Part shown: positions 1 to 57,369 of the stretch, one piece after another
Numbering within the stretch: the first letter of the stretch is position 1
How the letters are laid out: the number at the start of each line of letters is the position of its first letter
From: Candidatus Poribacteria bacterium
Lineage (GTDB): Bacteria > Poribacteria > WGA-4E > WGA-3G
Direction of reading: 5' to 3'
Length of the DNA: 57,369 nucleotides
Assembly: GCA_022822275.1 (NCBI GenBank)
Contig: JAJEBZ010000170.1
Coordinates: forward strand, 1 to 57,369
The notes under the pieces: generated by a model
Told to the model about the DNA's origin: nothing
Seen by the model: the letters and a program-made list of their open reading frames with translations, nothing else
Databases searched by the model: none
Made by a program: the position numbers and the translations under genes

Positions 1-144
1 CGTCGGTCGGGTTGAGCATAAGCGAAACCCGACAAGGGTTCGACATGTCGGGTTTCGCTTATGCTCAACCCGACCTACAACACCATATAAATATTAACGG
101 TTGTGATAAAAAACAACCAAAACACCTAAAGCTAAATAACCCTG
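1..144. mobile_element. Partial MITE/REP-type palindromic element (family A), right end ...CTAAATAACCCTG
   Basis: Long hairpin GGTCGGGTTGAGCATAAGCGAAACCCGACA...TGTCGGGTTTCGCTTATGCTCAACCCGACC. The tail is homologous to 44680-44818. Confidence 0.7.
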
Positions 145-188
145 TAAAAAATGAACCACGCACCTTGAAATAGGTTGTAAAAAGTAAT

Positions 189-217
189 TGAAAATACCCT
201 ATTATCATGCTATCATA
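189..217 (+). promoter_or_regulatory. Putative sigma70 promoter
   Basis: TTGAAA-17 bp-TATCAT with a TG extended -10, upstream of the GHMP kinase gene. Confidence 0.45.
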
Positions 218-302
218 GATCATATATCTCGCTATTCTTTGCAAGCAATAACTTGGCTTCAGGAGATGTTAATGGTAAAGTGTCAATTGCAGGAGAACAT
301 TA

Positions 303-1355
303 ATGTTAATCAGAACAAGAGCCCCTGTTCGTATTGATTTCGCAGGGGGGTGGAGCGATGTCGCCCTTTTCACTGAAGAATCTAAAGGACTTGTTATCAA
401 TGGTGCGATCAATCGATACGCTTATGCAACACTTGTCTGTGAAAGCCAAACGGAGTTCCCCGACTCCGTTGAACTACAACGTGTTTTAGACAAGAAAATC
501 AGAATCTATTCTGCAGATTTTGATACGTTTGTTGAGGCAGAAGATGTGCGCCAACTCGAATATGATGGAAACATTGACCTCGTAAAAGCCGCTGTTCGAC
601 AGATGTCAATACAATTCGGAAGTTTTGACCTGATTACACAGTCCAACGCACCACCAGGAAGTGGCCTCGGCACATCCGCTGCAATGGGTGTCACACTCAT
701 TGGTGTACTCGGCGCGCTTAAGGACGTAACATATCTTCCATATCAATACGCCGAACTTGCAAGCAGTATTGAACGTCATGAACTCGGTATCCTCGGCGGC
801 AAACAGGACCATTACGCAAGTGCTATCGGAGGCATCAACTTTATGGAATTTCAGGGGGAAGACGTAAAAACTTCACCAATAAAACTGCCAGCGCACATCC
901 AATACGAACTTGAAAAAAACCTCGTCCTCTGCTACACCGGTCAGTCTCGTCTTTCAGGCAATATCCATCAGAACGTCACGCAAGCGTATAAAAGCGGTAA
1001 ACCGAGTGTTAGAAAAGCTTTAGAAAACCTAAAAGCAATAGCAGATTCAACAAAAACCGCTTTAATTCGCGGGCGTTTAACGGAGTTCGGTGAACTTCTA
1101 ACTGAAAATTGGCATAACCAGAAAAAACTACATGCATCTGTAACAAATGAACAGATAGACGAATTATTCAAAATCGCAATAGAACACGGGGCAATTGGTG
1201 GGAAGGCTTGTGGAGCTGGTGGTGGTGGCTGTCTCCTCTTTTACTGCCAACCCACACGCGAACACAATGTCCGACAAAAACTGGAAGAAGCAGGCACACG
1301 AATTATTGATTTTAACTTTGAATTTGATGGACTTCAAGTTTGGAGAGCGGAATAG
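303..1355 (+). CDS. GHMP kinase, HddA-like (heptose-7-phosphate/sugar kinase)
   Basis: RAPVRIDFAGGWSD, PPGSGLGTS, GGKQD and GAGGGG motifs; AGGAG RBS. Confidence 0.85.
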   Translation: MLIRTRAPVRIDFAGGWSDVALFTEESKGLVINGAINRYAYATLVCESQTEFPDSVELQRVLDKKIRIYSADFDTFVEAEDVRQLEYDGNIDLVKAAVRQMSIQFGSFDLITQSNAPPGSGLGTSAAMGVTLIGVLGALKDVTYLPYQYAELASSIERHELGILGGKQDHYASAIGGINFMEFQGEDVKTSPIKLPAHIQYELEKNLVLCYTGQSRLSGNIHQNVTQAYKSGKPSVRKALENLKAIADSTKTALIRGRLTEFGELLTENWHNQKKLHASVTNEQIDELFKIAIEHGAIGGKACGAGGGGCLLFYCQPTREHNVRQKLEEAGTRIIDFNFEFDGLQVWRAE

Positions 1356-1477
1356 TCATCTAACACTTTCAGCACGCCGCAATTTGTAAAATTATTCTGT
1401 TATCTCCGTGTGCTAATTCATTCAAAAATAAGCTTCATAGACTGAAATTTAACACAATATATACGGAAGGAAGATTG

Positions 1478-2491
1478 ATGGAAAACGACCACATTGAAAC
1501 TGATTTAGAAGCCGCAGAGTTCTTAAAAGCCGCTCGTGAAAATATTTTGACCGAACTAAAAAAACGTATCGTAGGGCAAAGCGATGTTATTGACCAACTC
1601 CTTATTGCCCTTTTCTCGCAAGGGCACTGCCTTCTTGTAGGCGTGCCTGGGTTAGCAAAAACCTTACTAATCAGCACTTTTGCCAATATTCTGGAACTCC
1701 CTTTCAATCGCATTCAGTTTACGCCTGACCTTATGCCTTCAGATATAATCGGAACGGATATTATAGAAGAAGACGTGAATACTGGTAACCGCGCATTCCG
1801 TTTTATCAAGGGGCCTGTCTTTGCAAACATTGTACTTGCTGATGAAATCAACCGCACACCACCGAAAACACAAGCTGCGCTCCTACAAGCGATGCAAGAG
1901 TATAAGGTGACAGCAGGTGGCAATACTTACGCATTGGAACTTCCGTTCTTTGTGTTAGCTACACAGAACCCAATCGAACAGGAAGGTACTTATCCACTAC
2001 CGGAAGCACAACTTGACCGCTTTATGTTCAATATTTACATTGATTATCCAAACAAAGCTGAGGAAAAAGAAATTGTGATGACAACTACCTCCGCTTATGA
2101 GCCCGACATACAACCGGTCATCACGGGTGAACAGGTGTTACGATTACAGCAGATTGTGCGCAAAGTGCCAATTGCAGAGGCGATGGTAGACTATGCGGTA
2201 GAATTGAGTTTGAATACGCGTCCAACACATCCCGATGCCCACGACTTTATCAAAGATTGGGTCAATTGGGGGGCAGGACCACGCGCATCTCAATACCTTG
2301 TTTTGGGGGCAAAGGCACGCGCAATCATGCACGGACGCTATCACGTCAGTTATGAGGACATCAAAGCAGTCGCAAAACCGGTTCTACGCCACCGAATCTT
2401 GACAAACTTCAATGCTGAAGCGGATGGCATCACCAGTCTTGATATTATCTCGCAGCTGCTGGAAAAGGTTGAACCGCCAGAAGCAAACTGA
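1478..2491 (+). CDS. MoxR-family AAA+ ATPase
   Basis: GVPGLAKT, RIQFTPDLMPSD, DEINR, ATQNPIEQEGTYPLPEAQLDRF. Confidence 0.93.
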   Translation: MENDHIETDLEAAEFLKAARENILTELKKRIVGQSDVIDQLLIALFSQGHCLLVGVPGLAKTLLISTFANILELPFNRIQFTPDLMPSDIIGTDIIEEDVNTGNRAFRFIKGPVFANIVLADEINRTPPKTQAALLQAMQEYKVTAGGNTYALELPFFVLATQNPIEQEGTYPLPEAQLDRFMFNIYIDYPNKAEEKEIVMTTTSAYEPDIQPVITGEQVLRLQQIVRKVPIAEAMVDYAVELSLNTRPTHPDAHDFIKDWVNWGAGPRASQYLVLGAKARAIMHGRYHVSYEDIKAVAKPVLRHRILTNFNAEADGITSLDIISQLLEKVEPPEAN

Positions 2492-2530
2492 TTTTACACC
2501 TCAGTTATCATATAGGGGCAATACACTACA

Positions 2531-2767
2531 ATGAAAGCAAAAGATACTTCCAACACGCGCGACCAAAACGCCTATAAAATGGACAAAACCGCATTTTCTG
2601 TCACTACGCTTTTTGAAAAAACTGGTGACAAGGAATATTGGAAATCCAAGACACCACAGGAACGTATGGAAGTACTGGAATTGATGCGGCAAATCAACTA
2701 TGGCTACGATCCAACTACCGCCCGACTTCAAAGAGTTCTTGAAATTGTTGAACTCACATCAGATTAA
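2531..2767 (+). CDS. Small hypothetical protein (antitoxin-like family usually paired with a nucleotidyltransferase)
   Basis: MDKTAFSV...YWKSKTPQER...RLQRV pattern. The true start may be the internal ATG at 2579. Confidence 0.55.
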   Translation: MKAKDTSNTRDQNAYKMDKTAFSVTTLFEKTGDKEYWKSKTPQERMEVLELMRQINYGYDPTTARLQRVLEIVELTSD

Positions 2768-2781
2768 ATGAGAATTGCGAA

Positions 2782-3390
2782 ATGGAAGAAACAAAACATA
2801 TTCAACCCAGAACGAAATTGCCATCTGCACAACAGACACCATCTGCACAACAGACACTTCGAACCGCTGACGACCTCAGGAAACAAGCGGATGATGGTTA
2901 TCGGTATGAATTGGTGAAAGGAGTCATACGTAGAACGCCAGCAATTGGATTTGAACATGGTGTACTATCAGCTAAAATTGGCAGTTTCCTTGAAGAACAC
3001 ATAAATATGCATAACTTAGGTTCTGTTTGTGGTGCTGGCACAGGATTCAAGCTCTCTCAGAATCCTGACACCGTGCGTGCACCAGATGCAGCGTTTGTTC
3101 GTCAATCTGCAATTGATGAACAGGGAATTCCTGAGAGTTATTGGGAAGGTGCGCCTGATCTTGCTGTTGAGGTTATCTCTCCAAGTGATACTTACGCAGC
3201 CGTTGAAGAAAAAGTGGATGAATGGTTGATGGCAGGTTGCGCAATGGTATGGGTAATAAATCCGCGTAGAGAGACTGTGGAGGTGTATCGGTCACCTGAA
3301 GATATTACCATTTTGCATGGCGATGACATGCTTGATGGCGGGGATGTGATTGAAGGATTTCAGTGTCAAGTGAAAGCGTTATTTGTGTGA
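2782..3390 (+). CDS. Uma2-family PD-(D/E)xK endonuclease-like protein
   Basis: RYELVKG, VRAPDAAFV, APDLAVEVISPSD, VWVINP. Confidence 0.9.
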   Translation: MEETKHIQPRTKLPSAQQTPSAQQTLRTADDLRKQADDGYRYELVKGVIRRTPAIGFEHGVLSAKIGSFLEEHINMHNLGSVCGAGTGFKLSQNPDTVRAPDAAFVRQSAIDEQGIPESYWEGAPDLAVEVISPSDTYAAVEEKVDEWLMAGCAMVWVINPRRETVEVYRSPEDITILHGDDMLDGGDVIEGFQCQVKALFV

Positions 3391-3422
3391 GATAGCAGCG
3401 AAGGATAGCGTTATTCCTGAAT

Positions 3423-4787
3423 TTACGGTTCATGTGTTTTGTTAGTATCCTGTTCATACTCATCCAGTTTGCGGTATAGAGTGCGAACCCCGATATCCAG
3501 AATCTTTGCTGCTTCTGTTTTGTTCCCGCCTGTTTCAGCCAGCGTTTTCTCGATGGCTTCCCGTTCAATCTGGGTCATTGTCATACCAACCTTGCCGATT
3601 GTATCCTCATCATCAATCACTGTAAGATATTCTCCACCTACCTTTTTTGAACCTTGCTGATGTTCATTATGTGTTGTGATGGGGATAACATCGTCTTGTG
3701 TGCGATTTTCAAGTGCCTTTGCAATAGTAGATAACACCTCAAGTGTTTTCCGCAAGACGATTGCCGTATCTTCGTTATCCGTTATCTGCAACCAACTGGT
3801 ATCATCTTCAGGAATTAAGGTTGGTATCTCAGTGTGATAGGTAGTATTCGGTTCAAGCAAACGAACTGCGGAGAGAATGAGCCCCAGAATTGTCTTGTAA
3901 ATGGTGACATTTTCTGCTGCTACTGTTTCGGTATTTTGGTTGATGACCTGTATAGATGTTCCCGGTTCGTCAAGAATTTTCACAGGATATTGAGGATATT
4001 CAGGTACTGGATGCGTGGAAAAATCTGTGAGTTCAAGTTCCTCGGTTGCTGCTAAGATAATAGCGGACTCAACGGCATTTTTGAGTTGACGGACATTGCC
4101 CGGCCAGTCTGCATCTTTGAGATAGTCATGTGCTTTTGGTGTTATACCGGTAACATCTTTGTTGTGTTTTTCGCTTAATTCGGAGATAAATGCATCTACA
4201 AAAAGGGGTATATCTTCGCGTCTGTCACGTAGGGGTGGAATTTGGATTTGGAAAAGGTTCAATCTATAGTAAAGATCTTGCCTAAATTTCTCGTCTTTAA
4301 CCGATTTTTCGAGATCAACGTTTGTTGCAGCGATAATTCGGACATCAACTTTGACGTTTCTCTCACCACCGAGTCGTGTGAATTCTTGTGTTTCTAAGAC
4401 TCGGAGGAATTTGACTTGTACTTCGGGGGACATTTCACCTATTTCATCAAGGAAGAGTGTGCCACCATCAGCAAGTTCAAATACACCGCGGCGTTGGTTT
4501 GTTGCACCGGTAAATGCCCCTTTTTCGTGACCAAAGAGCTCGCTTTGAAGCAGGTCTTGATAAAACACACCACAATTGACAGCTTTGAAAAGTCTATCTT
4601 TGCGGGTACTTTTCTTGTGGATTGTCTGTGCAACGACCTCTTTTCCGACACCTGTTTCACCTGTAATGAGGACAGTTGCATTTGTTGGTGCAACCTGTTT
4701 AACTTTGCGCCAAACTATCCGCATCGCTTCGGATTCACCGATAACGGGGAATGCATTGGACTCGGTAAGGGGTGTTGAGAGGTTCAT
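3423..4787 (-). CDS. Sigma-54-dependent transcriptional activator (AAA + Fis HTH, no N-terminal sensor domain)
   Basis: GETGVGKE, ELFGHEKGAFTGA, LFLDEIGEM, WPGNVRQL and C-terminal GNKTEAAKILDIGVRTLYRKL. Confidence 0.92.
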   Translation of the reverse strand: MNLSTPLTESNAFPVIGESEAMRIVWRKVKQVAPTNATVLITGETGVGKEVVAQTIHKKSTRKDRLFKAVNCGVFYQDLLQSELFGHEKGAFTGATNQRRGVFELADGGTLFLDEIGEMSPEVQVKFLRVLETQEFTRLGGERNVKVDVRIIAATNVDLEKSVKDEKFRQDLYYRLNLFQIQIPPLRDRREDIPLFVDAFISELSEKHNKDVTGITPKAHDYLKDADWPGNVRQLKNAVESAIILAATEELELTDFSTHPVPEYPQYPVKILDEPGTSIQVINQNTETVAAENVTIYKTILGLILSAVRLLEPNTTYHTEIPTLIPEDDTSWLQITDNEDTAIVLRKTLEVLSTIAKALENRTQDDVIPITTHNEHQQGSKKVGGEYLTVIDDEDTIGKVGMTMTQIEREAIEKTLAETGGNKTEAAKILDIGVRTLYRKLDEYEQDTNKTHEP

Positions 4788-4818
4788 TTTTCTTCCTCGC
4801 AAACCAACATATTATTGG

Positions 4819-5565
4819 TTAACTCTTATTTAGAACAATCTCAATTAACCGCTGTGGATTTTGCTTCACTTCCTCAAACACCTGAAAACCATCACGGCAC
4901 GCAGCTTCACACAGTCTTCTGATGACAACACCTTTGAGTGCCCAGTTAGTAGTGCGGAGACCTTTCTGCAGATCCCTGCCAGTTTCAACAACATGGACAT
5001 TCGGTAAATCCTCATTCACTGCTTTTCTTTGGCTTTTTGGGAGGAGAAAAACCATCGTTACAGCACGTTCCACCTCAAAAACGCGTTGTAAGGATTCAAT
5101 ATCATCCTGTCTCAATAGCGAAATAACGAGATCATAACTCTCAAACAGATCGACTGTGCGTTCAGGGACTCCATTCTCACCGAATTCTAACACCTCAAGT
5201 TCGTGAAGGGGGGCAGTGTCAAAAGGCACGATCGTATCATTTTCACCAACCGGAATCATCTTCCCATCAACACGGCAATAATACCATGGAAAATAAAGGT
5301 CAATGGTGTTCTTACCGTATTGTTCGTGTTCACGTATCTGTTTCAGACCTTCCCTCAATTGAATAAACAGAGGTCCGGTAAACATTTCGGCAGCGGGTAG
5401 TCGATAATCCTTATCTTTATCATACCATCCTTCTGCGTTGAAACCGCACAGTTCTTTGATACGCGCCTTAAGACGATCAGGTGCCCTGCAATCTTCACTA
5501 CTCAAAGGATTGTCAAGCTTATGTTTTTGCCCAGTTGTATAAGAGTTAAAGACCAAAACTTTCAT
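4819..5565 (-). CDS. Hypothetical protein (DUF6884-like 'PAAEMFTG' motif)
   Basis: Long ORF between secF and the sigma54 activator. ATG at 5565 avoids overlap with secF. Family assignment is tentative. Confidence 0.6.
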   Translation of the reverse strand: MKVLVFNSYTTGQKHKLDNPLSSEDCRAPDRLKARIKELCGFNAEGWYDKDKDYRLPAAEMFTGPLFIQLREGLKQIREHEQYGKNTIDLYFPWYYCRVDGKMIPVGENDTIVPFDTAPLHELEVLEFGENGVPERTVDLFESYDLVISLLRQDDIESLQRVFEVERAVTMVFLLPKSQRKAVNEDLPNVHVVETGRDLQKGLRTTNWALKGVVIRRLCEAACRDGFQVFEEVKQNPQRLIEIVLNKS

Positions 5566-5569
5566 GATA

Positions 5570-6736
5570 CTACGCCTTTGCTTGCTGTTGTCTTTGATGC
5601 CAGATGTGCAGGATTGGACTTGCGATGAAGACTGAGGAATATGTTCCAATTAACACACCTACAATGAGTGCTAAGGCAAACGTGTTAATCTCCTCTCCTG
5701 AACTGGATAAAGCAAAAATTACAACAACAACAAAGAGCGTTGTAATTGAGGTGATAACGGTTCGGCTGAGCGATTGATTGATGCTGCGGTTTAGGACATC
5801 TGTGTATTCCGTGCCACGTAGAGATATACCGTTTTCTCGGATCCGGTCAAATACGACAATTGTATCGTTTAGCGAATACCCGATAATAGTGAGAAACGCA
5901 GCGACGGTAGGCAAATTGATCTCTTTTGAAAACACAGCGAAAATCCCCAATGTGATTAGCACATCGTGCACAAGTGCTGCAATAGCACCGATGGCATAAC
6001 GGAATTCAAATCGCCAAGAGATGTAGATCAACAAGATTGCGATTGACGAAAGGACTGACCAGAGCGCGGACCATTTAAGGTCGCGCCCAACGCTGGGACC
6101 GACTTCAGTAACATTTACACTGTCGGAGACTGCTTTCCAACCGTCACCGCCTTCAAGGAGTGCTTCTGTGAGAATCCCACCGATGCTTGCTTGTATCTGA
6201 ATAGTTGCATTTGCTGTTAGATCTATCCCGACTTCGTTTGCAAAAGTCACCTGAATCGCAGTACCGTCTTCAGTAGGTGTTACAGTGAGGATTTCATTGC
6301 GTTGTTGTAAATCGCCATCAATCAATTCAACGTTTTCTCCAGGTTTCAACAGATGTGTTTTTTCTGCAGTGCTGCTTACATGTAGGGTTGTAGCCGTTGC
6401 ATCTCCAGGGTCTGCCATAATAGGTATATTAACCGACTGTTGCTGAAATTCTGGGCGATGCCCCATGGAGACAAAAGCTTTGTTTTCGCTCGGGGCGAGT
6501 TGTATTTTGACATCTTCGTAGCCTAATTCAGCTAGTTTAGTTTTCAGTTCATCTTCAGTTACTGTCCTGTCAAAGACAACTTCAACTTTTACACCGCCAC
6601 GGAAGTCGATACCAAAATTCGGTCCGCCATGAAATACAAGAAAAACGATACCGATTGTTATCAACACAGCAGAGAACAAAAATCCGGTACGATGCTTACT
6701 GATAAAATCAATGTTTGTATTTTTTAGAAATTCCAA
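5570..6736 (-). CDS. secF: Protein translocase subunit SecF
   Basis: GIDFRGG, VGPSVG, ALVHDV, GYSLNDTIVVFDRIREN, GTYSSVFIA. Confidence 0.96.
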   Translation of the reverse strand: MEFLKNTNIDFISKHRTGFLFSAVLITIGIVFLVFHGGPNFGIDFRGGVKVEVVFDRTVTEDELKTKLAELGYEDVKIQLAPSENKAFVSMGHRPEFQQQSVNIPIMADPGDATATTLHVSSTAEKTHLLKPGENVELIDGDLQQRNEILTVTPTEDGTAIQVTFANEVGIDLTANATIQIQASIGGILTEALLEGGDGWKAVSDSVNVTEVGPSVGRDLKWSALWSVLSSIAILLIYISWRFEFRYAIGAIAALVHDVLITLGIFAVFSKEINLPTVAAFLTIIGYSLNDTIVVFDRIRENGISLRGTEYTDVLNRSINQSLSRTVITSITTLFVVVVIFALSSSGEEINTFALALIVGVLIGTYSSVFIASPILHIWHQRQQQAKA

Positions 6737-6851
6737 TTTTTTATCCTTCTATAGTCGCTTTGCCCGATTGGAAGTAGCGTGTCTTATGTCGGGCAGTCTT
6801 AGATATTATATGATTCTTGACATATCGTTGGGATGCTTGTAATCTAAATCA

Positions 6852-8801
6852 TTAGATGCTTAACTTCTCTACATCTCTATTGCCGATTGCCAACCCGTAT
6901 ATCTCGCGAGTGACAATAATTGCTGTGAACATACTTGCAAGGATACCAATACCGAGCGTAACCGCAAACCCTTTAATGGGACCGGTGCCGAAATGGTAAA
7001 GGACAAGAGCAGTAAAGAACGTTGTGAGGTTAGCATCCAAGATCGTTATAAATGCGCGTTGATACCCGCTTGTAATTGCAGCCCAGACCTTTTTGCCTGA
7101 TCGCAATTCCTCCCGTATTCGTTCAAAGATAAGGACATTTGCATCAACAGCCATACCGATAGTAAGTACAAGCCCGGCGATACCAGGCAGTGTCAACGCT
7201 GCACCAAATCCTGCTAACGCACCGAGTATAATTATCATATTAAATACAAGTGCAATGATGGCAATCAGACCAGATAATCGGTAGTAGATTATCATGAAGA
7301 CCAAGACAAAACCTAATCCTATAATTGCGGCTTTGACTCCATTGTCAATAGATTTTTTACCGAGGGAGGGGCCGACAGTCCGTTCTTCTCCGACTTGCAC
7401 GCCGACCGGGAAAGCCCCCGCTTTCAAGATATTTGAAAGATATTCAGCTTCTTGAAAGGTAAAGTTCCCCTCAATAACTGCATTGCCTCTAATCTGTGTG
7501 TTGATGACAGGGGCAGATTGTACTTTATCGTCAAGCAGGATTGCAAGATGTTCACCGACGTGGTCGCCAGTGATTTTCGCAAATTTGCTTTCACCTTTAC
7601 TGTCAAAATCCATAAGAACAACGATTTCAAAACTTGTAGTTCCAGAAGAGGGTCTGGCATCATCAATGTTTTGTCCTGTCAGCAGCACCGGGCTCTCCAC
7701 AACATACCATCCGCCTGTTTCATGATGATAACGAATTTCAGTGTTTTCAGGGAGATCGTCCGGGGGAGGCGTATCTGCTGAACCCGCCCATATATTGCCG
7801 CCACTTTTCTCATTTTTGCTCACCATCTTGAATTCCAAACGTCCCATCGTTTGCACAATCCGAAGCGGACCGGATGAATCCTTTGCCCCCGGTAATTCAA
7901 TGATAATACGTGGACGGTTTGCTTCCTGACGAATAGACGGTTCTGCGACACCGAAAGCATCTACGCGATTGCGTAAGACAATCAATACCTGCTGAATTGC
8001 CTTGTCGCTGTATTCTTGCATTCCTTTCGGACTTAGTTGTAACTTATAGTTTAATTGTGTTCCCTTTTCAGAAATAACCTGGACATCCTCAAAGAATTCA
8101 ATATCGTTAAGAAGCTGGACAGTTTTCTCCAAATACTCCTTCTTTTGTTCAGGATCAGACCTGAGTCGAGATGGGATTTGAACGGGCACGTTGAGTGCGT
8201 CTTCACCACTCACTTGTTCAACTTCACGGCATAAGATCTCTTCTCCTCTCAACATATCAGGTATAGAGAATGCATTCGTTTTTAGCAATTCTCTTTTTGA
8301 CTTTTCAAGATCAACTTCAAGAACGAGGTGGACACCACCTTTCAGATCTAAACCTAACTTCAAACGGTTGTTGGGTAGTATCTTCCGCAACGTAATTGGA
8401 AGACTTCCGAATAGATGCATATTCTCTAACATTGTGGTGGGATCTTCTTTAGCTTTCTCAGAGATAAGTCTTACGAAGAATTCCTTTGTTTCTGTCGTAT
8501 CAAACTGATAGTCTACCTCTTCCTTGAATCCAAGTTTTTCCATTTGGACAATAAAGACATCCTGAATTTCATCGATCGCTTCTTGAAAACTTGTTCCTGT
8601 CGGTAATTTTACGTCAGTTAAGTCAACTTTGAAAGTACTATCATCTGTAACTTCAAAGGCGGGTAGTACCTCCTGTAAATTCAGTGGTAGATTTCCATAC
8701 AAAGGAAGGTAAAATCTATCTGGTGTAGGGATAAGGTATAAAACCGATAACAGCAATACACCTAAGATTAAAACAATTTTCCAGATATTGAATCTGTACA
8801 T
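6852..8801 (-). CDS. secD: Protein translocase subunit SecD
   Basis: LGLDLKGG, RNRVDAFGVAEP, VGPSLG, GMAVDANVLIFERIREE, GPIKGFA. Confidence 0.96.
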   Translation of the reverse strand: MYRFNIWKIVLILGVLLLSVLYLIPTPDRFYLPLYGNLPLNLQEVLPAFEVTDDSTFKVDLTDVKLPTGTSFQEAIDEIQDVFIVQMEKLGFKEEVDYQFDTTETKEFFVRLISEKAKEDPTTMLENMHLFGSLPITLRKILPNNRLKLGLDLKGGVHLVLEVDLEKSKRELLKTNAFSIPDMLRGEEILCREVEQVSGEDALNVPVQIPSRLRSDPEQKKEYLEKTVQLLNDIEFFEDVQVISEKGTQLNYKLQLSPKGMQEYSDKAIQQVLIVLRNRVDAFGVAEPSIRQEANRPRIIIELPGAKDSSGPLRIVQTMGRLEFKMVSKNEKSGGNIWAGSADTPPPDDLPENTEIRYHHETGGWYVVESPVLLTGQNIDDARPSSGTTSFEIVVLMDFDSKGESKFAKITGDHVGEHLAILLDDKVQSAPVINTQIRGNAVIEGNFTFQEAEYLSNILKAGAFPVGVQVGEERTVGPSLGKKSIDNGVKAAIIGLGFVLVFMIIYYRLSGLIAIIALVFNMIIILGALAGFGAALTLPGIAGLVLTIGMAVDANVLIFERIREELRSGKKVWAAITSGYQRAFITILDANLTTFFTALVLYHFGTGPIKGFAVTLGIGILASMFTAIIVTREIYGLAIGNRDVEKLSI

Positions 8802-8865
8802 CAAATGCTCCTATATTCTAAAACGATATTTTTGTGCGGCAGAATACTGCAGAAAGTCTTGTAGG

Positions 8866-8938
8866 TGCGCCTGGGAGGAATCGAACCCCCGACACGAGGC
8901 TTAGGAAGCCCCTGCTCTATCCCCTGAGCTACAGGCGC
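8866..8938 (-). tRNA. tRNA-Arg (CCT)
   Basis: Reverse complement reads GCGCCTG-TAGCTCAGGGGATAGAGC-A-GGGGC TT CCT AA GCCTC...GGGGG TTCGATT CCTCC-CAGGCGC-A, a full cloverleaf. CCA is not fully encoded. Confidence 0.95.
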
Positions 8939-9019
8939 GCTTACCGCTAAACCTTATTTTAGTTGCAATCTGTTGCATTCTGTTGATATGCGTAAAATGA
9001 AATTAAAGCACAGTCTCTG

Positions 9020-9535
9020 CTAAAATTCAACGAGAGAAAAGATCGGTTGATTTCCTACTTTCTTTCGTCCTTCGAATTCTGTAAGTTCTAACAACAGTGC
9101 AATGCCTACTATGTTCCCACCAACTTTTTTGACAAGTTCAACAGACGCTGCCAAAGTCCCACCGGTAGCTAAGACATCATCACATACAAGAACGCGACTC
9201 CCTATTGGAAAAGCGTCTCGATGGATAGCGAGTGTGTCAGCACCGTATTCAAGGTCGTAGGTCACTTCATAGCAATCAAAGGGTAACTTGCCACTTTTAC
9301 GGATAGGAACAAAGCCGATACCCAGGCGATGTGCCAGAGCTGCGCCGAGAATAAAACCCCGAGCGTCAATGCCTACGATGACATCTATCACATCAGATCT
9401 AAAACGGTTTACAAATACTTCAACTGCAGCATTAAAGGCTGATCCGTTTCCTAATAGTGGTGTTATATCTTTAAAAGACACGCCGGGTTTAGGGAAATTC
9501 GGTATGTCTCTTATAAATTTGGTAAAATCGCTCAT
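9020..9535 (-). CDS. apt: Adenine phosphoribosyltransferase
   Basis: IPNFPKPGVSFKDITPLL, DARGF, LEYG, DDVLATGGT. Confidence 0.95.
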   Translation of the reverse strand: MSDFTKFIRDIPNFPKPGVSFKDITPLLGNGSAFNAAVEVFVNRFRSDVIDVIVGIDARGFILGAALAHRLGIGFVPIRKSGKLPFDCYEVTYDLEYGADTLAIHRDAFPIGSRVLVCDDVLATGGTLAASVELVKKVGGNIVGIALLLELTEFEGRKKVGNQPIFSLVEF

Positions 9536-9566
9536 AGTTGTTTCTTGTTATTTGTGCTGCACTGTA

Positions 9567-10619
9567 TTATGTAGATGCAGCGTGAGGGTGAATCATAATC
9601 TTCATACCTTTTCGGGATTCCATTGCTTCAAAAGCTTTGTCAATTTCAACAAGTGGAAAATGATGTGTGATAAGTGGTTGTACACGGACTAAACCTTTTT
9701 CAAGAAGCCGAACCGCTAATTCATGGTGACGCGGCACACATCCATGTGAACCGGTAACAAAACATTCTTTATAGTGGATCGTGTTGGAAAGCACAGTCAT
9801 CGGACGGGTCGTTTTTGGCAATCCACCGAACAGATTGACATAACCGCGGTGTGCTACCATTTCAACACCCTGTTCGTGTGCTTCAACGGACGCGCATGTT
9901 GTGACGACTATATCCGGTCCCTCTCCATCTGTTTCTTCTCGGCAGCGTTCCACCACATCCTCCTCTTCAGAAGCGATATAGACATCCGCTTCGTAGAATT
10001 TCGCGATCTCCATTCGGAGTTTACTGCGTTGGATACCGATTACTTTAGTTGCCCCCATCACGCGAGCAAGGTCAATCATCATACAACCGATCGGTCCCAA
10101 ACCGATAATGACAACAGTTTTACCGAGAGACATATTGACTAATTCAAGTCCATTTATTGCACAGGCAAGGGGTTCAGCGAGGGCAGCTTCATCAAAACTG
10201 AGGGTCGTGTCAAATGGGGTAACAGGTCCTTCTTCCAAAACCAGCTGGGGGAGTTTCATATATTGCGCGAATGCACCAGGAATCTGGTAACCGATAGCGT
10301 AGTTAATTTCACAGTTGTTGCCGAGTCCGTCCCGGCACCAATGACATTGTCCACAAGGTACATCCGCACCGATGGAGACGCGGTCACCTTCCTTCACACG
10401 TGTCACATTTTTACCGACTTTGACAATTACACCTGAATTTTCGTGTCCGATAATTGTTGGGGGTTTGACTCGGGGGTTACCATGATGGAAGATACGAACA
10501 TCTGAACCACAAATACTGACTGCTTCAACGCGCATCAGTGCGGAGTCGTTATCTATTTCCGGTTCCGGAACATCTTGTACACTTAGATTTTCAAGGCTTT
10601 CAAGTATAGCCGCTTTCAT
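9567..10619 (-). CDS. Zn-dependent sugar-alcohol dehydrogenase (L-iditol/sorbitol DH-like)
   Basis: CGSD, GHE, CxxCxxC...C zinc site, GLGPIG Rossmann motif. Confidence 0.88.
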   Translation of the reverse strand: MKAAILESLENLSVQDVPEPEIDNDSALMRVEAVSICGSDVRIFHHGNPRVKPPTIIGHENSGVIVKVGKNVTRVKEGDRVSIGADVPCGQCHWCRDGLGNNCEINYAIGYQIPGAFAQYMKLPQLVLEEGPVTPFDTTLSFDEAALAEPLACAINGLELVNMSLGKTVVIIGLGPIGCMMIDLARVMGATKVIGIQRSKLRMEIAKFYEADVYIASEEEDVVERCREETDGEGPDIVVTTCASVEAHEQGVEMVAHRGYVNLFGGLPKTTRPMTVLSNTIHYKECFVTGSHGCVPRHHELAVRLLEKGLVRVQPLITHHFPLVEIDKAFEAMESRKGMKIMIHPHAAST

Positions 10620-10663
10620 AGTTTCCTTTGTTTAGTGTTAGTGCCTAAAACCTGTTGTCAATT

Positions 10664-11728
10664 TTATGTTGGATGGATAAGCACTTTTGCGTAAAATTCA
10701 CTTTTTTCCTTCATCATGTGTAGCATTTTTGTGCCATCTGTTAACGGAACCTTGTGTGTAATCAGTGATGAAAGGTCCAATTTGCCAGAAGCCACTGCTT
10801 GTAGCACTGTTCGCCAATCGTCATCGTTACCAGATGCGCTAAAATCGGAGTTCCATGTCCCTAAGACGCGAACCTCACGCCGCATCAGTTGTGAGATAAG
10901 CGATGCGGGGAGGGTTACATCTGCAATAGGGTTACCAAGCAAAACGACACTGCCACCGCGCCGCACACTACCTAACGCATGAAGAAAGGTTTGCGGGACT
11001 CCTGCTGCTTCAATACAAACGTGTGCTCCTTTGCCTTCAGTCTGTGCGTTCACTGCCTCAACGGGATATTCTAATCTGCTGTTAAAGACACCAGTAAAAC
11101 CGAGACGTTTTGCTAACTCAAGTTTCTCCGTGACAATATCAAACAAGAATAACTGTGCAGCCCCCATTATTTTTGCCCACTGCGCTACCATCAACCCTAT
11201 CGGACCTGCTCCGAAGATAGCAAATGTCTTGCCGGCAAGCGTATCTTGTACTCTCCGCAGTGCATGGAGTGCAACAGCAGCGGGTTCAGTCTGTGATGCT
11301 TCTTCTAATGAAACGCCATCTGGAACACGGATAATATTCTCTTTCGGTGCAACAACAAATTCGGCAAAAGCCCCGTCACTTCTCGAACCGAGGTAATCGT
11401 AGTCGCTGCATTGGACATATTTGCCTCTTTCACAGGCATCACAATTGCCACACCAGATCAGTGGGAAAACGACTACCTTATCACCTTCCGAGAAACCTTC
11501 AACACCTGAACCACATTTGTCTATTGTTCCAGCAAATTCATGACCACAGACAGTGGGAAAACTGTAAGTGCCTTTAGAGAATATCCTTGGAATATCTGAA
11601 CCACAAACACCACAAAAACCGATTTGAACGCGGACTTGCCCCTCAGAGACGTTTGGAATGGGTATCTGTGTTAACTGCAAATCCCCAACGTCATGCAGCA
11701 CAAGTGCCTGCATCAAACTGTTATGCAT
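10664..11728 (-). CDS. Galactitol-1-phosphate 5-dehydrogenase-like Zn alcohol dehydrogenase
   Basis: GVCGSDIPR, GHEFAG, YDYLGSRSDGAFAE, GAGPIG, GTWNS. Confidence 0.85.
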   Translation of the reverse strand: MHNSLMQALVLHDVGDLQLTQIPIPNVSEGQVRVQIGFCGVCGSDIPRIFSKGTYSFPTVCGHEFAGTIDKCGSGVEGFSEGDKVVVFPLIWCGNCDACERGKYVQCSDYDYLGSRSDGAFAEFVVAPKENIIRVPDGVSLEEASQTEPAAVALHALRRVQDTLAGKTFAIFGAGPIGLMVAQWAKIMGAAQLFLFDIVTEKLELAKRLGFTGVFNSRLEYPVEAVNAQTEGKGAHVCIEAAGVPQTFLHALGSVRRGGSVVLLGNPIADVTLPASLISQLMRREVRVLGTWNSDFSASGNDDDWRTVLQAVASGKLDLSSLITHKVPLTDGTKMLHMMKEKSEFYAKVLIHPT

Positions 11729-12485
11729 CACACCCTCTTTTGGCAAGTCCAAGTGAAATTGCTTGATGTATCTTTTCTATATTTTCTGAGCGCGAACCTG
11801 TTTTATGAAAAACGCTACTACTGCCACCGACTAAGATGTCCGCGCCTGCTGCAACCATTTTAGGTATGTTTTCAAAACTAACGTTCCCATCTACTTCAAT
11901 GGGGATATTCACACCGCGTTCATTCAAAAATGCTCTACAATCCGCAATTTTTTGTAGCGTCGCTGGCACCAATTTCTGCCCCGCGAAACCCGGATTGACC
12001 GTCATAATCAACACAAAGTCAAGCCGATCAATAACATACTGCATCGCGAAAAGTGAGGTCGCTGGGTTCAAAGCGATGCCAGCTTTTATACCATGCTCTT
12101 GAATTACCGATAACGTTCTATCCAGATGCGTTGCAGATTCAGCATGGACAGCGATTTGTTGAACGCCAATGTCCGCAACTGCTTCCACGAAAAAATCGTT
12201 ATTTTCTACCATCAGGTGAATGTCAAAATCGCAATCTGTTTTTTGTCGTAATTGGTCAATGAGTGTCAATCCAATTGGCATATTTGGCACGAAGTGTGCG
12301 TCCATCAAGTCAAAATGTAGTAGATTTATCCCCGATTTCTCCAATTCCCGAATGCCTGTTTCCAAATTACACAAATCCGCACACATCACGGAGGGTGCTA
12401 TGCGAATCTTTTCATCTGTGGTATTAGGGTGTTGACTCTCATGAGTCGGCAAGATATTTCTCCAATCCAATTCAAGTTTACTCAC
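11721..12485 (-). CDS. rpe: Ribulose-phosphate 3-epimerase family protein
   Basis: IAPSVMCAD, HFDLMDAHFVPN, MTVNPGFAGQ, IEVDG. Could be a hexulose-phosphate epimerase paralog. Confidence 0.85.
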   Translation of the reverse strand: MSKLELDWRNILPTHESQHPNTTDEKIRIAPSVMCADLCNLETGIRELEKSGINLLHFDLMDAHFVPNMPIGLTLIDQLRQKTDCDFDIHLMVENNDFFVEAVADIGVQQIAVHAESATHLDRTLSVIQEHGIKAGIALNPATSLFAMQYVIDRLDFVLIMTVNPGFAGQKLVPATLQKIADCRAFLNERGVNIPIEVDGNVSFENIPKMVAAGADILVGGSSSVFHKTGSRSENIEKIHQAISLGLAKRGCDA

Positions 12486-12493
12486 TTCTTAAT

Positions 12494-12522
12494 ATTATAA
12501 CATGAAATGTGCGAATTGTCAA
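12494..12522 (-). promoter_or_regulatory. Consensus sigma70 promoter for the rpe-dehydrogenase-apt operon
   Basis: Minus strand TTGACA-17 bp-TATAAT. Confidence 0.75.
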
Positions 12523-12539
12523 ATTTTGGGAGACGTTCA

Positions 12540-12722
12540 GAGTGTGCAAAGTTTTTGTCACTATATAAGTCTAAGGGCGCGTCCATATTTGTTAATCGTT
12601 TATTTACGCGTTGCGCGGCTTGTGTAAGAGCGAGTTTTGCTCGCGACATCGGGCAAAAGGTCGAGAGCAAAACTCGCTCCTACAGAAGAAAAAACGGTTA
12701 ATGCCAAAAACTTTACACACCC
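12540..12722. mobile_element. Degenerate MITE (family B, GGGTGTGTAAAGTTTTTG ends) with an internal REP-like hairpin
   Basis: GAGTGTGCAAAGTTTTTG ... CAAAAACTTTACACACCC. Internal inverted repeat GAGCGAGTTTTGCTC/GAGCAAAACTCGCTC. Confidence 0.6.
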
Positions 12723-12814
12723 TGATATCTGATTTTAGTTGCAATTCCCGTTCAGATGTGGTAAAATAATATGTGAATATACTCTGAACGCCTTGCTTGT
12801 AGGAGGAGAGGCGA

Positions 12815-13327
12815 GTGGAAGTCACCGTTTTGGTACTAAATGCAAGTTACGAAGCAATCAATGTTTGCAACCTCAGACGTGCCTTGAAGATGGTGTTCAA
12901 AGGCACTGCTCAGACAGAGGAAGTGTCTGATACAGAGATACAGTCACCATCAACTGCGGTCAAAGTCCCGCACGTGATCCGTTTGGTAAACTACGTCCAT
13001 GTGCCGCGCAGTGTTGTCAAGTTCTCACGCAAGAACGTCTTGGCGCGCGACAACCATACTTGTCAGTACTGCCATCGTGTACTCTCTGCATCCCTACTCA
13101 CACTTGACCATGTTATTCCCATCTCAAAGGGAGGGAAAACGACATGGGATAATGTTGTAACTGCATGCAAACGATGCAATAACAAAAAAGGCAGTAGGAT
13201 GCTTGATGAGACGCAGTTTAAGTTGAAACGTGTGCCGAAAACGCCTTCAATTCTGACGTATTTGCAACTCAACCGTCATTTTAGAGGTTACCATCCGTCT
13301 TGGAAAAAGTATCTTTATATAAACTGA
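12815..13327 (+). CDS. HNH endonuclease (McrA-like, VLVLNASYE family)
   Basis: RDNHTCQYC, TLDHVIPISKGG, WDNVVTACKRCNNKKG. Confidence 0.92.
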   Translation: MEVTVLVLNASYEAINVCNLRRALKMVFKGTAQTEEVSDTEIQSPSTAVKVPHVIRLVNYVHVPRSVVKFSRKNVLARDNHTCQYCHRVLSASLLTLDHVIPISKGGKTTWDNVVTACKRCNNKKGSRMLDETQFKLKRVPKTPSILTYLQLNRHFRGYHPSWKKYLYIN

Positions 13328-13425
13328 AAGGTAGAGTAACCGCTTTGTTCAATACGCAAGTAATGGCGGGAAGAGATGTCGGACCTTACGCTGCATTCGC
13401 AGCGAAAAAGGTAACAACAATATGA

Positions 13426-13803
13426 ATGTATCTTGACGTTATGTCCTATCAACCACATCCGGAAAGACTGAAGAAGTCATGGGAATTTCAAAGAACGTAT
13501 AAAAAGGGGAAGAAGTGCTGGGATGCTTACTTCGTGATCTATGTCTGCAAAACACAACTGCGGTATACGCGTTTAGGGATTACAGTGAGTAAAAAAGTAG
13601 GTAATAGTGTTCAGAGAAATCGTGTCAAGCGACTCATACGTGAAGCGTTTCGCTCGCTCAAGTCAAGCCTTTTACCCCACCGCGATATTGTAGTGGTAGG
13701 TAGACATGCTGCTTGTGGTCTTTCGGGTCAGCAAGCGCAAGAAAGTTTGCGAAGGTTGTTCCATCGGGCATCAATCGTTGAAATTGGTAATACAGATAAA
13801 TAA
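13426..13803 (+). CDS. rnpA: Ribonuclease P protein component
   Basis: RLGITVSKKVGNSVQRNRVKRLIRE; position before yidD-yidC. Confidence 0.93.
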   Translation: MYLDVMSYQPHPERLKKSWEFQRTYKKGKKCWDAYFVIYVCKTQLRYTRLGITVSKKVGNSVQRNRVKRLIREAFRSLKSSLLPHRDIVVVGRHAACGLSGQQAQESLRRLFHRASIVEIGNTDK

Positions 13804-13924
13804 TGTAGTGTTCGGTTTGGATATCTGCCATGTAAACGAAAAAACTTTCAGCGCGGATAGTACCTTATGGGTTGATTGGGGATTATAAAAATATTATCAA
13901 GTACGCGACAACAATAAATAAAAA

Positions 13925-14134
13925 ATGAACCGCCTCATTCTTTACACAATCCGCGGGTATCGACGCTTTATCTCTCCGCTTTTTCCACCAACGTGTCGCT
14001 TCTATCCGACCTGTTCACAATATGCACAACAAGCTTTTGAAAAGTATGGTGTCTTCAAAGGTATCTGGTTGACCATAAAACGTTTGGTAAAATGCCATCC
14101 TTATCATCCAGGAGGGTTTGATCCACTTGAATAG
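13925..14134 (+). CDS. yidD: Membrane protein insertion efficiency factor YidD
   Basis: [22 protein letters not shown]. Confidence 0.95.
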
Positions 14135-14210
14135 CAGAACTTACCCCTTCAATGAAAAGAAACACATGGAATTTAATCTAAAAACTGTAAAGAGGAGTAT
14201 CTAACTTTAA

Positions 14211-16070
14211 ATGGGAGCACGTTATATTCTTGCACTCGTCCTGATGATTGCTGTAATGGTCACATGGACTTTGTTAATCGGTGATCGTTTCGCACCAGAA
14301 CAGGATGAATCGCCGACATCTCAAGAAACACAACAAGATGGAACACAGGATGATACAAACACAGAAGATCAGGGAGAAGAACACATTGATAGTGAACCTT
14401 CCAAAATTCTGCAAGACTATCCAGATGACGAAATGGTGCATGTCAAAACAGATACTTACGACATTACATTTAATGCGGAACTAGCAATCGTAAAGAAATG
14501 GGAACTGGTGGAAAAACGAGAAAATGGTAATTTACGATTTCCAGACAGGTCTAACACTGCCAAAGACGTACCTTTTAACCTGATCCCTGAAACAGCACTT
14601 AGATGTCTTGCGCTAAGACTGGGAAATGAGAATTTACAAAACAAAATAGATTTGCGTCGTGCTACCTGGAAAGCCGATAAAAACAGTATTGAACTCTCCG
14701 ACGCTAAACTTCAGGATACAATGACTTTCACAACAACAATTGGTGAGAAATTGAAAGTCCAAAAAAAGTTGACTTTCTATAACAACAAGAGTTACACAGT
14801 TGATTTGGATATGACTTTTGAAAACCTTACCGATGATTCTGAACCGTTACGTATCGGAGGAAATGATGCCGCCACTGGTTACGAACTGCTGTGGGGACAA
14901 GGGATAAATGCTGACCTGCTTATACACGAAAAAGATTCTGGAAAACGCGGACGTTTCGATCCTAAAAAAGTAGGTGCTAAAACCTATATCGGCACAGGAA
15001 AACCTAAAAAAGAGTTAAAAGACGAATTTGCAAACGAAACAGTACTATGGGCAGGGTTAAGTAACCAATACTTCGGCACATTTATAATTCCAGACCCAGC
15101 ACTTCAAGCAACATATAGACTGGAAAATCCAGAACCCAAAACGCCTCCAGATATATTCGTAACTGCCCCTACCGAGACCGCTGTCCTAACAATACCCAAT
15201 TTTCCACTTCCATCACAGAAAACACAAACGCATTCGTTTCGTATTTACGTTGGTCCTAAGGACGATACACTGCTGAAGCAAATCACCGCACCAAATAAGT
15301 CTGAACAACCTATCAACCTTTCCAAAGTCATTGATTTCGGTTTTTTCGGACCTGTGGCATGGGCAATGCTGTGGTTAGTTAAAATGCTACACAATGTATT
15401 TGGAAACTATGGTATCTCAATCATCATTTTGACTGCGTTAGTAAAGGTAATCTCTTTTCCACTTACACGTAAAGCGCATGTCTCTATGAAAAAGATGCAG
15501 CAACTTCAACCGCAATTGCTTGAACTGAAAGAAAAATACCGGGATGATCCGCAAAAACTGAATAAAGCGACAATGCGGATATATAAAGAAAATGGTGTAA
15601 ACCCATTGAGTGGGTGTATCCCATGGCTGCCTCAGATACCCATTTTCTGGGCACTCTTTGCGTTGCTTGGGACTGCAGTTGAATTCCGCGGAGCACCATT
15701 CCTCTTTTGGATAAACGACTTGTCGGCACCAGATGTTCTGGTTGAACTTCCATTTACGATACCGTTGATCCTTTTGGAAATAGATGCTATCCGGTTCTTA
15801 CCGATATTAAACGGGTTAACGTCTTGGTTACAGCAAAAATTTGTGGGAGGAATGTCTGCCACACCACCGACATCTAATATGCAGACAAAAATCATGCAGT
15901 TTTTGCCACTTATTTTTGTCTTCATGTTTTATAACTGGGCATCAGGTTTTGTGTTATACTGGTTATGTAATAACGTCTTTACTGTGGCTCAACAATTGAT
16001 ACAAACAAAATATTTCCATGATGGTGAAACCGTTATACAGGAAACTACATCAAAGCGAAAATCAAAATAA
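14211..16070 (+). CDS. yidC: Membrane protein insertase YidC
   Basis: IYVGPK, IDFG, GNYGISIIILT, GVNPLSGC, WINDLSAPD, LYW. Confidence 0.95.
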   Translation: MGARYILALVLMIAVMVTWTLLIGDRFAPEQDESPTSQETQQDGTQDDTNTEDQGEEHIDSEPSKILQDYPDDEMVHVKTDTYDITFNAELAIVKKWELVEKRENGNLRFPDRSNTAKDVPFNLIPETALRCLALRLGNENLQNKIDLRRATWKADKNSIELSDAKLQDTMTFTTTIGEKLKVQKKLTFYNNKSYTVDLDMTFENLTDDSEPLRIGGNDAATGYELLWGQGINADLLIHEKDSGKRGRFDPKKVGAKTYIGTGKPKKELKDEFANETVLWAGLSNQYFGTFIIPDPALQATYRLENPEPKTPPDIFVTAPTETAVLTIPNFPLPSQKTQTHSFRIYVGPKDDTLLKQITAPNKSEQPINLSKVIDFGFFGPVAWAMLWLVKMLHNVFGNYGISIIILTALVKVISFPLTRKAHVSMKKMQQLQPQLLELKEKYRDDPQKLNKATMRIYKENGVNPLSGCIPWLPQIPIFWALFALLGTAVEFRGAPFLFWINDLSAPDVLVELPFTIPLILLEIDAIRFLPILNGLTSWLQQKFVGGMSATPPTSNMQTKIMQFLPLIFVFMFYNWASGFVLYWLCNNVFTVAQQLIQTKYFHDGETVIQETTSKRKSK

Positions 16071-16147
16071 GTTACATACATATTGTCCTACTATCATTTT
16101 TTCAGTTACAGACATAATTCTTTTACTGACAAAAGGAGGGGTGCCAC

Positions 16148-16774
16148 TTGCAAAACTATATTGAATCTGAAGCAGAAACTGTTGAAGAGGCAATTGAAAT
16201 TGCTCTCACCGAACTTGATACAACTCGAGAAAAAGTTAACATCATCATTATAAATGAACCGACAAAAGGCATCCTGAGTTTTGGCGCGAAACCCGCAAAA
16301 GTACGCGCCACGTTAAAGGAAGATATAACAAATGCACCTGAAACTGTCCTGAAAGAGATACTCAAGCGAATCGGAATTGATGGTGAAGTTGAATCCGACT
16401 TTAGTGATGGCAGTTTACACCTTAATATGGTTACCGACTCCCCAGCTCTTCTAATTGGAAAGCACGGGCAAACACTTGATGCTATTGAACGGATCCTCAA
16501 TTGTATCATCAATAAAAACTCACTCGCCAAAAGAAAAGTTTTTGTTGATACTGAAGGTTACCGTGAACGCCGCGAGAATATGCTCGTTGACCTTGCTCAT
16601 CAGGTTGCAGCAAAGGTCAGACGCACAAGACAGGATGTTGTCCTTTCCCCTATGTCTGCTAAGGACCGCCGCATCGTTCATATTACCTTACAATCGGACG
16701 ATTCCGTTTCAACCTTCAGTCAAGGAGAAGGGGATATGCGCCGAGTTGTTATTACAAGACAAGATGATTATTGA
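16148..16774 (+). CDS. jag: Jag/EloR (KhpB) RNA-binding protein
   Basis: Jag_N (TVEEAIE), KH (LIGKHGQTLDAI) and R3H (RRIVH) domains. Confidence 0.93.
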   Translation: MQNYIESEAETVEEAIEIALTELDTTREKVNIIIINEPTKGILSFGAKPAKVRATLKEDITNAPETVLKEILKRIGIDGEVESDFSDGSLHLNMVTDSPALLIGKHGQTLDAIERILNCIINKNSLAKRKVFVDTEGYRERRENMLVDLAHQVAAKVRRTRQDVVLSPMSAKDRRIVHITLQSDDSVSTFSQGEGDMRRVVITRQDDY

Positions 16775-16870
16775 CCAGGTATTAGCACAACATAGTCAAG
16801 TGTGAACGACATTACCGAATGATAATCTCATTTACCGCATCCAGTACATTCGTAGAACAGGAATTGCGAC

Positions 16871-18259
16871 ATGAAATATGAGGATACCATTGCCGCCATC
16901 GCAACACCGCGAGGTGAAGGTGGCATAGGGATCGTGCGGGTCAGCGGTCCACTTGCAATTCCAATCGCTTGCCAGTTGTTTCGTCCCTCACGCCCAGTTG
17001 AAACTGATAAACTCGCTACCCATACACTCACACACGGGCATGTTATAGACACATCCGCATCCGATGAAGTCGTAGACGAAGTACTTCTCGGCATTATGCA
17101 TGCCCCACATACATACACCACTGAAGATATTGTCGAATTCAACTGCCACGGTGGTGTCGTTCCACTAACTAATGTACTCGACTTAGTAGTAAAAGCAGGG
17201 GCAAGACTTGCCGAACCTGGTGAGTTCACCAAACGTGCCTTTCTCAACGGTAGACTTGACCTGGCACAAGCTGAAGCCGTTGCTGAACTCATCAGCTCCA
17301 AAACAGAACTCAGCAGCAAAATCGCAATTGATGCACTATCGGGAAAACTCTCAGAGACCGTTAATACCCTTAGTGATAGACTTGCAGATCTGCTTGCGGA
17401 GATTGAAGCATCCATTGATTTTCCAGACGAAGCCCTTGACTTTATGAAGGTTGAAGCGCAACTTCATGCCACACGTGCTGTTCAAGCAGAATTAGTGTCC
17501 TTGTTAGAAACTGCAATGGAAGGACGAATTATCAAAGAGGGTGTCAATGTTGGCATTTTGGGTAAACCAAATGTCGGCAAATCAAGCTTATTCAATGCAC
17601 TGATTGCCACAGCACGGGCAATTGTAACGGACATCCCAGGCACCACACGCGACACAATTGAGGAGACAATAAATATCGGTGGAATCCCGATCAATCTCGT
17701 TGATACTGCCGGCATCAGAGATACAGACGACATCGTTGAACAAGAGGGTGTTCAGAGAAGTAAAGATGTTCTCAATAAGGCAGAACTACTGCTCTTCATG
17801 TTTGACGCATCACAATCCCTAAATGATTCAGATATTGAATTATTGCAGACTGCAAATTCTCACCGCGCAATCCTGATTCTAAATAAGATTGATCTCCGTA
17901 CTATTGTCCAACCGGAGATTTTGTCTAACCACTGTCCTAAAGCGTGTGTTGTTCAGACTGCAATTACAGAAGACATCGGTATTGATACACTGAAAACTAC
18001 TATCCGTGAGGAGTTACTCGGTGGTGAATTCAGCGTGGGGGAATCCCCGATTGTTACCAACACCCGTCATCAAGATGCCCTGCGTCGGGCACACGAAGCA
18101 CTTGCGGATGTAATATCAAGTTTAGAAAACGAGATGCCACCAGACCTCGTTTCTGTTGACCTGCGTATAAGTCTTGATGCCCTCGGTGACATCGTAGGCA
18201 AAACAACGACCGAAGATATACTGGATCGTATCTTCTCACAGTTCTGCATTGGCAAGTAA
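16871..18259 (+). CDS. mnmE: tRNA modification GTPase MnmE
   Basis: DTIAAIAT, GEFTKRAFLNGR, GKPNVGKS, GTTRD, DTAG, FCIGK. Confidence 0.97.
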   Translation: MKYEDTIAAIATPRGEGGIGIVRVSGPLAIPIACQLFRPSRPVETDKLATHTLTHGHVIDTSASDEVVDEVLLGIMHAPHTYTTEDIVEFNCHGGVVPLTNVLDLVVKAGARLAEPGEFTKRAFLNGRLDLAQAEAVAELISSKTELSSKIAIDALSGKLSETVNTLSDRLADLLAEIEASIDFPDEALDFMKVEAQLHATRAVQAELVSLLETAMEGRIIKEGVNVGILGKPNVGKSSLFNALIATARAIVTDIPGTTRDTIEETINIGGIPINLVDTAGIRDTDDIVEQEGVQRSKDVLNKAELLLFMFDASQSLNDSDIELLQTANSHRAILILNKIDLRTIVQPEILSNHCPKACVVQTAITEDIGIDTLKTTIREELLGGEFSVGESPIVTNTRHQDALRRAHEALADVISSLENEMPPDLVSVDLRISLDALGDIVGKTTTEDILDRIFSQFCIGK

Positions 18260-18298
18260 ACGCAATTTATAGTAAAAAATATAATTAATGGGGCACTT

Positions 18299-18393
18299 TT
18301 GTAGCACAAACTGTTAGTTTGTGCAGATGCGGACACAAACTAACAGTTTGTGCTACAACACCCCGGTAGGTTCGGTTTCCTAACCGAACCTAA
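18299..18393. repeat. REP-like palindromes downstream of mnmE (possible terminator)
   Basis: TTGTAGCACAAACTGTTAGTTTGTG...CACAAACTAACAGTTTGTGCTACAA, then TAGGTTCGGTT/AACCGAACCTA. Related units at 22173-22229. Confidence 0.7.
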
Positions 18394-18781
18394 CAAATGT
18401 CCAATTAATTCTAAAGTCTACTATAAACACACTTCGTTTGTTATGTTCACATGTATGTTTTCGTTAATGCAACCTTTAATAAGATACGGTGTAATTCAAA
18501 TATATTACCAGATTGTTTTGATTTCAATCTAACGATACGCGTATCGTATTTATCAGGAAACCACACCTACCGTCGGAAAATAGGTGATACACCATAAATT
18601 CGCTATAAGGTACATCACGAAAATAAATTTTGTTCTGGACAGACTTTGTTTTATATGTTATTATGTTATCAACTCTTGAAGCGATATCAATGTTGCGTGG
18701 AATTTCTGCTCAACACCATAATTTAGGTTCATGCCTAATTGATCGCACAAATACGCACAAATAAATATAAGGAGAGAATTA

Positions 18782-19921
18782 ATGATTAATTCTGTTTTTC
18801 ACCGATACGCTCCCTGTCTGGCAGGATTCTGCGTGCTTTTGCTACTGACGGTATCAATACCTGTCCTTGCAGAAGGTGAAGGGGAAGCCAAACAAGACGA
18901 AAGCGAAGTCAAACAAGTCGTATGGGGAATGTCTATTGAGGAAGCAACCAAAATGTCCATTGAAACGGGTAAACCGATTATGATGGACTTCTATACAGAG
19001 TGGTGAGGATGGTGTAAGCGGCTGGACGCCGACACATTCACCGATGAACGTATAGTTGCTATTGCTGAGAAGTTCGTCCCCGTAAAGGTTAACCCTGAGC
19101 TCAAAGAACATCCCGAAAATGCGGAAGCCCAGAAAAAATACGGTGTTAGAGGATTTCCCGCAATCCTATTCATCGCCCCCGATGGTGGTGTTATCAAAAA
19201 CATCTCTGGCTACAAACCACCGGATCAATTCTTACCGGAAATGGAAGATGTTCTGAAAAAAGAGAAGGCATACCAAGAAGTATTAACGAAATTAAAAAAG
19301 ATGCCTGATGATCCGAAACTGAACAGCCAGATTGCTGTTTTCTATGTACAACGAGAACAACTTGATAAAGCGATGCCAATCAGTGAGAAGATGCCTGATG
19401 ATGTTGATCTGAACCGTGCTTTTGGTATACACTATCTTGGCAAAAATCAAATGGAAAAAGCACTCAAAATCAGTGAGAAGATGCCTGATGATATTGAGTT
19501 GAACACGGAATTTGCGTTGACGTACCTGAAAACAGCTAAGATAAAAGAAGCACTCCCGTACAGTGAGAAGGTCATGGCAAAAGACCCTGAAAACGAATCC
19601 GGACTTCTGCCGAAATTGCACACTCAAATCGGCCTCGCTTATGCCATGCAACTTCAACGTAAACCTGGCGATGCAAATCTTGCCAAGAACGCTGAAATGC
19701 ACTTCAAAAAAGTGGTTGACATGTATCCGAAAAGCGACGAATATGAACATGCTCAATACTATCTGGGTGTTACATACATGCTCAATAAGCAATATGATAA
19801 AGCAACAGAAGTACTTGAGAAGTTAGTCAATCACGCTACCAACGAACAGATGAAACTCAGTGCGAATAGTGCTCTGCAACGTCTGAAGCAATTGGCTACA
19901 GAAGGCGAAACCGACAACTAA
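18782..19921 (+). CDS. Exported thioredoxin-fold + TPR selenoprotein (UxxC; Sec at TGA 19004-19006), about 379 aa
   Basis: ORFs 18782-19006 and 19241-19921 share a frame. Read-through gives MMDFYTEW-U-GWCKRLDADTF...KYGVRGFPAILF, then TPR-like repeats. N-terminal signal peptide. Confidence 0.85.
19002..19042 (+). promoter_or_regulatory. Bacterial SECIS-like hairpin
   Basis: GTGT-aag-CGGC-[TGGAC]-GCCG-ACAC hairpin starting 6 nt after the UGA, with G in the apical loop. Outer pairing GGTGA/TCACC. Confidence 0.7.
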
Positions 19922-20664
19922 ACTTTTAAATTAGCAACTTCTGCAGGGGTAAGAAATCGATATTGCCCTTGCGGAAGATTGCCCAACCGCAACATGCCGA
20001 TACGTATCCGTTTCAAACGGGTCACTCGGTGTCCCACCGCCTTAAACATCAGGCGTACCTGTCGTTTTTTTCCTTCGTGTATAATTACCCTATATTTTGC
20101 TACTATTCCATATTTGTTTGCTTTCTTTTTAACAGGTATATTAAGATCGTTTTTCACATCAAGTAGTTTTATGTTAGCAGGTGCTGTTTTCCCGCCTGTT
20201 ATTTCCACGCCGTTGCGTAGACGTTCAAGTGCGCGTTTGCTCAGAACACCATTCACCCATGCAATATACGTCTTATCAATCTCATAACTGGGATGCATCA
20301 ATTGGTAAGCGAAATCGCCATCGTTGGTGAATAGTAAAAGCCCTTCTGTCTCCAAATCTAAACGTCCCACTGGATAGATGGATTTAGGTAGTTCTGTTAG
20401 CAGGTCCATCACGGTTGGTCGTCCACGTTCGTCATGACGGGTTGTTATATAACCTGCTGGCTTATTCAACATGAGATAGATGCGTTCAGTAAGGGGTTCA
20501 ACCTGTCTTCCTTCAAACCGAATGCAATCCTTTTCCACATCAATTGGGTGTCCGGGAATGAGGATTGTTGTGCCGTTAACAGAGGCGTTTCCCTCACGAA
20601 TGGCTCGCTTGATTGCGCGCCGCGATGCGATACCTGCGGAAGCGATATATTTTTCAAGACGCAC
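19918..20664 (-). CDS. RsuA/RluB-family pseudouridine synthase
   Basis: S4 domain MRLEKYIA..GIASRR, NKPAG, PVGRLD, EGKKRQVR. Confidence 0.92.
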   Translation of the reverse strand: MRLEKYIASAGIASRRAIKRAIREGNASVNGTTILIPGHPIDVEKDCIRFEGRQVEPLTERIYLMLNKPAGYITTRHDERGRPTVMDLLTELPKSIYPVGRLDLETEGLLLFTNDGDFAYQLMHPSYEIDKTYIAWVNGVLSKRALERLRNGVEITGGKTAPANIKLLDVKNDLNIPVKKKANKYGIVAKYRVIIHEGKKRQVRLMFKAVGHRVTRLKRIRIGMLRLGNLPQGQYRFLTPAEVANLKV

Positions 20665-20683
20665 GACTGTTCACCATCCATGA

Positions 20684-21319
20684 CTACGATTCTATTTTCC
20701 AATTTCTTTCTGTTGCTATTCTGCGGAGTTCACGATCAGGATTTACAGCGACTGGATTTCCGAACAATTCCAGTTTATAGACATCTGAGTGGTGGTTGCC
20801 ATACGCATAAGAGTCACTGAGATCAAACCCATGTGTTGTTGCAAGTTTTCTTGCCAGTGCTGCTTTGTTCTGTGCGTAAGGTCGCAAACCAACGCGGTTT
20901 CCGGTAAATCTTCCATTCGTCACCTCCAGTTCGTCCGCTACCATGATGTCGGTTTCAAAGTGATTATGAAAGTGTTCAACAAGGATTGACAACGAACCAG
21001 ACATCAGGATAACCGCACGGCCTGCATTGCGATGGGCATGTATGAGTGTTGATATATGAGGAACAATGCTTGCACGAAGTGAATTGACAAAGCAGTCACG
21101 GGCAAGGTTACTCAGGTGGTTTTCCTCTAAACCGCGTAGGTGAACTTTGTTTGATTTTGCATCGGGAAAAGACCTGACCTTGATGAAATAGGAGGTCCAC
21201 GCAAGCAAATTCGATATTGGAATCTCACCCTGTTTCAACAGATGTTTGAGAAAGACCTTCTCTGAAGAACGACGTATTAGTGTTCCATCAAGATCGAAAA
21301 TAGCACATGTGTTTTTCAT
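20684..21319 (-). CDS. HAD-IB family hydrolase
   Basis: FDLDGTLI, SGS, SYAYGN..SD, VNPD. Confidence 0.88.
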   Translation of the reverse strand: MKNTCAIFDLDGTLIRRSSEKVFLKHLLKQGEIPISNLLAWTSYFIKVRSFPDAKSNKVHLRGLEENHLSNLARDCFVNSLRASIVPHISTLIHAHRNAGRAVILMSGSLSILVEHFHNHFETDIMVADELEVTNGRFTGNRVGLRPYAQNKAALARKLATTHGFDLSDSYAYGNHHSDVYKLELFGNPVAVNPDRELRRIATERNWKIES

Positions 21320-21328
21320 ATTCAATTC

Positions 21329-22105
21329 TTATCGTATAAACAATTTAAGGTTTGCCCATGTCGTAGCCAGTTTGCCATTAGGAGTTACATCAAACAGTAC
21401 CCCTTCGTCCATATCCTGTTTGATTTCATCAGCGGAGAGGGCACGGTTGTAAATGGCGACCTCGTCTACATAACCTATTGCACCACCGAGAGATGTTTGC
21501 GATTTTCCAATGCGGAAGACAGCATCAACGCTGGTAATGTTTCCAGCTGGTGCATCGATTTCAACATCTAATTCACCATCAATATATTGACGAACCTTTT
21601 CACCATCATAGGTAGAAGCGACATGATGCCATTCTTCTAACTCAGGTTTAATCGTTTGTTTGTCGCGTGTTCCCTTATATCCTGCAATGTCTATCCACGT
21701 TTCAATTTGCGGTGAACCTGTAAACTCTGAGCTCCACTGAAGAACATACCCGCCTTTGTTTCCAGATGTCCTCCGTCCCATCAAATTAGAATCATTTTGT
21801 GATTCTTTAGGGAAAAACCACGTTTGAATCGTTATTTCGCCAGTGATGTCAAGTTCGTCAACGTCTTCAATTTCTACGTAATGTTCAGCACTTTCCAAAT
21901 GAATGCAACTCCCAATTTTTCCATCTGTAGACCATGTTGCACCATTTAGGGTTGCTTCCAGATTACTTTCGCTTGCATCCATTGCCATATCTCCACTTCC
22001 CTCATCAAAAGGAAGATATAACACAAGTGCCTTGTCGTCTTTTAGTGCCCAGGCATTGGCACTGAAGATAAGAACAAATATGAGAAAAGTCGTAATAAGT
22101 TTCAT
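21329..22105 (-). CDS. Secreted LamG/concanavalin A-like domain protein
   Basis: Signal peptide, YLPFDEGSG, WHHVASTYDG, DEVAIYNRALS and C-terminal GKLATTWANLK. Confidence 0.88.
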   Translation of the reverse strand: MKLITTFLIFVLIFSANAWALKDDKALVLYLPFDEGSGDMAMDASESNLEATLNGATWSTDGKIGSCIHLESAEHYVEIEDVDELDITGEITIQTWFFPKESQNDSNLMGRRTSGNKGGYVLQWSSEFTGSPQIETWIDIAGYKGTRDKQTIKPELEEWHHVASTYDGEKVRQYIDGELDVEIDAPAGNITSVDAVFRIGKSQTSLGGAIGYVDEVAIYNRALSADEIKQDMDEGVLFDVTPNGKLATTWANLKLFIR

Positions 22106-22172
22106 CTCAAACTCCTTTGTAGCAGTAAGGTTATACTGATTGATAAATAAACTTTGTATGTCTACATAAGAT

Positions 22173-22229
22173 GCACAATCTAACAGATTATGCTACAAAA
22201 TATCGCACAAACTGAAAGTTTATGCTACA
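22173..22229. repeat. Two tandem REP-like units (GCACAA..AACAG/AAAG.TTATGCTACA)
   Basis: Similar to the arm at 18335-18359. Confidence 0.5.
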
Positions 22230-22254
22230 CAAGTTCTATAGTTAATTTTCCATG

Positions 22255-23889
22255 TTAGAATTTTGAAATTTGTATTTCTTTCGCAGTAATAAACTCTAAT
22301 AGTGCCGGGGTCCCTTCCTGTGTTTTTTGGATACCGCGCTGGATCGCAGGAATAATTTGGTCTGGTGTTTCAACGCGTTCCCCATAACCCCCGAATGCTT
22401 TAGCCATATCTGCGTAATTACCGGAGATATCTGTACTGCGATATTTCTCAGTAGATACAGGCATAATCGGAATCTCAATTGCCATGGAGAAGTTGTTAAA
22501 AAGCACAGAGAGTATCGGTATTCTTTCCCGTACGGCAGTTTCAAAGTCCATACCGGTAAATCCGATAGCTGCGTCCCCCCAGACATTGATGCAGAGTGCG
22601 TCCGGTTTAGCGAGTTTCGCTCCCATTGCCAGACCGAGTCCGTATCCGAGTTGAGTTGTTTTCCCCCAACCGATATATGTAAGTGGGTTTTCACACTGCC
22701 AGAACGGGGAGAGTTGATCGCGCGGACTTCCCGCATCGTGTGTGATAATCGTGTTTTTGACATCAACGGTATGAAGGAGGTCCCAAATTACGCGATAGGG
22801 AGTCATCGGTACTTCCGTAGATGTAAGTTTTGGTTTCCACTGTTCCAACCATTCTGCTTTTACTGTACGGATCTCTTCAACGATAGCAGTCTTTTTTGTG
22901 TCTGATGTGCCATTGGAACGGTCACGCACAGCCGCCACCAATCCTTCCAAAATCAACCGGGCATCACCGACAAGGGCAGCATCCACAGGGACATCTTTGT
23001 TGATGTCTGCGGGGTCTAACGTTGCATGGATGACGCGTTTACCTTTAGGAATCGTTACTCCAAAATGTGTCCTACTAAAACTGCACCCGATTCCAAAAAG
23101 CAGATCCGTTTTTTGAAGGAAATGATGCACCGGTTTTGGAACGGAACGTCCACCTGAACCGAGTGCGTAAGGATGATTTTCTGGAAAGGCACTCTTTCCG
23201 CCTAAACTCGTAGTTACTGGTGCTGCGAGAAGTTCTGCGAGGTCTCTTAAAGCATCCCATGCTTGTGCATAGTGGACACCTTGTCCCGCATATATGACAG
23301 GACACTCGGCATTGATTAACGCATCTGCAACCGCTTCAATTTCTGCACTGCTTGGACCGTAGCGAACTCTTGGAACTGGTGTCGGCTCAAAGGGTTCAGG
23401 CACTTCTTGTGACATTAAATCTGTTGGAATTTCAACGAGTGCAGGCCTGGGTCTGCCGTTTCGGACTTGTGTGAAGGCACGCCGCATCACCTCTGGCAGT
23501 GCTTCTGGCACCGTGAGTTGTTCGCATGATTTTGTCACATGCCGATAGTTAAGTGCCGAATTGAAGTTCGGTTGGATTTGGGTCAATGGGCGCGCATATC
23601 CCATCGGTAAGACGAGGATGGGTGCTGAATCTCCATAAGCCTGTGCGACACCTCCGAACGCGTTTTCTGAACCAGGTCCGCTTTGCATGCAGAACACACC
23701 AATTTGTTGGCCAGAGGTCATCCTACTCATCGCGTCTGACATGTGTAGTCCAATACGTTCTTGACGAACAATGACAGTGCGTATGTCAACTTTTGCAGCT
23801 GCTTCAATTATAGGGTTGACAGGATACGCAAATAGATATTCCACTCCCTCTGTCTTTAGGACCTTGGCGACCGCATCAACAACTTTCAT
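22255..23889 (-). CDS. Thiamine pyrophosphate-requiring enzyme (acetolactate synthase-like)
   Basis: RQER, GPGSEN, GRPRP and TPP-binding GDAA...NN. Confidence 0.9.
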   Translation of the reverse strand: MKVVDAVAKVLKTEGVEYLFAYPVNPIIEAAAKVDIRTVIVRQERIGLHMSDAMSRMTSGQQIGVFCMQSGPGSENAFGGVAQAYGDSAPILVLPMGYARPLTQIQPNFNSALNYRHVTKSCEQLTVPEALPEVMRRAFTQVRNGRPRPALVEIPTDLMSQEVPEPFEPTPVPRVRYGPSSAEIEAVADALINAECPVIYAGQGVHYAQAWDALRDLAELLAAPVTTSLGGKSAFPENHPYALGSGGRSVPKPVHHFLQKTDLLFGIGCSFSRTHFGVTIPKGKRVIHATLDPADINKDVPVDAALVGDARLILEGLVAAVRDRSNGTSDTKKTAIVEEIRTVKAEWLEQWKPKLTSTEVPMTPYRVIWDLLHTVDVKNTIITHDAGSPRDQLSPFWQCENPLTYIGWGKTTQLGYGLGLAMGAKLAKPDALCINVWGDAAIGFTGMDFETAVRERIPILSVLFNNFSMAIEIPIMPVSTEKYRSTDISGNYADMAKAFGGYGERVETPDQIIPAIQRGIQKTQEGTPALLEFITAKEIQISKF

Positions 23890-23898
23890 AACTATCTC

Positions 23899-24705
23899 CT
23901 AAGGATTGGTAGGACTTCCCGCGTCCATCACAAGCGGAAAATGATCGCCCGCCAATTTGTCACCATCATCGACTGTGACAAAACGTTTCATCACATGATT
24001 GCCACTTGCATCGTAAAGGGTCTCACTTGTCATATAATGGACTGCTATAGCGCGACGGGGTTGACCACTGCTGTTAGCGTGTGAACCGTGCCACGTCAAT
24101 GAATGATGGAAATGCACATAGCCTTTTGGCACTGGACATAACTCAACTTCTAACTCATGCTCTTCAAAACGGTCTGGCATAGAATAGATGTCCTTGACAG
24201 AATGGAGAAAGGAAATTTGATTGCCCCAGTGGTAGGACCCTGGCACCATCCGCATGCATCCATTGCTTTCGTCGACATCGTCTAATGCAACCCAAGCGGT
24301 GACTTGGCTGGTCTTTGGTGTAAGGATGGGCCAGTAGGGTGAATCTTGATGCCACATGTTCACACCACCCACTTGCGGCGGTTTGTACTGTATTTGGTCG
24401 TGCCACACACGCACCTCTGTAGCAGATGTGAGTTGCCCAATTTCTTCAACAATGATAGGGTTATGAACCAGTTTGCGATAGGCGGGACTTGCCTCCCAGA
24501 TATTCACTATTTGCCAAACCGGTGTCTCTTCTCTACCACCGAGATTTACAATGTGTACCGGCTGCGGAATATCCTCTTTTTTGTAATCATCTATGACACG
24601 TGCCAATTCTGATCGTAATTCATCTACCTCTTCATCGTTCAAAACACAACTTCCAAGCAGAAAGCCCTTTTCGAGAAACGCGTGGATTTGGGCTTGGTTT
24701 AGCAT
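23899..24705 (-). CDS. PhyH-family Fe(II)/2-oxoglutarate dioxygenase
   Basis: WHQD, WVALDD...NGCM..VPGSY, HHSLTWHGS..N.S..PRR. Confidence 0.9.
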   Translation of the reverse strand: MLNQAQIHAFLEKGFLLGSCVLNDEEVDELRSELARVIDDYKKEDIPQPVHIVNLGGREETPVWQIVNIWEASPAYRKLVHNPIIVEEIGQLTSATEVRVWHDQIQYKPPQVGGVNMWHQDSPYWPILTPKTSQVTAWVALDDVDESNGCMRMVPGSYHWGNQISFLHSVKDIYSMPDRFEEHELEVELCPVPKGYVHFHHSLTWHGSHANSSGQPRRAIAVHYMTSETLYDASGNHVMKRFVTVDDGDKLAGDHFPLVMDAGSPTNP

Positions 24706-24736
24706 ATTTGTCTCCTATAGTTTTTTTATCTTACGC

Positions 24737-24765
24737 ATTATAGCATTTTTATTGACTTATGTCAA
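24737..24765 (-). promoter_or_regulatory. Consensus sigma70 promoter for the phyH-TPP enzyme operon
   Basis: Minus strand TTGACA-17 bp-TATAAT with a TG extension. Confidence 0.7.
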
Positions 24766-24781
24766 CGTGTAGATTTGTGAG

Positions 24782-24991
24782 GGGTGTGTAAAGTTTTTGT
24801 CACCCAGAAGCGCGGATTACACGGCGTGTGTGCGGAATCGCGGATTACACGGATTTCACGGAGTGCGCGGATAAGACTGCTGCATTAGATCGTCTTGCTT
24901 AGAGAACACTTATCCGCTGTCATTACGATCTCAGGCTGGTATCTTATCCGCGCACTCCGCGTAATCCGTGAAATCCGCGATTCCGCACACA
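24782..24991. repeat. Family-B MITE left end followed by a ~50-bp inverted repeat of CGGATT(A/T)CA-type units
   Basis: GGGTGTGTAAAGTTTTTGT at 24782. Arms 24827-24876 and 24942-24991 are near-perfect reverse complements. Confidence 0.7.
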
Positions 24992-25147
24992 ATGGTAAAA
25001 TACTTGAAAAAAAACACGTTTTTGCTATTATATTAGGGTATAAGACATTGTTGGGAGCAATTAGCAATTCCCTGTGCTCCCACCTATCATTCGTCTTTAG
25101 GTTAGTTTGTATATTTAGGCAAACAAAACAGATCGGAGGATCATACA

Positions 25148-25291
25148 ATGAAATTCAAACATAAGTTAGGATATATATTTATCGGGTGTCTATTCACAAT
25201 CGCAGGATACATCCTCGCATCACTGGGCGGTATTACCACACATGCACAACAAGAGAAACAAGTGATTGACGAAATCGTTTGTAGAAAATAG
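25148..25291 (+). pseudogene. 47-aa N-terminal fragment of a secreted-protein family (signal peptide only)
   Basis: GGAGG RBS; MKFKHKLGYIFIGCLFTIAGYILASLGGITTHAQQEKQVIDEIVCRK* stops shortly after the signal peptide. Confidence 0.55.
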
Positions 25292-25316
25292 GAAGGAAGT
25301 AAAAGGAGATGTTTTT

Positions 25317-25937
25317 ATGGATAATCAATATACTCATGATGGAAAGCGTTTGGTTCTTTCAATAGCACGAGAACTTATCCTTGAGTTATTCAAAGGAAAA
25401 TCTAATGTTAGGAAACGAGACATTGATAACAAAGTTGAAGAAGTGCATAGGAACAGGGGTGGACTGGAGCATATAAAAAAAACCCATCCTGTTACTGATG
25501 CCTTGGACTCTCTCAAGAAAAACGGACAAGCAAATAATCTAAAAAGAGGGTATTGGAATATTTTTGCTGAAGAAAGTAAAGGCAATGATGATAAGGGTTG
25601 TGTCTATGTTTACTATTATCCAACCTACAAAGAACAAGCTAAATCTAAAGGTGAAGACAGATGGCCGTGTAAGATCGGATCCCATGCATCCTTGGATCCA
25701 AAGAGCAGAATAGCAGAGCAAGTGACAGGGATGCCAGAAGCACCGCAAACAGAGATTGTTATGTATACAGAAAACCCCCAACATATTGAACGTATTATAC
25801 ACTCTATTCTAAAGTTAAAGGAAAGGAATAGACACATTCAGGATGCTCCGGATAGTGAATGGTTTCTGATCTCACCAGATATTGCGAAAAGAGTCGTGAA
25901 GGAATTTGAAAACTTCCTAAATAGGATAAATATTTAG
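25317..25937 (+). CDS. GIY-YIG (T5orf172/MUG113-like) nuclease with N-terminal wHTH-like domain
   Basis: GCVYVYY...CKIG, ER.IH..L and SEWF motifs; AGGAG RBS before ATG 25317. Confidence 0.75.
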   Translation: MDNQYTHDGKRLVLSIARELILELFKGKSNVRKRDIDNKVEEVHRNRGGLEHIKKTHPVTDALDSLKKNGQANNLKRGYWNIFAEESKGNDDKGCVYVYYYPTYKEQAKSKGEDRWPCKIGSHASLDPKSRIAEQVTGMPEAPQTEIVMYTENPQHIERIIHSILKLKERNRHIQDAPDSEWFLISPDIAKRVVKEFENFLNRINI

Positions 25938-25980
25938 GAGTCCGCTCCAATGAACGACGATATGCTATCCGTGTCTCGTA

Positions 25981-26009
25981 TTGACATAAAACCCCAACAC
26001 TGCTATATT
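25981..26009 (+). promoter_or_regulatory. Putative sigma70 promoter of the TPR gene
   Basis: TTGACA-17 bp-TATATT with a TG extension. Confidence 0.55.
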
Positions 26010-26098
26010 GAGAAACATGAAAAAACAGATCGGAAGAGTGATAAAATATCGTAACAACGATACATATAACATCCCAACAATATGAAAAGGAAGTATCA

Positions 26099-27130
26099 AT
26101 GAAGAATAATTTTTCGGATTATGACAAAGCTATTCGGCTTAATCCTGATGATGCCAATGCATATTTCAATCGGGGAATGGCGAAGTCTGAATTAGGACAA
26201 TACGCAGAGGCGATTGCGGATTATGACACTGCTATTCGGCTAAATCCTGATGATGCCAAAGCATTCCACAACCGTGGTGCAGCAAAGAGTGAGTTAGGAC
26301 GGCATGCTGCTGCGATTGCAGATTATGACATCGTTATTCGGATCAATCCTGATGATACCTCGGCATACACCAACAGGGGATTTGAAAAGATTCAGTTAGG
26401 ACAGCACGCTGATGCGATTGAGGATTTTGAAATCGCTATACAACTCGCACCTGATGATGCCTCGGCATACCTCAACCGGGGAAGTGCAAAGCATGACTTA
26501 GGACAGCACGCTGATGCGATTGAGGATTATGACATCGCTATACAACTCGCACCTGATGATACCACGGCATATCTCAACCGGGCATTAACGAAGATTCAGT
26601 TAGAACAATACGCTGATGCAATTGCGGATAGTGAAATCGTTATTCAGCTCAATCCTGATAATGCCGATGCATACCAATATAGGGGAATGGCGAAGTTTGA
26701 GTTAGGACAACACGCTGATGCGGCTGCGGATTTTGACATCGCTATTCGACTCGAACCTGATGATGCCAAAGCATTCCTAAATCGGGGACTTCTGAAGTAT
26801 CGGTTAGGACTACACGCTGATGCGATTACGGATTTTGACTCCGCTATTCGCCTCAATCCTGATTTTGCCAAAGCATACTACAATCGCGGAAATGCGAAGA
26901 CTGAGTTAGGACAGCACGCTGCTGCGATTGCAGATTATGACTCTTATATCCGCCTCAATCCTAATTTTGCCAAAAAAGCATACTACAATCGGGGAAATGC
27001 GAAAGCTGAGTTAGGTCGAGCATTGAAAGCGAAGCAGGACTTCCAAACTGCTTTACAGCTTGCGATAAAAGCAGACGATGCAGAACTGAAAACTGATGCC
27101 GAGAAAGCACTGCGTATTCTTAATGAGTGA
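26099..27130 (+). CDS. Tetratricopeptide repeat protein (about 9 TPRs)
   Basis: 34-aa repeats AYxNRGxAKxxLGxxxxAIxDYDxAIxLNPD. Confidence 0.92.
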   Translation: MKNNFSDYDKAIRLNPDDANAYFNRGMAKSELGQYAEAIADYDTAIRLNPDDAKAFHNRGAAKSELGRHAAAIADYDIVIRINPDDTSAYTNRGFEKIQLGQHADAIEDFEIAIQLAPDDASAYLNRGSAKHDLGQHADAIEDYDIAIQLAPDDTTAYLNRALTKIQLEQYADAIADSEIVIQLNPDNADAYQYRGMAKFELGQHADAAADFDIAIRLEPDDAKAFLNRGLLKYRLGLHADAITDFDSAIRLNPDFAKAYYNRGNAKTELGQHAAAIADYDSYIRLNPNFAKKAYYNRGNAKAELGRALKAKQDFQTALQLAIKADDAELKTDAEKALRILNE

Positions 27131-27267
27131 GTAGGAGCACTTTATGTAATATGAGATTGCACTATCCTATAACTGTAGGGGCATGTAAGAAGGTTTTACA
27201 AAGTAAACTGTGCTATGCTTGATAACGTTCTATTATTCTAAAATCACTTTGAAAGAGGGTAATCCTC

Positions 27268-27372
27268 GTGGCGAAATCTAAAGGCGGAAAAGGTGGTAAC
27301 ACGCGCTATCCACAGAACAAGCCGTCAACAACCGGTAATAAGTCTGGTGGCGGGGTCTCCCCGCCCGTTTAG
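27268..27372 (+). CDS. Gly-rich micro-protein with a PSTTGNxSGGG motif, probably truncated by a REP element
   Basis: GAGGG RBS + GTG; MAKSKGGKGGNTRYPQNKPSTTGNKSGGGVSPPV*. Confidence 0.45.
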   Translation: MAKSKGGKGGNTRYPQNKPSTTGNKSGGGVSPPV

Positions 27373-27609
27373 AAAGCCTTTCTATATAGGGACGAGGTAA
27401 CCTCGACCCTACAATAAAGGTGTGATATTATGATTTATGGGATGTACTGTAGCACATCCCCAGAATTTTTGAAGTAACGAAAATCCGTTACCACTAATAT
27501 AACATGTCCGCGTTAATGTGCCAACTTTTCTTGAAATTGTGTCAAATCTGTGTTAAAATTTCATTTTCACAAATTCAACCTGATAGTAAGTAACTTACGG
27601 TGAAAAGAA

Positions 27610-28863
27610 ATGAATAAATTATTAGCAGAGGTCGACCCACAAATCGTTGAAATTACCTCTAATGACTTAGCACGTCAGCAAAATTCGTTGATGCTAATTC
27701 CATCCGAGAACTATGCAAGCCGTGCCGTAATGGAAATACAGGGAAGTATCTTAGCGAACAAATATGCTGAGGGGTATCCTGGAGAACGTTACTATAACGG
27801 TTGCGAGTTTATGGATGGCGTAGAATCGCTTGCAATTGAACGGGCAAAGGCACTCTTCGGTGCGGAACATGTCAACGTCCAACCGCATGCTGGCACACAA
27901 GCGAATATGGCAGCATACCACGCCCTGCTTGATCCAGGGGATACGATCTTAGCCATGTCCCTTAGCCACGGAGGACACTTGAGTCATGGCGATAAGGTGA
28001 ATTTTTCAGGACGATATTACAATGTCGTTGCTTATGGCGTAGATGCGGAAACGGAACGTATTGACATGGATGAAGTAGCACAACTTGCTGAACAGCACCG
28101 TCCAAAACTTATTGTTGTCGGGGCAACTGCGTATCCCCGTCTCTTTGACTTCGCTACATGGCGAAAAGTTGCAGACACTGTTGATGCTTATTTGCTTGCT
28201 GATATAGCACACATCGCGGGACTTATTGCTGGCGGCGTTCATCCTGATCCAGTACCTCACAGCGATGTGGTTACGACAACAACGCACAAAACCTTACGCG
28301 GTCCTCGTGGGGCAATGATTATGTGTAAGGAGGAGCATGCAGCGAAGATTGATCGGGCAGTATTTCCCGGCTTGCAAGGCGGTCCTTTTCTACATACAAT
28401 CGCTGCGAGAGCTGTTGCTTTCAAAGAAGCAAGCGAACCCGAGTTTAAAACATATCAAGCACAGATCGTCAAAAATGCGAAAGTGCTTGCTGCAAGACTC
28501 ACCGAAAATGGATTTAGGTTAGTGAGTGGCGGCACAGAAAATCACCTGATGTTAATTGATCTAACAACTAAATATGAGAAATTAAGTGGTAGACAAGCAG
28601 CGGATCACCTTGAAGATGCTGGCATTATTGTCAACAAAAACACGATACCGTTTGATAAAAGAAAACCGAAGACGACAAGTGGAATCCGTCTTGGCACACC
28701 GATGGTTACGACGCGCGGTATGAAAGAAGATGAGATGGTTCACATCGCCGATTTTATCACTGAGACGCTTGAAAATAGGCAAAAGTCCGCGATAAAACGT
28801 AGAATCAAGGAAAAGGTACACGAATTCTGCACACAATTCCCAATATATGAATACCTAAATTAG
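27610..28863 (+). CDS. glyA: Serine hydroxymethyltransferase
   Basis: [33 protein letters not shown]. Confidence 0.97.
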
Positions 28864-28871
28864 CACCTTGT

Positions 28872-30254
28872 GTGCCGTTACCGATAACACCAAAATTGGA
28901 TTATAAATCTGCACTTACATATATTGATCAATTCATTGACTATGAAAGAAGTCCGGATTTTGCGCGTCAGGCACGGTTCTACAATCTGAATCGCATCTCG
29001 CAGCTGTTAGACCTACTCGGTAACCCACACGACAAACTAAAAGTTATTCACGTCGCGGGAAGTAAGGGAAAAGGGTCAACAGCAGCGATTATCGCTTCGG
29101 TGCTAACACATGCAGGATACAGAACGGGGTTATTTACGTCCCCACACCTCATCACACCGCGAGAAAGGTGTCGTATTGATAATGAACTTATATCGGAAAC
29201 TGAGGTTGCATGCTACATAGATAAACTCAAACCGGCAATAGAAACTGTTTCCGCTTCCAAATTTGGGCGTGTTTCGTTTTTTGAAATATACACAGCACTT
29301 GCATTTACCTATTTCGCAGACAAAGCAACCGATTTTGCTGTCCTTGAAGTTGGTTTGGGGGGAAGACTTGACGCGACAAATGTTGTCTCACCCGTAACGA
29401 CTGTCATTACGCAAATTGGTTTAGAACACACAACGATATTAGGAGAAACTTACGCTCAGATAGCAAGCGAAAAAGCAGAAATCATAAAACAGGGATGCCC
29501 AGTCGCGCTTGCACCGCAACACCCTGAAGCACGTGCTGTTATTGAAAAGGTTGCAGTTGAACGCAACGCACCAATTGTTCAGGTCAAGAATTTTATAGAA
29601 CGAGATCCGGAAGTGTCTGTGTCGCAATCCGTACAGAACTCCAAAGGTATACCTACTGCACAACAATTTAACGTGGAAACAGAGTCAGAAAGTTATTCAC
29701 AACTAAAATTGCCACTACTTGGACATCATCAATATGTGAATGGGACAACTGCCATCGCTGCGATTGAATGTCTGAAACAGGAAGGATATAAGGTTTCCAA
29801 AGATACTGTATACGAAGGATTTGAGAACGTACACTGGCAGGGACGAATCCAACGGGTTATGTCCGCCCCCCTTGTAATACTTGACGGTGCACATTCTCCT
29901 GTCTCTATGAAGGCGTTATGCCGTGCTATTCGTGAATACTTTTGTTACACAAAAGCGATTTTTATCGTTAGTATTATGAAGGATAAGGATTTAACTGAAA
30001 TTGGCGAAATTGTCTCAGAAATAGCGGATTCCGTGATTGTTACAGAAGTTTCTGATAACCCGCGTGTTATGCCTACAGAAATAATACAGGATACTTGGTC
30101 AGGTATATGCAAACAAATAACAAATTGCCCAAATATAAAAGAAGCAATCACGACAGGATTATCAGCTGCATCTCCAACAGACCTTATCTGTGTCACAGGT
30201 TCACTTTACCTCGTTGGAGAAGCACTTAAACATTTCAACTTGGAATACAAATAA
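28872..30254 (+). CDS. folC: Folylpolyglutamate/dihydrofolate synthase
   Basis: HVAGSKGKGST, FTSPHL, EVGLGGRLDATN, DGAH, TGSLYLVG. Confidence 0.95.
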   Translation: MPLPITPKLDYKSALTYIDQFIDYERSPDFARQARFYNLNRISQLLDLLGNPHDKLKVIHVAGSKGKGSTAAIIASVLTHAGYRTGLFTSPHLITPRERCRIDNELISETEVACYIDKLKPAIETVSASKFGRVSFFEIYTALAFTYFADKATDFAVLEVGLGGRLDATNVVSPVTTVITQIGLEHTTILGETYAQIASEKAEIIKQGCPVALAPQHPEARAVIEKVAVERNAPIVQVKNFIERDPEVSVSQSVQNSKGIPTAQQFNVETESESYSQLKLPLLGHHQYVNGTTAIAAIECLKQEGYKVSKDTVYEGFENVHWQGRIQRVMSAPLVILDGAHSPVSMKALCRAIREYFCYTKAIFIVSIMKDKDLTEIGEIVSEIADSVIVTEVSDNPRVMPTEIIQDTWSGICKQITNCPNIKEAITTGLSAASPTDLICVTGSLYLVGEALKHFNLEYK

Positions 30255-30276
30255 ACATATAAAAGAGAGGTTTTTA

Positions 30277-32682
30277 ATGCATGAAATCTTATGCAAAAGA
30301 CGGTGGCTAAATTGGAGATTAATTCTAATCTGTTTAACTGTATTTTGTTTAGCCACCGTAGCTTTTGCCCAATCAGACACTAATCCAAAAGAAAATCCTG
30401 CAGTGCCGGCAATATGGTGGATTGCCCCAATCGGTGCACTGATTGCTTTGGGTTTTGCATACCATTTCTATCGTTCCGTGATGAAACAGGACGAAGGCAA
30501 TCCAACAATGCGTGACATCGCCCAATCTGTCCGCGAAGGGGCAATGGCATACCTTAGACAACAATATAAAGTCGTTGGTATTGTTTTTGCTGCCCTCTGT
30601 CTTATCTTCATCTTCATGGCTTTTGTCCTTGACGCTCAAAATAAAGTTGTTCCGTTTGCATTTCTAACAGGCGGTTTTTTCTCAGGCCTCTGCGGTTTCT
30701 TGGGTATGAAAACCGCGACAAATGCCTCTGCACGTACAACAAGTGCTGCCATGCAAGGACTTAATGCAGGACTAAGAGTCTCGTTCCGCGCTGGTGCTGT
30801 TATGGGATTGATCGTTGTCGGATTCGCTCTGCTGGACATTACAGGGTGGTTTCTCATACTCTATTACATCTTTCCAAAGGTCCTGCCCGGATTTTTAGAG
30901 GTCAACCCATTACCACAAATTACAGTCATTATGCTCAGTTTCGGTATGGGTGCTTCGACGCAAGCACTGTTTGCACGCGTTGGTGGCGGCATCTATACCA
31001 AAGCAGCCGATGTGGGGGCAGACCTTGTGGGCAAAGTTGAAGCAGGAATCCCAGAAGACGATCCACGCAATCCTGCTGTCATCGCAGATAACGTTGGTGA
31101 TAACGTTGGCGATGTTGCAGGTATGGGTGCTGACCTCTACGAATCTTATGCAGGCTCAATCCTTGCGACTGCTGCCCTCGGTGTTGCTGCAGTGGCTGCC
31201 CAAGACCATGATAACATAGCACTACAGTTAAAATACCTCTCTGCTCCAATGATTATCGCTGGTATCGGTGTAATCCTCTCTATTTTAGGTATCTATATGG
31301 TGCGGACAAAAGAGGGCGCGACAATGAAACAGCTGATGGGTTCCTTGAACCTCGGTATCAACGGCAGTGCAATCGGCATCGCAATCTTCTCACTCCCTGT
31401 TCTTCTCTATCTCAATCTGGATAACAAGTGGCAAGTTTGGGGAGCAATTGTCGCTGGGCTTGTCGCTGGGTTGGTTATAGGTAAGGTTACCGAAATCTTT
31501 ACCTCTCACGAATATAAACCAACTCGTGCCATTGCGAAACAAGCACAAACCGGACCGGCAACAGTCATCATTGAAGGTGTTGCTGTCGGTATGGAATCTA
31601 CCGCAATCCCTGTCCTAACAATTATCGCAGCGGTTGCAATCAGCTACTACCTGCCCGGTGGTGCAAGCGAACCGCTTATGGGGCTTTACGGTGTCGGTAT
31701 TGCTGCTGTCGGCATGCTTGCAACACTCGGGATTACACTTGCTACTGATGCTTATGGTCCCATTGCAGACAACGCTGGTGGAAACGCCGAAATGGCAAAA
31801 CTGGATGAAAGCGTACGAGGACGAACAGATCAGTTAGACGCACTTGGTAATACGACCGCCGCAACAGGCAAAGGGTTTGCTATCGGTTCTGCTGCACTCA
31901 CAGCACTTGCACTCCTCGCAGCCTATCTTGAAGAAATACGCTACGGACTCATCCACTTGGTATATAAGGGTAAGGAGTTAGGGGATACAGTGGATCTTGA
32001 TGGTGAAGGTCCATTTCCATCCATTAAGATTGAGGAAATTGCTGGACTTACGGTGGGGCAATTCATGGATATCTATAACGTCACCTTGATGAATCCACAG
32101 GTTCTGATCGGTTTATTTATTGGTGCAGTCATGGCGTTTTACTTCTGCGCTTTGACGATGAAAGCAGTCGGACGTGCTGCAGGTGCTATGGTAGAAGAGG
32201 TTCGCCGTCAATTCCGTGAAAAACCCGGTATCATGAAAGGTGAGGAGAAACCAGATTACGCCCGATGTGTGAGTATCTCAACTGTAGGTGCACAACGCGA
32301 GATGATTTTTCCATCACTCATCGCCATCGTTGTACCTGTTGCTGTAGGATTGTTATTTAATGTTGCGGGTGTGCTCGGTTTACTTGCAGGTGGGTTAGCC
32401 ACAGGTTTTGTCTTAGCAATTATGATGGCAAACGCAGGCGGTGCATGGGACAACGCGAAAAAGTTTATTGAAGAAGGTAAACACAAAGACGAATACGGCG
32501 AAAAAGGCTCAGAACAGCACAAAGCCACTGTTGTTGGTGATACCGTCGGCGATCCGTTCAAAGATACTTCAGGTCCTTCCCTTAACATTCTCATAAAATT
32601 GATGTCTATGGTTTCTGTTGTGTTTGCAGGTCTCATCGCAAAATATGGTGGTGTATTCAGTAATTGGCTGGGTATGCAGTAG
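30277..32682 (+). CDS. hppA: Membrane-bound K+-dependent Na+(/H+)-translocating pyrophosphatase
   Basis: GGIYTKAADVGADLVGKVE, EDDPRN, DNVGDNVGD, GNTTAATGKG, GDTVGDPFKD. Confidence 0.95.
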   Translation: MHEILCKRRWLNWRLILICLTVFCLATVAFAQSDTNPKENPAVPAIWWIAPIGALIALGFAYHFYRSVMKQDEGNPTMRDIAQSVREGAMAYLRQQYKVVGIVFAALCLIFIFMAFVLDAQNKVVPFAFLTGGFFSGLCGFLGMKTATNASARTTSAAMQGLNAGLRVSFRAGAVMGLIVVGFALLDITGWFLILYYIFPKVLPGFLEVNPLPQITVIMLSFGMGASTQALFARVGGGIYTKAADVGADLVGKVEAGIPEDDPRNPAVIADNVGDNVGDVAGMGADLYESYAGSILATAALGVAAVAAQDHDNIALQLKYLSAPMIIAGIGVILSILGIYMVRTKEGATMKQLMGSLNLGINGSAIGIAIFSLPVLLYLNLDNKWQVWGAIVAGLVAGLVIGKVTEIFTSHEYKPTRAIAKQAQTGPATVIIEGVAVGMESTAIPVLTIIAAVAISYYLPGGASEPLMGLYGVGIAAVGMLATLGITLATDAYGPIADNAGGNAEMAKLDESVRGRTDQLDALGNTTAATGKGFAIGSAALTALALLAAYLEEIRYGLIHLVYKGKELGDTVDLDGEGPFPSIKIEEIAGLTVGQFMDIYNVTLMNPQVLIGLFIGAVMAFYFCALTMKAVGRAAGAMVEEVRRQFREKPGIMKGEEKPDYARCVSISTVGAQREMIFPSLIAIVVPVAVGLLFNVAGVLGLLAGGLATGFVLAIMMANAGGAWDNAKKFIEEGKHKDEYGEKGSEQHKATVVGDTVGDPFKDTSGPSLNILIKLMSMVSVVFAGLIAKYGGVFSNWLGMQ

Positions 32683-32707
32683 TTAGTATCCCTAAAGGAG
32701 CAAAAAC

Positions 32708-33244
32708 ATGAAAACAAACAACACTTTCGGACTATTCTTGAGTTTACTCGTTCTTTTCACAATAGGGCTTTTCACAATAGGGTGTCAGCAGGTACAGAAT
32801 CAGATAAAGGGGGAACCTGATGATACTACCGTATCTGTTTCAGTTGATGACGTTCCACATGATATAGAACCTTATGTCGGTAAGGTTTTCATTGGTGATG
32901 CAGATGGAAGATTCGGTACAGACGATTATGCTTTGAATTCTGCTACCATCACAAACGACACGTTAACTGTCAGTGTATCTTACAGCGGGGGATGTGAAGC
33001 GCATCATTTTACCTTAGTCGCTTCGGATACATTCCTTGAGTCATTTCCAGTACAACTCCATGCTTACATTGCACACAATGCTAATAATGACAACTGTGAA
33101 GCATATCCAACTGTAAGTTATCAGTTTGATTTAACGCCAATCAAAACAATGTATCAAGAGGCTTACCAACAGGAAGCAGGCACAATTGTTCTACATCTCA
33201 AAGACGCTCCAGACGGTGAACTCGTCTATGAATTTACAATGTAG
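32708..33244 (+). CDS. Putative lipoprotein, tandem copy 1
   Basis: Lipobox-like TIGC; YSGGC..H.F.L motif; near-identical to the next gene. Confidence 0.75.
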   Translation: MKTNNTFGLFLSLLVLFTIGLFTIGCQQVQNQIKGEPDDTTVSVSVDDVPHDIEPYVGKVFIGDADGRFGTDDYALNSATITNDTLTVSVSYSGGCEAHHFTLVASDTFLESFPVQLHAYIAHNANNDNCEAYPTVSYQFDLTPIKTMYQEAYQQEAGTIVLHLKDAPDGELVYEFTM

Positions 33245-33393
33245 TCATCATTATTAAAATCTTTATAAACAGGACTTACGCATTCCCTCGCTTGCGGGAG
33301 GGAGGGATAAAGGGGGCGGTCACCACCTGAAAATGACAAAAAATCAAGGATAAAATCCTTGAAAAAACAAAATTCTAAAAAGGAGCAAGCAAT

Positions 33394-33915
33394 ATGAAAA
33401 CAAACAACACTTTCAGACTATTCTTGAGTTTACTCGTCCTTTTCACAATAGGGTGTCAGCAGGTACAGAATCAGATGAAGGGGGAACCTGATGGTCCTAC
33501 CGTATCTGTTTCAGTTGATGACGTTCCACATGATATAGAACCTTATGTCGGTAAGGTTTTCATTGGTGATGCGGATGGAAGATTCGGTACAGACGAATTT
33601 GCCTTGAATTCTGCTACCATCACAGACGACACATTAACTGTCAGTATATCTTACGGCGGGGGATGTGAAGCGCATCATTTTACCTTAGTCGCTTCGGATA
33701 CATTCCTTGAGTCATTTCCAGTACAACTCCATACTTACATTGCACACAATGCTAATAATGACACCTGTGCAGCATATCCAACTGAAAGTTATCAGTTTGA
33801 TTTAACGCCAATCAAAACAATGTATCAAGAGGCTTACCAACAAGAAGCAGGCACAATTGTTCTACATCTCAAAGATGCTCCAGACGGTGAACTCGTCTAT
33901 GAATTTACAATGTAG
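33394..33915 (+). CDS. Putative lipoprotein, tandem copy 2
   Basis: Near-identical paralog of 32708-33244. Confidence 0.75.
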   Translation: MKTNNTFRLFLSLLVLFTIGCQQVQNQMKGEPDGPTVSVSVDDVPHDIEPYVGKVFIGDADGRFGTDEFALNSATITDDTLTVSISYGGGCEAHHFTLVASDTFLESFPVQLHTYIAHNANNDTCAAYPTESYQFDLTPIKTMYQEAYQQEAGTIVLHLKDAPDGELVYEFTM

Positions 33916-33993
33916 TCATCATTATTAAATCTATTAAATAAACACTTCTCTGTCTCAGACCGCCCTTATTTATACCTGTAGGAGAACAAGACA

Positions 33994-35673
33994 ATGCCCA
34001 ACAAACTGAAACCCCGAAGTTCTGTGATTACTGATGGACCTGACCGAGCTGCAGCGCGTACTATGCTAATGTTCGGTGATGGTGGACTGTCCCCTGAAGA
34101 CCTTGACAAACCGATTATCGGCGTGGCAAATACATGGATTGAAATCGGACCTTGTAACTTCCATTTACGGAGACTCGCTGCGAAGGTCAAACAGGGAATT
34201 CGTGATGCAGGCGGAACACCTCTTGAATTCAACACCGTTAGCATCTCCGATGGTATCACAATGGGAACAGAGGGCATGAAAACCTCACTTATCAGCCGGG
34301 AGATCGTAGCCGACTCAATAGAATTAGTTTCCATCGGCAACATGTTTGATGCTGTTGTGGCACTGTGCGGATGCGACAAGACCGTTCCCGGGACCGTTAT
34401 GGCATTGGCACGTTTGGATATCCCATCTCTCACGTTATACGGTGGTTCAATTATGCCGGGTAAATTCCAAGGACGTGATGTCACTATCCAAGACGTTTTT
34501 GAAGCGGTCGGTCAACATGCAGAAGGGACTATCACAGTAGAAGAATTGGACGATCTGATAAGCAAAGGATGCCCCGGTCCTGGTGCTTGTGGCGGACAAT
34601 TCACTGCGAATACGATGGCAACTGCTGTTGAAATGCTGGGTATCGCACCGATGGGTAGTGGTAGTGTGCCTGCTGCAGTAGAAGAAAAAGACGATGAGGC
34701 ATACAAAGCGGGACAACTCGTTATGGATATGCTCGCTGCTGACCGTAGACCGAGTCAAATCATCACACGTAAATCTCTTGAAAACGCAATTACCTCAGTT
34801 GCCGCGACAGGCGGTTCTACCAACGGTGTTCTACACCTACTCGCTATCGCACACGAAGCACAAATCCCGTTAACACTTGAGGACTTCCACACTATTAGTC
34901 AGAGAACGCCTGTATTAGCAGACCTAAAACCCGGAGGACAGTTTGTCGCTACTGATCTATACGAAGCAGGTGGGATTCAGTTCTTAACCAAACGTTTGGC
35001 AGAAGCTGGTCTGCTGCACACCAATGAACTTACCGTCACAGGAAAGACGATTGGTGAAGAAGCGAACGCAGCCACCGAAACTGCTGGACAGAAAGTTGTC
35101 CTACCCGTAGACGAACCCCTCAAACCCACCGGTGGATTTGCTATCTTGAGAGGCAATCTTGCACCAGATGGATGTGTTATCAAGTTAGCAGGCCAGAAAA
35201 AAACAATCCATCGCGGGCCTGCACGTATTTTTGAACGTGAAGAGGACACATTCGCTGCAATCAAAGGTGGGGAAATTAAACCCGGGGATGTGGTTGTCAT
35301 TCGTTATGAGGGACCGATCGGAGGTCCCGGCATGCGTGAGATGTTAGGTGTTACAGCAGCAATCGTCGGTGCAGGTTTAAGCAAAGATGTAGCACTACTG
35401 ACTGATGGTAGATTCTCTGGCGCAACACACGGCTTTATGATCTGTCATGTTGCACCTGAAGCAGCAACCGGCGGTCCTATTGCTATTCTCGAGGAGGGGG
35501 ACGAAATCGTGATTGACGCAAAAGCTCGCCGACTTGATGTCACACTCACCGATGCAGAAATACAAGCGCGTCTTGAAAAATGGACACCTCCCGAACCTCC
35601 CTATACACGCGGTGTCATGGCGAAATATGCTAACTCTGTTTCTTCCGCATCTGAAGGTGCTGTGACAGGGTAA
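33994..35673 (+). CDS. ilvD: Dihydroxy-acid dehydratase
   Basis: PCN.HL, SDGITMG, CDKT.PG, GGSTN, GPGMREM, TDGRFSG. Confidence 0.95.
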
Positions 35674-35783
35674 AATCTGGCGGTTCACGTAAAGAATGAG
35701 TGTTAACGGGAAATTTAAACCCGTATGCCCATCATGTTCATTGAAAACAACAGCACACACTTTTTACATGAGCGAAGGTTCTT

Positions 35784-36554
35784 ATGAGTCAATATATTGT
35801 TATCCTAATCATCTCCACAATACTGTTATCTTGCCCACCAAAAGAAACAGAAACCTTCATAGATAAACAGCAAAAGTACCCCCGTGTTCGCACAGCTATG
35901 TTAGAAAAGGACAGTTTACTCCGCAAACGGTTTGAAGACAAAGGACTTATATATCCACCTCAGCATCTGTTTATCCGAGTTTTCAAACAGGAAAAAGTTT
36001 TAGAAGTTTGGACTTTATCGGAATCAGATGGTATCTTCAAAAAAGCCCACGACTATCCAATCTGCCGCACATCGGGGAGCTTAGGTCCAAAAAGACGAGA
36101 AGGTGATTTACAGATACCGGAAGGCTTTTATCATATTGACAGGTTTAATCCCAAAAGCAATTTCTATCTCTCTCTTGGAATCAATTATCCAAACCGTTCA
36201 GATCAGATTTTGGGCAAAAAAGGTGATTTAGGAGGAGATATATTTCTGCACGGCGGGTGCGTTACCATTGGGTGTATTCCAATCACCGATGAATATATCA
36301 AAGAGGTATACTTGTTAGCGGTGCATGCAAAGTCTAACGGTCAGGCAAAAATTCCTGTCCACATTTTCCCATCAAGATTAGATAGACGCACGATGTCACA
36401 GTTGATGAAAAAGGCTGGCACAGATATAAACTTGGTTAAATTCTGGAAAAATCTGCAGATCGGATATCAGTGGTTTGAAAAACACCGCAACCTACCAAAA
36501 ATCTCAGTAAATTCAGATGGCAAATATCAGTTCTCAACTTCTACATCACAATAA
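35784..36554 (+). CDS. L,D-transpeptidase family (YafK-like) protein
   Basis: GPKRREGDLQIPEGFY, INYPN, IFLHGGCVTIGC. Confidence 0.88.
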   Translation: MSQYIVILIISTILLSCPPKETETFIDKQQKYPRVRTAMLEKDSLLRKRFEDKGLIYPPQHLFIRVFKQEKVLEVWTLSESDGIFKKAHDYPICRTSGSLGPKRREGDLQIPEGFYHIDRFNPKSNFYLSLGINYPNRSDQILGKKGDLGGDIFLHGGCVTIGCIPITDEYIKEVYLLAVHAKSNGQAKIPVHIFPSRLDRRTMSQLMKKAGTDINLVKFWKNLQIGYQWFEKHRNLPKISVNSDGKYQFSTSTSQ

Positions 36555-36653
36555 ACGGTATTAAATCATATATTGCGAAACGTAGTCAGGAGCAACTATG
36601 CTTCGGCAACAACATCTCAACTTCAGCTGATTAATTCCAATCTTTGCACAGTT

Positions 36654-37634
36654 ATGGAAACCGCAGCACAAATCTACCACATTCAAACAGAGCACAAAGG
36701 GAAACGGTTGGATCAGTTTCTGATGAGTGCTATTGAAGACGTATCGCGCACCTATCTCCAGAAACTGATACGCGATGGGGCGGTTACCGTCAACGATAAA
36801 GTATCCAAACAACCCAGTTACGCGCTCCGTTCTGGCGACCAAGTTCGTCTTTCGTTTTCCGATTCTCGTCCTCTGGAAACTTTAAAACCTGAGAATATAT
36901 CGCTTGATATTCTTTACGAAGATAACCACTTAATTGTTCTAAACAAACCTGCGGGCATGCTTGTGCATCCGGCAAGCGGTGTGAATTCAGGGACACTTGT
37001 TAACGCACTCTTGGCACATTGCAACGACCTGTCTGGTATCGGTGGCGTAGAGAGACCCGGTATCGTCCACAGATTAGACAAGGATACGTCGGGTGTGCTT
37101 GTTGTTGCGAAAACTGATGTTGTGCATCGTGAGTTGTCCGTGCAGTTTGAAAAACACACCATCACGCGTCAGTACGTTGCGGTTGTGTGTGGCGTGCCTG
37201 CTGAAGTCGTAGGAACGATTGACGCACAAATCGCACGGAGCCGTAGGGACCGAAGGCGAATGACCACAGTCAATAACAACGGTAGACGCGCTGTCACACA
37301 TTATCGGGTTTTAGAAAGTTACAACAGATTCTCACTCGTTCAACTCACATTAGAGACCGGAAGACTCCATCAAATTCGTGTGCATCTGCAGCACATCGGA
37401 CATCCAGTTGCAGGCGATCCCATTTATGGGGGTGAACAACGTGCTTTAAACGATGCCGATGTGCTTCCCGTGAAACACGCACTCATACACCTAAAACGGC
37501 AGGCATTGCATGCACGCACACTTCAATTTGAACATCCTGCCACACATAAAACTTTAATGTTATCAGCACCGAAACCAGAGGATATGGAAAGACTTATTGA
37601 TGCTTTGCGCACATTAACACGAACACATCTATAG
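36654..37634 (+). CDS. rluD: RluA-family (RluD-like) pseudouridine synthase
   Basis: S4 RLDQFL, NKPAGMLVHP, GIVHRLDKDTSG, ETGRLHQIRVH. Confidence 0.88.
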   Translation: METAAQIYHIQTEHKGKRLDQFLMSAIEDVSRTYLQKLIRDGAVTVNDKVSKQPSYALRSGDQVRLSFSDSRPLETLKPENISLDILYEDNHLIVLNKPAGMLVHPASGVNSGTLVNALLAHCNDLSGIGGVERPGIVHRLDKDTSGVLVVAKTDVVHRELSVQFEKHTITRQYVAVVCGVPAEVVGTIDAQIARSRRDRRRMTTVNNNGRRAVTHYRVLESYNRFSLVQLTLETGRLHQIRVHLQHIGHPVAGDPIYGGEQRALNDADVLPVKHALIHLKRQALHARTLQFEHPATHKTLMLSAPKPEDMERLIDALRTLTRTHL

Positions 37635-37644
37635 GAGAAAAATA

Positions 37645-38631
37645 ATGGAATATGTCAATTTTGGTAAAGCAGGTGTTAAGGTCAGTCCACTTGCATTGGG
37701 ATTAGGACTTAGAGGGCAATCTGACGAAAACGCTGCACAACGATTGATTGAACACGCCATTGATAGCGGCATCAACCTGATTGATTGTGCTAATATATAT
37801 GGTCCAATGGATGACCGTGCCAATATTGGTCGTTCTGAGATTATCCTCGGAAAAGCACTCAAAGGGAAACGGGATGATGTGGTGATTACCTCCAAGGTCT
37901 GTAGTCACGTAGGTCAGGGCCCAAACGACTACGGATTATCACGATACCATATCATGCGGGAGATAGACCGTTCATTGACCCGTCTCGGCACTGACCACAT
38001 TGATGTCTACCTGATTCATGTTCCTGATGACACAACGCCGCAAGAGGAGACGATCCGTGTGTTAGATGATCTGGTGCGTTCTGGTAAAGTACGCTACCTG
38101 GGATGCTGCAACCATCAGGCATGGCAAGTCTGTAAAGCACTCTGGATTGCGGATAGCATCAACGCAACACCGTATATGTGCGTTCAAAATATGTATAACT
38201 TGCTAAATCGGGATTTGGAAACCGAAATGTTCGGATTAGTGCGTGAGGAAGGGCTTGGCGTGATGTGTTATAGTCCGTTATCGGTTGGCTTATTGAGTGG
38301 TGTCTATTCACCTGATGAACCACCACCTGCTGGCACGCTTTGGGCAAGGCGTTACCCAGAAGAATATGACCGCAGAATGCGTGGTGCTACTGGAAAAGTC
38401 CTTGCAACGCTCAAACGCCTTGCGGATGAGTTAGGAAAAACACCCGCACAACTTGCAGTTGCATGGGTGGTATCACACCCTGAAGTCACCGTTGCTATCA
38501 GTGGGAGTGATACAATTGAACAACTGGACGACACACTTGGTGGTGTCGGTTGGGAATTAGATGCGGCTGTTCGGGATGAGTTGGATGAGGTGTCGCGTTC
38601 GTTTGTCCGTTTGACTGCACCACCTTTTTAA
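37645..38631 (+). CDS. Aldo/keto reductase
   Basis: DCANIY, SLTRLGTDHIDVY, GKVRYLG, YSPL..GLL.G. Confidence 0.92.
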   Translation: MEYVNFGKAGVKVSPLALGLGLRGQSDENAAQRLIEHAIDSGINLIDCANIYGPMDDRANIGRSEIILGKALKGKRDDVVITSKVCSHVGQGPNDYGLSRYHIMREIDRSLTRLGTDHIDVYLIHVPDDTTPQEETIRVLDDLVRSGKVRYLGCCNHQAWQVCKALWIADSINATPYMCVQNMYNLLNRDLETEMFGLVREEGLGVMCYSPLSVGLLSGVYSPDEPPPAGTLWARRYPEEYDRRMRGATGKVLATLKRLADELGKTPAQLAVAWVVSHPEVTVAISGSDTIEQLDDTLGGVGWELDAAVRDELDEVSRSFVRLTAPPF

Positions 38632-38643
38632 GTTCACGTAAGG

Positions 38644-39021
38644 TTAATCTTCATCTTTATGTCTAATTCTGATTCGGGTTTCTTCCACGACTACTAACGC
38701 ACCCTGCAAGAGATCTATGTCGTGATCAAGAAGTTGGTTACAGACAGTTATAATATTTTGTGAATTCATATTCCTGACTCTTAGGAGGATGATACCTACA
38801 TACCGTTTACCTTCATGAATCGCCAAAGTTCCAAAATCCGTATCATGTGTAAACATCCATCGGTTGTCTTGATACGCTATTTCAAGCAATTCGTCATCCT
38901 TCTTCCCGAACCATCCTTGCTCCTTCGTATCTAACACGTCAATCCCGCTATTTCTGAGAAAAGCCACGACCTTGGGAGATACGTTTTCATCGGTAAGGAT
39001 TCGTAGCTCATCAAATTTCAT
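38644..39021 (-). CDS. DUF5615 PIN-like toxin
   Basis: ILTDENV, DDELL, THDTDFG. 4-bp overlap with the DUF433 gene. Confidence 0.85.
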   Translation of the reverse strand: MKFDELRILTDENVSPKVVAFLRNSGIDVLDTKEQGWFGKKDDELLEIAYQDNRWMFTHDTDFGTLAIHEGKRYVGIILLRVRNMNSQNIITVCNQLLDHDIDLLQGALVVVEETRIRIRHKDED

Positions 39022-39245
39022 GCTTCCGACTTCAACTCAAGATATATTTCATTCCTATGACACCGCGCGGCATATCTCAGACACGCGTGAATATCTGATT
39101 TGGTTATATGTTGGTAGTCCTCAAGAATCTCTTCTTCACTCACGTTGGACGCGAGTAAATTTAGGATAAACTCAACCGATAAGCGAGTTCCTTTGATAAT
39201 TGGTTTTCCTCCCAGAATTCTTGGATCCACAGTGATTCGTTCCAT
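39018..39245 (-). CDS. DUF433 antitoxin
   Basis: ITVDPRILGGKPIIKGTR, EIL.DY...DI.ACL.YA; GGAGG RBS. Confidence 0.9.
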   Translation of the reverse strand: MERITVDPRILGGKPIIKGTRLSVEFILNLLASNVSEEEILEDYQHITKSDIHACLRYAARCHRNEIYLELKSEA

Positions 39246-39332
39246 TTTAATTTCCTCCAATACATTATTATAGCACATCGGGAAGTATAATCACCAATAA
39301 ACTTTCTGCCGAAAGGTGTTAATTTAAGGTAA

Positions 39333-41213
39333 TCATTCAGGTGTGAGTTCCCATAACAGCACGGTGCCATCAAAACTCCCGCTTGCGAGCGTTTTACCAT
39401 CCGGACTGAACACTACGCTGCTAACACGAGCTCTATGTCCTGTCAATGTCAAGAGATGTGTACCTGTTTGCACATCCCATAAACGAATGGTATTGTCCCA
39501 ACTTCCACTGGCAAGTACCTTTCCTTTCGGACTGAATACAACACTACCTATATTATTCGTATGTCCTGTCAATACACTAATAGATGCTCCCGTTTGTACA
39601 TCCCACAAACGCACAGTATCGTCCCAACTCCCACTGGCAAGTGTCTTTCCATCCGGACTAAAGGCAACACTCGTGACTCTATCACTATGTTCAGTCAATT
39701 CATGCAATGATTCCCCTGTCTGCACATCCCACAAACGCACAGTATCGTCCCAACTCCCACTGGCAAGTGTCTTTCCATCCGGACTGAAAACAACACTAAC
39801 AATTTCATGTGTATGCCCTGTGAGTGTTCTAATCGTTTTACCAGTCTGTATATTCCACAAAAGCAAGTTATTTTCAACACCTTGACTTGCGAGTATCTTT
39901 CCATCTGGACTGAATGCAATGCTCTCGATCCCATCCGTATCCTCTTTGAGTTTCTGAATAGATGTGCCTGTCTCAACATCCCATAGAAACACAGTGTCGT
40001 CATCGTCCGAATAACTTCCACTTGCAAGGGTTTTGCCATCCGGACTGAAAACAACACAAGAGACTTCCCACTTATGTCCTATCAACGTGTGAAGTAACTT
40101 CCCTGTTTGCACATCCCACAAATGCCCAGCTTTGTCCGAACTTCCACAACTCGCCAGTGTAGAACCATCCGAACTGATTGCTATATCCCTGATCCTACCC
40201 GTATATCCTGTCAGTTCCCGAAGATGCGCGCCTGTTTTCACGTCCCATAGACACACAGTTTCAGATATGCTTGCAGTTGCAAGGGTTTTGCCATCCGGGC
40301 TGAACACTATGCTGCAGGTATCATCTGTATGCATATTCAATACCCGTTGGGATTCACCGGTTTTCGTATCCCAAAAGCAAACCCTTTTATCCCAAACGCC
40401 TGCACTTGCAATTGTCTTACCATCCGGACTGAATACAACGTCTATAACTCCACCTGCCGTATGCCCTTTCAATGTTTGAAGAGATGCACCGGTTTCTGTA
40501 TCCCACAGTCGCACGGTTCTATCCCAACTTGTGCTTGCGATTAACTTGCCATCCGGACTAAACGCTACAGCCAAGAGATGCTTCTCATGTCCTGTGAGAG
40601 TTCTTAGAGATTTACCAGCCTGCACATCCCATAACCGGGCAGTTTTATCCCAACTGGCACTTGCAACTGTCTTGCCATCCGGACTAAACGCGACACTCCA
40701 AATCCTTTGTGTGTGTCCTGCAAGTGTCTGCAGAGACATTCCCGTCCGCACATCCCACAGACGGATAGTGTTGTCATCACTCCCACTTGCGATTGCTTTA
40801 CCATCAGGACTGAATACAACACTATTAACAGGAAAGGTATGTCCTTTCATCGTCAGAAGAGGTGTACCTGTTCGCACATCCCACAGACGAACGGTAGCGT
40901 CCCAACTTCCACTGGCAATTGTATATCCATCTGGACTGAATGCCACGCTTTTCACATCAGATGTATGCCCTGTAATTAGGTTCATTTCCTCTCCTGTCTG
41001 TGCGTCATAAATCCAAATACCGATACTACCTGCTACTGCCAAACGCTTCCCATCAGGGGAGTACGTTATTTCATTTATAGAACCTTTACCAAGACGTGCC
41101 TTCGCTCCATCGGGTAACCCCCATTGTGTATAGTCTTGGGCAAAGGTGTGTGGGATTAGAGGGAATATTGAAAGCCCAAAGGTTAAAACCGAAAACAATA
41201 TATAATTTACCAT
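39333..41213 (-). CDS. Secreted WD40-repeat protein (about 14 repeats)
   Basis: Signal peptide, WGLPDGAKARLGKG cap and GH...VxSVAFSPDGKTLASGSWDxTVRLWD repeats. Confidence 0.92.
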   Translation of the reverse strand: MVNYILFSVLTFGLSIFPLIPHTFAQDYTQWGLPDGAKARLGKGSINEITYSPDGKRLAVAGSIGIWIYDAQTGEEMNLITGHTSDVKSVAFSPDGYTIASGSWDATVRLWDVRTGTPLLTMKGHTFPVNSVVFSPDGKAIASGSDDNTIRLWDVRTGMSLQTLAGHTQRIWSVAFSPDGKTVASASWDKTARLWDVQAGKSLRTLTGHEKHLLAVAFSPDGKLIASTSWDRTVRLWDTETGASLQTLKGHTAGGVIDVVFSPDGKTIASAGVWDKRVCFWDTKTGESQRVLNMHTDDTCSIVFSPDGKTLATASISETVCLWDVKTGAHLRELTGYTGRIRDIAISSDGSTLASCGSSDKAGHLWDVQTGKLLHTLIGHKWEVSCVVFSPDGKTLASGSYSDDDDTVFLWDVETGTSIQKLKEDTDGIESIAFSPDGKILASQGVENNLLLWNIQTGKTIRTLTGHTHEIVSVVFSPDGKTLASGSWDDTVRLWDVQTGESLHELTEHSDRVTSVAFSPDGKTLASGSWDDTVRLWDVQTGASISVLTGHTNNIGSVVFSPKGKVLASGSWDNTIRLWDVQTGTHLLTLTGHRARVSSVVFSPDGKTLASGSFDGTVLLWELTPE

Positions 41214-41461
41214 AAAGTTTGTCCTTTTGAATTTGAGTGGTATACTGCGTTTCAAAATAGCGTATTTACAGTTACACAATTATGGATGCACAAATTGGTA
41301 TATATGGTAAATAATTATTTTAGTTGGTAAAGAGAAATGTTGGGTGTGTTTTAGAATCGCGGGTTATGTAGATTAGGAAGGACAAGCTGATATATTGCAG
41401 TACATAATTTTTTGTAGGTAAAAAGAAGGGATTCCCGCTTATCGAAATGTTGCATCAACAC

Positions 41462-43339
41462 CTAATCCACTGGTTCAGGCGTTAGCTCCCACAGCAGGAA
41501 GCTGCCGCCACGACTCCCGCTTGCGAGGGTCTTGCCGTCCGGACTGAAGACAACTGTATAAACCATCCTTGAATGTCCTTTCAACGTCCTAAGATGTGTG
41601 CCTGTTTGCCCGTCCCATAAACGCACATCAGTGTCTCTACCCGCACTTGCGAGTATCTTGCCATCCGGACTGAAGACAACGGACCATACACCATCTGTAT
41701 GTCCTGTTATTGTCCGCATGTGTTCTCCAGTCTGTGCATTCCAAAAACGGATCGTTTTATCATCACTTGAACTCACAAGGGTCTTGCCATCCGGTCTGAA
41801 GACAACACCAATAACCGACTTTGTATGTTCATTCAGTGTCCGTATAAGTTTTCCAGTCTGCACATTCCAAAAACGGATCGTTTTATCATCACTTGAACTC
41901 ACAAGGGTCTCGCCATCCGGACTGAACACTACGCTATTGATACTTTCCCTATGATCTGTCAATGTCAATAGGCGTTTTCCTGTCGCTACATCCCACAAAC
42001 GCACATCAGTGTCATTACTTCCGGTTACGAGTGTCTTACCATCGGGACTGAACGTAACACAATTGACAAAGTCACGATGCTCTGTCAGTATGTGTAGAAG
42101 TGTACCTGTCTTCACATCCCATAAACGTGCTGTTCTATCCCAACTTGAAGTTGCGAGGGTCTTGCCATCAGGACTAAACACAAGACCTACTACATCAGCT
42201 TTATGTCCTTTAAGTCGCAGGCGTTCTTCATCGGTTTGCGTATCAAACAGAGGAACAGTCTCATCCCAACCAGAACATGCTAACATTGATCCATCGGGAC
42301 TGAACGCAATGCTCCTGACGCAGAAGACGTGATCTGTGATTGTCTGACGTGATGTCCCAGTTTGCACATCCCACAGACGCACAGTACTATCACCACTCCC
42401 AGTTACCAATGTAGACCCATCCGGACTAAACGCAAGGCTTGTAACTTTTCTCGTATGTCCTTTTAGGACCTGAAGGGGTGTACCTGTCCGCGCGTCCCAC
42501 AAACGCAGGTCTGTGTCAAAGTCCATTGCAGTACTCACAAGAAATTCACCATCTGGACTAAATAGGACGTTAGTAATCCTTCCCGTATGCCCTATGATTG
42601 TACGAAGAGATTCACCTGTTTGCATATCCCACAAACGAATGGTTTTGTCCATACTCGAACTTGCAAGGGTCTTTCCATCTGGACTAAACGATACCCTACT
42701 CATAGCAGCTGTATGTTCTGTAAGCGTTTGAAGACATGTCCCGGTTTGCACGTCCCACAAACGCACAGTAGTATCCCAACTCGAACTTGCCAATATAGAC
42801 CCATCTGGACTGAACACAGCATAATTAACCCTGTCCGTATGACCTGTAAGTGTACAAATAATTTCACTTGTTTGCACATCCCACAGACAGATGGCATTGT
42901 CATCACCTGCACTTGCCAATATAGACCCACTTGGACTGAACACAACGTTATTTATACGACAGTTATGCTCGCTCAACGTCCGGATATGTGTGCCTGTTTG
43001 CACATCCCACAAACGGATGGTTCTGTCACCACTGGCACTTGCCAATATAGATCCGTCTGGACTGAAAGACACGGTAGTGACATCAAGTGTATGTCCTGTG
43101 AGTAGGTTAAGTGCTTTTGCCGTCTGTGCGTCGTATATCCAAATACCGATGGCACTTGCTACCGCTATAAGCTTTCCATCAGGGGAATATGCTATCTCAG
43201 GCGGATTTAGGACATCACTTATCCTGCCTTTGCCGAGACGTGCTATCACACCTGTGGGTAGATTCCATTGTGTGCAATCTTGGGAAACGGTGTTTGAGTC
43301 TAAAGTATGTAAAGAAATAGAGGGTTGTGTTTTTTTCAT
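41462..43339 (-). CDS. WD40-repeat protein (paralog without a clear signal peptide)
   Basis: WNLPTGVIARLGKG cap and about 14 WD40 repeats. Confidence 0.92.
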   Translation of the reverse strand: MKKTQPSISLHTLDSNTVSQDCTQWNLPTGVIARLGKGRISDVLNPPEIAYSPDGKLIAVASAIGIWIYDAQTAKALNLLTGHTLDVTTVSFSPDGSILASASGDRTIRLWDVQTGTHIRTLSEHNCRINNVVFSPSGSILASAGDDNAICLWDVQTSEIICTLTGHTDRVNYAVFSPDGSILASSSWDTTVRLWDVQTGTCLQTLTEHTAAMSRVSFSPDGKTLASSSMDKTIRLWDMQTGESLRTIIGHTGRITNVLFSPDGEFLVSTAMDFDTDLRLWDARTGTPLQVLKGHTRKVTSLAFSPDGSTLVTGSGDSTVRLWDVQTGTSRQTITDHVFCVRSIAFSPDGSMLACSGWDETVPLFDTQTDEERLRLKGHKADVVGLVFSPDGKTLATSSWDRTARLWDVKTGTLLHILTEHRDFVNCVTFSPDGKTLVTGSNDTDVRLWDVATGKRLLTLTDHRESINSVVFSPDGETLVSSSDDKTIRFWNVQTGKLIRTLNEHTKSVIGVVFRPDGKTLVSSSDDKTIRFWNAQTGEHMRTITGHTDGVWSVVFSPDGKILASAGRDTDVRLWDGQTGTHLRTLKGHSRMVYTVVFSPDGKTLASGSRGGSFLLWELTPEPVD

Positions 43340-43445
43340 AACGCTTTCTGTCTTGTAATTTTACTCGTTTCACGCTATTCTGAAACGAAAATTAGTAAAT
43401 TGAGGTTCAGACATAATTTACAGTGTTACTATATAGAATTGTTCT

Positions 43446-44492
43446 CTAATGTACCCCTACTCCTAAAACAGCACTGAGAATTATGACCGCAAGCCAGACT
43501 GCGACTAAAACAACTCCAAAAGGTCGTTTTAACTGGCTGCCTGAAACGAAAATACCGTATCGGAAAACAATGAGGATAAACAACATTGCTGGGAAAGCGA
43601 ATTGGAAAAAATGCGGTTCTGCTTTTAAGCCACCGCTCGTCGCTGCGGCGGAAACTCCTGCAACAAACAGCACGTTAAGAATATCTGCACCGATAATGTT
43701 CCCGACCGCTAACTCGCCATGTCCACGCCTCACTGCTGTAATTGCTGTTACAAGTTCCGGGAGCGAAGTCCCGAATGCTACCAATGTCAACGATATAATT
43801 GATTCTGGCACGTTAAATTTTGTAGCAAGAACACTTATAGTCGGAATGAGAATTTGGGCAGAAATAACGACAATTGCGATTGCCCCGATGAGTTTCAGAA
43901 GTGTAAGGAAAGTACTTGATCCGACTGCTTCTGCCTTTTCTTGGTCTTCAGGATCGGGTGCTGTTGAACCTGCCCATCGGATAGACTGCCATATATACAA
44001 TCCCAACAGCACAACAAAGACGAATCCCATGTATTGTGGAAGCACACCGCCTCCATCTTCTTTTAAAAAGGCTTTTGCTGGAGATGACCAAGGAAAACAG
44101 GCTAATACTAAGAGAATACCAGCACCTACCTGGACATTGGACAACCGCGAGGCTAACTGACGATTGAATGATAACGGTGCAATTAACGATGCTAAACCTA
44201 AAATCAGTCCTGTATCACATATAATCGAACCGACTGCATTTCCGAGTGCAAGCCCCGGTTTTCCTTGAATTGCCGACAACACAGAAACGGCTGCTTCGGG
44301 TGTTGTTGTGCCAATACTTACAATCGTTGCACCGATAACTGCTTTTCCTAATCCCCATTGCGTGGAAAGTGATACCGCTTCATCTACCAGCCAGTCTGCG
44401 CCTTTGCCAAGTGTATAAAGCATTATAGCTACAATAAGAAAAAGGACTACGCTGGGTAATCCTACAATAAATTGTTCAATCCAATGTTCCAT
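43446..44492 (-). CDS. Na+/Ca2+ (CaCA, YrbG-like) antiporter
   Basis: Alpha repeats GTTTPE...GNAVGS and GTSLPE...GNIIGA. Confidence 0.9.
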   Translation of the reverse strand: MEHWIEQFIVGLPSVVLFLIVAIMLYTLGKGADWLVDEAVSLSTQWGLGKAVIGATIVSIGTTTPEAAVSVLSAIQGKPGLALGNAVGSIICDTGLILGLASLIAPLSFNRQLASRLSNVQVGAGILLVLACFPWSSPAKAFLKEDGGGVLPQYMGFVFVVLLGLYIWQSIRWAGSTAPDPEDQEKAEAVGSSTFLTLLKLIGAIAIVVISAQILIPTISVLATKFNVPESIISLTLVAFGTSLPELVTAITAVRRGHGELAVGNIIGADILNVLFVAGVSAAATSGGLKAEPHFFQFAFPAMLFILIVFRYGIFVSGSQLKRPFGVVLVAVWLAVIILSAVLGVGVH

Positions 44493-44577
44493 TAACTGTA
44501 TATGTTCCTTCCAATCTGATTATAATAAACATAGATTATCACATAGACTCAGCAATGTCAAACAAATTGAAGTCTCA

Positions 44578-44818
44578 CAAGGTAATTTAGTTTGGGGAAT
44601 ACCATTGGGCAAATGCGCGTATGGCATTCGCCATGATTCATACCGTTGATTTCTTAGTTTCTTGATTTCTTGGTTTCGGATAGAGATCGTTAGCGAAACC
44701 CTTACAAGGGTTGGACGTGTTGGGTTTCGCTAACGCTCTATCCGACCTACGACACTACACAAACTATTAACCGATTGTGATAAAAAACGACTAAAATGCC
44801 CAAAACTAAATAACCCTG
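44578..44818. mobile_element. MITE family A (about 240 bp)
   Basis: Imperfect terminal inverted repeats CAAGGTAATTTAGTTTGGGG / CCCAAAACTAAATAACCCTG and an internal hairpin. Homologous to 1-144. Confidence 0.7.
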
Positions 44819-44820
44819 GG

Positions 44821-44896
44821 TTGACATTTTTGGCAACCAATATTATAATACCGATATAATTTTTAGCTTGACACCTTTTGCAACCAATATTATAAT
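44821..44896 (+). promoter_or_regulatory. Two tandem perfect-consensus sigma70 promoters upstream of the cmr operon
   Basis: TTGACA(44821)-17-TATAAT(44844) and TTGACA(44868)-17-TATAAT(44891). Both share GCAACCAATATTATAAT. Confidence 0.8.
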
Positions 44897-44902
44897 CAAG
44901 AA

Positions 44903-45160
44903 TACAACATTCGGTTTGACATAAATATCAGGGATTTTCATACATAGTTCGATTTTCAATCCCAAAAACACAAACCGAATCACAAGGACGAAGGATCTGA
45001 GCAACGGCAACAAATGCCCGGATCCGGCACTTTTAGGTTGGTTGAATAGATTCCTACGGAACCCAGAATCTGTTCCACATTTTTCATTGAGTTACTATAG
45101 GGTGTGAACGTGCGATAAAACGCACATCAGCTCGAAAATGTTAACGTAATACCAACATAA
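44903..45160 (+). ncRNA. Candidate structured ncRNA or 5' leader of the cmr operon
   Basis: Four or more nested stems with G-U pairs on the + strand, directly after the tandem promoters. No long ORF. Confidence 0.45.
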
Positions 45161-45275
45161 CTCTTATTTATGGTAAAATCTGAAATTATCTTTACACGGA
45201 TGGGTTTCGCTAACGCACTGCCCGGGGAATGCCAATAAGGTATTCATACCGTTGATTTGGACCTACAACACTACA

Positions 45276-45325
45276 TAGATATTAAGGACAGCACAATGAA
45301 TAGATATTAAGGACAGCACAATGAA
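45276..45325 (+). repeat. Exact 25-bp tandem duplication of the cmr1 RBS/start
   Basis: TAGATATTAAGGACAGCACAATGAA occurs twice. Confidence 0.9.
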
Positions 45326-46262
45326 AAAGACTGCGTTAAATCTTGAAACCGTTACGCCGATGTTTCTACACGGTCACGACAATACGATTCTTGAACTACG
45401 TCCCCCGCCCTTTAAAGCACTGTTTCGCTATTGGTGGCGGACTGTGCAGGATTGTAGTTGGAAATCGCTTCGAGAAAAAGAGACTAAGTTATTTGGCAGC
45501 ACAGATCGTAAAGCCCGGTTTTCAATTCGTATTTCAGGAACAACAAATTTGAAAATTATCCAGAAAAAACTGTTATCGCATAAAGGCGGCACTCCCATAG
45601 ATGCATTCGCAGCAGACCAGCCATTTGGGTTGCAACTGATTACAAAGAGCAAATCAGATGCTAAGTATTACAAACAGATTGCAAAACTCGGTTTTCTGCT
45701 TGGCGGTGTTGGCAACCGTTCACGTCGCGGATCTGGCTCAATTCGTGAAACATGCTGGAATTTCAAAAATATTTATGATATGCAAGATGAAGTTTTAAAG
45801 ACACTCAACACCGTAGCAAAAACTGATAGATTCCAGAAAAACAACAGTTTTAATATAAAAGGCAGAACCGTTGAGATTATTGAATCAAAATGGCGCACCA
45901 GCAATACTTCAGGTAATGCTATACATCATGTTAATCGCCAATATCCTGTAATTCGACGAATCTTTTTTGGAAAATTAACAAAAAATCTTGACGATCTATT
46001 AAAGGAAATCGGTAATAAAACCTCTGTTGCGAAGGCTCATAACAGAGATTTTACACTTGGAGATGGGAACCCACGTATGGCATCGCCTGTTGTCGTCAGA
46101 ATTCAGAAGATAGACAGTCAATACATACCGATTGTGACACAACTTTATCCAGTCTATCCCGAACTAAATCCTGACCGAGACGATATTCGTAAGATACCGA
46201 GTAACGCACCAATCAAGCAGCTGAAATTCATCAATGACATTATCAAATTGGAGATTCCATGA
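45321..46262 (+). CDS. cmr1: Type III-B CRISPR RAMP Cmr1
   Basis: LETVTPMF, ELRPPPFKALFRYWWR, LFGS, GGVGNRSRRGSG, RMASPV. Confidence 0.9.
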   Translation: MKKTALNLETVTPMFLHGHDNTILELRPPPFKALFRYWWRTVQDCSWKSLREKETKLFGSTDRKARFSIRISGTTNLKIIQKKLLSHKGGTPIDAFAADQPFGLQLITKSKSDAKYYKQIAKLGFLLGGVGNRSRRGSGSIRETCWNFKNIYDMQDEVLKTLNTVAKTDRFQKNNSFNIKGRTVEIIESKWRTSNTSGNAIHHVNRQYPVIRRIFFGKLTKNLDDLLKEIGNKTSVAKAHNRDFTLGDGNPRMASPVVVRIQKIDSQYIPIVTQLYPVYPELNPDRDDIRKIPSNAPIKQLKFINDIIKLEIP

Positions 46263-48196
46263 CTGAAAACCAACCAAAACGCCTCATGCTCATGTTCACG
46301 ATAGGTCCCGCGCAATCCTTCATTAAAGCTGCTCGAAAGACAGAAGATATGTGGATGGGCAGCTATATCTTGTCTTATCTTACCGCAACGGCAATGGAAA
46401 AGGTTAAAGGGGATGATGGTGTTGAAATAATCTATCCTGCTATTAAAGAACAATCACCATTTGAATTTTGGGAGAAACAAGACCCTACAACGCCTTCCAT
46501 CCCGAACCTCTTTTTAGCAATTGGAGATGATAATATTTCTCAAGATGATTTGGCTGAACGTGCAAAAGAAGCTGAGAGTGTAGTAAACAAAGTATTTAGG
46601 CAGATGGCAGAACGCGTGCTTGATAAGGCATTTGAAAAAAAATGGCGTAAAACTTATGTTGAAGATTTGTTCAAAAACCAGATCCCCGATTTCTTTGATG
46701 TCTATTGGGTGATTACACAGGAGCAACCGGATCAATCTTATGGAAAGTGGTATGAATACACCGCAAGTAGTCTCGCTGCAATCAAAAACTGCCGGGTATT
46801 TAAACCAATGGAAGAGATGGGACGAAAATGTTCACTTGATGGCACACGCGAAATTTTACATTTGGAAGAAAAAGAATCCATCAAACAAGCAATGAAATGG
46901 TGGGAGAATTTTGCCAGAAACTATCCAAGACATTGCCGACAAAAGGAAGCTCTTTGCGCTGTCTCGTTAACCAAACGGATGGGAAGGCATTACTTGGAAA
47001 ATTACTCCAGATTCAAAGACAAATTTAAAGATAAAAGTGACCGTCCGAAATTTCCATCAACTTCAGAGGTAGCAACAGCGGCATTCAAAGAACGGATCCT
47101 ATGCAGCATCCCCGCTTTTGAGACTTATCAAGATTTTTGCAAAGAAGTCAAGAAATTAAAAGCAACCAATGCGGGTATCCCAATTATTGATCCCTTACCG
47201 AAAATAAAATGTCCGATCCCGAATAATGTTGATGGTGAATGGCTTTATGAGGAAACTTACAATGACTCCTATCTCGAACGTTACTATGATATTGATGCGT
47301 CCAAACAAAGAGACCAAATTGAGCAGTGTAAGAAATTGCGGAAAAAACTTGTCGGGTTGGTTGAAGGCGAACCGGGCAAATACTATGCCGCTATCGCACT
47401 GGATGCCGATAACATGGGAGAGGTGAACCGTAAGGCTAAAGATAAGAAAGAACATGAAGCGAATAGCACGCAGCTAATTGAATTCACGAAAGATGCCCGC
47501 CGAATTGTTGAAGAGGAACATCTTGGCAAGTTGACTTATGCGGGAGGTGATGATCTTCTTGCACTCGCAAATCTCAGAGACTTATTGCCGATATTAAAGA
47601 AATTGCACAAAGCGTTTCCTGATGATCTCACAACTATTTCCGCTGGCGTGTGTATTGCCCATAACAAGATGCCACTTACAAATGTACTTGAACATGCACG
47701 GCGAATGGAAAAGAAAGCGAAAAAAGTAGATGGGAAGGATGCACTTGGGATTGCATTATTCAAGCATTCTGGTAACGTTAGCGAGACCGTGATGAAGTGG
47801 AGATATAACTCACAGAAAGTGCTGCAAGTTACCATGGACACAAATGGTGATTTCAAGACGAAGTCGGGATACGACGGTCTAAAAGTAATTCCTATCGGGA
47901 TGAAATTAGTCAAGTTGTTGCAAGACGATGAAGTCTCCAAAAATTTCTTATACGCTTTCCGTGATGGGGTTGCCAAATTAATAGATAAAGATGGAAAACT
48001 CATTAGTAAAGTGCCGCTTGTCCTTGTTGAGGTAGAGTTTAAGCGTCTCATTGAACGTGCATATAAGAGAGATGAAGTAAATCAAGCGACAATCCAAAAA
48101 ACTGCTGAATTGTTGCATTACATAAGTCCGAGACCTTTCAAGCATTTCCTCGGTTTCTTAGAAATCATTACTTTTATTGCAAGGGAGTCAAAATGA
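46259..48196 (+). CDS. cas10: Type III-B Cas10/Cmr2 (palm cyclase domain, no HD domain)
   Basis: IGPAQSFIKAARKTEDMWMGSYILS, CSLDG...LCAVSLTKR, FPST, YYAAIALDADNMG, YAGGDD, SAG. Confidence 0.95.
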   Translation: MTENQPKRLMLMFTIGPAQSFIKAARKTEDMWMGSYILSYLTATAMEKVKGDDGVEIIYPAIKEQSPFEFWEKQDPTTPSIPNLFLAIGDDNISQDDLAERAKEAESVVNKVFRQMAERVLDKAFEKKWRKTYVEDLFKNQIPDFFDVYWVITQEQPDQSYGKWYEYTASSLAAIKNCRVFKPMEEMGRKCSLDGTREILHLEEKESIKQAMKWWENFARNYPRHCRQKEALCAVSLTKRMGRHYLENYSRFKDKFKDKSDRPKFPSTSEVATAAFKERILCSIPAFETYQDFCKEVKKLKATNAGIPIIDPLPKIKCPIPNNVDGEWLYEETYNDSYLERYYDIDASKQRDQIEQCKKLRKKLVGLVEGEPGKYYAAIALDADNMGEVNRKAKDKKEHEANSTQLIEFTKDARRIVEEEHLGKLTYAGGDDLLALANLRDLLPILKKLHKAFPDDLTTISAGVCIAHNKMPLTNVLEHARRMEKKAKKVDGKDALGIALFKHSGNVSETVMKWRYNSQKVLQVTMDTNGDFKTKSGYDGLKVIPIGMKLVKLLQDDEVSKNFLYAFRDGVAKLIDKDGKLISKVPLVLVEVEFKRLIERAYKRDEVNQATIQKTAELLHYISPRPFKHFLGFLEIITFIARESK

Positions 48197-49338
48197 AACT
48201 ATTTCTACAACCTAACGACACCTTCTTTTTTCGTGACGGAAAGCCTTTTACAAAAGGAGAGCAATCGGAAGGATATTCAATTTTTCCGCCGCTCCCATCT
48301 ACAATCCTGGGTGCGTTGAGAACCGCCTACATTGCTGAACACGGTGATTTACCATCATTTTATGCTGGAAAAATGGTGGAGACTATTGGCACCCCAAACT
48401 CACTCGGATTTGTGCGTCTTAAAGGCGTTTTTCTCGCTGACAGGAATTCAGGCATTTATTACCCAATACCGCTCGATCTTGTTGTGAAAACATCTGTGAA
48501 AAAGGATGATAAAAATAGGTTATACCCACTTGAAGTATGTCCCAACAATGCTAATATGAGATCTAATGCTTCACTTAAACTTAAGTATCTTTTGAGATGG
48601 AATGGAAAAGAAGACGTTGAAGCTGAGACAAGTGGTAAGCTCAAACCGCTCTATATGCAGCAGTATTTATTGGGTGAAGATAGGCCTATTAGATTCAATT
48701 CGAATGAGGATTTTGTTTGTGATGAACCAAAGATCGGAATCCAACGAAGCCGCGAAACCTTAGCGTCTGAGGATAACATGTTGTATCGGATTAATATGTC
48801 GCGTTTTCAATCACGATATCGAGATATGTCTGAATTGGGATTTATTGCGGATTATGAATGTAATACCCTGTTACCGGATAATAAAGGGTTGTTACCGGAT
48901 AAAGGACTGTTGAAACTCGGTGGGGAAGGAAAAAGTTTTCTTTATGAGTCGAGTATTCATAACCCAAACCCTTTTCCAACAAAAAATGACGTAGATAAAC
49001 TTAAGAAAGCGATCAAAGATTCTGGTGGTTTCAAACTCTATTTTGCAACGCCTGCAATCTTTAAAGATGGGTGGTTACCAAAAACAAATTTAAAGTCAAT
49101 TGAATTTGTTACAGCAGCGGTTGGCAAACCGATTGCTATTGGTGGTTGGGATATGAAAAAGAATAAGCCCAAATCGACTCGGCGTGCCGTTCCTGCTGGG
49201 AGCGTCTACTATTTTAAGATACTCGACGGTTGTTGCGTAGACGAAATTATTAACACTTTTCACTATAAAAACATCAGCGACTATCAGGCAAAAGAGGGAT
49301 ACGGGCTCTGCTTTGTCGGTGTTGCTGAAGGAGTATAA
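48193..49338 (+). CDS. cmr3: Type III-B Cmr3
   Basis: PNDTFFFRDGKPF, PPLPSTILGALR, LGGEGK, GGWDM..NKPK...AVPAGSVYYF, GYG. Confidence 0.93.
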   Translation: MKLFLQPNDTFFFRDGKPFTKGEQSEGYSIFPPLPSTILGALRTAYIAEHGDLPSFYAGKMVETIGTPNSLGFVRLKGVFLADRNSGIYYPIPLDLVVKTSVKKDDKNRLYPLEVCPNNANMRSNASLKLKYLLRWNGKEDVEAETSGKLKPLYMQQYLLGEDRPIRFNSNEDFVCDEPKIGIQRSRETLASEDNMLYRINMSRFQSRYRDMSELGFIADYECNTLLPDNKGLLPDKGLLKLGGEGKSFLYESSIHNPNPFPTKNDVDKLKKAIKDSGGFKLYFATPAIFKDGWLPKTNLKSIEFVTAAVGKPIAIGGWDMKKNKPKSTRRAVPAGSVYYFKILDGCCVDEIINTFHYKNISDYQAKEGYGLCFVGVAEGV

Positions 49339-49340
49339 TC

Positions 49341-49952
49341 ATGACAGTTGTTATAACACCCGTTGGGACATCTCTCTTTACCAACGGGGGAAAGGAAAAT
49401 ACTACTATTTCCAATCTTTTTGCTGACATAGAAGATCTGGATGGAGACCAATGGAATCTCTATCCAACTGCAATCAATCTGCTCAGAACAGAAAGCGTGG
49501 ATTTTATCAACGAAAAACAGGAGTCTGCTGCTGCCGAGCTCCAGAGTAGCATGGCTATTCGCAGCCAACAAGGTCACAACATCACAGTTCGTCTTCTCGC
49601 CTCGGATACGGTCGCTTCAAGGTTAGCTGCAGAGATTTTACAGTCGAGTGCGGCAGCAGTTTTGGGTCCCCAATGCACTTTTGAATTTAATCCTGACACT
49701 GATGTAATTCAAGGGTTACAGGTTTTGTATCCTATGCAATTTCGGAATGACGGTATTCCGAATTTAAAAGATCGTCTGAATACAATTTACTACAATACCT
49801 CTGAAAACGAGATAAATCTTGCTATAAATATTACCGCTGGGTACGGGGCGTTCGTTCCACCTATGATGCTATTTTCACAAGGTATTGGAGGAATTCCACT
49901 ATACTACCACTTCAAGGATTCTCACATGGTCCTTGATCTTTCTAAAATTTGA
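49341..49952 (+). CDS. APE2256/Sso1393-family CARF-only CRISPR-associated protein (candidate ring nuclease or cOA sensor)
   Basis: VITPVGTSLFTN, AEL, LLASDT..S.LAAEIL, IQGLQV, NITAGYG; lies inside the cmr operon. Confidence 0.75.
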   Translation: MTVVITPVGTSLFTNGGKENTTISNLFADIEDLDGDQWNLYPTAINLLRTESVDFINEKQESAAAELQSSMAIRSQQGHNITVRLLASDTVASRLAAEILQSSAAAVLGPQCTFEFNPDTDVIQGLQVLYPMQFRNDGIPNLKDRLNTIYYNTSENEINLAINITAGYGAFVPPMMLFSQGIGGIPLYYHFKDSHMVLDLSKI

Positions 49953-49964
49953 GGATAAACCAAA

Positions 49965-50987
49965 ATGTTCAAACAAGCAAAACCCCTATTTCTAATCGTA
50001 GAAACGCCGCTCCATGCTGGCAGCGGCAGTGACCTCGGCATTGTTGATTTGCCGATACAACGCGAAAAACACACGGATTACCCGAAAATAGAAGCATCCG
50101 GACTAAAAGGCAGTATCCGTGAAATTTTTGATACAAAAGCAAAGAGTGGAGAAATAAAAAAGGACGAAATTAAACTCGTGTTCGGTCCAGAAGAAGGAGA
50201 CCTGCACGCGGGTGCCTTAGGATTCACGGATGCACGACTCTTACTCTTTCCAGTGAAGTCTGTCAAAGGCGTGTTTGCATGGGTAACATGCCCAGCAGTT
50301 CTGGAACGTCTCAAACACGATCTCTCCATTTGTAAGGAAAGTATTAATTTTGATATTCCTGGTGCCAATACAATTCCAAATGAAAATAAGTGCGATCTGA
50401 TTGTGAAGGACAATAAAATTGTCCTTGAAGAGTACACATTTCCTGTCACACCTAACAACGAATGTAATGAAGTCGCCAATTGGATTGCAGACAACGTTCT
50501 ACCAGCAGATGTTCCAAGTTACGATTATTGGCAAAAGAAAATGAAAAAGGACATCGTTGTGTTGAGCGATGACGATTTCCGTGATTTCGTTATGCTCTCA
50601 ACAGAAGTTATCGCCCGAACCAAGATTGATAATAAGAAAGGCACAGTTGTAGATGGTGCACTATGGTATGAAGAATACCTACCAACCGATTCAATTCTTT
50701 ATTCACTTGCGTTGACGACACCTTTATTCATAAAACCAGAAGGAAATACCGATGAAGAAAAAGAGACGGATGAGAAGAAGAAAAAAGGACAATTCTATGT
50801 TGGGAAAGTAGATAACAAAAATCAACTTGAGGCTGAGAAGGTAATGAAATTCTTTGCGGATGGATTACCAGACATCATTCAAATTGGCGGCAATGCAACC
50901 GTTGGCAAAGGAATAGTCCGGACAAACGTTTATCAACAGGAAGGAGGAAACAATGGCACAGGAAGTGACGACACTCAAGGGAATTGA
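49965..50987 (+). CDS. cmr4: Type III-B Cmr4
   Basis: TPLHAGSG, DLPIQRE, SGLKG, DARLLLFPV.S, LWYEEYLP, QIGGNATVGKG. Confidence 0.95.
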   Translation: MFKQAKPLFLIVETPLHAGSGSDLGIVDLPIQREKHTDYPKIEASGLKGSIREIFDTKAKSGEIKKDEIKLVFGPEEGDLHAGALGFTDARLLLFPVKSVKGVFAWVTCPAVLERLKHDLSICKESINFDIPGANTIPNENKCDLIVKDNKIVLEEYTFPVTPNNECNEVANWIADNVLPADVPSYDYWQKKMKKDIVVLSDDDFRDFVMLSTEVIARTKIDNKKGTVVDGALWYEEYLPTDSILYSLALTTPLFIKPEGNTDEEKETDEKKKKGQFYVGKVDNKNQLEAEKVMKFFADGLPDIIQIGGNATVGKGIVRTNVYQQEGGNNGTGSDDTQGN

Positions 50988-51327
50988 ACAGGGACGCGCC
51001 ACTTATGCTTTCAAGGCGGTGCAAGCGGTTAGTCCTTCTCTGCAAAAAGAATACAAATCCTCAGCAAAGAAACTCCCTGTTTTGATAAAAACGAATGGAC
51101 TTGGACAATCCCTTGCATTCATCAAGAAAAGGAACGCTTACGATAAATTATACGAGCAAATTGGAGACTGGCTCCAAAAAGAAGATGATAAGCAATTGGT
51201 TCCGAAAGGCGAACTCGTTGAACAAGTTATTAAACTCAAATCACCTGTTTATCGGCAAGCCACCGTCGAAACACTCGCGCTACTCAATTGGATCCGCCGT
51301 TTTGTGGATGGACTTATTGAAGACTAA
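50953..51327 (+). CDS. cmr5: Type III-B Cmr5 small subunit
   Basis: EQGRA..A, YKS..KKLP.LI.TNGLGQ.LAF, AT.E.LA.L.W.RRF. Confidence 0.92.
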   Translation: MAQEVTTLKGIEQGRATYAFKAVQAVSPSLQKEYKSSAKKLPVLIKTNGLGQSLAFIKKRNAYDKLYEQIGDWLQKEDDKQLVPKGELVEQVIKLKSPVYRQATVETLALLNWIRRFVDGLIED

Positions 51328-51340
51328 GAAAGGACAACCG

Positions 51341-52438
51341 ATGCCTAATTACCACCCATCTGACACTGTTAGTATAGTGCAATTCAATCAAATTGATAAC
51401 TTCGCCCTACGTTATCAACATTTCTTGCGGATTGATAGACCAAGGAACAATGACCCAAAATACAAAGTTAACTTTCAGCGTTCTGCTGATAGACTGGAGA
51501 GTTCTTCCATGAAATTGGTTACGCAATTGAGAGAACGACAAAAAGCACAACTCCAGCAATTCGCTCAGCAAGGCATCAAACTTTACTGCGTCAATGCAAC
51601 CGTTGATTGGCGGTTAATAGTCGGTCTCGGCGGTGAACATGTGCAAGAAACGAACATGACACTTCATCACATCTACGGCATCCCATATATACCCGGTAGT
51701 GCCGTAAAAGGTGTCCTGCGGCATTGGTGGTTAGAGAAAGACTTTTCTGATAAGAACGGCAAAATTTCTGAAGAAAAAGCCCTGAAGGATTCCGTTTTTC
51801 TCTCAATTTTCGGCAGCCAAGAACAGCGCGGGGAGGTGCGATTCCTTGATGCCTATCCTGAGAAAGTCCAGTTTGCAACCGACATCATGAATCCTCACTT
51901 TGGTGATTATTACAGTGGTACAAAACCACCAACAGACAATCAAAATCCAGTACCTATCAATTTTCTAACAGTAGAGAAAACTGTTTTTCGATTTGTTTTC
52001 TTGGCGAAGGATCAGGATCCTCTTGAAAAAATAGAAGAGCGGTTTGAAGAGGCGTTGGAATTAAAGGGTGTTGGTGCGAAAACTGCTGTCGGCTACGGGT
52101 ATTTCCGCGATTTAAAAGACAAGACTGATACTATCACTGCCGAACTCAAACAACAACAGGAAGCAGCTGAAAAACAACGAGAAGAGAAGCGGTTAGCAAG
52201 TCTCTCTCCTATTGAACAACTTACTGAAGAAGTGAAAAGTCTCACCAACAGTCAAGTGGACGAAGAGCGTGCTACCGAAATTTACAACAAACAACTTCCA
52301 TCGCTTGAAGAAGATGACAAACAATTAATTGCGCGGGCATTGAAAGCTTATTGGCAGCGCATCAATAAGTGGAAAGACGGTTCCGACAAACAAAGACAAA
52401 AAGTGATAGCGGTTAAGGCGATTTTAGAGGAAAATTGA
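51341..52438 (+). CDS. cmr6: Type III-B Cmr6 with C-terminal helical extension
   Basis: RLIVGLG, HHIYGIPYIPGSAVKG, FLDAYP, DIMNPH, P.PI.FL, GVGAKTAVGYG; AGGA RBS before ATG 51341. Confidence 0.93.
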   Translation: MPNYHPSDTVSIVQFNQIDNFALRYQHFLRIDRPRNNDPKYKVNFQRSADRLESSSMKLVTQLRERQKAQLQQFAQQGIKLYCVNATVDWRLIVGLGGEHVQETNMTLHHIYGIPYIPGSAVKGVLRHWWLEKDFSDKNGKISEEKALKDSVFLSIFGSQEQRGEVRFLDAYPEKVQFATDIMNPHFGDYYSGTKPPTDNQNPVPINFLTVEKTVFRFVFLAKDQDPLEKIEERFEEALELKGVGAKTAVGYGYFRDLKDKTDTITAELKQQQEAAEKQREEKRLASLSPIEQLTEEVKSLTNSQVDEERATEIYNKQLPSLEEDDKQLIARALKAYWQRINKWKDGSDKQRQKVIAVKAILEEN

Positions 52439-52459
52439 ATTCCCAATAAAGTCATAGTC

Positions 52460-53428
52460 ATGCTCAAAAACTTCCAATTCACCCACTACCGCCTCACCTA
52501 CACCGTCCAAGAACCGCTCAAGATGCCGCCCTACAAAGGCAACATCTTCCGCAGCCGATTCGGATACCTACTCCACCACATCGCATGCATCGGCGACACA
52601 GAAGAATCGTGCCAAGAAAAGTGTCAATACCCTGACCGATGCATATATTCAAAATGCTTTGAAACGCCTGTTCCTAAAGATAGCCCTATCCTACGAGGAC
52701 AACCGTATGCACCACATCCTTTCATCCTCCAACCACCCCGCACATCTAAGATGGAATATATCCCAGGCGACACCTTCACCTGCCACCTGCTTCTCATCGG
52801 AGAAGCAATCAACTTATTGCCCTGGATAGTGTTTGCTTTTTATGAGATGGGTAAAAGGCGTATCGGACTACAAGGCAAACGCGGGCAATGCCAATTGGAA
52901 AAAGTAGAAAGCCTCTCCGCACATGATAACCAGCAATCACAGACGATTTACACAGCAGAAACCGAGATGTTGACAGATGACGGACTGATCCTCCGACTTG
53001 ACGATGTGATGGACAACGCACCTGATGTCACCGATACGATTGAACTTGAGTTTATCACACCTACCAGCATCAAGGTGGATGGAAAATGGACAAAAGATTT
53101 GACGTTTGAACATCTTATCCGCAACCTGCTTAGGCGTATCCGATTTTTGAGTTACTTTCATTGTGGTGAGGATTTAGATGTAGACGCGCATGCGTTGATT
53201 GATGCTGCACGTGCTATTACACACGAACCCCATTTCCATTGGCTCAAGTCCAATCGCTACTCTTATCGTGCGGAGAGTTCTATTCCAATGGACGGGTTTA
53301 TTGGGAAAGTTCATTATTCAGGGCAGTTTGAACCGTTTTTACCGTTCATCTATCTTGGCGAGTATTTGCATATCGGGCATCACACAGCATTTGGGTTTGG
53401 ACAATATCGTATCACTTCACCGTCTTAA
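52460..53428 (+). CDS. cas6: CRISPR pre-crRNA processing endoribonuclease Cas6 (Cys-cluster type)
   Basis: C..C...C..CIYS..FE, PHPF, FITP and C-terminal G-loop GEYLHIGHHTAFGFGQY. Confidence 0.88.
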   Translation: MLKNFQFTHYRLTYTVQEPLKMPPYKGNIFRSRFGYLLHHIACIGDTEESCQEKCQYPDRCIYSKCFETPVPKDSPILRGQPYAPHPFILQPPRTSKMEYIPGDTFTCHLLLIGEAINLLPWIVFAFYEMGKRRIGLQGKRGQCQLEKVESLSAHDNQQSQTIYTAETEMLTDDGLILRLDDVMDNAPDVTDTIELEFITPTSIKVDGKWTKDLTFEHLIRNLLRRIRFLSYFHCGEDLDVDAHALIDAARAITHEPHFHWLKSNRYSYRAESSIPMDGFIGKVHYSGQFEPFLPFIYLGEYLHIGHHTAFGFGQYRITSPS

Positions 53429-53612
53429 AAAGATTCTCAAACCAATCAAACAGTGCCGACTGTGTCACTATACCGAGACAGACAAGAATCACGAAAATAA
53501 TGGAAACCCAAATCAGCAGCTTAACTGCACGCTTAGCAATACCAATGATAAGGATTATCGCAAATATAGCGGAAACAATCAAAAAGGGTGGGGAACTAAT
53601 GAATTCTGGCAT
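53412..53612 (-). CDS. Small two-TM membrane protein (66 aa), antisense between cas6 and cas2
   Basis: Two hydrophobic helices separated by KRAVK. Overlaps the cas6 3' end by 17 bp. Confidence 0.6.
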   Translation of the reverse strand: MPEFISSPPFLIVSAIFAIILIIGIAKRAVKLLIWVSIIFVILVCLGIVTQSALFDWFENLFKTVK

Positions 53613-53678
53613 ATCAAAAGTATACCATTTATACAGTAAAAATGAAACATCTCACTAAACTAAATTAGAGGTAATACA

Positions 53679-53954
53679 ATGTTATATGTTATTTCTTATG
53701 ACATCCCAGATGACCGAAGACGAAACCAACTCGCGAAAGCACTAAAAGGATATGGCACCCGCGTCCAGTACAGTGTATTTGAAGCACATCTGAACAAAGC
53801 AGAATTTGAAGAACTGAAACAGGAAGTTGCTAATGTTATAGATTCTTCAGAAGATTCAGTACGCTATTACGCGCTATGCAAAACTTGCGCAAACCAAATT
53901 GAGGTGCCTGCCGTTGGCGACTTAACCTCTGTCCCCAACACAATAGTTGTTTGA
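53679..53954 (+). CDS. cas2: CRISPR-associated endonuclease Cas2
   Basis: YVISYDIPDDRRR, YGTRVQYSVFE, DSVRYY.LC..C; GAGG RBS. Confidence 0.95.
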   Translation: MLYVISYDIPDDRRRNQLAKALKGYGTRVQYSVFEAHLNKAEFEELKQEVANVIDSSEDSVRYYALCKTCANQIEVPAVGDLTSVPNTIVV

Positions 53955-53967
53955 AGCATTGGCAGCC

Positions 53968-54052
53968 CCCCTTCCACTCTTCCACCCTCCCCCCTTCCAA
54001 TCTTCCCTCTGTTCCTTCCACTCTTCCAATCTTCCCTCCTTCCAATCTTTCC
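53968..54052. repeat. Pyrimidine-rich degenerate octamer tandem repeat (CTTCCA[AC]T)
   Basis: cttccact cttccacc...cttccaat repeated between convergent cas2 and the ankyrin gene. Confidence 0.7.
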
Positions 54053-54100
54053 GTTTAATTCCCTGCTCTCGGAAACAACGGGATAAATATGAGCCCCGCG

Positions 54101-56005
54101 CTACTTGGATTGACTTTGCATTATTTCTACTACTTCATCAAGTTTGTGTTTTTCCGCGGCATACAGTGGGGTTCTTCCTTTAGCATTCTGAATATTGGGG
54201 TCCGCCCCATGATTTAGCAATAGCAATATGTAATCGACATCTACATAAGAGTTACCAAAAATTGCCCGCATAAAACGTTTTTCTACTCCATACCAATGTA
54301 TTGTTTCGTGGAGTGGCGTATTGCCACCAGCGTCCTGTGCGTTGACATCCGCACCCCGAGATAGTAGGACTTTTGTTGTCCCTTGATACGCCTTTTTGGC
54401 AGCGATGTGTAGCGGGGTATATCCATAATTGCCCGGGATATTGATATCCGCGCCATGATCCAGTAAGATATTTGTGACCAATATCGTCTCACCTCTAACT
54501 GCGTCGTGCAATGGTGTATCACAATTGTTGTTCTCAATCTGGATGTCCACCCCGTTTTTTATCAACACTTTAAGTGCATCGACGTTGCCGTGTCTTGCTG
54601 CGAGTTGCAGAGGCGTGTTTCCACCCTTGTCCATTGCATGAACATTCGCGTTATATTTGAGCAATAATTCAATTGTCTCAGAAGTAGCTCTACGTGCTGC
54701 TTTGTGTAATGGTGTTTGCCCATCAATATCCTTTACCCCTACTTTTGCGCCGAGTTTTATGAGTGTGTCTATTGCTATATAGCCGTTTTTAGTGGCTTCG
54801 GCTGCATTATGCAGTGGAAATGTTTCATAGATATTCTGTGCGTGGATATCTGCCCCGTTTCTGATGAGGATATCCATTATTTCAGGGTCACCGTGCCACA
54901 TTGCAAAATGTAGTGGAGTATCCGACTCGTCATCTTTACTTTTGACTTGTGCACCGCATAGTATCAAGTGTCGGACCATCGGATAGGCATCATGGTGTCT
55001 TACGGCAAAATGCAGTGGCGTACTGCCAAAATAATCCTTAGCATTTATCGCCGCACCATTGTCCATAAGTGTTTTTGCTATTCTCTGGGCATTCTTCTTA
55101 GCTGCGATGTGTAGCGGTGTTTTCTTAAGACTATTTTGTATATTTATCTGTGCACTGTATTGTATAAGGAGTACTACAAGGTAATATGCATTTGGGTATC
55201 CAGCCAGAAAATGTAATGGTGTTTCATTATCAGAGTTTTTAACGTTTATCGCCGCGCCATTTTCTATAAGTATCTTTGCGGTTTTTTGCGCGTTGTTTTT
55301 TGCTGCGATATGTAGTGGTGTATTAAAACGATAATTATCTACTATGTTGACCTCTGCGCCGTGCTGTATGAGGAGCTCTACAAGGTGATATGCACTTGGG
55401 TATCCAGCCAGAAAATGTAATGGTGTTTCATTATCAGAGTTCTTAACGTTTATCGCCGCGCCATTTTCTATAAGTATCTGTGCCGTTTCCTGTGCGTTTT
55501 TCTCTGCGGCGATGTGTAGTGGCGTTTCATTCCGATTATTCTTAACGTTTGTCTCAGCACGATTTTCTATGAGTATCTGTACCGTTTCCTGTGCGTTTTT
55601 CTCTGCGGCGATGTGTAGTGGCGTTCTGCTATATTTACCTTGTATGTTTATTTGTGCGCCGTGCTGTATGAGGAGATCTACAAGGTGATATGCATTTGGG
55701 TATTCAGCCAGAAGATGTAATGGTGTTTCATTATCAGAGTTTTTAACGTTTATCGCCGCGCCATTTTCTATAAGTATCTTTACTGTTTCTTGTCTGTTGA
55801 ACTCTGCTGCGATGTGTAGCGGTGTATTGCCTCCATAGTCTACTTCGTTGACATCTGCGCCGCTTGCAATGTGTTTTTGAATTGACTCAACAGCGTAAAA
55901 CTTTATTATGGCTTGGTGCAAGGGGGGTGTGGTTCTTTCTTGGCTGACTGTTCCCCTTCTTCCGTGCCTTCTATTTCTGCGATTGGCGTTATTTTGATCG
56001 TCCAT
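54101..56005 (-). CDS. Ankyrin-repeat protein (about 17 repeats)
   Basis: TPLHxAA...LIxNGAxINxKN repeats; AAGGAGG RBS. Confidence 0.93.
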   Translation of the reverse strand: MDDQNNANRRNRRHGRRGTVSQERTTPPLHQAIIKFYAVESIQKHIASGADVNEVDYGGNTPLHIAAEFNRQETVKILIENGAAINVKNSDNETPLHLLAEYPNAYHLVDLLIQHGAQINIQGKYSRTPLHIAAEKNAQETVQILIENRAETNVKNNRNETPLHIAAEKNAQETAQILIENGAAINVKNSDNETPLHFLAGYPSAYHLVELLIQHGAEVNIVDNYRFNTPLHIAAKNNAQKTAKILIENGAAINVKNSDNETPLHFLAGYPNAYYLVVLLIQYSAQINIQNSLKKTPLHIAAKKNAQRIAKTLMDNGAAINAKDYFGSTPLHFAVRHHDAYPMVRHLILCGAQVKSKDDESDTPLHFAMWHGDPEIMDILIRNGADIHAQNIYETFPLHNAAEATKNGYIAIDTLIKLGAKVGVKDIDGQTPLHKAARRATSETIELLLKYNANVHAMDKGGNTPLQLAARHGNVDALKVLIKNGVDIQIENNNCDTPLHDAVRGETILVTNILLDHGADINIPGNYGYTPLHIAAKKAYQGTTKVLLSRGADVNAQDAGGNTPLHETIHWYGVEKRFMRAIFGNSYVDVDYILLLLNHGADPNIQNAKGRTPLYAAEKHKLDEVVEIMQSQSK

Positions 56006-56014
56006 GTTTCCTCC

Positions 56015-56419
56015 TTATTCCAATATGATTGTTCTACCAACATCTTCTATATTTGGAGCGCGACCATGTTCGGAGGCCCACCGACTTTCAGAGACAACAC
56101 ATAACTTTGTTCCGTTGTCGTAACTGTAGTCATCTATCATAAGGGCGATAAAATCCGTTGACCATGCGATGATGGGCACGCCTTCCGGCGGATCGTATTC
56201 ATTTCCACTCTGACAAAGATAGCAGTTTAAACTCGAGATAGTTGAGAACCTTCTGAGGAGGCGGAGGGGAATGCTGTAACCTACTATTTCTTTGCCAAGA
56301 TTTGCGGCATCTGGTGTGATATGTTCATCAAAGAGTTGTTGAAATCTGTCTGCAAGTGATGGCATTTTATCTGTTTCGCAACTGGTTTGCTCTGGCGTAC
56401 GTCGTCTGGTGTTGCGCAT
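56015..56419 (-). CDS. Hypothetical protein, probably co-transcribed with the ankyrin gene
   Basis: AGGAGG RBS; 9-bp gap to the ankyrin start; CYLC motif. Confidence 0.6.
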   Translation of the reverse strand: MRNTRRRTPEQTSCETDKMPSLADRFQQLFDEHITPDAANLGKEIVGYSIPLRLLRRFSTISSLNCYLCQSGNEYDPPEGVPIIAWSTDFIALMIDDYSYDNGTKLCVVSESRWASEHGRAPNIEDVGRTIILE

Positions 56420-56532
56420 GTTATATTTATCCTCCTATGACGTGATATTGTAGTTGGGGGACAAGTTGTAGTGTGTGTTTCGGGTGTTAATTATAGCAAA
56501 TGTTTGGGGGTGTCAAGTTTTTTGTCTAAATC

Positions 56533-56827
56533 GGGTGTGTAAAGTTTTTGTACTAACTTCCCGCGAACTATTGTAGGGCAGGAGTTCTATGCCCCGCTAC
56601 ATGATTGTCATTTTATGGATTTTCATGTTGTGCTCTTCAGTCCCGCCAGAAGCCATACGCGCTTCTGGCGTTGATTTGGTAGGGACGCTATGTTTATTCT
56701 TCTATGCCGTTCCTACGGAACTCAAGACGGGGGAAACATTGTTTCTATAAACATAGCGTCCCTACGGGACTAAAGACACCACTCTACAAAACGAACTGCC
56801 TCTTTTGTACAATAACTTTACACACCC
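56533..56827. mobile_element. Intact non-autonomous MITE (family B), 295 bp, 9-bp target-site duplication
   Basis: 21-bp terminal inverted repeats GGGTGTGTAAAGTT(T/A)TTGTAC. GTCTAAATC is duplicated at 56524-56532 and 56828-56836. Confidence 0.9.
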
Positions 56828-56955
56828 GTCTAAATCTCAGATGACGTATGAGTTCAGATTAACCATTAGCCTTCAGTTGTCAACCATCAACGAATATGTC
56901 TCTTGAAATAAACCACTTTGCTGACTGCTAATAGCCGATTGCTGATTGCCAATAC

Positions 56956-57210
56956 ATTCCCTTCAAACGGGAAGGACTTTCCGAACTGAAAATGAAATTT
57001 TTATTTTTGAATCTGATAGTTTTGTTTCAATTCCCTTCAAACGGGAAGGACTTTCCGAACCCACTACCAAATTAAGAGGTATCTTCTAATGACAATCAGT
57101 TTCAATTCCCTTCAAACGGGAAGGACTTTCCGAACTGTATCCAACTCGGTAAGAAAATGTATGAAAGCATGTAGTTTCAATTCCCTTCAAACGGGAAGGA
57201 CTTTCCGAAC
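56956..57210 (-). CRISPR. CRISPR array: 4 repeats (first truncated), 3 spacers (37, 38, 38 bp); 37-bp repeat GTTCGGAAAGTCCTTCCCGTTTGAAGGGAATTGAAAC
   Basis: Repeats at 56956-56986 (partial), 57024-57060, 57099-57135 and 57174-57210. The ATTGAAAC 3' end and the degenerate left repeat indicate minus-strand transcription. Confidence 0.96.
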
Positions 57211-57231
57211 TTGCAAACAGTGTCACTGAAC

Positions 57232-57369
57232 TAGTGGTCTGTCTATACTAAAAGTTTGGGTATAGATGTTTTAATTTGACCCGTGCATCTTCTGTTGTAA
57301 ATTGCCAATCTACTTGTTTTTGTTCTGCATTTCGCCTTTTTTGCCACGCTTTTGTCTCTCTACGAAGTG
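57232..57369 (-). mobile_element. End of an IS630-family element (transposase C-terminus, stop at 57248-57250)
   Basis: The minus frame reads ...LRRETKAWQKRRNAEQKQVDWQFTTEDARVKLKHLYPNF*, typical of IS630 C-termini. The element ends at CTAG/TA (TAGTGGTCTGTC). Confidence 0.8.

Follow-up and report, generated by a model that had tools for sequence, protein, structure and literature searches.

The locus and its reading frame

The window, that is the whole stretch of DNA analysed, comprises 57,369 nucleotides of contig JAJEBZ010000170.1 from a Candidatus Poribacteria bacterium. Positions 18782-19921 of its forward strand form a single frame of 379 residues, in which the sole internal stop is a TGA at residue 75 (Table 1). 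Read with translation table 11 the frame is split into an ORF of 74 aa (18782..19006) and an ORF of 226 aa (19241..19921), and the protein database entry for the contig consists of the second piece alone. When the TGA is translated as selenocysteine (Sec, U), the sequence around residue 75 is DFYTEW-U-GWC-KRLD. A preliminary description of this DNA, made from the letters and their ORFs, had placed an in-frame TGA at the first position of a thioredoxin active site, in a frame that stays open past the cis-Pro motif YGVRGFP and into the TPR ORF at 19241; the TGA is present there, and the translation bears out the open frame. We read the two called ORFs as one gene for an exported selenoprotein. 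On inspection of the sequence, no Shine-Dalgarno motif was seen upstream of the internal ATG at 19241. A scan for promoters in the region was not above chance (seven sites vs 5.1 +/- 2.7 in shuffles).

Table 1. Features of the selenoprotein locus, with positions in the window.
Feature	Position	Strand	Basis or remark
Candidate promoter-like site, TGGACA-17-TATTAT	18636..18664	+	10/12 matches; TG ahead of the -10 hexamer
Shine-Dalgarno-like AAGGAG	18769..18774	+	7 nt ahead of ATG; read from sequence
Complete selenoprotein gene	18782..19921	+	379 codons + TAA, one in-frame TGA read as Sec
Predicted signal peptide, residues 1-30 (MINSVFHRYAPCLAGFCVLLLLTVSIPVLA then EG)	18782..18871	+	Conserved in most orthologues
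Acidic low-complexity linker, residues 31-47	18872..18922	+	Length varies among orthologues
Thioredoxin-fold domain, residues 48-165, DsbD-gamma/DsbH-like	18923..19276	+	Pfam, NCBIfam, PDB sequences, VIA
Sec codon UGA, residue U75, first position of U-G-W-C	19004..19006	+	Same-column TGA in relatives
SECIS element	19012..19035	+	Frozen synonymous codons, invariant upper helix and loop, agreement with bSECIS constraints
SECIS lower helix GUGU/ACAC	19012-19015 / 19032-19035	+	
Resolving Cys78 (TGT)	19013..19015	+	Invariant
SECIS upper helix CGGC/GCCG	19019-19022 / 19028-19031	+	Invariant
SECIS apical loop	19023-19027	+	UGGAC here; UGGAU in most relatives
cis-Pro of thioredoxin fold, P126 in GFP	19157..19159	+	Invariant in 36-sequence alignment
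Artefactual 'TPR ORF' of gene callers	19241..19921	+	226 aa from internal Met; database entry P0003
TPR region, residues 175-373	19304..19900	+	Helical hairpins, TPR_19, VIA

The same division runs through the public databases. Among 70 database relatives, C-terminal fragments of 220-315 aa predominate, the few that have been named are labelled 'hypothetical protein' or 'TPR repeat protein', and a family search of NCBIfam found no model that covers a thioredoxin-TPR selenoprotein. The family is split and mislabelled in these databases, and reading it as a selenoprotein corrects a systematic annotation error. The gene lies downstream of mnmE in 33 of 48 loci and upstream of a rluB-type gene in 29 of 48, and vertical inheritance is indicated because this neighbourhood is kept across loci.

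Domain architecture

The N-terminus of the protein, which had been taken for a signal peptide in the preliminary description, has a basic n-region, a hydrophobic core and an A-x-A-like end (V-L-A followed by E) that are conserved in most orthologues, as judged by eye. In the structure model a helix at residues 10-25 is followed by a disordered linker (pLDDT <50 at residues 25-40). The nearest structural relatives of both the thioredoxin and the TPR domains are periplasmic proteins, and the product is predicted to be exported through a Sec-type signal peptide. A lipoprotein reading of the segment 'LAGFC' was considered and rejected: the Cys is not conserved (e.g. in loci L021 and L024), and a lipobox would not have F at position -1.

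The Pfam models Thioredoxin_2, Thioredoxin_7 and DsbH match across residues 44-165 and span the TGA, with Thioredoxin_2, Thioredoxin_7 and Thioredoxin exceeding their cut-offs; the best Pfam domain is PF13098 (58.8 bits, residues 61-152). The full structure model (pLDDT 89.7, pTM 0.78) has a strand at residues 66-70 and then a helix at residues 76-85, with U75 and C78 at the N-terminal end of the helix. Thioredoxin-fold oxidoreductases carry their redox motif where helix 1 begins and have a cis-Pro loop, and both are present here. Comparison in VIA gave Z scores of 16.3-16.7 to 3f9u, 2ju5 and 1vrs (DsbD-gamma/DsbH), and of 14-16.7 when thioredoxins are included.

The TPR region is made up of helical hairpins modelled with a pLDDT >90, and Pfam places TPR_19 across residues 302-357. 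It holds three EKMPDDxxLN-type repeats, in which a 23-nt stretch occurs identically at 19380 and 19470; Tandem Repeats Finder detected no tandem array in the region. The last three TPR repeats are YbgF-like. The earlier term 'TPR docking region' suits this confidently modelled TPR array well enough, the docking role itself being putative.

Conservation of the in-frame TGA

The alignment of homologues that had been proposed as a check gave TGA at the active-site column in Sec orthologues and Cys in other homologues. Extraction of orthologue and paralogue sites from 40 relatives gave TGA in the same column at 39/39, and TGA is there as well at all 29 loci of a second set and at 35 of the 36 loci of a third, well beyond what chance would give; the 36th locus of the third set (L169, from a Phycisphaeraceae MAG) has no motif. 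Of 151 Poribacteria genomes drawn, 138 matched at E <= 1e-25, and the gene is present in 137 of the 139 other genomes of one order. Counted by group, it is found in 98/99 genomes of f1, 10/10 of f2, 26/26 of f3, 3/4 of f4 and 0/11 of f5-f9. Among the matches listed from this draw, all those covering residue 75 have the TGA inside, and no Cys version was seen among the 137 gene-carrying genomes of the order. Relatives with the TGA reach down to 35% identity. Homologues with Cys at the Sec column carry CGWC, CVWC or CDTC, and the Cys-form database proteins are P0044, P0058 and P0065-P0070; in metagenome loci the Cys form was found in 23 of 28 and the TGA form in five. When genomes were scanned with P0058, a CDTC Cys form, all loci recovered were from Poribacteria and of the TGA form, at <=43% identity. 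A conserved UGA together with Cys homologues is the combination by which a bacterial selenoprotein is recognised.

A sequencing error, in which the reads would have TGC or TGT, had been named as a finding that would count against the proposal. No such variant was seen at the TGA in the DNA or RNA-library contigs compared, and independent DNA contigs carry the TGA. An RNA-library contig of a ~93% relative covers 18762-19254 with the TGA unchanged; this is one contig, from a relative and not from the strain itself, found in two runs of equal size that are possibly one data set, and DNA may be present in RNA libraries. Positions 18983-19063 are covered in run X1 by a relative's piece only and by no near-identical contig, and a hole in the contigs of this kind proves nothing.

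These data bear on the reading in which the TGA, through sequencing error or pseudogenisation, is a true stop, so that a 74-aa remnant would be followed by an independent TPR gene with its start at 19241. Just this split is what gene callers and public databases report, and there is an ATG at 19241, but the TGA keeps its column in all extracted relatives across the order, down to the most divergent, and recurs in independent DNA contigs. The thioredoxin fold and its Pfam domain run across the TGA, the invariant Cys78 and cis-Pro126 come after it, and the internal ATG has no Shine-Dalgarno motif ahead of it. We regard a true stop as extremely unlikely.

Selenocysteine machinery and the genetic code

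The proposal of a selenoprotein had implied selA, selB, selC and selD in the genome, and this held for the first three. Profile searches of the genome found selB (358 bits, cut-off 242) and selA (618 bits, cut-off 268), both over their cut-offs, as was the tRNA-Sec (78.5 bits, anticodon UCA), which adjoins selB. The fourth, selD, was not found in the assembly (320 contigs, 96.4% complete), where TIGR00476 reached only 25.5 bits and NF002098 gave no match. It is present in 40/40 relatives searched, itself with a TGA. The syntenic contig (C252) stops 21 nt beyond its homology to the selD flank of the closest relative, and we infer that the expected place of the missing gene falls at a contig break.

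In this genome TGA is otherwise a normal stop, terminating 334 of 1881 long frames (300 or more codons). This argues against a recoding of TGA to Trp or Gly (as in genetic codes 4 and 25), whether in the organism as a whole or in this gene. The anticodon of tRNA-Trp is CCA, and UCA occurs in tRNA-SeC alone; moreover, selA and selB are present and homologues have Cys, not Trp, at the column, where a Trp in the nucleophile position would kill the thioredoxin active site. Two database proteins (P0002 and P0055) do show Trp at the Sec column, which indicates that some caller translated the TGA as Trp. The likelihood of recoding to Trp or Gly is next to negligible.

The SECIS element

The SECIS-like hairpin that had been noted 3' of the UGA is borne out by a freeze of synonymous sites at that very place and by agreement with the published constraints on bacterial elements. 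The hairpin lies within codons 78-85 and the synonymous freeze is confined to codons 78-83. In 58 distinct CDS, codon entropy was ~0 at R80, L81 and A83, against a range of 0.86-2.17 bits for the remaining 26 conserved columns of 4-6-fold degeneracy. The fixed codons are CGG for R80 (57/57), CTG for L81 (58/58) and GCC for A83 (57/58), with D82 (GAT 54/58), C78 (TGT 54/58) and K79 (AAG 44/50) near-fixed. The same Leu codon is relaxed in the 23 Cys-form metagenome relatives, where it is CTC, CTG, CTT or TTG, whilst CTGGA is kept in all five of the TGA form; Cys-form relatives with relaxed codons make up a control group for testing the SECIS.

The bSECIS constraints given in PMC13188914 include a loop of 3-9 nt with a G in its first two positions, a stem of 4-16 bp, a spacing of 16-37 nt and an MFE <= -7.5 kcal/mol. 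The element described here has a 5-nt loop with G at positions 2-3, a 4-bp upper stem and a spacing of 16 nt from the UGA, its energies being -9.0 kcal/mol for the two-helix structure and -13.3 kcal/mol for the MFE; all of these constraints are satisfied, spacing and stem length at their lower limits. The reality of the hairpin is argued from conservation and not from folding energy. The 67-nt fold after the UGA was no more stable than shuffles (z = -0.12), and the lower helix is paired in 72% of cells only. Covariation is absent, owing to the invariance of the upper helix and loop: the only pairs retained by RNAalifold were three invariant GC pairs, for which the covariation term was 0, and counts over the two helices found double changes at a single pair, no improvement on shuffles. 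A genome scan for the strict hairpin geometry after in-frame stops found four TGA, four TAA and two TAG, with no enrichment for TGA. Rfam gave no SECIS match, and its best sub-threshold hits, to C/D-box snoRNA models (E 0.041), were taken as chance. A hairpin was also seen in the selD genes of relatives (GCUC/GAGC, loop CGGGU or CGGGG, in the three of six fetched loci where the site was found), with its loop at the same positions 20-24 by reading of those loci. The gene provides a clean case, found in nature, of a bacterial SECIS of minimal size inside a conserved peptide motif.

Relationship to known systems

A selenoprotein family named 'Thiol:disulfide interchange protein' (PF13098 Thioredoxin_2, UxxC) is tabulated in PMC9312934 and PMC13188914, and such selenoproteins have been reported in Geobacter and Syntrophus (PMC1794560). 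The Poribacteria protein is like this family in its PF13098 domain, its Sec in the first position of UxxC and its SECIS directly 3' of the UGA, and by the PF13098 and UxxC definition of the reviews it belongs there. It is unlike the listed family in its bearers, which are aerobic or micro-oxic sponge symbionts rather than anaerobic Deltaproteobacteria. The main texts of PMC9312934 and PMC13188914 contain no mention of TPR, tetratricopeptide, Poribacteria or sponge, and with the protein described here the known UxxC thioredoxin-fold selenoproteins gain a member of exported thioredoxin-TPR architecture. The thioredoxin-7 selenoproteins of NCBIfam (trx7_PDZ_seleno NF041199, the VPGUxxT models NF041382 and NF041383, and TsoB NF045694) also combine a Thioredoxin_7-type fold with Sec; they score 22-71 bits against cut-offs of 275-805, and differ in their motifs (CxxU, UxxT) and partner domains (PDZ, rhodanese/DsbD).

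The closest relatives of residues 45-165 in both sequence and structure are DsbD gamma and DsbH, all of them extracytoplasmic. The NCBIfam scores lie below the family cut-offs for DsbD (NF001419, 54.7 vs 330 bits), DsbH (NF043050, 40.5 vs 190) and the C-terminal domain match to TsoB (71.2 vs 805); on these scores the protein is a member of neither the DsbD nor the DsbH family, and the likeness holds at the level of the domain only. DsbD gamma and DsbH use CxxC whereas the Poribacteria protein has UxxC, and whereas DsbD gamma is tethered to a membrane domain, the latter is free-standing, predicted to be exported, and has a TPR tail.

In the order of its domains the protein resembles CnoX/YbbN, in which an N-terminal thioredoxin fold is also followed by C-terminal TPRs. 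The top Foldseek match over both domains is YbbN/CnoX (3qou, E 3.4e-7, 334 columns; also 3qdn). The global superposition on YbbN is poor (TM 0.21-0.27, rmsd 21.7) and the likeness is one of architecture only, with TPR_20 (PF14561) matching weakly at residues 161-198 (25.4 bits vs a cut-off of 25, with no single stretch passing). CnoX is cytoplasmic and works with GroEL/DnaK. The Poribacteria protein departs from it in having a signal peptide (a signal-peptide-like segment being present in most orthologues, as judged by eye, at odds with a cytoplasmic location), a domain of the DsbD-gamma rather than the Trx1 type, Sec, and a YbgF-like TPR. This last resemblance is to YbgF/CpoB, a periplasmic protein associated with Tol-Pal, and extends over residues 240-371, of which 122 superpose on 2xev (Z 15.8, rmsd 1.6 A); residues 302-356 match TIGR02795 at 29.1 bits, under its family cut-off of 90.1, and the protein lacks the coiled-coil N-domain of YbgF/CpoB. 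TPR folds recur widely, and the YbgF likeness says little on the partner.

Proposed function

With its conserved TGA, SECIS, signal-peptide features and thioredoxin and TPR models, the locus agrees with the extracytoplasmic Sec redox enzyme with a TPR region that had been proposed. We hold with high confidence that it encodes a real exported Sec-containing thioredoxin-TPR protein, and consider the best explanation as a whole, with the mechanism outlined below, to be very probable. We infer that the protein is a periplasmic thiol-disulfide reductase in which Sec is the attacking residue. SelB and Sec-tRNA(Sec) would bind the SECIS and insert Sec at codon 75, and after export Sec75 would be an exposed nucleophile that may attack a disulfide or sulfenic acid of an envelope client to form a selenenylsulfide, an intermediate that Cys78 would resolve. 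The Se-S bond could then be re-reduced by the three-domain DsbD (alpha, beta, gamma) of the genome, which is encoded on contig C79; the chances that the protein is a reductase fed by DsbD are about even. By analogy with CnoX/YbbN, a cytoplasmic thioredoxin-TPR protein, the TPR array may hold a client or partner.

Two other roles can be envisaged for the same selenoprotein. The first, which we consider rather unlikely, is that of an oxidant, isomerase or peroxide/sulfenate scavenger (DsbA-, DsbC-, DsbG- or peroxidase-like). Sec in UxxC raises reactivity in either direction, nothing in the analysis fixes the redox potential, and the Sec found in three AhpC/TSA proteins of the genome suggests pressure from oxidative stress; against this, the domain resembles DsbD-gamma and DsbH of the reductive branch, not DsbA, DsbC or DsbG, and DsbD is present in the genome. 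The second is an apocytochrome c thioreductase and chaperone, merging in a single polypeptide the cytochrome c maturation roles of the thioredoxin-like CcmG/ResA and the TPR proteins CcmI/CcmH. CcmI holds apocytochrome c by its TPRs, there are three Cytochrom_C_asm genes in the genome and a weak match to ResA (19.9 bits), and the best match to the thioredoxin domain is the C-terminal domain of 3f9u, a 'putative exported cytochrome c biogenesis-related protein' (Z 16.7). That domain, however, is itself of the DsbD-gamma type, no CcmG, CcmI or CcmH model matched in the NCBIfam search, and the gene lies between mnmE and a pseudouridine synthase gene and not in a ccm or ccs cluster, all of which make the cytochrome c role decidedly improbable.

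A more far-reaching form of the reductase reading is that the protein represents a 'chaperedoxin' that is selenium-dependent and acts outside the cytoplasm, the first of its kind: a periplasmic equivalent of CnoX whose Sec-containing domain would form transient Se-S bonds with oxidised cysteines of envelope proteins held by the TPRs. This is speculative and we think it unlikely to be right. Were it true, the envelope of sponge symbionts would be shielded from oxidants derived from the host or seawater, and the strict Sec form, with no Cys version in 137 genomes, would imply that selenium is indispensable for the job. The protein provides a concrete target for asking why Sec beats Cys outside the cytoplasm.

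The Sec trait (selA/selB) has been described as enriched in sponge symbionts (PMC5649159), and Sec has been seen in Poribacteria hydrogenases (PMC13582414). The present gene suggests that in Poribacteria the trait also serves a predicted envelope redox protein, in nearly all genomes of one order. Other read-through ORFs of the genome with a Pfam domain across the TGA encode FdhA, the three AhpC/TSA proteins and one HMA protein, and these other candidate selenoprotein genes have longer hairpins at different spacings.

Reading frame and gene limits

The preliminary description placed an in-frame TGA at the first active-site position of a thioredoxin whose frame runs on into a TPR region and is split by the ORF caller, and translation bears this out: the gene is a single 379-codon frame whose sole internal stop is the TGA at residue 75, in the context DFYTEW-U-GWC-KRLD. 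Calling with table 11 yields two ORFs of 74 and 226 aa, and the database entry for the contig (P0003) is exactly the 226-aa piece. Pfam domains extend across the TGA over residues 44–165 (Thioredoxin_2, 58.8 bits; Thioredoxin_7, 48 bits; DsbH, 41.8 bits), with TPR_19 at residues 302–357. By inspection, AAGGAG lies 7 nt upstream of the first ATG, and no comparable motif precedes the ATG of the second ORF. The TAA overlaps the stop codon of the convergent S4/pseudouridine synthase gene, so that there is no room for an intergenic terminator between the two. The gap from mnmE is unusually long (520 nt) and without notable ORF; a promoter scan gave one promoter-like site within it, not above chance.

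A sequencing error for TGC or TGT, raised earlier as a test, is argued against by the reads: the TGA is present in the DNA contigs of run X2, which show 2–3 differences at other sites, and no variant at the codon was reported in any run. In RNA libraries X15 and X16, which have the same size and are possibly a single data set, a 499-nt contig of ~93% identity bridges the TGA; this lends weak support to one transcript across it in a close relative, since RNA libraries can contain DNA.

Coordinates of features in the window and in related sequences
Feature	Sequence	Position	Strand
Thioredoxin-TPR selenoprotein gene	window	18782-19921	+
First ORF under table 11	window	18782..19006	+
Second ORF under table 11	window	19241..19921	+
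In-frame TGA (residue 75)	window	19004-19006	+
Stop codon TAA	window	19919-19921	+
S4/pseudouridine synthase gene	window	19918-20664	-
Gap from mnmE	window	18260-18781
Promoter-like site	window	18636-18664
Span of RNA contig	window	18762-19254
23-nt DNA copy, first	window	19380-19402
23-nt DNA copy, second	window	19470-19492
Second dispersed repeat	window	33267-33387
Second dispersed repeat	L094	9314-9468
Repeats bracketing selD	L094	3241-3367; 6806-6858
Orthologue with two TGAs	G049:C21	2932637-2933743
Pfam-supported ORF	C313	3137-5899	+
Pfam-supported ORFs	C239	2874-4160; 4189-4803	+
Pfam-supported ORF	C263	7717-8295	-
Pfam-supported ORF	C44	11288-11683	+
~520-aa C-U paralogues	C306	2281-3819; 4900-6474	-
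WD40 propeller protein	C151	26890-28488	-

Selenocysteine machinery and genetic code

The expectation that the genome encodes selA/B/C/D stood for selA (618 bits, cut-off 268), selB (358 bits, cut-off 242) and tRNA-Sec (78.5 bits, anticodon UCA, directly adjoining selB); selD was not found in the 320-contig, 96.4% complete assembly. It is present in 40/40 relatives, each time with one TGA. In the closest of these, the 2.9 kb upstream of selD match contig C252 of the window's genome at 94%, the homology ceasing 21 nt short of that contig's end (about 4925–4946; total length 4946 nt), and the selD segment is bracketed by dispersed repeats of about 45–65 nt that recur on dozens of contigs. Because the synteny stops at a contig end and repeats bracket selD, we infer that the missing gene is probably an assembly gap. 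A second dispersed repeat (about 110–155 nt, 84–95% identical), perhaps a MITE- or REP-like element, occurs on many contigs of the genome. The genetic code is standard, since TGA closes 334 of the 1881 open frames of at least 300 codons and the tRNA-Trp anticodon is CCA.

The SECIS element

The SECIS-like hairpin proposed to follow the UGA is supported by codon use and by the published bSECIS model. In a codon alignment of 58 distinct CDS, a collapse of codon entropy is limited to residues 78–83, where the dominant codons are TGT for C78 (54/58), AAG for K79 (44/50), CGG for R80 (57/57), CTG for L81 (58/58), GAT for D82 (54/58) and GCC for A83 (57/58). R80, L81 and A83 show at most 0.13 bits, against 0.86–2.17 bits in the other 26 conserved 4–6-fold columns (n = 29 columns); R191, by contrast, uses five codons and L276 six. 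In one metagenome set, a small sample of related members, the homologous Leu is CTC, CTG, CTT or TTG in 23 Cys-form relatives and CTGGA is kept in all 5 TGA forms.

Numbered from the U of UGA, the hairpin has an upper helix C16GGC19/G25CCG28 and a loop U20-G-G-A-Y24, joined within its own genus by a lower helix G9UGU12/A29CAC32 that is paired in 72% of cells; no covariation was found in the hairpin, because upper helix and loop are invariant among relatives. As given in one review, the bSECIS model has a loop of 3–9 nt, an upper stem of 4–16 bp, a spacing of 16–37 nt, a G in the first two loop positions and an MFE of at most -7.5 kcal/mol (PMC13188914). The hairpin, whose loop measures 5 nt with G at positions 2 and 3, whose stem has 4 bp and whose spacing is 16 nt, at energies of -9.0 kcal/mol (named structure) and -13.3 kcal/mol (MFE), lies within the four published constraints, stem length and spacing both at the lower limit. 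For the three of six selD loci of relatives in which the site was located, selD has a GCUC/GAGC hairpin; its loop, CGGGU or CGGGG, occupies, as read by eye, the same positions 20–24. Rfam gave no SECIS match, the 67-nt fold was no better than shuffles, and a strict genome scan for the hairpin geometry showed no enrichment for TGA. In metagenome loci L107–L109, AAA/AAA codons flank CUGGAU in place of CGG/GCC, so the SECIS there must pair differently.

Distribution, Cys homologues and annotation

Candidatus Poribacteria are sponge symbionts, and the two best DNA matches to the stretch are sponge metagenomes. A strong match with one TGA inside was obtained in 38/40 relatives, the best matches in G019 and G033 being weak and without in-frame stop. 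Alignment of homologues, as had been suggested, places TGA at the U-x-x-C column in 39/39 extracted orthologue and paralogue loci, in 29/29 loci from genome contigs (among them a Fidelibacterota MAG and an unclassified one) and, with a second query, in 35/36 loci, the 36th, from a Phycisphaeraceae MAG, lacking the motif. Of 151 Poribacteria genomes drawn, 138 give a match at E <= 1e-25. The gene occurs in 98/99 genomes of family f1, 10/10 of f2, 26/26 of f3 and 3/4 of f4, all of one order, and in 0/11 genomes of five other families. Among the matches listed, a TGA lies inside every one that covers residue 75, and that order yielded no Cys version. Synteny, with mnmE upstream in 33/48 loci and the convergent S4/pseudouridine-synthase gene downstream in 29/48, points to vertical inheritance.

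Two or three paralogues occur in some genomes, their motifs being GWC, YWC or GF/YC (an adjacent pair in G015); a single copy was found in the assembly of the window. A same-genus orthologue in G049 has two in-frame TGAs instead of one, the extra TGA being either a possible second Sec site or a possible defect. Outside Poribacteria, TGA forms were seen in L093 (the Fidelibacterota MAG), L092 and metagenome loci L107–L109, L111 and L125.

Cys occupies the column in other homologues: the full-length P0044 and P0058 (38–39% identity) carry CDTC, P0065–P0070 carry CGWC, CVWC or CKWC and keep the thioredoxin-plus-TPR layout, and metagenome loci found with P0065 show TGC/TGT in 23/28 and TGA in 5/28. 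Such Sec/Cys pairing is the classical pattern. The family is mis-annotated in public data: P0002 and P0055 have W at the Sec column, so some caller translated the TGA as Trp; the remaining database relatives are mostly fragments from the C-terminal part, 220–315 aa long, and the few named ones are labelled 'hypothetical protein' or 'TPR repeat protein'.

UxxC thioredoxin-fold selenoproteins are a well-known class, and that the thioredoxin-TPR selenoprotein is real is well supported. Two reviews list a predicted 'Thiol:disulfide interchange protein' family with PF13098 and UxxC, into which the protein fits by domain and motif; the main texts of both do not mention TPR, tetratricopeptide, Poribacteria or sponge (PMC9312934, PMC13188914). 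Passages on Poribacteria and selenocysteine concern hydrogenases in one paper (PMC13582414) and selA/selB in another (PMC5649159). Novelty is judged here from main texts; selenoprotein lists relevant to it may exist in supplements.

Protein architecture and proposed mechanism

The AlphaFold2 model (36-row alignment; pLDDT 89.7, pTM 0.78) predicts a helix at residues 10–25, disorder at 25–47, a thioredoxin fold at 48–147, a long helix at 147–173 and helical hairpins up to residue 373. The N-terminus, with its basic n-region, hydrophobic core and V-L-A|E end common to most orthologues, agrees with the putative signal peptide described earlier, or the segment may be an uncleaved anchor; YWC paralogues start differently under the first-ATG rule. 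At residues about 172–260 the TPR region contains three units of 30 residues each that match (I/L)SEKMPDDxxLN; in the DNA, a 23-nt stretch recurs exactly at a distance of 90 nt. Orthologues vary in unit number: L037 has four, L038 has two, and shorter ~300-aa proteins of other families are without such units.

No NCBIfam model reaches its cut-off on the protein; the thioredoxin domain scores 71.2 bits with the TsoB C-terminal domain, 54.7 with DsbD and 40.5 with DsbH, all far below cut-offs. A PDB sequence search with this domain gave 2kuc, and VIA gave Z scores of 16.7 (3f9u, DsbH) and 16.3 (DsbD-gamma); by all three comparisons it is nearest to reductive-branch periplasmic proteins. The fold holds U75, C78 and cis-Pro126, alongside the TPR tail and the export-type N-terminal segment, and contig C79 of the genome encodes a three-domain DsbD (alpha, beta, gamma). 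In the proposed mechanism, Sec would be inserted at the UGA in a SelB-dependent manner and the protein exported; Sec75 would be the exposed nucleophile, because it occupies the position of the attacking Cys of thioredoxins, Cys78 would resolve the intermediate, and DsbD would re-reduce the protein. That the same protein acts instead as an oxidant, isomerase or sulfenate reductase seems unlikely.

The TPR array would bind a client or partner. The final three of its repeats superpose on YbgF/CpoB (Z 15.8; 122 residues at rmsd 1.6 Å), and the top Foldseek match over both domains is E. coli YbbN/CnoX (E 3.4e-7, TM 0.21–0.27), a likeness of architecture, not of superposition. Three cytochrome c assembly genes are present in the genome; a role of the protein as apocytochrome c thioreductase and chaperone is considered improbable.

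Further candidate selenoproteins

A genome screen of in-frame TGAs by redox motif and coding potential gave 178 candidates, of which 11 were chosen by eye for Pfam; a domain spans the TGA in five, and three others are unsupported. The five comprise the formate dehydrogenase alpha subunit FdhA (SRAUHAP), three AhpC/TSA peroxiredoxin-like proteins (GSWUPFC, TGTUTLC, GTWUPNS), two in tandem and one joined to CarboxypepD_reg domains, and an HMA metal-binding protein (GMTUGSC) whose N-terminus resembles that of a lipoprotein; in each, a hairpin with G(G/U) in its loop follows the TGA. Two ~520-aa paralogues with a C-U motif (ESCUASG, EACUGSG; hairpin GAGGGC-AG(G/U)U-GUCCUC) have no Pfam match, and a WD40 propeller protein with a C-terminal HMA-like GMTUVAC (hairpin GUGC-AGGAU-GCAC) has no Pfam support at the TGA site; these are possible further selenoproteins.

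Follow-up and report, generated by a model that had tools for sequence, protein, structure and literature searches.

A type III-B CRISPR-Cas locus of a Poribacteria-like sponge symbiont keeps the CARF half of a Cami1-type effector

How does a CRISPR-Cas locus of type III with a cyclase-type Cas10 operate when it appears to have neither an effector to read the second messenger nor cas1? An initial annotation raised this question for a 57,369-nucleotide stretch of DNA (hereafter, the window), which is the complete contig C116 of a draft assembly, and left two options: either the effector lies elsewhere, or signalling runs through a non-canonical module built from the extra genes of the locus. 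The window comes from a Poribacteria-like sponge symbiont, and the CRISPR-Cas locus in it is of type III-B (Cmr) (Table 1). All six Cmr proteins (Cas10/Cmr2, Cmr1, and Cmr3–Cmr6) reach or far exceed the NCBIfam or Pfam cut-offs, and Cas6 and an array, the second requirement for type III-B, are both present (the window has 4 repeats, contig C139 another 20). Pfam and NCBIfam profiles and a repeat search bore out the calls of cmr1–6, cas6, cas2, and the array, with the true start of cmr6 uncertain because its open reading frame (ORF) overlaps cmr5.

Table 1. Features of the type III-B locus and its surroundings, in window coordinates.
Feature	Position	Strand	Description
cmr1	45321..46262	+	313 aa; RAMPs PF03787 E 2e-11; TIGR01894 Cmr1 E 3e-10
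cas10/cmr2	46259..48196	+	645 aa; Cmr2_N, Cas10 palm2, and TIGR02577 matches; GGDD, no HD
cmr3	48193..49338	+	381 aa; Cas_Cmr3 E 5e-61
CARF-only gene	49341..49952	+	203 aa; Cas_APE2256 (Pfam); PADLOC CARF7--CARF_RelE PDLC01936
cmr4	49965..50987	+	340 aa; TIGR02580 E 7e-73
cmr5	50953..51327	+	124 aa; Cas_Cmr5 E 2e-33
cmr6	ORF 51095..52438	+	447 aa; TIGR01898 E 2e-49 over residues 171-337
cas6	52460..53428	+	322 aa; CRISPR_Cas6 (Pfam) E 7e-20
66-aa membrane gene	53412..53612	-	two hydrophobic helices; conserved beside cas6
cas2	53679..53954	+	91 aa; CRISPR_Cas2 E 1e-26
ankyrin gene	54101..56005	-	634 aa; Ank families across nearly whole length (Pfam)
134-aa gene	56015..56419	-	no known family; first gene of pair with ankyrin gene
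CRISPR array	56949..57211	- (strand inferred)	4 repeats of ~37 nt, 3 spacers; trailer end left
IS630-type element end	57230..57369		inserted in array; closes contig

The description of Cas10 as having an intact GGDD motif and no HD nuclease domain was upheld by both profiles and translation: the protein begins directly with the Cmr2_N domain, GGDD was read from the translation within the palm2 domain, and no Pfam or NCBIfam profile for an HD domain matched. Because GGDD is intact, this Cas10, one of exactly two in the genome, is predicted to make cyclic oligoadenylate, which it would do once the Cmr complex binds target RNA. Cmr4 carries near its N-terminus the stretch G-I-V-D-L-P, which we take to be its catalytic Asp motif, and it probably also cleaves target RNA directly.

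The gene between cmr3 and cmr4 accounts for the local effector. It had been called a CARF-only protein, and as a CARF gene it stands, but it is not a new effector design; it is a Cami1-type gene minus its RelE half. Cami1, from Mogila et al. 2023, is reportedly a CARF-RelE ribosome-dependent RNase with structures in the apo form (PDB 8PHB) and on the 70S ribosome (8PHJ). PADLOC, Pfam (Cas_APE2256), and Foldseek all place the CARF7-type sensor domain of Cami1 in the 203-aa protein, which matches only the CARF half of the CARF_RelE profile (positions 1–186 of 356, E 6e-44), whereas its relatives in L012 and L017 match positions 1–335 and 1–341. The linker and C-terminal RelE-family nuclease domain are absent, the stop codon lies 12 nt before the start of cmr4, and a search of the rest of the genome for the missing RelE half with 17 queries came back empty (best E 0.077). 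A homologue follows cmr3 in 20/20 related loci, and in 19 of them it is 330–503 aa long and sits between cmr3 and cmr4; the C-terminal domain is conserved over the 17 long forms that we aligned. In relatives, this type of Cmr locus has as its effector a Cami1-family CARF-RelE built into the operon in this slot; the window gene, lacking RelE, cannot be an RNase effector.

The loss is old. Among 28 short sequences, 22 form one clade nested among the long forms (SH-aLRT 99), with the window gene inside it and with genomic context seen for two of the 22 members; the truncated form, once produced, was kept. Loss of the linker and RelE half in this lineage was one ancient event that left the 203-aa CARF domain behind. 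An IS1595 insertion was considered as the cause of the truncation in relative L013 and rejected, since L013 falls inside the old short clade and the insertion therefore came after the truncation. No viral relatives of the stump were found among viral contigs.

One could suppose that the locus does without signalling altogether, with RNA cutting by Cmr4 providing immunity, the cyclase output unused, and the CARF stump a slowly decaying relic. The intact cmr4, a strong family match, and a stump with neither output domain nor catalytic Lys would fit such a locus. Across the deep 22-member clade, however, length is conserved and the family motifs and ligand-site residues are invariant, a pattern unlike that of a decaying relic; GGDD is also intact, and the genome encodes an intact cA4-type effector, described below. 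We regard a signalling-free locus as unlikely.

What the retained half might do is suggested by its structure model (pLDDT 91.6), for which Foldseek ranks two ring nucleases, Sis0811 and Sso1393, highest (TM 0.77–0.80), followed by Cami1 (8PHB/8PHJ; TM 0.63–0.69). As a small stand-alone CARF protein with a Crn1 fold, it resembles the Crn1 enzymes (Sso2081, Sso1393, and Sis0811; PMC8643638), likewise stand-alone CARF7 proteins of <250 aa in type III loci. Of eight Sis0811 positions named as cA4 contacts, seven are kept in the stump (four identical, three similar), and Ser11 aligns with the catalytic S12 of Sis0811, a Ser that 90% or more of the family share. It differs from Crn1 in having no C-terminal wHTH, in its descent, which the tree places with bacterial CARF-RelE and not with the crenarchaeal family, and in Gly169 at the position of the essential catalytic Lys (Sis0811 K169, Sso1393 K168). 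The same Gly sets it apart from Cami1 and from the Latescibacterota and Caldilineaceae forms, which have the Lys of G-G-x-K. K occupies this position in four rows of a 30-sequence family alignment, and almost every row has G or A; because the full-length Poribacteria forms share the Lys-to-Gly change, nothing specific to the stump follows from it.

These features bear on whether the stump works by itself as a ring nuclease, in which case it would be an off-switch of Crn1 type that arose from Cami1 and breaks down cA4 made by either type III complex. Its closest structures are ring nucleases, the catalytic Ser is retained, and the NCBIfam family 'CRISPR system ring nuclease' is matched weakly, well short of the cut-off (E 2e-4). 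PMC12409355 adds that Cami1 has reported ring nuclease activity and that ring nucleases are known from 31 effector-less loci. Against this, the Sis0811 K169G substitution abolishes cA4 cleavage according to PMC8643638, and G or A prevails at this position in the family; the same paper indicates that other CARF nucleases rely on other residues, so some activity could persist. We consider an active ring nuclease possible but doubtful, and favor a stump that would bind cA4 as a dimer and, no longer an effector, would buffer the signal or switch it off slowly.

Where, then, would the signal be read? The claim that no effector is recognizable holds for the window contig only. Contig C127 carries a second type III locus, of Csm type, with a Cas10 that has both HD and GGDD, Csm2–5, and a full-length Cami1-family CARF-RelE that matches PADLOC PDLC01934 over positions 2–358 of its 359 (E 3e-134). 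This gene supports the first of the two original options, that the effector lies elsewhere, and the signal made at the Cmr locus is probably read in trans by it. Likewise, a full-length CARF7 effector lies elsewhere in the genome that carries L013, the second short-form locus looked at. Genome-wide searches covered five effector families, Cas_APE2256, SAVED, Csx1_HEPN, Cas02710, and Card1; Csx1_HEPN, Cas02710, and Card1 gave no match above cut-off. The one SAVED gene, on C255, was not counted as a type III effector because it encodes a SAVED-HNH protein in a CBASS operon that also has a CD-NTase and an E2-like gene. With 320 contigs and 96.4% completeness by marker genes, the assembly is a draft, so other effectors may be unassembled.

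Hoikkala, Graham & White 2024 (PMC11229360) describe effector-less cyclase-positive loci for which signalling between loci is presumed, and report that such loci are 2.57 times likelier in genomes with several type III loci. The window shares with them an HD-less cyclase Cas10, the lack of an intact local effector, and the presence elsewhere in the genome of another type III locus that does have one. It differs from the loci described there in that the sensor half of its former effector still fills the effector slot.

The absence of cas1 is likewise true of the window contig only. The last 140 nt of the window are the end of a multi-copy element: the same 139–141 nt, 100% identical, lie at the ends of C105, C117, C97, and C319, and 116 nt of it (96.6% identity) lie at the end of C19, where the copy encodes DDE_3 and HTH_32/HTH_23, by which the window end was classed as IS630 type. 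The repeat of the window array, whose first repeat is degenerate (85% identity), is identical to one on C139, where 20 copies are followed by ~400 nt of leader-like DNA, a 470-aa reverse transcriptase (RVT_1, E 4e-35), and a 355-aa Cas1 (E 8e-92). The array is split by the IS630 copy and, given the identical repeats, probably continues on C139 with its leader, reverse transcriptase, and cas1. C139 starts inside a spacer instead of at the opposite end of the IS, and the two contigs are unjoined in the assembly; in relatives L013 and L037, cas6–cas2 and reverse transcriptase–cas1 share one locus. We infer that the window locus is not without adaptation. Rfam gave only sub-threshold CRISPR-DR54 matches to the repeat, on the + strand, and does not fix the strand of the array. 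Cas1 on C139 and CARF-RelE on C127 are what the initial annotation had said would speak against its reading, and for draft genomes they are a caution that calls of 'no cas1' or 'no effector' can reflect contig ends.

The extra genes bring in the second original option, a non-canonical module. The 66-aa two-transmembrane protein is a real gene, as had been supposed: it has four orthologues (L013, L015, L021, and L043), all of 66 codons, with differences mostly at codon position 3 (e.g., 17/5/36 at positions 1/2/3; pattern 3>1>2). It lies beside cas6 in these four relatives, making five loci with the window, contrary to the lack of co-occurrence in relatives that would have weakened the initial proposal. 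Its 37 clusters in the protein collection have no Pfam domain. As a membrane protein traveling with Cami1-type Cmr loci it resembles Cam3, which PMC11229360 describes as a membrane protein always downstream of Cami1 with six helices and a soluble domain; compared by that description only, the 66-aa protein differs in having two helices and in the place of its gene, which comes after cas6 and on the opposite strand instead of following the CARF gene.

The 134-aa gene and the ankyrin gene form a pair, in the same order in five other genomes, that likewise recurs in relatives. It is found in 6/40 genomes of the genus and in 0/89 sampled genomes of other genera in the phylum, and in 6/6 genomes its neighbors are type III or CRISPR parts, in differing arrangements: arrays in the window, L036, and L037; cas6 with a fragment of cas1 in L043; in L035, cmr1 from another Cmr set, which the pair faces away from; and in L042 a III-D-type Cas10, from which the pair is again divergent. 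A Cas10 lies at most 15 kb from the pair in 4/6 genomes. L035 and L042 have ~295 nt upstream of the pair in common before diverging sharply. A TTGACA-15 nt-TGnTATAAT stretch upstream of the window's 134-aa gene is conserved in L035 and L042; the promoter scan misses it because of its 15-nt spacer. Ankyrin ORFs are rare, with only four in the whole genome.

This linkage, together with the 66-aa gene beside cas6 in five loci, favors a module built from the extra genes. However, the six genomes belong to one genus, and WD40 and Na/Ca-exchanger neighbors recur as well; shared ancestry and a conserved chromosomal site may explain why the pair accompanies CRISPR parts. None of the 20 loci retrieved through the CARF gene contains the pair, and two genomes keep it far from any Cas10 or without one: G122 lacks Cas10, and the sole Cas10 of G044 is 4 Mb off. 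Ankyrin proteins are also a eukaryote-like feature of sponge symbionts. Neither protein has a CARF, SAVED, or other sensor signature in Pfam, NCBIfam, or PADLOC, and the 134-aa protein has no match of any kind in these databases; its structure model is poor (pLDDT 57.9), with no match in the PDB at E <=0.001 by Foldseek, and an apparent SUKH-like pattern in the protein is unsupported. Its relatives comprise 15 clusters at 54–76% identity, with none found in JGI metagenome contigs or viral contigs, and a literature search for ankyrin proteins with type III CRISPR gave no relevant paper among those listed. On balance, we judge a module of this kind unlikely. Separately, the evidence gathered contains no link of the 66-aa gene or the pair to cyclic-oligoadenylate sensing.

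We propose, with a probability of about 60%, that this is a Cmr locus in which a RelE-less Cami1 stump buffers cA4, the effector on C127 acts in trans, Cmr4 cuts RNA, and adaptation is encoded on C139. Most of the puzzle of the missing cas1 and effector is thus ordinary, and two small gene sets, the 66-aa gene and the pair, are unexplained. It would be a long shot, and new, if two things held together: that a lineage of sponge-symbiont Cmr systems has made of its Cami1 a nuclease-free, cleavage-deficient cA4-binding protein, by which the host would soak up or relay the signal and so set the alarm threshold, and that the pair, perhaps joined by the 66-aa membrane protein, is a new accessory or output module beside three type III subtypes in this genus. 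The pair beside type III loci is a cheap lead in uncultured sponge symbionts. More broadly, the locus shows an evolutionary route to effector-less signalling loci in which the effector is beheaded, not absent, and its sensor half is long kept. It offers a natural test case for two questions: can a CARF domain on its own, lacking the catalytic Lys, buffer cA4 on behalf of the host, and do Cmr and Csm loci of one cell exchange signals?

The type III-B gene set of the region is complete by Pfam and NCBIfam searches, and its 645-aa Cas10 starts with a Cmr2_N domain and contains GGDD, with no match to an HD domain in a domain search of the protein. Since the gene assignments, the Cas10 domains and the repeats all agree with the initial annotation, its description of the genes was correct. 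Upstream of cmr1 lie two large tandem WD40-repeat genes and a Na/Ca exchanger (39333-43339, minus strand), and these neighbours stand again beside the cmr locus in four related loci (L014, L015, L016 and L043), so that the cmr locus occupies a conserved chromosomal site.

Features of the Cmr locus in the window
Feature	Position	Strand	Assignment or remark
cmr1	45321-46262	+	Pfam, NCBIfam
cas10/cmr2	46259-48196	+	Pfam, NCBIfam
cmr3	48193-49338	+	Pfam, NCBIfam
Cas_APE2256 CARF gene, 203 aa	49341-49952	+	Pfam, NCBIfam
cmr4	49965-50987	+	Pfam, NCBIfam
cmr5	50953-51327	+	Pfam, NCBIfam
cmr6 (ORF)	51095-52438	+	Pfam, NCBIfam
cas6	52460-53428	+	Pfam, NCBIfam
66-aa ORF	53412-53612	-	
cas2	53679-53954	+	Pfam, NCBIfam
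634-aa protein	54101-56005	-	nearly all ankyrin repeats
134-aa protein	56015-56419	-	no family match
4 repeats of ~37 nt	56949-57211		first only 85% identical to the rest

The 203-aa CARF protein matched the PADLOC profile CARF7--CARF_RelE over positions 1-186 of 356 only (E 6e-44). For comparison, 20 related loci were taken from public genomes of Poribacteria, Latescibacterota, Caldilineaceae and other groups. In every one of them a CARF homologue follows cmr3 and is followed by cmr4, with one additional ORF separating it from cmr4 in L013, L026 and L027. In 19 of these loci it has a length of 330-503 aa; two long forms checked in PADLOC span the CARF_RelE profile (positions 1-335 and 1-341 of 356), and 17 aligned long forms have in common a conserved C-terminal domain that the window protein lacks. 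The best solved relative of the CARF proteins in profile comparison was Cami1, the CARF-RelE RNase effector (PDB 8PHB and 8PHJ, named by their entry titles). Judged from sequence, what the 203-aa gene retains of a Cami1-type effector is its sensor half, given the partial PADLOC match, the long homologues in the same slot and Cami1 as the best relative. Its stop codon lies 12 nt upstream of cmr4, and 17 C-terminal queries did not find the lost half anywhere in the genome (best E 0.077). At the related locus L035 (714-2723, minus strand), the gene next to a Cmr operon, at its end, is a 192-aa ORF whose match to Csx1 profiles is confined to their CARF part (positions 7-157 of 441). It abuts an in-frame 476-aa ORF with a DUF4145 domain; together these could be a split or nonsense-interrupted CARF effector.

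A protein-collection search limited to lengths of 111-356 aa returned 32 clusters besides the query at E <=0.001, most of them ~200 aa long. In a tree of 48 CARF domains built by a quick method (28 rows below 260 aa and 20 longer ones), 22 short rows, including that of the window, form one clade (SH-aLRT 99) nested among long forms of Poribacteria; the other six short rows are scattered among long forms and may be fragments. A 30-sequence family alignment retains length and family motifs despite identities to the window protein down to ~40%. Because 22 short forms fall into this single clade and length and motifs are kept, sequence comparison points to one old loss and subsequent retention rather than to recent decay; genomic context was available for two clade members, the window and L013. 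An IS1595 insertion was considered as the cause of the truncation in L013 and rejected, since L013 lies within the old short clade and the insertion therefore postdates the truncation. Within the window's genus, the full-length embedded form occurs in 4 of 40 genomes, and the short form only in the window's genome.

The confident model of the short protein (pLDDT 91.6) found its best fold matches in the Crn1-family ring nucleases Sis0811 and Sso1393 (TM 0.77-0.80), followed by Cami1 (TM 0.63-0.69). Residues were mapped through the printed alignment to Sis0811, with cA4 contacts as named in PMC8643638. The contacts S12, N16, D75, T98, T100, S103 and Y191 correspond to S11, N15, Q68, S88, T90, S93 and F191; each of the seven is either retained or replaced conservatively, and they are invariant or nearly so across the family alignment. 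Sis0811 K169 corresponds to Gly169, and a K169G exchange in Sis0811 is described as leaving cA4 uncut (PMC8643638). The Lys-to-Gly change is also present in full-length Poribacteria forms, whereas the Latescibacterota and Caldilineaceae forms keep the lysine, as does Cami1, for which ring nuclease activity has been reported (PMC12409355). On sequence and model, the short protein would still bind cA4 and probably does not cleave it in the Crn1 manner; a protein that binds cA4 and leaves it uncut would serve as a buffer rather than an enzyme. Because other CARF nucleases are described as relying on different residues (PMC8643638), by analogy it may cleave through residues other than this position.

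The window corresponds to all of contig C116, one of the 320 contigs of a 4.53-Mb draft genome (marker-gene completeness 96.4%), and the initial annotation, which reported neither a recognisable effector nor cas1, holds for this contig but is incomplete for the genome. There are exactly two Cas10 genes in the genome. The second, on contig C127, belongs to a Csm-type locus with Csm2-5-like genes that adjoins a type I module with cas1, cas2 and cas4; this Cas10 (785 aa) carries both an HD domain and GGDD, and a 428-aa ORF of the locus matches a CARF_RelE profile along the profile's whole length (positions 2-358 of 359, E 3e-134, PADLOC), so that a full-length CARF-RelE effector does lie elsewhere in the genome. 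Genome searches for Csx1_HEPN, Cas02710 and Card1 gave nothing above cut-off. A SAVED protein was rejected as the missing type III effector, the only one in the genome being part of a CBASS operon on contig C255. This operon (L010:10601-13688) consists of a CD-NTase, an E2-like protein and a SAVED-HNH effector, and a cNMP-binding SpoIIE phosphatase is encoded nearby. The genome of L013 likewise encodes, away from that locus, a full-length CARF7 effector (CARF_DUF2103 type); it directly follows a TnpB/Cas12f-like gene (L044:31-1341). In the survey by Hoikkala and colleagues, 133 cyclase-positive loci combined a nuclease-deficient Cas10 with the lack of an effector; the authors reported such loci to be 2.57 times likelier in genomes with several type III loci, and proposed signalling between loci (PMC11229360). 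The window locus fits this picture as published there, and it probably signals in trans.

The missing cas1 likewise proved to be absent from the contig and present in the genome. Outside the window, its repeat occurs only on contig C139, in 20 identical copies at the contig end, followed by a non-coding, leader-like stretch of ~400 nt and then by a 470-aa reverse transcriptase (RT) and a 355-aa Cas1. Comparable parts stand in single loci in related genomes: cas6, the 66-aa gene, cas2, two more genes, RT and cas1 in L013, and cas6, cas2, array, RT and cas1 in L037. From ~18 nt past the last window repeat to the contig end runs the end of a multi-copy element that also closes C105, C117, C97, C319 and C19; a DDE_3 transposase with HTH domains, encoded in the copy on C19, identifies it as an IS630-type element. 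C139 begins inside a spacer rather than in the other IS end, and the assembly leaves C116 and C139 unjoined. Two features, the degenerate repeat at the left edge in the window and the C139 leader, suggest transcription of the array on the minus strand of the window; an Rfam search of the repeat strand gave sub-threshold matches only. A few kb from RT-cas1, C139 encodes an AAA_15/AAA_21 ATPase that also contains DUF3696, and after it come two genes without a family match (L006:10224-13265); this is probably another defence system, with NsnB, PDC-M55A and HEC-03B as the best PADLOC matches of the ATPase. Adjoining the IS630 copy on C19 is an ORF (L046:1623-2471, minus strand) that joins a C-terminal DarT portion to a Macro domain.

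The initial annotation further raised a non-canonical effector module built from the extra genes, to be doubted if these did not recur with cmr loci in relatives; both the 66-aa gene and the pair of 134-aa and ankyrin genes do recur beside type III or CRISPR parts. The 66-aa gene is real, with four orthologues of exactly 66 codons whose differences are concentrated at codon position 3. Its product has two hydrophobic helices and belongs to a family of 37 clusters with no Pfam domain. In five loci (window, L013, L015, L021 and L043) it is encoded on the strand opposite to cas6, at the 3' end of that gene. Its presence alongside short as well as long CARF forms shows that it is no specific partner of the short form.

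The pair was not found in any of the 20 loci fetched with the CARF gene. The family of the 134-aa protein comprises 15 clusters. Among 121 genomes sampled from the phylum, 4 carry the 134-aa gene, as do six of 40 of the window's genus, the window's own included. In all six it is followed by the ankyrin gene and adjacent to type III or CRISPR parts, in differing layouts and subtypes. In the window the pair stands between cas2 and the array; in L035 it is divergent from cmr1 of another Cmr set (43-60% identity), and in L042 from a III-D-type Cas10. In L036 its neighbour is a small array, in L037 it comes after RT-cas1 and an array, and in L043 it is flanked by the 66-aa gene and a cas1 fragment. 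Four of the six genomes have a Cas10 gene within 15 kb of the pair; one of the other two has its only Cas10 4 Mb away, and the other has none. This linkage to CRISPR exceeds chance, but all six genomes are close kin and the chromosomal neighbourhood is itself conserved. L035 and L042 have in common ~295 nt upstream of the pair, beyond which they diverge abruptly, and the shared part includes a TTGACA-15 nt-TGnTATAAT stretch also present in the window; by its sequence, the pair thus appears to have a strong promoter-like site of its own. An inverted repeat of ~20 nt brackets ~270 nt upstream of the 134-aa gene (56521-56840), which could be a small inserted element, and one of its arms overlaps the conserved promoter-like region. 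Neither protein gave a hint of signal sensing, and the 134-aa protein yielded a poor model with no fold match; we regard the pair as a lead to follow rather than the effector.

The locus fits best among the Cmr systems that bear Cami1, which are a known kind; what is new here is best described as an effector reduced to a conserved CARF domain that lacks the lysine. The novelty that remains lies in the clade of CARF-only forms, in the ankyrin pair and in the 66-aa membrane gene, the last two being unexplained.
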